A stretch of DNA of 20,860 bases from Dudresnaya verticillata (taxonomy: Eukaryota). Positions 1 to 20,860 of the stretch are shown piece by piece. Within the stretch, counting starts at the first letter, position 1. The number at the start of each line of letters is the position of its first letter. The notes beneath the pieces are model-generated. The model was not told the origin of the DNA and did no database searches. It worked only from the letters and a program-made list of their open reading frames with translations. Location: positions 3,534,001 through 3,554,860 of the forward strand of contig OZ374558.1 in NCBI GenBank assembly GCA_977862235.1, read 5' to 3'. A program made the translations under genes and the position numbers.

Positions 1-2
1 AG

Positions 3-639
3 TACTTGTTTGATGACGACGTGCAGTTTACCGAGGCAATGGTGTATAAGATGCTGGCGCAGATGCTAGTGGACCTGAATGCGGGACGGAAGGAAGAGTG
101 CCAGAGCGCGATGGGACTGGCGGTGTTGTTCGACCGGTGCTGGGGGCAGATGACGGGGAAGATGAGCAAGGAGATTGCTCGCGTGCAGGTGCACGATGCT
201 CACCACCAGAGGGTGATTGCGGATTTCCGCAAGGCGTGGGACTTTTGGGACTCGTAGGAGGCGCGGAAGCAGGATGGGGCACTGGACTTTGACTCGTTCT
301 AACACGGGTTTCTCACGCCGTAGTTTAGGTGTAAACAGTACACGGACACCAAGCAGGCGCTGGCCGGGATAGACATGGACAAGGATGGGGGTGATGGACT
401 GGCAGGAGTTTCTTGTGTACGTCAAGTGGGCTCTTGCGCATTACCCCGAGACGAGCAACGCGGACACGGCGAGTGAGATCGCGATGCTGAAGGGATTGAT
501 CCCGCGGATGAGGAACGTTAAGGTGACTCATTCGGAGATACATAGCGGGCCTAAGCGCGGCAACCAGCACCGGACGAAGGGGTCGGCGAAGGTACAAGGG
601 GCGGAGATGGAGATGCAGCCGTGTAGTGTGTTATGGTAA
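3..639 (+). pseudogene. 3' part of a decayed EF-hand (Ca-binding) protein gene; 5' end lies outside the window
   Basis: The frame starting at 6 stays protein-like through stops at 255-257 (TAG), 300-302 (TAA) and 321-323 (TAG): WDFWDS*EARKQDGALDFDSF*HGFLTP*FRCKQYTDTKQALAGIDMDKDG. Removing one G from the G5 run at 387-391 joins it to VMDWQEFLVYVKWALAHYPET, restoring a canonical 12-residue EF-hand loop DMDKDGVMDWQE. Confidence 0.8.
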
Positions 640-1924
640 TGGTACTGTACGACCAGAGTAGTGAATTTACATGAAGAAGACGGGGACCGTGTCTAGAGTC
701 GTTCGGGCAACCCAGGAGAGCTTAGGGGAGCGGGAAGATGAGAGCCGGCGTAGGCGCAGTACCAACATGCTCCGTAGGTCGGACCATCTGTCGGCGGGCC
801 GGACGATGCGTAACAGGGCACGCAGCTTCGATAAGCGACGCCGCGGCATGGACTCGGACCGTTGCCCGATGACAGTGCGGACGTAGCAAGATTCAGCGTC
901 CAAGGTGTGTTGTAGCGCGAGGGCGTTGAGCGGAGAGATGGCGAGGGCATACACGTAGACGGGTCGCAAGAACATGCGAAAAATCGACCTGGCGGCGGCT
1001 ACTTGAGGTTGCCCAGGAGCCTCTTCGCCTTCCGGGTACGAGCGACAGTCGAGGCGGAGCCAATTCCCGTGGTCGTGAGTTCAGCTCCGAGGTAGATCGC
1101 GGAATCCGTTACAATAAGTCCTCTCCGTTAAGCTGCAGCCTTGCAGACGTAGGGCGGCGCCCATGGCGAGTCGGTAGAAGGATGTGTTCGGCTTCGGGAA
1201 TGCAGCTGAATGGGACTGCCAGAAGAGCAGTGGCGCAAAAACATGATTGGCCGCGGGCCAATGAAATCAAATGAAATTATTTGGAGTTCAAAGATGGAAC
1301 AAACCATTAGGCTTACAGCCCAATCATCCAATCATCCAATAAGGCGTCACCAGCAGTGCGAGATGCATTGCTGTGCGGCCATTCTCTGTAATGCAGATAT
1401 GATCGGATGGCGCGTGGAGTTGACGTTGAGCTGAGAGATAAAGAGATGGGGACCTTTATGGTAGGGTTCGAAGGGCGCTATTGAGAGCGAGCTCTGTCAT
1501 GCTGCTAGAGCGATGTACATACATATTCTCGTGTGCAGTATACCACGGGCGAGTCATCGAAGCCGTGCAGAAGGCCCGCCCGCCGCTGCTCTTCAAGTCG
1601 TATGCATAGTGGATGGAGCACGGCGTCAATTCGCAAGGGGACAATCTGCGTACATATTCAGCAGGAGAAGCCACTCGGGTGGTCGCCAGCGCAGGGGTCC
1701 GTGAGGCATCGCGCTTTCGGCTGGTCGCGGCACGCGTTTTCCGCGCCGCGGCGTTCGGTGAAAGTTGCCAGCCGGGTGAAGGCACGCTGTCAAGTGCACG
1801 AGCAGCTACTAGTGTGTCGGGTGCGGGTCTGCCCCCCACAGCAAAATATACTGGGACTAGGAGGGAAAAGAAACAAACGATAGGGGGGTGCCATCCATCT
1901 TCTCTGTGGCGGTGGTCGTGGGTG

Positions 1925-1951
1925 CTGGGTTTTAGGGGTTTAATTACCCCT
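1925..1951 (+). repeat. Interstitial telomere-like motif (CTGGGTTTTAGGGGTTTA) overlapping a short inverted repeat AGGGGT-TTAATT-ACCCCT
   Basis: Read directly. The 18-mer at 1925-1942 is identical to 19506-19523 at the subtelomere/telomere junction. Confidence 0.7.
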
Positions 1952-2499
1952 CCTTGGGGGATTTGGTGGGGGGGGGGGATTTTGTGCACGATTTTTTACT
2001 TGGCCGCAAATCAGTCGGGGCGGCTTGTAAGCACCCCCAAACCACTGTAAATGTTCTGCGATGTGATTGGCTGGCTGAAATGGGGCTAGACTGGGCCTTG
2101 GTTGCCGCTTGAGGGGAACCCTCATGGGGTCTGACAGAGGCCTAGCCTAGCAAACAGTCTTGCAAGTTTTGTAAAGGCTTGCGGGGTTCTGGATACGCGG
2201 ACGGTTTTTTTTCGGAAGTTGTTTAGGTTGACCGTGTTGTAGTGCTCGGTACTTCCTTCGCTAGGCGGAACGTTTGCGTGAGTGTTGCGAGTCCGCCACT
2301 TGCGATAATGAGACTTCGTTGGAACGGTGGTGTCGTCAAGGAGAGGATCACGTGGAATGGCGGCAAGGAACTGCGCGTTGGCTATTTGAGGGGTTTACGT
2401 TGTAAGATGAAGAGACGTGGGACTTTACCGGGATAATGGAAACCGTATTTGCAGTATGGAATGCTCTCAGAGGCTTATGGATCGCGTTACGTAATTGTG

Positions 2500-3085
2500 G
2501 AGTCATTGCGAGCGAACTGGGTGGTGCGGAATCGTTTCCGGGCTCCTGGGAGGGTTTCGCAGGGTTGATAAGCTTCTTGTAGAGTGTTGGGTGTGCAGCG
2601 TGAGGGATGGGGCGTAGAAATGCGCTAAGAGGGTCATGGTGCGAAACCCGGAATTGAGAACGCGGGTACTAGGCTATTTGAATGTGCAGGAATGGAATTG
2701 GGGAGTACGAGTGAACGAAACGGGGCTGCGGGGTCGTTTCGGGGCTCCTGGGGCGGTTTCTAAGGGTTGTTCAACTTCTTGTGCAGTCTCGGGCGCTCAG
2801 CGTGGGGCACGGGCTTCAGAACTGCTAAGGCGGGTTTTTAGGCGTTCAGCGTGAGGCATGGGGCTTAGAAATGCGAAGGCGGGCACTAGCCTATTTGGAT
2901 GTGAAGGAACGGAATTGCGGAGTAAGCGTGAACGAAGCGGGGACTGCGGGATCGTTTCGGGGCTCCTGGGAGGGTTTCTAAGGGTTGTTCGACTTTTTGT
3001 ACAGTCTCGGGCGTTCAGTGTGAGGCATGGGGCTTAGGAATGCGCTAAGAGGTTCATTGTGCGAAAGCCGGAATCAGGAAGGCGA
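2500..3085. repeat. Degenerate tandem repeat, about 3 copies of a 200-220 bp unit
   Basis: TCGTTT(C)(C/G)GGGCTCCTGGG..GGTTTC..AGGGTTG recurs at 2532, 2734 and 2952 (periods 202 and 218). Shared blocks include GTGAGG(C/G)ATGGGGC(T/G)TAG(A/G)AATGCG. Confidence 0.85.
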
Positions 3086-3609
3086 TTTGAGAGGAAACGT
3101 TAGTAATTTGCCCTGGGGCTTAACTACATGAATGGTGGATTATCCGTAACTACAGAATTGGTGGAATATGGTGCTTTCCGGGACTGAAGTGTGATGTGGG
3201 ATTTTTGCTTTGCTGCTGAGGGTTCATTCGTGATGTACGCAGCCATTAATACCAATCCGTTACGGTAAGGGAGCGAGGGCCATGGCAGGGCGAGATGCCG
3301 GGATTCTGCATCGCAACCGAGGATAATGAAATTCTGGACCGGCTGCGGTGTACCCCGCAAAAATTAAAAGTTATGCCAAATTGCGTTGTTATACCGTAGT
3401 ACGTGACTGACACGCAGTTGGAAGTTTCCCGAATTGTTTTGCCGTGTGAGAGAAAGGGCCGTATTTAAATGGTCGGTCAGAGAGACACCGCCGGGAAAGA
3501 GGAAACGAACAGACGGAGAATCGCCATCACCCTGCCCTGCCCCCCCCCTCACATCGCCGTTTCCCGCCTCCCCTCTCCTAGCCCGTTGTTCACATTAGAA
3601 ACTCTCGCC

Positions 3610-5154
3610 ATGGAGCTGGAGAATGTCCAGGGTCTGGACCCTGGGTTGCTGGCAGTGCTTCATGTGTATGCGAAAGGAACAATTGTTCATCCTGAACAGT
3701 GTGAGCTGCTATTCGGCCGAAAATGGGTTGAGGAGGCTGCAGAGAAGAGGAGAAGTGAACTAGAAGCCGCACTGGTGGAGGCGAAGGCGAGTCAAGCTGG
3801 TCGTGTGCAGGCTAAGCGCCAGCCGAAGGCGAATCGGGTTGGTCGTGTGGAGCGTCAGCGCTTCAAGGGACACAAAACGTCCAAGTACCAGAGAAAGCAT
3901 GTATCGGGAAGTAGTACTGCATCTGCGATTCTTTCCAGGCTCGGTAGGAATCCGTTTTTCCTTCATGTAAAGGAGGAAGCGGGAAAATTATTCAAGCGTG
4001 GGTACGGAACCGGGTCTGCTTCCGATCTCTGGTTTCTGCTATCGCCTCGAATGGGATTGTATCAATGGATGTGGATAAAGGAGGAGTTTCTCGAGAAGCT
4101 GGGCCGCAAAGCGCATGAGTGGATGATTCCGGACACGGTTTTGGAGGAGCTTAGGCAGGAAGATGAGGGAAGGTTCACTGAGATCATTGGCCGTTGCCAG
4201 ACTGCTTTTGTACGGGAGCAGATGAGAGTACTCCGGCAGCGAGGTCTCTCAGCCGTTGAGCACCTAGTCCGTGACCCAGCAGAGTCATTTGACACCGGCC
4301 GAAAATGGATCCGCTGGCAAAACAACTCCTGTGCTCTTGATGCAGTTCTAATGGTAGTGCCTCGCCTGATTCAAGCCTGTTTCGATCACGGAATGTACAG
4401 GCAGGGTGAGGATCTGGTTCTCTCGCCTACATATACATCCCCTTTAGCCAGTTTGTTTGCCGCAATGCGCATCATCAATATTGCGGAAAGCACAAAGGAA
4501 CAGATGGCAATCTCAACAGCAGCACGTGATCTACTGTACGACCTTTGCGGGTTCTATTGTGACATTCATGACTGGGATGCAAGAAATCTGTGGTCAGCGA
4601 GAAGTCGTGAACAGCCATTCCTCGATGTTGGGGACATATGTCACTCGCTACTCAGCCCGTTGATATTGGCGAGGTCAACAGGGTCGCGATGTAGCCGTGA
4701 GATCGCGCGCGGAAGCGTCCGAGTTGATGTTCTGGACCAGGAAGCACTGATGGTTCTTGGGAGGCCGAATCATAAAGGCCTGGCTTCTTATATCCTGGAG
4801 AAGCTGGTCGCTTCTGATCACTTGAAGGAAAAACCGTGTTTGGCCTTTGTATCTATACCTACTCATGTTCAAAATGAGGCCATGGTGAGGAATGCGCTCT
4901 GTAAAGGATTGGCGGCGGAGGATTCGACATGGAAGGGTGACATAGCCGAAATGATAAGTTTCTCGACCAGGAAGCAGCATTTTGTAACTGGGCTTTGTCG
5001 AGGACAGGATGTGGTCTATTTGCATGACGGGATGCAAAACGAAGGTCGAATGATGAGAAGCAGCCTCGACGACGCGTTCAAATCTACGAATCGTCGAGTA
5101 TCATTGCGCATACCCGGTATGCAGCTCTTCTTCGTCGTCTCTAAGAAGAATTAG
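3610..5154 (+). CDS. Putative papain-fold cysteine protease (USP/deubiquitinase-like), 514 aa; open frame extends upstream to ATG 3469
   Basis: Long uninterrupted ORF; ATG 3610 lies in a GCCATGG context. Cys-box-like WQNNSCALDAVL (Cys codon 4330-4332) and His/Asp-box-like QHFVT...VVYLHDGM (His 4978-4980, Asp 5026-5028). The function is inferred from motifs only. Confidence 0.65.
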   Translation: MELENVQGLDPGLLAVLHVYAKGTIVHPEQCELLFGRKWVEEAAEKRRSELEAALVEAKASQAGRVQAKRQPKANRVGRVERQRFKGHKTSKYQRKHVSGSSTASAILSRLGRNPFFLHVKEEAGKLFKRGYGTGSASDLWFLLSPRMGLYQWMWIKEEFLEKLGRKAHEWMIPDTVLEELRQEDEGRFTEIIGRCQTAFVREQMRVLRQRGLSAVEHLVRDPAESFDTGRKWIRWQNNSCALDAVLMVVPRLIQACFDHGMYRQGEDLVLSPTYTSPLASLFAAMRIINIAESTKEQMAISTAARDLLYDLCGFYCDIHDWDARNLWSARSREQPFLDVGDICHSLLSPLILARSTGSRCSREIARGSVRVDVLDQEALMVLGRPNHKGLASYILEKLVASDHLKEKPCLAFVSIPTHVQNEAMVRNALCKGLAAEDSTWKGDIAEMISFSTRKQHFVTGLCRGQDVVYLHDGMQNEGRMMRSSLDDAFKSTNRRVSLRIPGMQLFFVVSKKN

Positions 5155-5446
5155 GGGTTCGCGCGCGCAGGGCTGGAGTGTGCATGACTGGCGGTAACGG
5201 GCGCCCACTGCCTGATAGGGAGTAGTTGGTACTGGTAGATCATAGTTGTAATATAGTTTGTCCCCCGCGCCCGTTGGTAGACGGAAAAAATATACTTTTC
5301 CCGCTATAATTCCTACTTGCTCCGCCTATTTCAACAATCTCTACTATCCGGGCTGCGAAACCCACTGACCGCAGACCACAGACGGCACGTGCACACCTAT
5401 AGTAGCGCCACCCACCCTGTGACCGTCTGCTGGACACACCCGGGCC

Positions 5447-6643
5447 ATGTTTTGCGTTTTCAAAGCCCCTTCAAAGGACGAGCCGGTACATGTCCTGGTC
5501 ACACACTATTCAAATCCAGGCACAGTAGGGGCTCTCCCGAACTGTGAATCGCTACCAGATGCAGTGCGGTTGAAGCATGACGTCGAAACGTACCGAAGAA
5601 CAGGGTTATTACCGCTTGTGACAATAATTGGGCCGTTCAAGGAAGGGGAAATTCCCTTGGTTCTTTCGGGTGCCCTCGTCGTGAAAGGAAACACCGTTTT
5701 CATCAACACTAGAGCAGGGCAGTGGCGCTACAGAGGAACCTGTCATGAAGAAGAAAACAGAAGGGTTCTCGCAAAGGCATCCTCCGAGGGTTTACCGGAC
5801 GCCGTGCCGCTTTTGTGCAAGAGCGGGCACACTACAACGGTTCGCTGGGTCAATTTGCGTGAATCAGAAGACCCGATCACAAGGAAAGGATTGGAGTGCA
5901 TGCGTTGGGTTGCCGCGCTTGCTTATCGCCACTGCACAACTACCCAGCTGCTATTCAAGTGTATGTTTGAACCTGGTGTGAATCTGAACGCACTTAGCTT
6001 AAATAAGCAGGAAGCACTGGGCGTCTGTGGGGAGTTGGGCAGTACTTCAATGTGCTGGGTCTGGCACCCTTCTGGCGTTCCTCGAGACCTTCGAAGTTGG
6101 CTCAAGTTCCTTCACGAGAATAATCTCAATGTTGCGCAGCGGCAGAAGATTAGAGAGGTATACAGTCCAGTTCTGGCCGGTTTCTATCTTGGGGTAGTTG
6201 AAGACGACCGAAGAGGTAGCCCTACGGTCGTGCTGTGTAATGAGGGAGAAAGCGTGTTAGAATTGTCCGTTGGGCATCGAATGGGCAGGAATGAGCTCCG
6301 AATGAGTATGGACATGTGCTTGTGTTCTCCGATGGACGAGCACAAGAATAGCGTGTCGTGGGGCTTCGCAGGTGCCATACTTGAGGTCCCGGTATTCATC
6401 ATTAGCAGTATGCTGAAGATAAGTGCCATTGGCCCGAACAATTCGTTGCCTAAGAGCTCAACTCAGAGAGTAAGTTGGCTGAACAGGCGGCGAGGAGACC
6501 AAAGCTGCAATGCCGCGGTCCTGAACGAGGTGGTTCTTGAGAACGTTCTCCGACTACCAGCTACATCGTTGGAATCCGTCCTTGGTCCTCGCGAACTGCC
6601 GAGATCAGCTGAGAACTTGCCTCAAAAGGTGCAGAAGACGTAA
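5447..6643 (+). CDS. Hypothetical protein, 398 aa
   Basis: 1.2-kb ATG-initiated open frame with globular-protein-like composition, co-oriented with its neighbours. No family recognised. Confidence 0.6.
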   Translation: MFCVFKAPSKDEPVHVLVTHYSNPGTVGALPNCESLPDAVRLKHDVETYRRTGLLPLVTIIGPFKEGEIPLVLSGALVVKGNTVFINTRAGQWRYRGTCHEEENRRVLAKASSEGLPDAVPLLCKSGHTTTVRWVNLRESEDPITRKGLECMRWVAALAYRHCTTTQLLFKCMFEPGVNLNALSLNKQEALGVCGELGSTSMCWVWHPSGVPRDLRSWLKFLHENNLNVAQRQKIREVYSPVLAGFYLGVVEDDRRGSPTVVLCNEGESVLELSVGHRMGRNELRMSMDMCLCSPMDEHKNSVSWGFAGAILEVPVFIISSMLKISAIGPNNSLPKSSTQRVSWLNRRRGDQSCNAAVLNEVVLENVLRLPATSLESVLGPRELPRSAENLPQKVQKT

Positions 6644-7003
6644 TATCGTAGAGCATCGAGGCGTCCTTGCGTCCTCGAAAGCCTTGTAACTGTTGTTGTG
6701 AATGGACTGCAAATGTAGGACTAGAAACATATAGAACCTGTTACTGGCGGTCCTGGCGCTCGTAAATATATCTCTTTTTTGGATATTCACTATGGCATTG
6801 TTTTCGAATCGAAATGGCGTCAATCCTCGTCCGCTCCCGACGACCGTGCCGCCAATTTCGCAACTTTAGTTCGCGTCCGGTGCCCCCGCTGCTGCGCATG
6901 TCGTACAAATACCCGCGCAACAAGTCATCAGTGAACTGTTGTATTGCATCGACTCCACTCTCAGCTGCTACTACTATCGCGGTATCCTCGGTTCGACCAC
7001 AAT

Positions 7004-7963
7004 ATGTCTTTGGCTCAGTTCCGTAATTGCGCTTTCCGTAAGACTTGGGTCTGTGAGATGGCGATTTGCAGCCTACCGATCGAGATCCCGTCCATACCTT
7101 GTTCAGAGAGCGACTTCCTTACATATTTGGCAGAGGACCATATGGAGAAGAAGGAAGTTGACCTCAATGTTGCTCTCGTACTGGCATATGGCGAGCACCT
7201 GGATCCCAGACGCGCTGCAGGGATTCTCGAAAATGTCCTTCAAGAGCATCCGCAGGAGTTGTTAGCTGCACATGCCCTTGCCAATCTGTATGTTCAGAAC
7301 CGCGACAACAAATTCGGGAAGACGGAATTGATCCGAGGTATTCGACTGTTGGCGGATGGACTCGACCGTGGTGACTTGAAGGCTACTGTCGCTTATGTGC
7401 ACTTCTCGGATGAAAACAAGTTTGGCTCGATAGCGCATCCACTCACAGATCGAACTGCCCTCCTTCAACGCGTGATCAGGAGCGGTGAGGGCGAGGAGAG
7501 GTACCACGCCAGTCTGATGCTGGCGAAGAGCTTTCACAGGGGAACACACTGCTGTCCCAAGGACACGGCTCGAGCACTACCACTCTACGAGATAGCCGCA
7601 GAGCTAAGGGGTTTTTCAGGCAAGCGAGACTTTCAACCTCTGAAAACACTGGCCTTCATGGTGTACGAGGGCGAGGGGATTGATGCTCCGGACTATCTCC
7701 GTGCCAAGAAAATACTCGAGCTCCTTGTGGAGCTTGATGCTCGGGCGCTCCCTCGTGCGGACTTATACGACGCTTGCAATAAGTTAGGGGAGATGTACTT
7801 CAAGGGCCAGGGATGCGAGAAGGATCTTAATTCCGCCAAGAGGCACTTCAAGAGAGCACGGACCATAGCGAATGATCCGTTTTTCGAGGCGGAAATGCGG
7901 AAGAAGATTGCAGAAATTGATGGAACCATGTCTTGTGAGGACCAGGAGGGACCAGGTAATTAG
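7004..7963 (+). CDS. Sel1-like repeat (SLR/TPR) protein; start ATG 7004 or 7058
   Basis: Sel1-type repeats ASLMLAKSFHRGTHCCPKDTARALPLYEIAA, LKTLAFMVYEGEGIDAPDYLRAKKILE and ACNKLGEMYFKGQGCEKDLNSAKRHFKRA. Confidence 0.8.
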   Translation: MSLAQFRNCAFRKTWVCEMAICSLPIEIPSIPCSESDFLTYLAEDHMEKKEVDLNVALVLAYGEHLDPRRAAGILENVLQEHPQELLAAHALANLYVQNRDNKFGKTELIRGIRLLADGLDRGDLKATVAYVHFSDENKFGSIAHPLTDRTALLQRVIRSGEGEERYHASLMLAKSFHRGTHCCPKDTARALPLYEIAAELRGFSGKRDFQPLKTLAFMVYEGEGIDAPDYLRAKKILELLVELDARALPRADLYDACNKLGEMYFKGQGCEKDLNSAKRHFKRARTIANDPFFEAEMRKKIAEIDGTMSCEDQEGPGN

Positions 7964-8322
7964 CTCTCCAGGTATGCCGTAGCCATCCTTGCAAAACAAG
8001 TGAAAAAAGGGCCACTTGCGCTTCTCCCGCCGGCAAAGGCCGCGATGCTTGGTGATTATAGTTGCATTTCGTGGATAAAGCTACACTTCTCTACCGCCAT
8101 ACTGCCCCCCGTATTTACGCGCAGTCGTTGTGGCGGCAGACGTGGCGACAACGGCGACAACGCCTGCAGTGTGAGCGAAAATATCTTTCGGGCTTTGCGC
8201 GCTTGCGTTCTACCTACTCCACCTTGTCCAGGAGCAGAGCTGACTTCTCGGTTGCATTATCGCAGATAACTTATGTTACGACATAGAGGACGACAATAAG
8301 GTTTGGGCGGCTGTGGGACGCG

Positions 8323-8497
8323 CCAATCAGAAGGTCTGTTCATAACAGGGTTCCCGGATGAACGGGATTTTTAATTGGCTGCTGCAGTGGGGCGCCACGA
8401 GCATACGGTTGGCCCCTAATCGCACCAATCAGAAAGCCTGTTCATAACAGGGTTCCCGGATGAACGGGGGTTTTAATTGGCTGCTTCATTGAGGCGC
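8323..8497. repeat. Two-copy 73-bp direct repeat (8323-8395, 8425-8497), each with oppositely oriented CCAAT boxes
   Basis: CCAATCAGAA..CTGTTCATAACAGGGTTCCCGGATGAACGGG..TTTTAATTGGCTGCT is repeated with period 102. Confidence 0.85.
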
Positions 8498-9102
8498 AGT
8501 TGCTAGCACTACAGCATGGACACGATTCGCACAACCTTGGTCTCGGAGTTCAGCTCTAAAGGTCTGCCCGAGTGGTCTATATTCTCACTCAGCTGAGGGG
8601 ATGGAGAGGGAGAGAGGAAGAGAACTGAGCTTCTACGATCATGCGTGCTTGTAGTCGATGTGGAGCGCGGCGCGGAAGCGTTGGAACAGGATCAGTTCGT
8701 CGTCGTCTGGCCCGGAGGTTTCAAAGAGTTGGAGAAGGCATGGTTTGGTGTCTGAACAGAAAGTGCCATTATGTTGGGCACAGAAGGATGCATGCCGGCG
8801 TAGGAAAAAATGTTACCTTCTCTTTCAACGGCGCCGAGTGTGTCGGTACCAAAGGTTGTCTCGGAGATGGTTTAGTCAGCGGGTGGCTCTCGGGATGTGT
8901 CGCGCTTCTAAATAGATTCCCGGATGGAATAGGAAAGTAAAGCCCCTGCTATAACTGAAATTCCGGTTTATTGGAATGCCAGAGACGAGGAGAATGGCTA
9001 CGATGGAAAAGCCTGTTCGACCTTCCTGTCAGAGGTTGGTGTCAGGATCTAAGTATAGAGCATGCAAATAAAGAGATTAAACTGAGTAGGAAAGGGGTTA
9101 GC

Positions 9103-9205
9103 GGAATAGGAAAGGGACGGGAGATAAGGAATAGGAAAGGGCCCAATGGAATGGGAAAGGGCCCAATGGAATAGGAAAGGGCCCAATGGAATGGGAAAGG
9201 GGAAC
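9103..9205 (+). repeat. Purine-rich 20-bp minisatellite (GGAAT(A/G)GGAAAGGGCCCAAT), about 3.5 copies plus degenerate flanks
   Basis: Read directly. Confidence 0.85.
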
Positions 9206-9498
9206 AAGGCTAAAAGAATCAGGTTAAAGGGATAGAAGGTGAGTCGTCAGCAGGTGGAGTCCGGATGGCACCGTAGAAGTACAGTGCTATCCGCCGGATT
9301 CCGGGAACGGTTGGAGTACCAGCACGCTATTCAAAAAGCCATAGTGTGTAAACAAACGAGGGAAGAGACCAAATACCTCGCTAGATGAGATGCTGCAGTA
9401 TATGGAAAGGTGCGCGAGCAGCGGGATCGAACCGAACGGGATACGGTGCGAAAGGGAACCGAATGTATGGGAAAGTGGCCGGTGCGAAGGAGTAGGGA

Positions 9499-9717
9499 GG
9501 GGGACGGATAGAATGGGAAAGAGAACGGATAGAATGGGAAAGGGGACCGATAGAATGGGAAAGGGGACCGATAGAATGGGAAAGGGGACCGATAGAATGG
9601 GAAAGGGGACCGATGGAAAAGGAAAGGGGACCGATGGAAAAGGAAAGGGGACCGATGGAAAAGGAAAGGGGACCGATGGAAAAGGAAAGGGGACCGATGA
9701 ATGGTAAAGGGGACCAA
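9499..9717 (+). repeat. Purine-rich 21-bp minisatellite, about 10 units in two subtypes (GATAGAATGGGAAAGGGGACC, then GATGGAAAAGGAAAGGGGACC)
   Basis: Read directly. It produces the spurious repetitive ORFs (RMGKGTD)n and (FLFHRSP)n. Confidence 0.95.
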
Positions 9718-9918
9718 TACTAAAAGAACCCGGCTCTGGATGGAAGGATGAGTCGTTAGCAGGTAAAGTCCGGATGGCGCCGTATAAATACGGTCCTTCC
9801 CGGCGGCTTCCGTTGTAGAACTACAACGGCTTTCACAATGCCAAACGGCTCTGAAGACAGTCAAGATCAGATCCGGCTTTGGATCACGGATCGGATCCGT
9901 GAGCATTCTGTTCGTCAA

Positions 9919-10012
9919 TCCGGAGCATCGACGCCGTTGGCGTTACAAGGAGAACGGTGCAATGTCCGGAGCTTCGACGCGGTCGGCGTTACAAGGGGAA
10001 CGGTGCAATGTC
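9919..10012. repeat. 46-bp tandem duplication
   Basis: TCCGGAGC(A/T)TCGACGC(C/G)GT(T/C)GGCGTTACAAGG(A/G)GAACGGTGCAATG starts at 9919 and 9965. Confidence 0.9.
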
Positions 10013-10355
10013 TCGTGAGAATAAACAGCTTTGGATCTCAGATCTGACGAGAGGAGCCGTTACGGAATACACATCATCAACGCCGACAGAACCGAAACAG
10101 TATTCCCGCCAATAAGGCCAGATGACCGTTCCAATATCTACTCGAAGTGACGCAGTTCCACCGATCACCCGCCCCCTCCCCTCACCCATTGCGCACTCCG
10201 AGGAAAGTTGAGTGTGGCGTGCGCGATTGCGAACCGGACTACGGCAACGTCTTGCGACGGTCTCCGACAATCCTCTCTCTACAAGAAGCGCGCTAACACG
10301 CAGACTTCTGCAGGCGACAGGCGATTCAGCGTTGCCTCTGAAGGATCCACGAGGG

Positions 10356-10378
10356 CGACGACGACGGCGACGACGACG

Positions 10379-10422
<44 letters not shown>

Positions 10423-10440
10423 AACGACGACGACGACGAC
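10356..10440. repeat. (GAC)n microsatellite, about 28 units with a few interruptions
   Basis: Read directly. Confidence 0.95.
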
Positions 10441-10562
10441 CCACCGCGGCGAAGCAATTGAGTTAATTACTTCTCTTCGGTTTCAATTAACGGTATGTAA
10501 TTGCAAATTTCTTTTGGTACCGCTTACACAATTGTTCGGAGTGATTCGAGTGGCGGTGTCAA

Positions 10563-10738
10563 CGGGAACGGCCGTATACGGTCGTTTCCAAGTCGGACAG
10601 CACCGTAATATTACGGTGCTATCCGATTGACAGTCGCAGTGTGAAGTTACGGTGGCATCCGAATCGGAAGCTTATCGGACAGCAAAAACGAAAGCGACTG
10701 TGAATCGGATAACACCGTAATATTACGGTGCTGTCCGG
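10563..10738. other. Cluster of 34-bp palindromic sites just upstream of the helicase ATG
   Basis: 10593-10626 TCGGACAGCACCG-TAATATTA-CGGTGCTATCCGA; 10705-10738 TCGGATAACACCG-TAATATTA-CGGTGCTGTCCGG; short-spacer variant at 10563-10590; half site at 10642-10662. Confidence 0.85.
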
Positions 10739-10832
10739 TTTGCCGTTTAGAAATTATTGTATACTGACTTGAAATTCCCATGTTCCACTTGTTTCAGATC
10801 GAAAGTAGTGCAATTGCGGAGCTCTGCGCGGA

Positions 10833-13800
10833 ATGAACGGTCTTAACGGAGGTGATGGGGTCCAGGAGTCGGAGTTGAAGCTCGAGGAATATGGCTTACG
10901 TCTTATTCCGGAGGTCGCGGAGCTTCTGTGCGTCGTATGCCAGCATGCCGTATTCTTCGGTGTGCAAGGACAGGACAATCTCTTCAGGCATTTGCAGAAG
11001 TGTCAGCCGTGGAAACGGGTCACCCGCATCGAATCGAAGGAAGTGTACAAGTCGTGGGATACCGTCAAGAGGGCCTGTGTGCGCACGGCTTCTGAAGAGG
11101 ATTACCATGTGTACATTGGGAGCTCAGTTCGAAGCTCTTCTCGAAGAGCCGTGCGCAGGATTCCATTTTTAAGAGTTATGGAGTGCATTCCTTGCCCTCA
11201 ATGTTCGTTCTTGTCTTTGTCTTCTCCATCGTTGAAGAAACATTATGACGCCGAACATAACTCTTCTGGAAAGTCCATAAGTCTTGCGGAGATCAAGGGC
11301 CTCGGAGGTGTAAAGTGCCAGAAGCTGTTTAAGGGAACTGGCACAGGAAATCCGTTTCTACTAAAGGATGGCGGAGCAGCGGAGTGTACCGGGAATGGAG
11401 AAGCCCGGGCAAGCGGGGAAGGTTCATCTCATGTCCAGCTTCTATTGCACGAATTGAGCGAGGCCAGGAAAGGAAGGATGAAGGTAGAAGAGCCGGAAGA
11501 GAAGGACGTGAGGAGAATGGGTCGTTTTGCAAGTTGCACGAGGCAAGATTTGAAGCTCGAGCAGCTGCATCTCAGCATGGAGGAGGCTTCCAGGTTGAGC
11601 GGAGATGCCTGCCGCGGAGAGAAGGTTTTTGACCAAGATGAAGTCGAGCTGAAGAAGTGGCTGACAGAAGCCGTTCTTTCCGTATTCCAGCATGGCCGTC
11701 GCTGCTCACAGAGGCCCAATATGACGATGTCCAGGGTAATGTTCGCTGTTCGAGCACCTCCTGGTGCGACGGGGAGCCAAAAGGTCGAGTTTGCCTGGGT
11801 AGAGAGGCAGTCCGAGAAGAGGTATGCCTCCTTCGTGTCTCGTGGAGCGTTAGCAATTCTACGCATGATTAATGCGTCTCGGGAAGGTGAGGAGCTCATC
11901 GCCAGTGAAGAATTACGCTCTGCCTGTGAGAAGGTGATGGAGGTGTATCGTGAAGAGACTCAGGAAGAACCGGAAGGCGCCGTAAAAATACGGCGCTGTC
12001 CGACGGGACCGTCCGAAAGTATAGTGGCGATGCACGCTTTGCTGAGAGCTTTGTTGTATGAAAGGGTGAGCGTGGATGAAGGCAGCCACTTCTGTGCTGC
12101 TCACGTCCTAACAACCTGTCTTTGTGTGAAGCGTGCGGGAGGGGGGGTTACATTTTCTGAGGGCAGGGATCTGTCTCCATTTCTTGCTGCACTCGCCTAT
12201 GCGAGTTCTTGCTGCGCTTTCATCGACATATGTAGCGTTGAGAAGGAGGGTACTTGTGATGAGGAGTTGGCCAGGGTGGAGTTGAGGCATCAAGCCGGCG
12301 GGAGTTTAGGGATACATTTTCTCCAGTCCCTTTGCTTGCAGGCTCGACGGTTTCGGAATGAAGAGTACTCCAGGAACACATGGCTTCCATGTGACGATCC
12401 TGAGCACGTGGGCAAGTGCTGCGGGTACGTGGAGGGGCTTCACATGAGCCCTGATGAAATTGGTATTTGTGTGAAGAAGATGCAAAAGGAGGCGGTGAGC
12501 CTAATGTTCGACCCAACTGGTATTCTCTGCGGGGTAGAACTGCCAAAGGACTTTCAGAAACGCCTCTCGAATATGGTAGACGACACCAGGAAAGAAGACA
12601 TTCCGTATGGATTCATGGAAGATGAGCGGAATGCTGAGATTGTCAGAGAATGCCGCGATCTCGTCGATTCTGCGGTGAGAAAGATGGATTCATTAGACGA
12701 ACGAGCATTCGAGAAACGCGCAAGGGCGATGCTATCGAAACTAAGGAAGTTCCATGTACTCATGGTAGCCTGTTTGCATCTGGCGGGTGGTAATGTCTGT
12801 CGCGGTCCGGAGCTTGGGTTCTTGGCCGTGAGAAATACGGTCAGCGGACCACGTGGGATTCAACTCCCGGGTGGCCCCCGAGTTGCTGTAATTCCAAGTT
12901 ACGACAAGACAAGGAACATGAAGAGGGGGAGAATGCGTGTCATTAGCAAGCATCCTGATGTCGTTACGAGCAACCTGGTCAAATTGGCGATTCTCGTTGG
13001 GATGGAGTTCAGGCTAGCGTTGTCCCGACTTGTCAGTAACAGGGAGTCAGGGCGTGCGGCCGCGGTCGACGAAGATGGGGCAATGGACTATCTCATGCCA
13101 ACGGCTAGTGCACGATCGGGGTGCCTGCAGCTCGCGGGGAACATGTGGAAGAGTTTTGGTCTGCCTGAAGAATATGGGGCGGAGAAACATCGACAGTGGT
13201 TTGGTGGATATGCGACCGACAAGGCCAATACGGACGAGAAGTTCCGTTACGTCGAGAAGATATTGAATGGTTTCAACAAGGGAGATTCGGATGCTGCTGC
13301 GCTGAATAGTGGAGACCTTGGAAGTGTGATGCAGGTGCAGGGAGCACACTGTGTGCATATCGCGAGAACTCTGTATGGAGCTTGCGCACCGAACATTGCC
13401 GGTGGCGGTGAGGTAGATGATCGGAACATGAAGCAGTTCAAGCAAGTATCTGACTGCTGGCTCGCAGATTGCGGCTTGGACAAGAACTTTGATTGGAACA
13501 AACTCCAGGGTGGCGATGAAGAAGGAGAAGGGCGTTCCCGATTGAGTCGGGTTGTGCAGGCGCGAACCGTTTCGGGTGTCAAACGCAGACTCTTCTCTAG
13601 CGGAAGCGGGACAGGAAGCGTGTCGAAACCGGAGAGCGCCGTAATTTTACGGCCGCTTCCGGAAAATTCAGCTGTTCCGAGAGATGCATCAGAGCCGGAG
13701 AGTACCGGAGGATTACGGTGCTGTTCGCCTGTGGATTTTTCAAGGCAAGCCTCCAAACCGGAGAGCGCCGTAGGATTACGGTGCGGTCCGGTCGTGGATG

Positions 13801-15686
13801 TTCCCAGACAAACCTCCGAACCGGATGGCACCGTAGGATTACGGTGCCTTCCGATTCCTAAACATTGTGATTCGGCGGGGCAAGCAAGCGAAGTTGAAGA
13901 CGCCGTAGAAGTATGGCCGCCTCCAGAAACGGGAATTGGAGAGGAAAGAGAGTCGCAGGAGCAAGGAAGGGATGTAGAGAGCGCTGATGGACCCAGTGGT
14001 CCCGGATTGGGAACTGGAGGTGGCGGAAAGGGTGTGAAAAGAGCGATGTCGGGAGACCTGGCTGGAGCCGTACTCCCACGTGCACGCAAGCAGAAGCTTC
14101 AAGGACAGGAGGCGTTGAATGAAGGGGAAGAGAGCAAAGGTGCGGAAAGTGGGAGCGCCGGGGTGTTGGACGGCAATGGGCATGGTCTCCGACTGGATGG
14201 GTGCGATGTTTCTGAGATGAGTCGAGAAGAGATGGCTGATCTATTAAGGAAGTGTTTGGCGACAATCTCGGAATCGGAGCAGAGAAAGAAGGCTTACGAG
14301 GACGAAAAGCGGCACACCGAGAAGAGGGAAAGCGATAATATTATAGGATTGGGTGATGAACTCATGTCAGATGCAGCACGTCGCCGCTCTGATAAGGATA
14401 ACCGTACAGTCGAAGCTCGCAAAGCAGAGCGTGAGGCTTCAATTGCACGGCGTGTACAGGAATGCCTTGCGCACGCTGTAGGGGACCGTGATGCCGAGTT
14501 CAAAAGCGAAGAACAGAAGCTGGCAATGGAACTTGTATTGCGCAAAGAGAGTGACGCATTAATCGTGCTGAGGACAGGAGGTGGGAAAACCGCCGTTGTT
14601 TTTGGGCCCGCTTCAAGTGAACAAGGAGTGACTATTTTTATATGCCCCCTTCGATCACTACGGGAGGAGATCAAGTTGCGATGTGATGATATCAGGCTGC
14701 CCGTTGTCGATATTGAAGACTTGGACAACAACGAAGTTGAGAAGCGCTTGATGCCGAGAGGTATAATCCTTGCGTCTCCTGAGATCGTGTCCTGTCGAAA
14801 GTATAATTCGGTGCTGAGGAAACTGTACGGAGAAGGGAAGTTGATGCGTGTTGTTGTTGATGAGGCTCACATCGTTGTTCTGAGTGCCCACTATCGCAAC
14901 TGTATGTTACGCATGCGGCACGCAAGGCCGGATGGTGTCCAGGTACCGATCATTATGATGACGGCCACTGCACCGCCACATTTGGAGAACCGTATAATAG
15001 CTGGTAACGGAGCCGTGGTCGGGAATACGAAGGTGATTCGTGGCAGCCTCCGTCGGGACAACATAATGTATACCGTGGAGCGGCTTTCGAAAACGACTGA
15101 CGAGGAAGTGGGGCACTGTATCAGACACGCTGTCACCCATGCAGTGAGTGAAGCGTTTATTGTGCGTGGTGGCGGCAAAGTTCTCGTGTGTGTGCTTACG
15201 AAGGGCGAGGCTGATCAAGCTCATGAACTTCTCGAGCGGAGCAGAATGTTCTCGGGAACAGCGCATATTATAATATGTAAGTATCACAGTGGAATGAGTG
15301 TTGAAGCACGGCGGAACAGTGTGGCCGAATGGGGCCGAAACGGGGCAGCACAGCGCTCCGTGTGTGTAATGGTGGCCACGGAAGGATTTGGTACAGGTAT
15401 CGATGCCCCCGACGTGGCTCAGACTATAATTGTTGGGAGCAGCCGATCGCTAATGGAGCTGTATCAAGTGGGTGGGCGTGTTGGTCGGGATGGGAAACCA
15501 GGGAGCGTTAGTGTACTGTACCATCATGAGTATGCTGACCGCGCCAACGTGAAGGACACGGAGTCACTGATCGCCTTGAAACGGTTTCAACGGTGGGCCG
15601 AGGACACGAGAAAGTGTCGTGTCAAGGAACTTGAGCAGTATTTGGGATGCCCTGAGGAGCCTTCGGATTGCAGAAAACGTGTGTAG
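10833..15686 (+). CDS. Telomere-linked RecQ-family helicase (TLH-like), 1617 aa to the first stop: N-terminal Zn fingers, tyrosine-recombinase-like domain, repeat linker and DEAH helicase core
   Basis: Helicase motifs: FKSEEQ, LRTGGGKT (I), VVVDEAH (II), MTATAPP (III), YHSGMS, VATEGFGTGIDAPDV (V), YQVGGRVGRDG (VI). N-terminal CVVCQHAV..LFRHL and CPQC..LKKHYDAEH. The central HLAGGNVCRGPEL..YDK..HRQ..QGAH..IARTLYG resembles the conserved block I recall from fungal TLH-like proteins. The gene lies about 3 kb from the telomere. Confidence 0.92.
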   Translation: MNGLNGGDGVQESELKLEEYGLRLIPEVAELLCVVCQHAVFFGVQGQDNLFRHLQKCQPWKRVTRIESKEVYKSWDTVKRACVRTASEEDYHVYIGSSVRSSSRRAVRRIPFLRVMECIPCPQCSFLSLSSPSLKKHYDAEHNSSGKSISLAEIKGLGGVKCQKLFKGTGTGNPFLLKDGGAAECTGNGEARASGEGSSHVQLLLHELSEARKGRMKVEEPEEKDVRRMGRFASCTRQDLKLEQLHLSMEEASRLSGDACRGEKVFDQDEVELKKWLTEAVLSVFQHGRRCSQRPNMTMSRVMFAVRAPPGATGSQKVEFAWVERQSEKRYASFVSRGALAILRMINASREGEELIASEELRSACEKVMEVYREETQEEPEGAVKIRRCPTGPSESIVAMHALLRALLYERVSVDEGSHFCAAHVLTTCLCVKRAGGGVTFSEGRDLSPFLAALAYASSCCAFIDICSVEKEGTCDEELARVELRHQAGGSLGIHFLQSLCLQARRFRNEEYSRNTWLPCDDPEHVGKCCGYVEGLHMSPDEIGICVKKMQKEAVSLMFDPTGILCGVELPKDFQKRLSNMVDDTRKEDIPYGFMEDERNAEIVRECRDLVDSAVRKMDSLDERAFEKRARAMLSKLRKFHVLMVACLHLAGGNVCRGPELGFLAVRNTVSGPRGIQLPGGPRVAVIPSYDKTRNMKRGRMRVISKHPDVVTSNLVKLAILVGMEFRLALSRLVSNRESGRAAAVDEDGAMDYLMPTASARSGCLQLAGNMWKSFGLPEEYGAEKHRQWFGGYATDKANTDEKFRYVEKILNGFNKGDSDAAALNSGDLGSVMQVQGAHCVHIARTLYGACAPNIAGGGEVDDRNMKQFKQVSDCWLADCGLDKNFDWNKLQGGDEEGEGRSRLSRVVQARTVSGVKRRLFSSGSGTGSVSKPESAVILRPLPENSAVPRDASEPESTGGLRCCSPVDFSRQASKPESAVGLRCGPVVDVPRQTSEPDGTVGLRCLPIPKHCDSAGQASEVEDAVEVWPPPETGIGEERESQEQGRDVESADGPSGPGLGTGGGGKGVKRAMSGDLAGAVLPRARKQKLQGQEALNEGEESKGAESGSAGVLDGNGHGLRLDGCDVSEMSREEMADLLRKCLATISESEQRKKAYEDEKRHTEKRESDNIIGLGDELMSDAARRRSDKDNRTVEARKAEREASIARRVQECLAHAVGDRDAEFKSEEQKLAMELVLRKESDALIVLRTGGGKTAVVFGPASSEQGVTIFICPLRSLREEIKLRCDDIRLPVVDIEDLDNNEVEKRLMPRGIILASPEIVSCRKYNSVLRKLYGEGKLMRVVVDEAHIVVLSAHYRNCMLRMRHARPDGVQVPIIMMTATAPPHLENRIIAGNGAVVGNTKVIRGSLRRDNIMYTVERLSKTTDEEVGHCIRHAVTHAVSEAFIVRGGGKVLVCVLTKGEADQAHELLERSRMFSGTAHIIICKYHSGMSVEARRNSVAEWGRNGAAQRSVCVMVATEGFGTGIDAPDVAQTIIVGSSRSLMELYQVGGRVGRDGKPGSVSVLYHHEYADRANVKDTESLIALKRFQRWAEDTRKCRVKELEQYLGCPEEPSDCRKRV
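13629..13926 (+). repeat. Five in-frame copies of the 34-bp palindrome inside the CDS, giving 21-24 aa peptide repeats (e.g. KPESAVGLRCGP)
   Basis: Sites start at 13629, 13695, 13758, 13821 and 13893 (the last is degenerate). Spacings are 66, 63, 63 and 72. Confidence 0.85.
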
Positions 15687-16517
15687 GAGAGGACGGAATC
15701 TTACATTCGGTGTTGTGATTACTGCGCTAGGTTTTCTCCGGTAGTGGAAGCAGCGGAATCGCCGAAAAATGACGAATTGGACGAGTCGTCATCTGATGAC
15801 ACCGGTTCTTCACAGCAGAGCCCGTCCTTACGTCCAGCAAGGAGTTTGCATGAGGTTGGTGGTGGAATAACCGAGCAAACGGCAAATACAGGGAGACAGA
15901 GACAGACGGAAGAAACTGTGCAGTGCACCCCGGAGGATAGCGCGGTGGCTGCAGTTCGCACGGCGAGTGGAGCAGGCGAAGCAGTTGAAGAACTGCGGGA
16001 TCTTGCCGTCAAGCTGGCTGGTGTGTGCCCGCCTTGCTTTGGTCGTACGAGGCCCGGTGACAAGGTGTCAATCCGTGCCTGCCGGAACAGCCAGCATTCG
16101 AGTAGCTGCTATTTTCGGCAGTGTATACGGTGCATGTCCGGGGGGCACGATGCAGCCCAGTGCACTGTACGGCCTTGGAAGGCACGCGGCGGTGTGTTCA
16201 GCGCTGGTTGTTCGGAGTGCTCGATTCGAACGTTTGGTTCGAAGAAGCTCCATGTAGGGAGCGGCAGTCCGAGGCGAGGACAGAACGAGTATGGGTCGTC
16301 GGAACGTTGCCCGTTCTTCAGACCCGTACAGCTAGCGATGGCTTTTTGGAGCCACGAGGAGAGGCGCACGGAAATGCTTGCGCATCGTGGGATGCGACGT
16401 TTCAGGAGATGCTCAAGTTTGAAGGCTTTCTGTGAGGAGCTTGTGTTGGACAAGCCTGGGTGGTGCCCAGGAATTCTTGAGTTCTCTCGGTATGCTGTGG
16501 AAGTGTTTGATTTGTAG
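15687..16517 (+). CDS. In-frame C-terminal continuation of the helicase beyond the TAG (rest of the RecQ Zn-binding motif plus a Cys/His-rich C-terminus)
   Basis: Same frame as 10833: KCRVKELEQYLG..SDCRKRV*ERTESYIRCCDYC, open to the TAG at 16515-16517. Contains CPPC, CIRC..GH..QC, CSEC and CPF. Read through, the CDS 10833-16517 is 1894 codons. Confidence 0.75.
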   Translation, partial: ERTESYIRCCDYCARFSPVVEAAESPKNDELDESSSDDTGSSQQSPSLRPARSLHEVGGGITEQTANTGRQRQTEETVQCTPEDSAVAAVRTASGAGEAVEELRDLAVKLAGVCPPCFGRTRPGDKVSIRACRNSQHSSSCYFRQCIRCMSGGHDAAQCTVRPWKARGGVFSAGCSECSIRTFGSKKLHVGSGSPRRGQNEYGSSERCPFFRPVQLAMAFWSHEERRTEMLAHRGMRRFRRCSSLKAFCEELVLDKPGWCPGILEFSRYAVEVFDL

Positions 16518-16959
16518 TGCATGCGATGTGGAGATTGGTACGGAATGGAAGTATAGTTGAGTTCAGAATAAATCAGGAAACAACATCGCAGTAATGCAGG
16601 TCAAGGCGTGGGAGAAATTTACTGCTGGTGAAAGGGACGTGAATATCGTGTAGAGAAGCGGACTGTGTGCGAGAATATGTCAGTAATATGCGCAACGCAA
16701 TCGCTCGAGAATTATCGTTGAATGCGTGTGTTAGCGGGGAGAGAGTCGGAAGCTTACCTGAATGTATTTTTGTAGATGAAGATCGGGCTAGTCCGGAAGC
16801 CACCGTAAATTTACGAGGGTTGCTGGTTGCCATGTCTCCACGTCCTCGAGATTAGCGTACGGGTGAACCGGAAGCCCTTGTAAACTTAAGATGACTTCCG
16901 TTGTATCTTGAACTGTTGTAGAAGCGTCTTGAAGTGAAGTAGAGCCTAGGAGGGTGCAG

Positions 16960-17305
16960 TGCGTAGAGCGGGGGCGGCGTTGGAGCGGATAGCACCGTAT
17001 AATTACGGTTCTATTCGGTTTAAACGTGTAGAGCTGGAGCGGCGTTGGAGCGGATAGCACCGTATAATTACGGTGCTATCCGGTGGAGGAGTGTAGAGTA
17101 TGTAGAGCTAGGGCGGTGTTGGATCGGATAGCACCGTATAATTACGGTGCTATCCGGTTGAAGAGTGTAGAGTATGTAGAGTTGGGAACGCGTTGGAGCG
17201 GAGAGGACCGTATAATTACAGTGCTCTCTGGTTTGAGGGTGTAGAGTATGTGGAGCTGGGACGGCATTCGACTGGAGAGCACCGTACATTAATTCATTGA
17301 GCGGG
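16960..17305. repeat. Tandem array (65-74 bp unit), each unit carrying the 34-bp palindrome
   Basis: Sites at 16985-17018, 17050-17083, 17124-17157 and 17198-17231, plus a half site at 17272. The four full sites have the spacer TATAATTA, and the inter-site DNA is conserved (GTGTAGAGTATGTAGAGCT-like). Confidence 0.92.
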
Positions 17306-18074
17306 AAGGCATCGCAATGTACGCGCTTCTTGCAACACGTGTCCACGGGTACATGCCCTACACTCTGTGCACAGTGTACCAACTGTACACTCTGTACACG
17401 TGTGGCATCTTGGCGAGTACGTGTGTGAGGTGTTTCGGGTTGAAGTTTTGGCGCGGAGAAGGTCGCCGTGTGGGCATCGCAATGGCATAACTTGTCGAGA
17501 CGGATGAGGGTTTTTTGGTGGCGACGGTAGAGGCGGCTAACGTCGGGTGGCTTCTTGTGCACACTGGTGTGCAGTCGAGCTAGCACAAACCCACCTTCAA
17601 GTTGGAGTCGTGCTCGTGCGATGGGGAGTGTGCGAGGGGTCGGGGGCTGAGGAATTGGACGAGAAGTACGGCGGTTGCTGCTGTCAGTTGCGCGTCCCAT
17701 GATCAGCTAGGGTTGGAAGCGCCATGCGTGGACGGAGAGCATTGCGTCGACGGATTTAGGGTGTACGTGAGTCTAGATTTTGATGGGAAATTGCCTGAAA
17801 GTTTGAGATTGACTGTGCAGGCCCGTGCTCTCGACTGTCACCTCACCACCCCACCACCGTATCCGAACCCCGTCCGGCATCACCTGATGCGCCCCGTATC
17901 GTCAAACATACCGCTGCTGCAGATTTATGCCGCAAAGTGCGGTCTCTTCTCGCCCTTCCGAGTATTTGAGCGCTTCACTGAAGGTTTACACCGACAGGAT
18001 CACCCCACTGACCGTCGTTTGGCCCGCTAATCCCTGAAGCAGATGGGTGGCTTGTCTCCGGCAGCGCCAAGGAA

Positions 18075-18970
18075 ATGTATGTGCCTGCAAACTGGCTAAG
18101 GGCGTTTGGGAGTGGCAGGGAACTGCTCGAAATTGGCCTGGATCAGTCGGGAGACGGGTTTATCACGCGCTTTCGGCATAGCGTGCGAAGGAGGCTTGGT
18201 ACGGACCGTATGGCGATACCAGGACAATCAAGGTATGCTGTGCTGTTCTCAGGGGGTATCGATTGAATGGTCATTGCGCGAGTGCTTGATGAATGCTTGA
18301 CTCCCGGGGAGGGTATTACGTTGATCAATGTTGCTTTTGGCGCCGACTCGCAGGCTGTGGCGCAGTGTCCCGATCGACTAAGCGCAATTTCGGGATGCGA
18401 AGAGCTGCGTAAGCTGTCCGAGACGGACAGAGTCTTCGACTTATGCTGCGTGGACGTCGCCCCGGAACAGGTGGATGAGACGCTTGAAAAGCAGGTACGT
18501 TTGCTTGTGCACCCGTGCGACCAGGCCATGGACGCGTCGATAGGCACCGCGATCTGGCTCACAGCGCGTGCGGATGGGAGTTCACATAGCGGGCTGCAGG
18601 GAACAGCGAAGGAGGCACGAATTTTGTTCAGCGGGCTCGGCGCGGACGAGCTAATGGGCGGGTACAAGGGCCGACACCGGAAGATATACCGGACGGAGGG
18701 CGTGAACGGTGTGCTGCGAGAGATGGACGCTGATTTGAGCAGACCGTGGTTTCGGAACCTAGGTAGGGACGACCGGCTTGTCGCAGACCATGGCAAGGAG
18801 GTCCGTCATCCGTTTCTGGATGAGGACCTCATCGAGTTTGTAACTGGCCTCCCTTTGGAGCGGCACGTTTGTGACCTCTCAAGACCAGATGGAATTGGCG
18901 ATAAGCACCTGCTCAGGCGCGCCGCAATAGTTCTTGGTTTGTCGGCTGAGACGGCAAGCGGTTCGAAGCG
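18075..18970 (+). pseudogene. ASNSD1: Asparagine-synthetase-domain protein (ASNSD1-like) fragment, C-terminal synthetase domain only
   Basis: AVLFSGGID*MVIA (TGA at 18264-18266, directly after the PP-loop), LINVAFG, PDR, LFSGLGADELMGGY, RNLGRDDR, HGKEVRHPFLDE, GIGDKHLLR. Similarity stops at SKR where KRAIQFG would be expected. No N-terminal glutaminase domain was recognised, and the 5' boundary is uncertain. Confidence 0.85.
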
Positions 18971-19507
18971 AGTGGGTCACGGAGCAAGCAGGTCATTGAG
19001 CGCAAAGGTTCTTGTTGAACATTTGGAGGCAGTTTTTGGCTTAAGCCAAAGTCTCTAAAGTGCTCCAATGAGTCCCATTGCCCGTCAACCAACGAAGACT
19101 ACGAAACAGGCGGCTCAACACGCATTAACGCGAACTTGTCCGCCACCCGGCTGGCTCACATCCGCATAGAGTGCTTGTCATAGCCTAGACACTAGTACCC
19201 CAGACTCGCAGCAAGTGAGAGGAAGCATTGACGAATGCGATTGCGGCGAACGTTGCGCGTGGTACCGTTGAAGGTTGCTATTCGATCCAAATACTCTTCA
19301 GATTGGGCTTCACTGCCCAACCGCACAACATATCGCGCCATTAAGCTGGTATTGAAAAAACCGTATTGATCAAGCTGTAAATGTTGGAAAGGAGCTGTCA
19401 CAGACGCTGATGGAGTGTAAGAACACATTGAGAGTTACGCAGCTTCCACTGTCGACAATCGATACTACAGCTCAGGGAAAAATTCGCTCTCTGGATACAA
19501 TCACTCT

Positions 19508-20860
19508 GGGTTTTAGGGGTTTAGGGGTTTTAGGGGTTTAGGGGTTTAGGGGTTTAGGGGTTTAGGGGTTTTAGGGGTTTTAGGGCTTTTAGGGGTTTAG
19601 GGGTTTAGGGGTTTAGGGGTTTAGGGGTTTTAGGGGTTTAGGGGTTTAGGGGTTTAGGGGTTTTAGGGGTTTAGGGGTTTTAGGGGTTTTAGGGGGTTTA
19701 GGGGTTTAGGGGTTTAGGGGGTTTAGGGGTTTAGGGGTTTAGGGGTTTAGGGGTTTAGGGGTTTAGGGGTTTTAGGGGTTTAGGGGTTTAGGGGTTTAGG
19801 GGTTTAGGGGTTTTAGGGGTTTAGGGGTTTAGGGGTTTAGGGGTTTAGGGGTTTAGGGGTTTAGGGGTTTAGGGGTTTAGGGGTTTTAGGGGTTTAGGGG
19901 TTTAGGGGTTTAGGGGTTTAGGGGTTTTAGGGGTTTTAGGGGTTTAGGGGTTTAGGGGTTTAGGGGTTTAGGGGTTTAGGGGTTTAGGGGTTTAGGGGTT
20001 TAGGGGTTTAGGGGTTTAGGGGTTTAGGGGTTTAGGGGTTTAGGGGTTTAGGGGTTTAGGGGTTTAGGGGTTTAGGGGTTTAGGGGTTTAGGGGTTTAGG
20101 GGTTTAGGGGTTTAGGGGTTTAGGGGTTTAGGGGTTTAGGGGTTTAGGGGTTTAGGGGTTTAGGGGTTTAGGGGTTTAGGGGTTTAGGGGTTTAGGGGTT
20201 TAGGGGTTTAGGGGTTTAGGGGTTTAGGGGTTTAGGGGTTTAGGGGTTTAGGGGTTTAGGGGTTTAGGGGTTTAGGGGTTTAGGGGTTTAGGGGTTTAGG
20301 GGTTTAGGGGTTTAGGGGTTTAGGGGTTTAGGGGTTTAGGGGTTTAGGGGTTTAGGGGTTTAGGGGTTTAGGGGTTTAGGGGTTTAGGGGTTTAGGGGTT
20401 TAGGGGTTTAGGGGTTTAGGGGTTTAGGGGTTTAGGGGTTTAGGGGTTTAGGGGTTTAGGGGTTTAGGGGTTTAGGGGTTTAGGGGTTTAGGGGTTTAGG
20501 GGTTTAGGGGTTTAGGGGTTTAGGGGTTTAGGGGTTTAGGGGTTTAGGGGTTTAGGGGTTTAGGGGTTTAGGGGTTTAGGGGTTTAGGGGTTTAGGGGTT
20601 TAGGGGTTTAGGGGTTTAGGGGTTTAGGGGTTTAGGGGTTTAGGGGTTTAGGGGTTTAGGGGTTTAGGGGTTTAGGGGTTTAGGGGTTTAGGGGTTTAGG
20701 GGTTTAGGGGTTTAGGGGTTTAGGGGTTTAGGGGTTTAGGGGTTTAGGGGTTTAGGGGTTTAGGGGTTTAGGGGTTTAGGGGTTTAGGGGTTTAGGGGTT
20801 TAGGGGTTTAGGGGTTTAGGGGTTTAGGGGTTTAGGGGTTTAGGGGTTTAGGGGTTTAGG
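19508..20860 (+). repeat. Telomere, (TTTAGGGG)n, about 165-170 units, G-rich strand running to the window end
   Basis: Read directly. Variant units (TTTTAGGGG, G5, one GGGC) are confined to 19508-19941, and the array is homogeneous distally. Confidence 0.98.

Follow-up and report, generated by a model that had tools for sequence, protein, structure and literature searches.

The window analysed here, 20,860 nucleotides of Dudresnaya verticillata DNA (contig OZ374558.1), carries a TLH-type gene that faces a telomere tract, and both the gene and its flanks contain copies of a 34-bp dyad. Comparison with related loci makes it likeliest that these dyads are binding sites of the element's own protein, whose middle domain is predicted to have a tyrosine-recombinase/topoisomerase-IB fold.

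A TLH-type gene adjacent to a telomere tract

The gene is of the TLH type: it is telomere-adjacent and encodes a C2H2 finger, a middle domain and RecQ motifs. Its features, all on the plus strand, are the following:

10833..16517, plus strand: TLH-type gene, with OrsD Zn finger, predicted tyrosine-recombinase-fold domain, linker, RecQ and Cys-rich tail; a single frame of 1894 codons, broken by one TAG at codon 1618
10923..11261, plus strand: OrsD/DUF3505 C2H2-type region, aa 31-143 (Pfam E 0.0046, under the curated cut-off)
11658..13388, plus strand: predicted tyrosine-recombinase fold, aa ~276-852, core-binding and catalytic domain (structure model, fold comparison)
12801-12803, 12906-12908, 13191-13193, 13347-13349 and 13374-13376, plus strand: predicted catalytic residues R657, K692, R787, H839 and Y848, respectively
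14511..15494, plus strand: RecQ helicase core, aa 1227-1554, DEAD and Helicase_C (best solved relatives BLM, RECQ5, RECQ1)
15684..15686, plus strand: premature TAG in the RecQ Zn-binding region; the frame runs on to 16517
19508..20860, plus strand: telomere tract (TTTAGGGG)n, ~167 units, toward which the gene is oriented

About 3 kb separate the stop of the gene frame from the start of the tract. The CxxC..H motifs of the N-terminal finger region line up with those of homologues in the alignment, and the best PDB matches of the RecQ region are BLM and RECQ5. The stop at codon 1618 breaks the RecQ Zn region of this copy, which is probably decayed, and the Cys motifs 3' of the stop are kept by homologues. 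Since the motif containing the TAG has the same length as in P0002, an intron removing the TAG is disfavoured relative to a point stop or a sequence error. In position and architecture the middle domain agrees with the 'TLH domain' of named fungal TLHs and may correspond to it; no homologue match was named TLH. Three telomere-ended relative loci encode the same middle domain.

The middle domain has a predicted tyrosine-recombinase fold

The initial annotation had proposed a tyrosine-recombinase-like domain, which was upheld both by fold matches and by a conserved R-K-R-H-Y set in which Y848 is the predicted nucleophile. The structure model of the domain had a pLDDT of 84 and a pTM of 0.82 (a model from the single sequence was unusable, with a pLDDT of 39.5). 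Ranks 1-10 in one fold comparison, and ranks 1-20 of 48,161 chains in another, were occupied by recombinases, type IB topoisomerases and recombinase-like proteins. The matches resemble Xer, Cre and topoisomerase IB, with middling Z-scores (the highest 9.4), and the Cre match spans both domains (Z 8.7, rmsd 4.2, 264 aligned). Foldseek against the PDB gave no match at E<=0.001, and in the ESM Atlas the nearest named clusters were NDC10_II and Phage_integrase (0.86, a lead only).

Relatives of the domain were obtained with phmmer (117); a word-index search with aa 480-900 gave none. The R657-K692-R787-H839-Y848 set is complete in 81/85 homologues and present in 45/46 relative loci, among the matches listed. 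By position, the residues are conserved in 110/113 (Arg), 110/111 (Lys), 87/91 (Arg), 86/87 (His/Trp) and 86/87 (Tyr) cases, and a Glu stands at R+3 in 110/112 homologues. The H-x-x-R histidine that separates recombinases from topoisomerase IB (Cre His289) is not conserved in the domain, the equivalence being drawn by spacing only: the position is E784 in the window, mostly S, R, N, Q or G in 91 homologues, and His in 3/46 loci among the matches listed. Topoisomerase IB is likewise variable at this position. In Cre, His289 is dispensable, but Glu in its place is inactive (PMC2943603, section 23). Protein scans of viral contigs gave no relative, tblastn found none in phages and one match at E 0.6 in plasmids, and the literature searched, mostly openly accessible, held no link of the TLH domain to tyrosine recombinases or cognate sites.

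A family of 34-bp dyads tracks the gene

About 17 copies of the 34-bp motif had been annotated. Fourteen are clear, with at most 7 mismatches to the consensus and exactly at the annotated starts (9261, 9770, 10593, 10705, 11970, 13629, 13695, 13758, 13821, 16793, 16985, 17050, 17124 and 17198), but 16868 (10 mismatches) and 13893 (paired PWM score 6.9 bits, versus 25-49 for the other sites) are decayed and two more are half-sites only. One of these, at 17272, is a left arm as annotated; the other, placed at 10642, is real but is a right arm starting at 10648. As claimed, the sites track this gene: all lie within 9261-17305, with no complete site in 1-9200 or past 17305 and a single lone arm outside the span, at 3167. 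No strand is assigned to the dyads, which are arranged as follows:

9261..9294: upstream dyad, with a 64-bp duplicated context common to 9770
9770..9803: upstream dyad (consensus and PWM)
10589..10742: promoter-proximal block, with sites 10593 and 10705 within a 49-bp inverted repeat (92%) and the lone right arm 10648
11970..12003: in-frame dyad, aa 380-391, within a predicted coil where the alignment shows a variable insertion
13629..13926: linker array (aa 933-1032) built of 63-72-bp in-frame units, with sites 13629, 13695, 13758 and 13821 and the decayed 13893
16793..16901: two downstream sites, 16793 and 16868, described as decayed (16793 still within 7 mismatches)
16985..17305: downstream array of 16985, 17050, 17124 and 17198 (same centre) plus left arm 17272, in 65-74-bp units

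Five or six sites lie inside the gene itself, and the linker-array units are missing from five aligned homologues. In 30 order-2 Markov windows, chance gave 0.03 matches per window at 7 mismatches and zero at fewer. A dyad search that did not use the consensus returned a 13-copy family, compared to 1, 1 and 1 in three simulations, and paired half-sites were found 15 times at one spacing but in 4 pairs in total over 20 other spacings, 2 of them overlapping real sites. Judged by conservation, each arm is 15 bp long, and the variable 4-bp centre is flanked by a TA that hardly varies (27/28 and 28/28 half-sites). The annotated 13+8+13 layout is therefore only one possible parse; its fixed-spacing dyad stands, but the boundary between arm and spacer is not set by the sequence. 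The AT-rich variable spacers are present as listed.

Three symmetric arm changes, offered earlier in support of the sites, are in the sequence, but overall arm symmetry (175/238, compared to 170.4 +/- 3.6 in arm shuffles) is within chance (p=0.13). The argument from compensatory changes was rejected for the window and for L012, L016, L041 and L057 among the related loci; it held in just two loci, L043 and L058, which are related to each other (p=0.002 and 0.008). Note that the site copies are not independent, because many sit in 63-74-bp tandem units. This would fit sites unrelated to the protein (a host-factor site, remnants of a small palindromic mobile element or minisatellite drift, multiplied by local duplication), a reading that we consider quite improbable. 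It is opposed by the way in which likeness between copies ends: site cores are 74-92% alike and flanks 24-44% (one 61%), with a sharp drop at the arm ends. Single sites also stand in unrelated contexts, and conserved coding sequence bears sites in frame.

Site centres argue against excision of a cassette

The initial annotation had inferred loxP/FRT-style excision, which our results do not support: no upstream centre matched a downstream one among 16 sites, in either orientation, sites are intragenic, arm symmetry is at chance level, and 48 of the related loci described below have no array. The 6-bp centres match in 11/120 site pairs, 10 of the 11 within one cluster. Crossover of the Cre/Flp type, in which a tetramer would join two sites and excise or amplify the unit or swap chromosome ends, is in our view unlikely; what survives of it is a form in which the two exchanging sites occupy the same position, on sisters or on different chromosome ends. 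The 34-bp length, the fixed spacing, the match to Cre over both domains and the identical centres within arrays all fit it, as do the tandem arrays of TLH units in Fusarium (bioRxiv 10.1101/2024.02.27.582403) and the second partial copy 4.5 kb downstream in locus L001. Apart from the unmatched centres, it is opposed by the missing His289 equivalent and by the alignment of related loci straight across intragenic sites (L043 with L057, for example, over 2,976 bp). Moreover, the centres of the fungal sites described below are mostly self-complementary, whereas most window centres are not, and free recombination at intragenic sites with such centres would be expected to delete or invert the gene.

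A dimer that cuts both strands at one site and reseals them as hairpins, as a protelomerase does, could resolve fused ends or cap an end that has lost its telomere. The telomere-proximal position, the dyad sites and the mostly self-complementary fungal centres would suit such an enzyme; TelK and TelA are among the fold matches, and the best sites fold as single-strand hairpins, as any palindrome would. We nevertheless consider it very improbable. TelK and TelA (Z 4.7-4.8) rank under Xer, Cre and topoisomerase IB, Pfam gave no telomere-resolvase match at E<=0.1, and the gene would not survive cutting at its internal sites. The window has many sites rather than one dyad, most of its centres lack self-complementarity, and no long inverted duplication in it is centred on any site.

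Some relatives carry dyads of their own

The relatives came from 58 metagenome loci, a biased sample drawn by one peptide pattern among the matches listed. Ten of the 58 carry arrays of their own 24-bp dyads, of four site types, found upstream and downstream of the gene as well as within its introns, in frame and in the linker, a layout resembling that of the window. Across these elements the sites sit where the gene tolerates them: flanks, loop, linker and introns. The array-bearing relatives form one clade of fungal type and are probably fungal; the three compared are 16-18% identical to the window protein. Since the fungal evidence comes from one clade, there are about two independent cases overall. 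The fungal site matrices had no match in the other 48 loci, among the matches listed, save one weak stray, and none in the window. In L016, all 17 of 17 sites fall within 2061-7330 of 11,390 bp. The 'array' of L026 and the first L016 family proved to consist of tandem-repeat blocks and were left out of the site counts.

One orthologous intron contains type A sites in six loci, whereas in L016 and in L041 it contains the type particular to each of these two. The site type in this intron is thus always that of the element itself, which makes it most likely that the sites go with the element's protein. The same switch of intron site with element lineage, together with the absence of an Rfam match for the sites, speaks against sites of an origin foreign to the protein. 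Such an origin would in turn fit with the overlap of type A sites with sequence resembling an intron branch point, with the absence of an exact site copy from viral contigs, and with the lack of arrays in most relatives. The dyad search found no array in 48/58 loci (29/37 loci of at least 4 kb), among the matches listed, so members of the family can do without an array. Array-negative loci include the close relatives L014, L026 and L028, the telomere-ended L019, L021 and L047, all with an intact catalytic set, and the five nearest to the window protein (L001-L004 and L020), four of them short. Dispersed non-palindromic motifs in array-negative loci (37 of at least 4 kb; 18 regions) were not clearly above the null, except for telomeric or tandem repeats, and no site-encoded peptide was found in the protein collection searched.

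Five loci (L030/L032, L043, L045, L057 and L058) bear two unrelated dyad types, which is not simply explained by one symmetric recombinase; one of the two may be a target of the Zn fingers or of a different protein. This observation favours binding without cutting, in which the arrays would be self-tags like those of VANDAL and VANC and the protein, through its recombinase fold or its Zn fingers, would coat its own locus. Such a coat could counter subtelomeric silencing, keep the protein's own promoter repressed or help in loading the helicase in cis, and the catalytic tyrosine would act elsewhere, at the ends of the element. We hold this to be unlikely. In support of it, a weak motif of another kind occurs in L014, both upstream and in the same orthologous intron, and two of the best window sites lie 94-240 bp ahead of the ATG. 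VANC motifs, according to PMC5735166, are laid out alike: in tandem arrays upstream, in introns and in non-coding DNA at the termini, with fast turnover from one related element to the next. However, long fixed-spacing dyads (24 and 34 bp) suit dimeric recombinase folds, VANC motifs being 8-9 bp, the catalytic set is kept nearly everywhere, and no element ends were found.

A proposal for nicking at self-recognition sites

Our tentative proposal, which we regard as a real possibility somewhat short of probable, is that the protein binds its own palindromes, nicks its own DNA and unwinds from the nick. One recombinase domain would be seated on each dyad arm, and Y848 would make a reversible nick and remain joined to the 3' end. 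The fused 3'-to-5' RecQ would then load onto the 3'-linked strand and open the duplex, after which the opened strand could invade a sister or some other chromosome end with a TLH gene. Copying, unequal exchange and the tandem units that contain sites would result. The sites would serve as self-recognition and start points, not as paired crossover points around a cassette. The spacer mismatch and the intragenic position of sites fit reversible nicking better than crossover. The window copy is probably decayed and would depend on an intact paralogue in trans. Against the proposal stand the array-negative loci, the loci with two unrelated dyad types, the middling fold Z-scores, the negative Foldseek result and the Glu at the His289-equivalent position.

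A wider version of this proposal, which we put forward as doubtful, would make TLH genes a class of eukaryotic mobile element in their own right. In such a 'mirror-image Helitron' a single protein would combine a 3'-phosphotyrosine nick at lineage-specific palindromes with strand peeling by the fused 3'-to-5' RecQ, copying between chromosome ends would provide telomerase-independent end maintenance, and the sites would co-evolve with the protein.

Discussion

TLH genes have been known at fungal and choanoflagellate chromosome ends for more than 20 years, and they aid the exit of S. pombe from telomerase crisis, yet a 2024 Fusarium study still gave their function as undetermined (bioRxiv 10.1101/2024.02.27.582403). 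A predicted catalytic tyrosine and a candidate cognate site make this long-standing question open to simple assays. Self-binding and nicking, if true, would help explain the spread of TLH genes and would add nicking and unwinding to the ways in which selfish elements of eukaryotes can spread. It would also provide a natural set of orthogonal site-specific nickase-helicases, with four or five natural protein-site pairs.

The TLHs of Magnaporthe oryzae, Fusarium oxysporum, S. pombe (tlh1/2), Ustilago and Monosiga are likewise telomere-adjacent, with an N-terminal C2H2 region, a conserved middle domain and RecQ; they often have broken paralogues and are flanked by repeats. The accounts consulted assign the middle 'TLH domain' neither a function nor cognate sites, whereas here it has a predicted tyrosine-recombinase fold, the host is probably a red alga, and dyads occur throughout the gene. 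In M. oryzae, the repeat HAR-D has a 23-bp imperfect palindrome and belongs to an array that ends 181 bp before the start codon (PMC1635262).

VANDAL/VANC arrays (PMC5735166) share with our dyads element-specific motifs in tandem repeats, introns and flanks that change between related elements, and the Plavaka PAG3 inverted-repeat arrays of red algae (bioRxiv 10.1101/2025.02.11.637652) are likewise element-specific and found in repeats, introns and flanks. Compared to both, the dyads here are longer, the protein is unrelated, and the candidate binder is a predicted cutting enzyme with a helicase.

Cre-loxP, Flp-FRT, Xer-dif and the integron integrase have in common with this system the two-domain fold, the R-(E)-K-R-H-Y set and a fixed-spacing 34-bp dyad. 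They differ from it in that the domain here lacks a His289 equivalent and is fused to Zn fingers and RecQ, and in that the ~16 sites, many of them intragenic, have unmatched centres instead of forming one matched pair. Cryptons, Starships and DIRS elements also belong to the tyrosine-recombinase superfamily; here, unlike in them, there is a RecQ fusion, and no Pfam match to their domains was found at E<=0.1. No terminal or bounding repeats were present among the window repeat families listed.

Helitron RepHel proteins and conjugative relaxase-helicases hold the 5' end through an HUH fold and have a helicase that runs 5'-to-3', so that the direction of the helicase fits the end that is held. 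Our proposal likewise pairs a tyrosine nicking enzyme with a helicase matching the held end, but as their mirror image: a recombinase fold would make the link, at the 3' end, and the helicase would run 3'-to-5'.

A telomere-linked helicase gene at a chromosome end

The window covers the end of a eukaryotic chromosome, with a terminal (TTTAGGGG)n tract running from 19508 to its last base. The open reading frame at 10833-15686 (1617 codons) is directed toward this tract, and its frame runs on beyond a single TAG up to 16517. Since the frame stays open and the Cys motifs past the TAG are retained in four of five aligned homologues, the telomere-linked helicase (TLH) gene comprises 1894 codons and is interrupted by either a premature stop or a sequence error. 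Pfam searches of the protein found DEAD and Helicase_C, together with OrsD below the cut-off (aa 31-143, E 0.0046). Its best named relative was a Chondrus crispus RecQ, a match that, taken by itself, suggests a red-algal host. The genes in the window were:

10833-16517, forward strand: TLH gene
3469-5154: long open reading frame, 561 aa, no Pfam match at E<=0.1
5447-6643: long open reading frame, 398 aa, no Pfam match at E<=0.1
6944-7963: Sel1/TPR-repeat gene

Note that positions 1-650, with interrupted reading frames and an EF-hand-like stretch (judged by eye), are probably a pseudogene. An interstitial telomere-like stretch at 1927-1941, oriented as the terminal tract, could be the trace of an earlier chromosome end or lie at a module boundary, by analogy with the Fusarium TLH arrays.

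Palindromic sites within and around the gene

The initial annotation had proposed loxP/FRT-like 34-bp palindromes here. In support of their existence, 14 sites were found where it had placed them, with at most 7 mismatches to its consensus (0.03 per simulated window), and a consensus-free dyad search recovered 13 copies, compared to 1, 1 and 1 in the nulls. Two decayed sites and two half-sites were also present. Half-sites were paired at one constant spacing 15 times; their consensus is CCGGATAGCACCGTA, with the final two bases near-invariant and a variable 4-bp centre. Likeness between copies was 74% in the cores and 32-36% in the 12-bp flanks. The six intragenic sites are all in the same frame: one lies at aa 380, in a predicted coil of the structure model, and five lie in a linker insertion that is missing from five homologues.

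The arguments for a loxP/FRT mode of action fared worse. Symmetric arm changes had been cited, and arm symmetry was no higher than in shuffled sites (p=0.13). As for the spacers, 6-bp centres were identical in 11 of 120 site pairs, 10 of them intra-cluster; the sole cross-cluster match includes the decayed site at 13893, and none pairs upstream with downstream. Free Cre-type crossover fits badly, because centres are unmatched across the gene and because 9-17 sites within a gene, with centres that are mostly self-complementary in the relatives described below, would scramble it. Cre-type exchange between sites at the same position is unlikely.

A lone right arm (3167-3181, 18.3 bits) precedes the first full site by 6 kb. 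Repeat blocks occupy 9100-10012 and 10356-10440. In a 509-bp duplication, 20-bp and 21-bp purine-rich arrays each precede a site; the blocks also contain a 46-bp doublet that partly resembles the arms, and a (CGA)28 run.

The fused domain has a predicted recombinase fold

A phmmer search with aa 221-900 gave 117 relatives. In an alignment of 125 sequences (5 near-duplicates), counted over the sequences covering each column, conservation was 110/113 for R657, 110/112 for E660, 110/111 for K692, 87/91 for R787, 86/87 for H839 and 86/87 for Y848; the full predicted catalytic set R-K-R-H-Y was present in 81 of 85. The domain was modelled from 47 aligned sequences (pLDDT 84, pTM 0.82). Foldseek returned nothing at E<=0.001 with this model; when its candidates were realigned with VIA-align, the top ten were recombinase-family entries, Cre scoring Z 8.7 (rmsd 4.2, 264 aligned) and the next unrelated entry 4.1. 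Against 48,161 chains, ranks 1-20 held Xer (Z 9.4, rmsd 3.4, 169 aligned), integron integrase (8.7, 4.4, 264), XerH, topoisomerases IB (Z 8.1), Cre, Flp and similar proteins, as well as SroF and MrpR, which have the same fold. Although the Z values are middling, the matches agree on one family and extend over both domains.

The residue three before R787 is not His: it is Glu in the window protein, and the other sequences mostly have S, R, N, Q or G; thus, the active site is topoisomerase-IB-like. As described in PMC2943603, topoisomerases IB are without this residue, and Cre tolerates most substitutions of it and is inactive with Glu, so that by analogy the window copy may be impaired.

The best viral fold in BFVD for a model of aa 221-900 was an uncharacterised 620-aa protein of Feldmannia species virus (B5LWN9; E 2.8e-3, TM 0.36), and a link to algal virus integrases is possible.

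Relatives carry arrays of their own sites

A metagenome scan with one peptide pattern, which demanded the first Arg, gave at least 58 loci. Among the matches listed, 45 of the 46 spanning all five columns had R-K-R-H-Y, the first Arg being preset. Against nulls of 0-2, nine of the 58 listed yielded dyad families of 4-13 copies in the consensus-free search, which also picked up a tandem block in L026 and, in L023, an AT-rich family; a matrix scan added L045. Array-positive loci were therefore 10 of 58 listed, and 8 of the 37 of at least 4 kb; L030 and L032 are identical, and L043, L057 and L058 share 90-93% identity. Their sites, 24-bp palindromes, come in four types, whose half-sites are AATTAGCATACG (type A), AAATAAGAGGTC (type B), GCGCAACCGGTC (L016) and AAATATGCGGTC (L041). 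Five loci carry both A and B, whose matrices matched no other listed locus save one weak stray (L001), nor the window.

The layout is that of the window: upstream tandem blocks, introns, in-frame conserved coding sequence, the linker past the recombinase domain, and downstream. In L016, all 17 sites fall inside 2061-7330 of 11,390 bp. One orthologous intron, predicted from GT-AG ends and frame in 11 of the matches listed, holds type A in six loci and the respective own type in L016 and L041; those of L014, L015 and L026 contained no dyad. Since its content differs by element, the intron site has been replaced along with the lineage.

Among the matches listed, all array-positives fall in one clade (29-sequence subset, UFBoot 100), which Atlas assignment (0.91) and small introns suggest is fungal; L012, L016 and L041 share 16-18% identity with the window protein in the recombinase region. 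Arrays were absent from L014, L026 and L028 within this clade, and no array above null was found in the telomere-ended L019, L021 and L047 or in the five listed loci nearest the window protein. Thus, arrays are real but patchy and represent about two independent lineages. Of nine array-bearing contigs examined, none reached a TTAGGG run; the relatives in L019, L021 and L047, whose catalytic set is intact, are followed by telomere repeats (TTAGG-type in L047). That the sites have no link to the protein is improbable.

L014 has a weak, different repeated motif upstream (6874-7239) and in the orthologous intron (9235), and L028 has similar motifs. Type A dyads often overlap branch-point-like sequence (L012, L030, L043, L051, L057; e.g. 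L030:3867-3921), where a hairpin could also affect splicing. L001 carries tandem recombinase-region copies, the second partial (6775-7327), 77-84% identical and about 4.5 kb downstream.

A tentative mechanism

The element's own protein very probably binds the sites, as four of five readings taken together hold, and the recombinase domain itself is a reasonably likely binder. We tentatively favour reversible nicking followed by RecQ unwinding, which is free of the gene-scrambling problem. Tyrosine recombinase/topoisomerase IB-type enzymes stay on the 3' end; since RecQ runs 3' to 5', the fused helicase would be placed to unwind the held strand. PMC2943603 and bioRxiv 10.1101/2024.02.27.582403 describe, respectively, the free 5'-hydroxyl left at the cut and the RecQ direction. 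The protein would nick its own sites reversibly, keeping the 3' end, and unwinding would initiate copying or unequal exchange that involves sisters or other TLH ends, leaving site-containing tandem units as a by-product. Beyond the existence and co-occurrence of sites and catalytic set, we infer every step. Binding without cutting, for which VANC arrays offer a parallel (PMC5735166), is rather unlikely, and hairpin capping highly improbable.

Comparison with known systems

Both TLH genes and tyrosine-recombinase elements of eukaryotes are already known. A literature search, with subscription papers, Repbase and bioRxiv supplements outside its scope, found no paper connecting the TLH domain with a recombinase or with cognate sites. 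The present observations make it possible to test directly how TLH genes function and spread. The upstream repeat blocks of the window are reminiscent of the HAR blocks in M. oryzae, where HAR-D has a 23-bp palindrome just upstream of TLH (PMC1635262), which hints at a published precedent for a site beside TLH. Finally, the OrsD, DEAD and Helicase_C architecture is that of the subtelomeric helicases of Fusarium, as outlined in bioRxiv 10.1101/721753 and bioRxiv 10.1101/2024.02.27.582403.

Follow-up and report, generated by a model that had tools for sequence, protein, structure and literature searches.

A predicted tyrosine-recombinase-type domain in a TLH-type gene near a telomere, with candidate palindromic sites around it

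We are highly confident that the middle domain of a TLH-type gene, found close to a telomere array in the 20,860-nucleotide stretch of DNA analysed here (the window), has a tyrosine-recombinase-type fold and a conserved active site, and there is good support for reading the domain as one of recombinase type. Judged from sequence, this recombinase-like domain also very probably performs phosphotyrosine chemistry. The gene lies among copies of a 32-bp palindrome that we regard as candidate recombination sites, their only tie to the protein being co-location. Taking these observations together, we lean, if only slightly, towards the view that the gene powers a self-spreading chromosome-end element, cutting and rejoining DNA at the surrounding palindromes.

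Results

A TLH-Type Gene near a Telomere Array

The gene is transcribed towards the telomere array and ends about 3 kb from it, its extended frame closing at 16517 and the array starting at 19508. The open reading frame (ORF) proceeds from a zinc-finger/OrsD-like N-terminus through a tyrosine-recombinase-like module and a variable linker to a RecQ-type helicase. The features of the gene and of its telomeric side are as follows.

10833 to 15686, forward strand: TLH-type ORF of 1617 aa in the ORF list, stopping at an internal TAG
10923 to 11261, forward strand: OrsD (DUF3505)/C2H2-like region, aa 31-143, Pfam E 0.0046, below the cut-off
12030 to 12377, forward strand: helical domain, predicted to be core-binding-like from the AlphaFold model and alignment ranges, aa 400-515
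12390 to 12422, forward strand: C520-x4-H525-x4-C530 motif
12720 to 13478, forward strand: catalytic domain with a predicted tyrosine recombinase/topoisomerase IB fold, about aa 630-882
14511 to 15494, forward strand: DEAD and Helicase_C domains of RecQ type (Pfam), aa 1227-1384 and aa 1444-1554
15684 to 15686, forward strand: in-frame stop (TAG) at codon 1618, within the RecQ zinc-binding motif
15687 to 16517, forward strand: open frame of 276 codons past the TAG
18039 to 19058, forward strand: gene fragment with sequence matches to red algae
19508 to 20860, forward strand: telomere array of about 167 copies of the 8-bp unit TTTAGGGG, from repeat analysis

The helicase domains were matched at E 8.8e-12 (DEAD) and 6.6e-11 (Helicase_C), and one homologue (P0119) showed a match to the NCBIfam family TIGR00614 (recQ_fam) that fell below the cut-off. 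The named best matches of the gene fragment at 18039-19058 are Gracilaria domingensis (60%), Agarophyton chilense (73% over half of the query) and Porphyridium (44%); these similarities point to a florideophyte red alga as the likely host. Variants of the telomere unit are scattered through the first 500 bases of the array. Upstream of the gene, the forward strand holds two long intronless ORFs with no significant Pfam match (3469-5154, 561 aa, and 5447-6643, 398 aa) and a Sel1/TPR repeat protein of 319 aa (7004-7963; Pfam). The same side carries repeat blocks at 9099-9736, 9919-10012, 10356-10440, 8319-8497 and 2489-3084, which comprise purine-rich 20/21-bp arrays, a 46-bp pair, a CGA run, a 102-bp-spaced pair and 200-bp-spaced repeats, and recall helicase-associated repeats.

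The TAG cuts off 276 conserved residues. The CDxC of the RecQ zinc motif is located after the stop, and the frame beyond it retains the Cys and His residues that 42-46 of the 46 long homologues share. The TAG reflects either a recent nonsense mutation or a mistake in the assembly. We considered an intron removing the TAG and rejected this on inspection, since the Cys codon of the motif that precedes the TAG is just 15 bases away. The stop in the RecQ zinc motif probably cripples this copy, provided that the base has been assembled correctly. Its catalytic set and helicase motifs are intact, and its recombinase module is off consensus at 8 of 32 conserved positions, the family median being 3.

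Conservation of the Putative Active Site

We searched for homologues of aa 400-889 with phmmer among 1.84 billion representatives and obtained 121 proteins at E ≤ 0.001, 20-39% identical to the query. The set was collected with this protein as the query and is thus somewhat biased towards shared residues; the counts below refer to non-gap rows of the 121-homologue alignment. The original prediction had proposed five catalytic residues, R657 (codon at 12801), K692 (12906), R787 (13191), H839 (13347) and Y848 (13374), whose positions proved exact. R657 is kept in 107 of 112 rows, K692 in 107 of 109, R787 in 86 of 93, H839 in 83 of 90 and Y848 in 83 of 86, while E660, which completes the RxxE box, is kept in 108 of 111. 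Alignment of homologues had been proposed as a test of the invariance of the five, and they were indeed conserved, with the full set retained in 77 of the 92 rows spanning the region. The spacing of nine residues between H839 and Y848, also part of the prediction, recurs in 76 of those 77 rows. Between aa 600 and 890 the protein has 54 R, K, H or Y residues, and the six that are at least 90% conserved are the five proposed ones and R674.

R674 (12852-12854) is kept in 106 of 108 rows, and position 706 (12948-12950), a Lys in this protein, is Arg in 98 of 106; from their conservation, both are candidates for DNA contact or catalysis. The C520-x4-H525-x4-C530 motif is conserved in its C, H and C in 65, 66 and 65 of 72 rows, respectively, and is a possible metal site.

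Two proposed deviations from the recombinase pattern hold for this protein and fare differently in its family. The first, ExxR in place of HxxR, is present here as E784 and is no family feature, since E occurs in none of the 92 rows. The position is variable (S 35, N 11, R 9, G 8, H 2, K 1, E 0), and the HxxR histidine is accordingly absent from this protein and found in 2 of 92 homologue rows. The same His is also lacking in topoisomerase IB and resolvases (PMC3558466). The second, a long spacer between R787 and H839, measures 52 residues here in a family ranging from 26 to 102 with 35 as the commonest length. In XerD the R-to-K and R-to-H distances are 24 and 23, whereas they are 33-35 and mostly 33-57 in this family.

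Predicted Fold and Relatives

The proposal of a tyrosine-recombinase-type fold is backed by the conservation above, by two AlphaFold models with structural alignment and by profile alignment to Escherichia coli recombinases. In the models, the predicted catalytic domain aligns structurally as expected of the tyrosine recombinase catalytic fold. In the profile alignment, four of the five residues fall on XerD catalytic residues and the Lys does not, and the conserved RxxE box aligns with the recombinase motif. The alignments to XerH, Cre, IntI and Tn1549 Int take in the helical domain at aa 400-515, and those to topoisomerase IB leave it out. TelA has a lower structural score (Z) than Xer and Cre, and it is not among the 50 matches listed for the catalytic-domain model. 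A Foldseek search of the PDB with both models gave no match at E ≤ 0.001. Among viral models (BFVD), one fold match is significant, that to Feldmannia species virus B5LWN9 (E 1.7e-4, TM 0.42, rmsd 12.5), which going by its modelled fold is possibly a phaeovirus integrase; FirrV-1-B4 has rank 15. At the sequence level, the middle domain has no match in Pfam, NCBIfam, PDB sequences (phmmer and profile) or word-indexed homologue searches.

Twenty-six of the 46 long homologues were scanned against Pfam, and every one contained DEAD and Helicase_C; OrsD was listed for 17 and was above the Pfam cut-off in 8. The original prediction had drawn a comparison with Cryptons and Starship captains; Pfam gave no match to a family of either kind (DUF3435 for Starships): DUF3435, NDC10_II and integrase families were absent from the 26 scanned homologues at E ≤ 0.1, and DUF3435, the Starship captain family, did not match the window protein at E ≤ 1. 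The named homologues are fungal (Leucoagaricus, Hymenopellis). In a tree of 82 of the 122 rows and 434 columns, the protein belongs to a clade of eight (support 0.996), far from the named fungal sequences. A metagenome search recovered five related loci with short flanks, and the viral contigs searched contained no relative of the protein. One of the metagenome loci (L001:6775-7360) has a second copy of the recombinase region, rearranged and broken, 1.2 kb downstream of a frameshifted TLH-type gene.

A Family of 32-bp Palindromes

The palindrome consists of 13-bp arms around a 6-bp A/T-rich spacer. We found 13 copies by pattern, compared with none in 100 shuffles, and 15 by similarity to the best copy, compared with 0-2 in 30 Markov nulls. 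All full copies lie within 9262-17230, five upstream of the gene, five inside the ORF and five downstream; the remaining 11.5 kb before the telomere has no full palindrome and only stray half-sites. The copies, none assigned to a strand, are arranged as follows.

9262 to 9802: two palindromes (9262, 9771) upstream of the gene
10594 to 10737: three palindromes 95-240 bp ahead of the ATG, those at 10594 and 10706 and, between them, a degenerate one at 10630
11971 to 12002: palindrome inside the ORF, aa 380-390, in a poorly conserved linker
13630 to 13853: four palindromes (13630, 13696, 13759, 13822) in a 63-66 bp tandem repeat in the recombinase-helicase linker
16794 to 17230: five downstream palindromes, a degenerate one at 16794 and four more (16986, 17051, 17125, 17199) in a 65-74 bp tandem repeat

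Two of the downstream copies have perfect 13/13 arms, and those within the ORF share a single reading phase and are confined to poorly conserved linkers. As the roughly six clusters differ both in their flanks and in their cores, the motif is kept as a unit. The cores, or spacers, are alike within clusters and unlike between the upstream, internal and downstream ones, and the 6-bp core is self-complementary in 3 of the 15 copies. Among the stray half-sites, one at 3167-3180 stands alone upstream of the 561-aa ORF and another is at 17273. We saw no repeated palindrome family in the short flanks of the five metagenome loci and no exact match to the palindrome in the viral contigs. An Rfam scan of positions 1-19500 gave no family, the palindrome included, and a hairpin reading was set aside because compensatory changes between the arms are too few to argue for it. 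An arm-spacer-arm layout with a fixed spacer length resembles the recombinase core sites loxP and dif.

Discussion

In the reading towards which we lean, two protomers would bind the 13-bp arms, Y848 would form a 3'-phosphotyrosine and strands would be exchanged between two palindrome sites, for example with a matching site on another copy. Because the upstream, internal and downstream clusters do not share their spacers, Cre-like exchange would favor matching partners on sister copies or at other chromosome ends, and so swap or seed subtelomeres, over looping out the 6.5-kb gene. The RecQ helicase could drive branch migration and extend the exchange, or unwind DNA for copying out to the chromosome end. 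An autonomous mobile element is plausible, and site use and mobility are the weak steps of the recombinase-helicase element reading.

The main rival is a topoisomerase-IB-like swivel, in which Y848 would nick one strand, let the DNA rotate and reseal it, relieving the twist that RecQ makes at telomeric structures; the gene would then be a telomere-maintenance factor spread passively through subtelomeric recombination. Type IB topoisomerases share with this protein the predicted catalytic fold, the R-K-R-H-Y set and the lack of His at HxxR. They differ in the RxxE box (108 of 111 rows), which here aligns with the recombinase motif, and in the upstream helical domain, which is within recombinase alignments only. 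Lys at the HxxR-His position serves as a type IB criterion (PMC3558466), whereas position 784 has no conserved Lys and shows one in a single row of 92. Repeated two-armed palindromes, moreover, fit a dimeric site-specific enzyme, and we consider the swivel unlikely. The telomere-resolvase alternative of the original prediction would have the palindrome cut 6 bp apart and its halves sealed as hairpins, either resolving fused ends or yielding linear, hairpin-ended copies of an element. Protelomerases and telomere resolvases (TelA, TelK/TelN, ResT) resemble the protein in fold and chemistry, both predicted here, in palindromic sites, which are candidates here, and in lacking the HxxR His. TelA hairpins, however, arise from self-complementary six-base overhangs, and TelA and ResT have Tyr at the HxxR-His position (both from PMC3558466), whereas 12 of the 15 cores cannot pair with themselves and no Tyr is among the residues counted at 784. 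With TelA scoring below Xer and Cre and the chromosome end here being an ordinary repeat telomere, this alternative has been weakened to the point that we think it very unlikely.

A mobile-element tyrosine recombinase could also act elsewhere, at short element ends or telomere-like targets, as in Cryptons, Starships and phaeoviruses, and the palindromes would then be zinc-finger binding sites, replication origins or an unrelated local repeat. Five of them are within coding sequence, an odd location for excision sites, and the best viral fold match, B5LWN9, comes from a phaeovirus. Integration at 2-bp homology is carried out in phaeoviruses by a putative tyrosine recombinase of their own (PMC13236599), and fungal TLH regions are terminated by telomere-like sequence (PMC1635262). 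Here, however, scattered single motifs are found and no interstitial telomere array forms a boundary. The geometry of the palindromes, two arms and a fixed spacer, is that of recombinase core sites such as loxP and dif, and action at other ends seems to us quite improbable. Finally, the domain might be a noncatalytic, DNA-binding version of the recombinase fold, as in Ndc10, SroF and MrpR, or a chance motif match. This we find barely credible, given that, with overall identity at 20-30%, the nucleophilic Tyr and the four residues that contact phosphate rank with the best-kept positions.

The putative assignment to TLH is by domain order, telomere position and fungal homologues. Like the TLH proteins of fungi and Monosiga (Magnaporthe TLH1, Fusarium, Botrytis, Colletotrichum DHX_G198), the protein combines a putative C2H2/OrsD-like start, a conserved middle domain and a RecQ helicase, and its homologues include the fungal proteins from Leucoagaricus and Hymenopellis. 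The gene is also subtelomeric, has flanking repeat blocks and points to the telomere, at 3 kb compared with 2.2-5.5 kb in Magnaporthe oryzae (PMC1635262). The likely red-algal host sets it apart, as do the M. oryzae HAR units, which differ from this palindrome (PMC1635262). The study 10.1101/2024.02.27.582403 places the TLH domain upstream of the helicase, like the middle domain here, and names fungi and one choanoflagellate as hosts. In the main text of four TLH papers (10.1101/2024.02.27.582403, 10.1101/2022.03.07.483234, PMC5576322, 10.1101/2023.02.05.527183), the word "recombinase" is absent and the TLH domain is given no function. The literature searched (cf. 10.1101/2025.11.13.688278), which lay mostly outside subscription papers (among them the one defining the TLH domain), Repbase and supplements, yielded no paper linking TLH or RecQ to a tyrosine recombinase.

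Simple tyrosine recombinases (XerA, XerD, XerH, Cre, IntI; PF00589) have in common with the protein the predicted fold, the RxxE box, the R...H-x8-Y pattern, the probable core-binding domain and, as candidates, arm-spacer-arm sites. They differ from it in that it lacks the HxxR His and a Pfam match, contains long helical insertions and is fused to zinc fingers and RecQ. With Crypton, the Starship captain (DUF3435) and the phaeovirus integrase it would share eukaryotic tyrosine-recombinase chemistry, predicted here, and with Academ (RecQ plus DDE) the carriage of a RecQ helicase (PMC3627910).

At the ends of fungal chromosomes, TLH genes were recognised more than two decades ago, their middle domain being left without an explanation, and the likely red-algal host extends the family beyond opisthokonts. 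What is new here is a concrete candidate DNA substrate, the palindrome, beside an intact catalytic set, and the conserved tyrosine-recombinase-type active site makes both the function and the spread of TLH addressable by single-residue (Tyr to Phe) experiments. We raise, as a tentative and somewhat doubtful idea, that the TLH genes of fungi, choanoflagellates and red algae might be an ancient, unrecognised superfamily of eukaryotic mobile elements built on a single tyrosine recombinase-RecQ fusion, with the 32-bp palindrome as the first view of its loxP/dif-like site. If this were true, the palindrome would be a site used for chromosome-end exchange or element amplification, and the gene and its palindromes would be a novel pairing of a eukaryotic site-specific recombinase with its site and would provide a mechanism by which subtelomeres spread.
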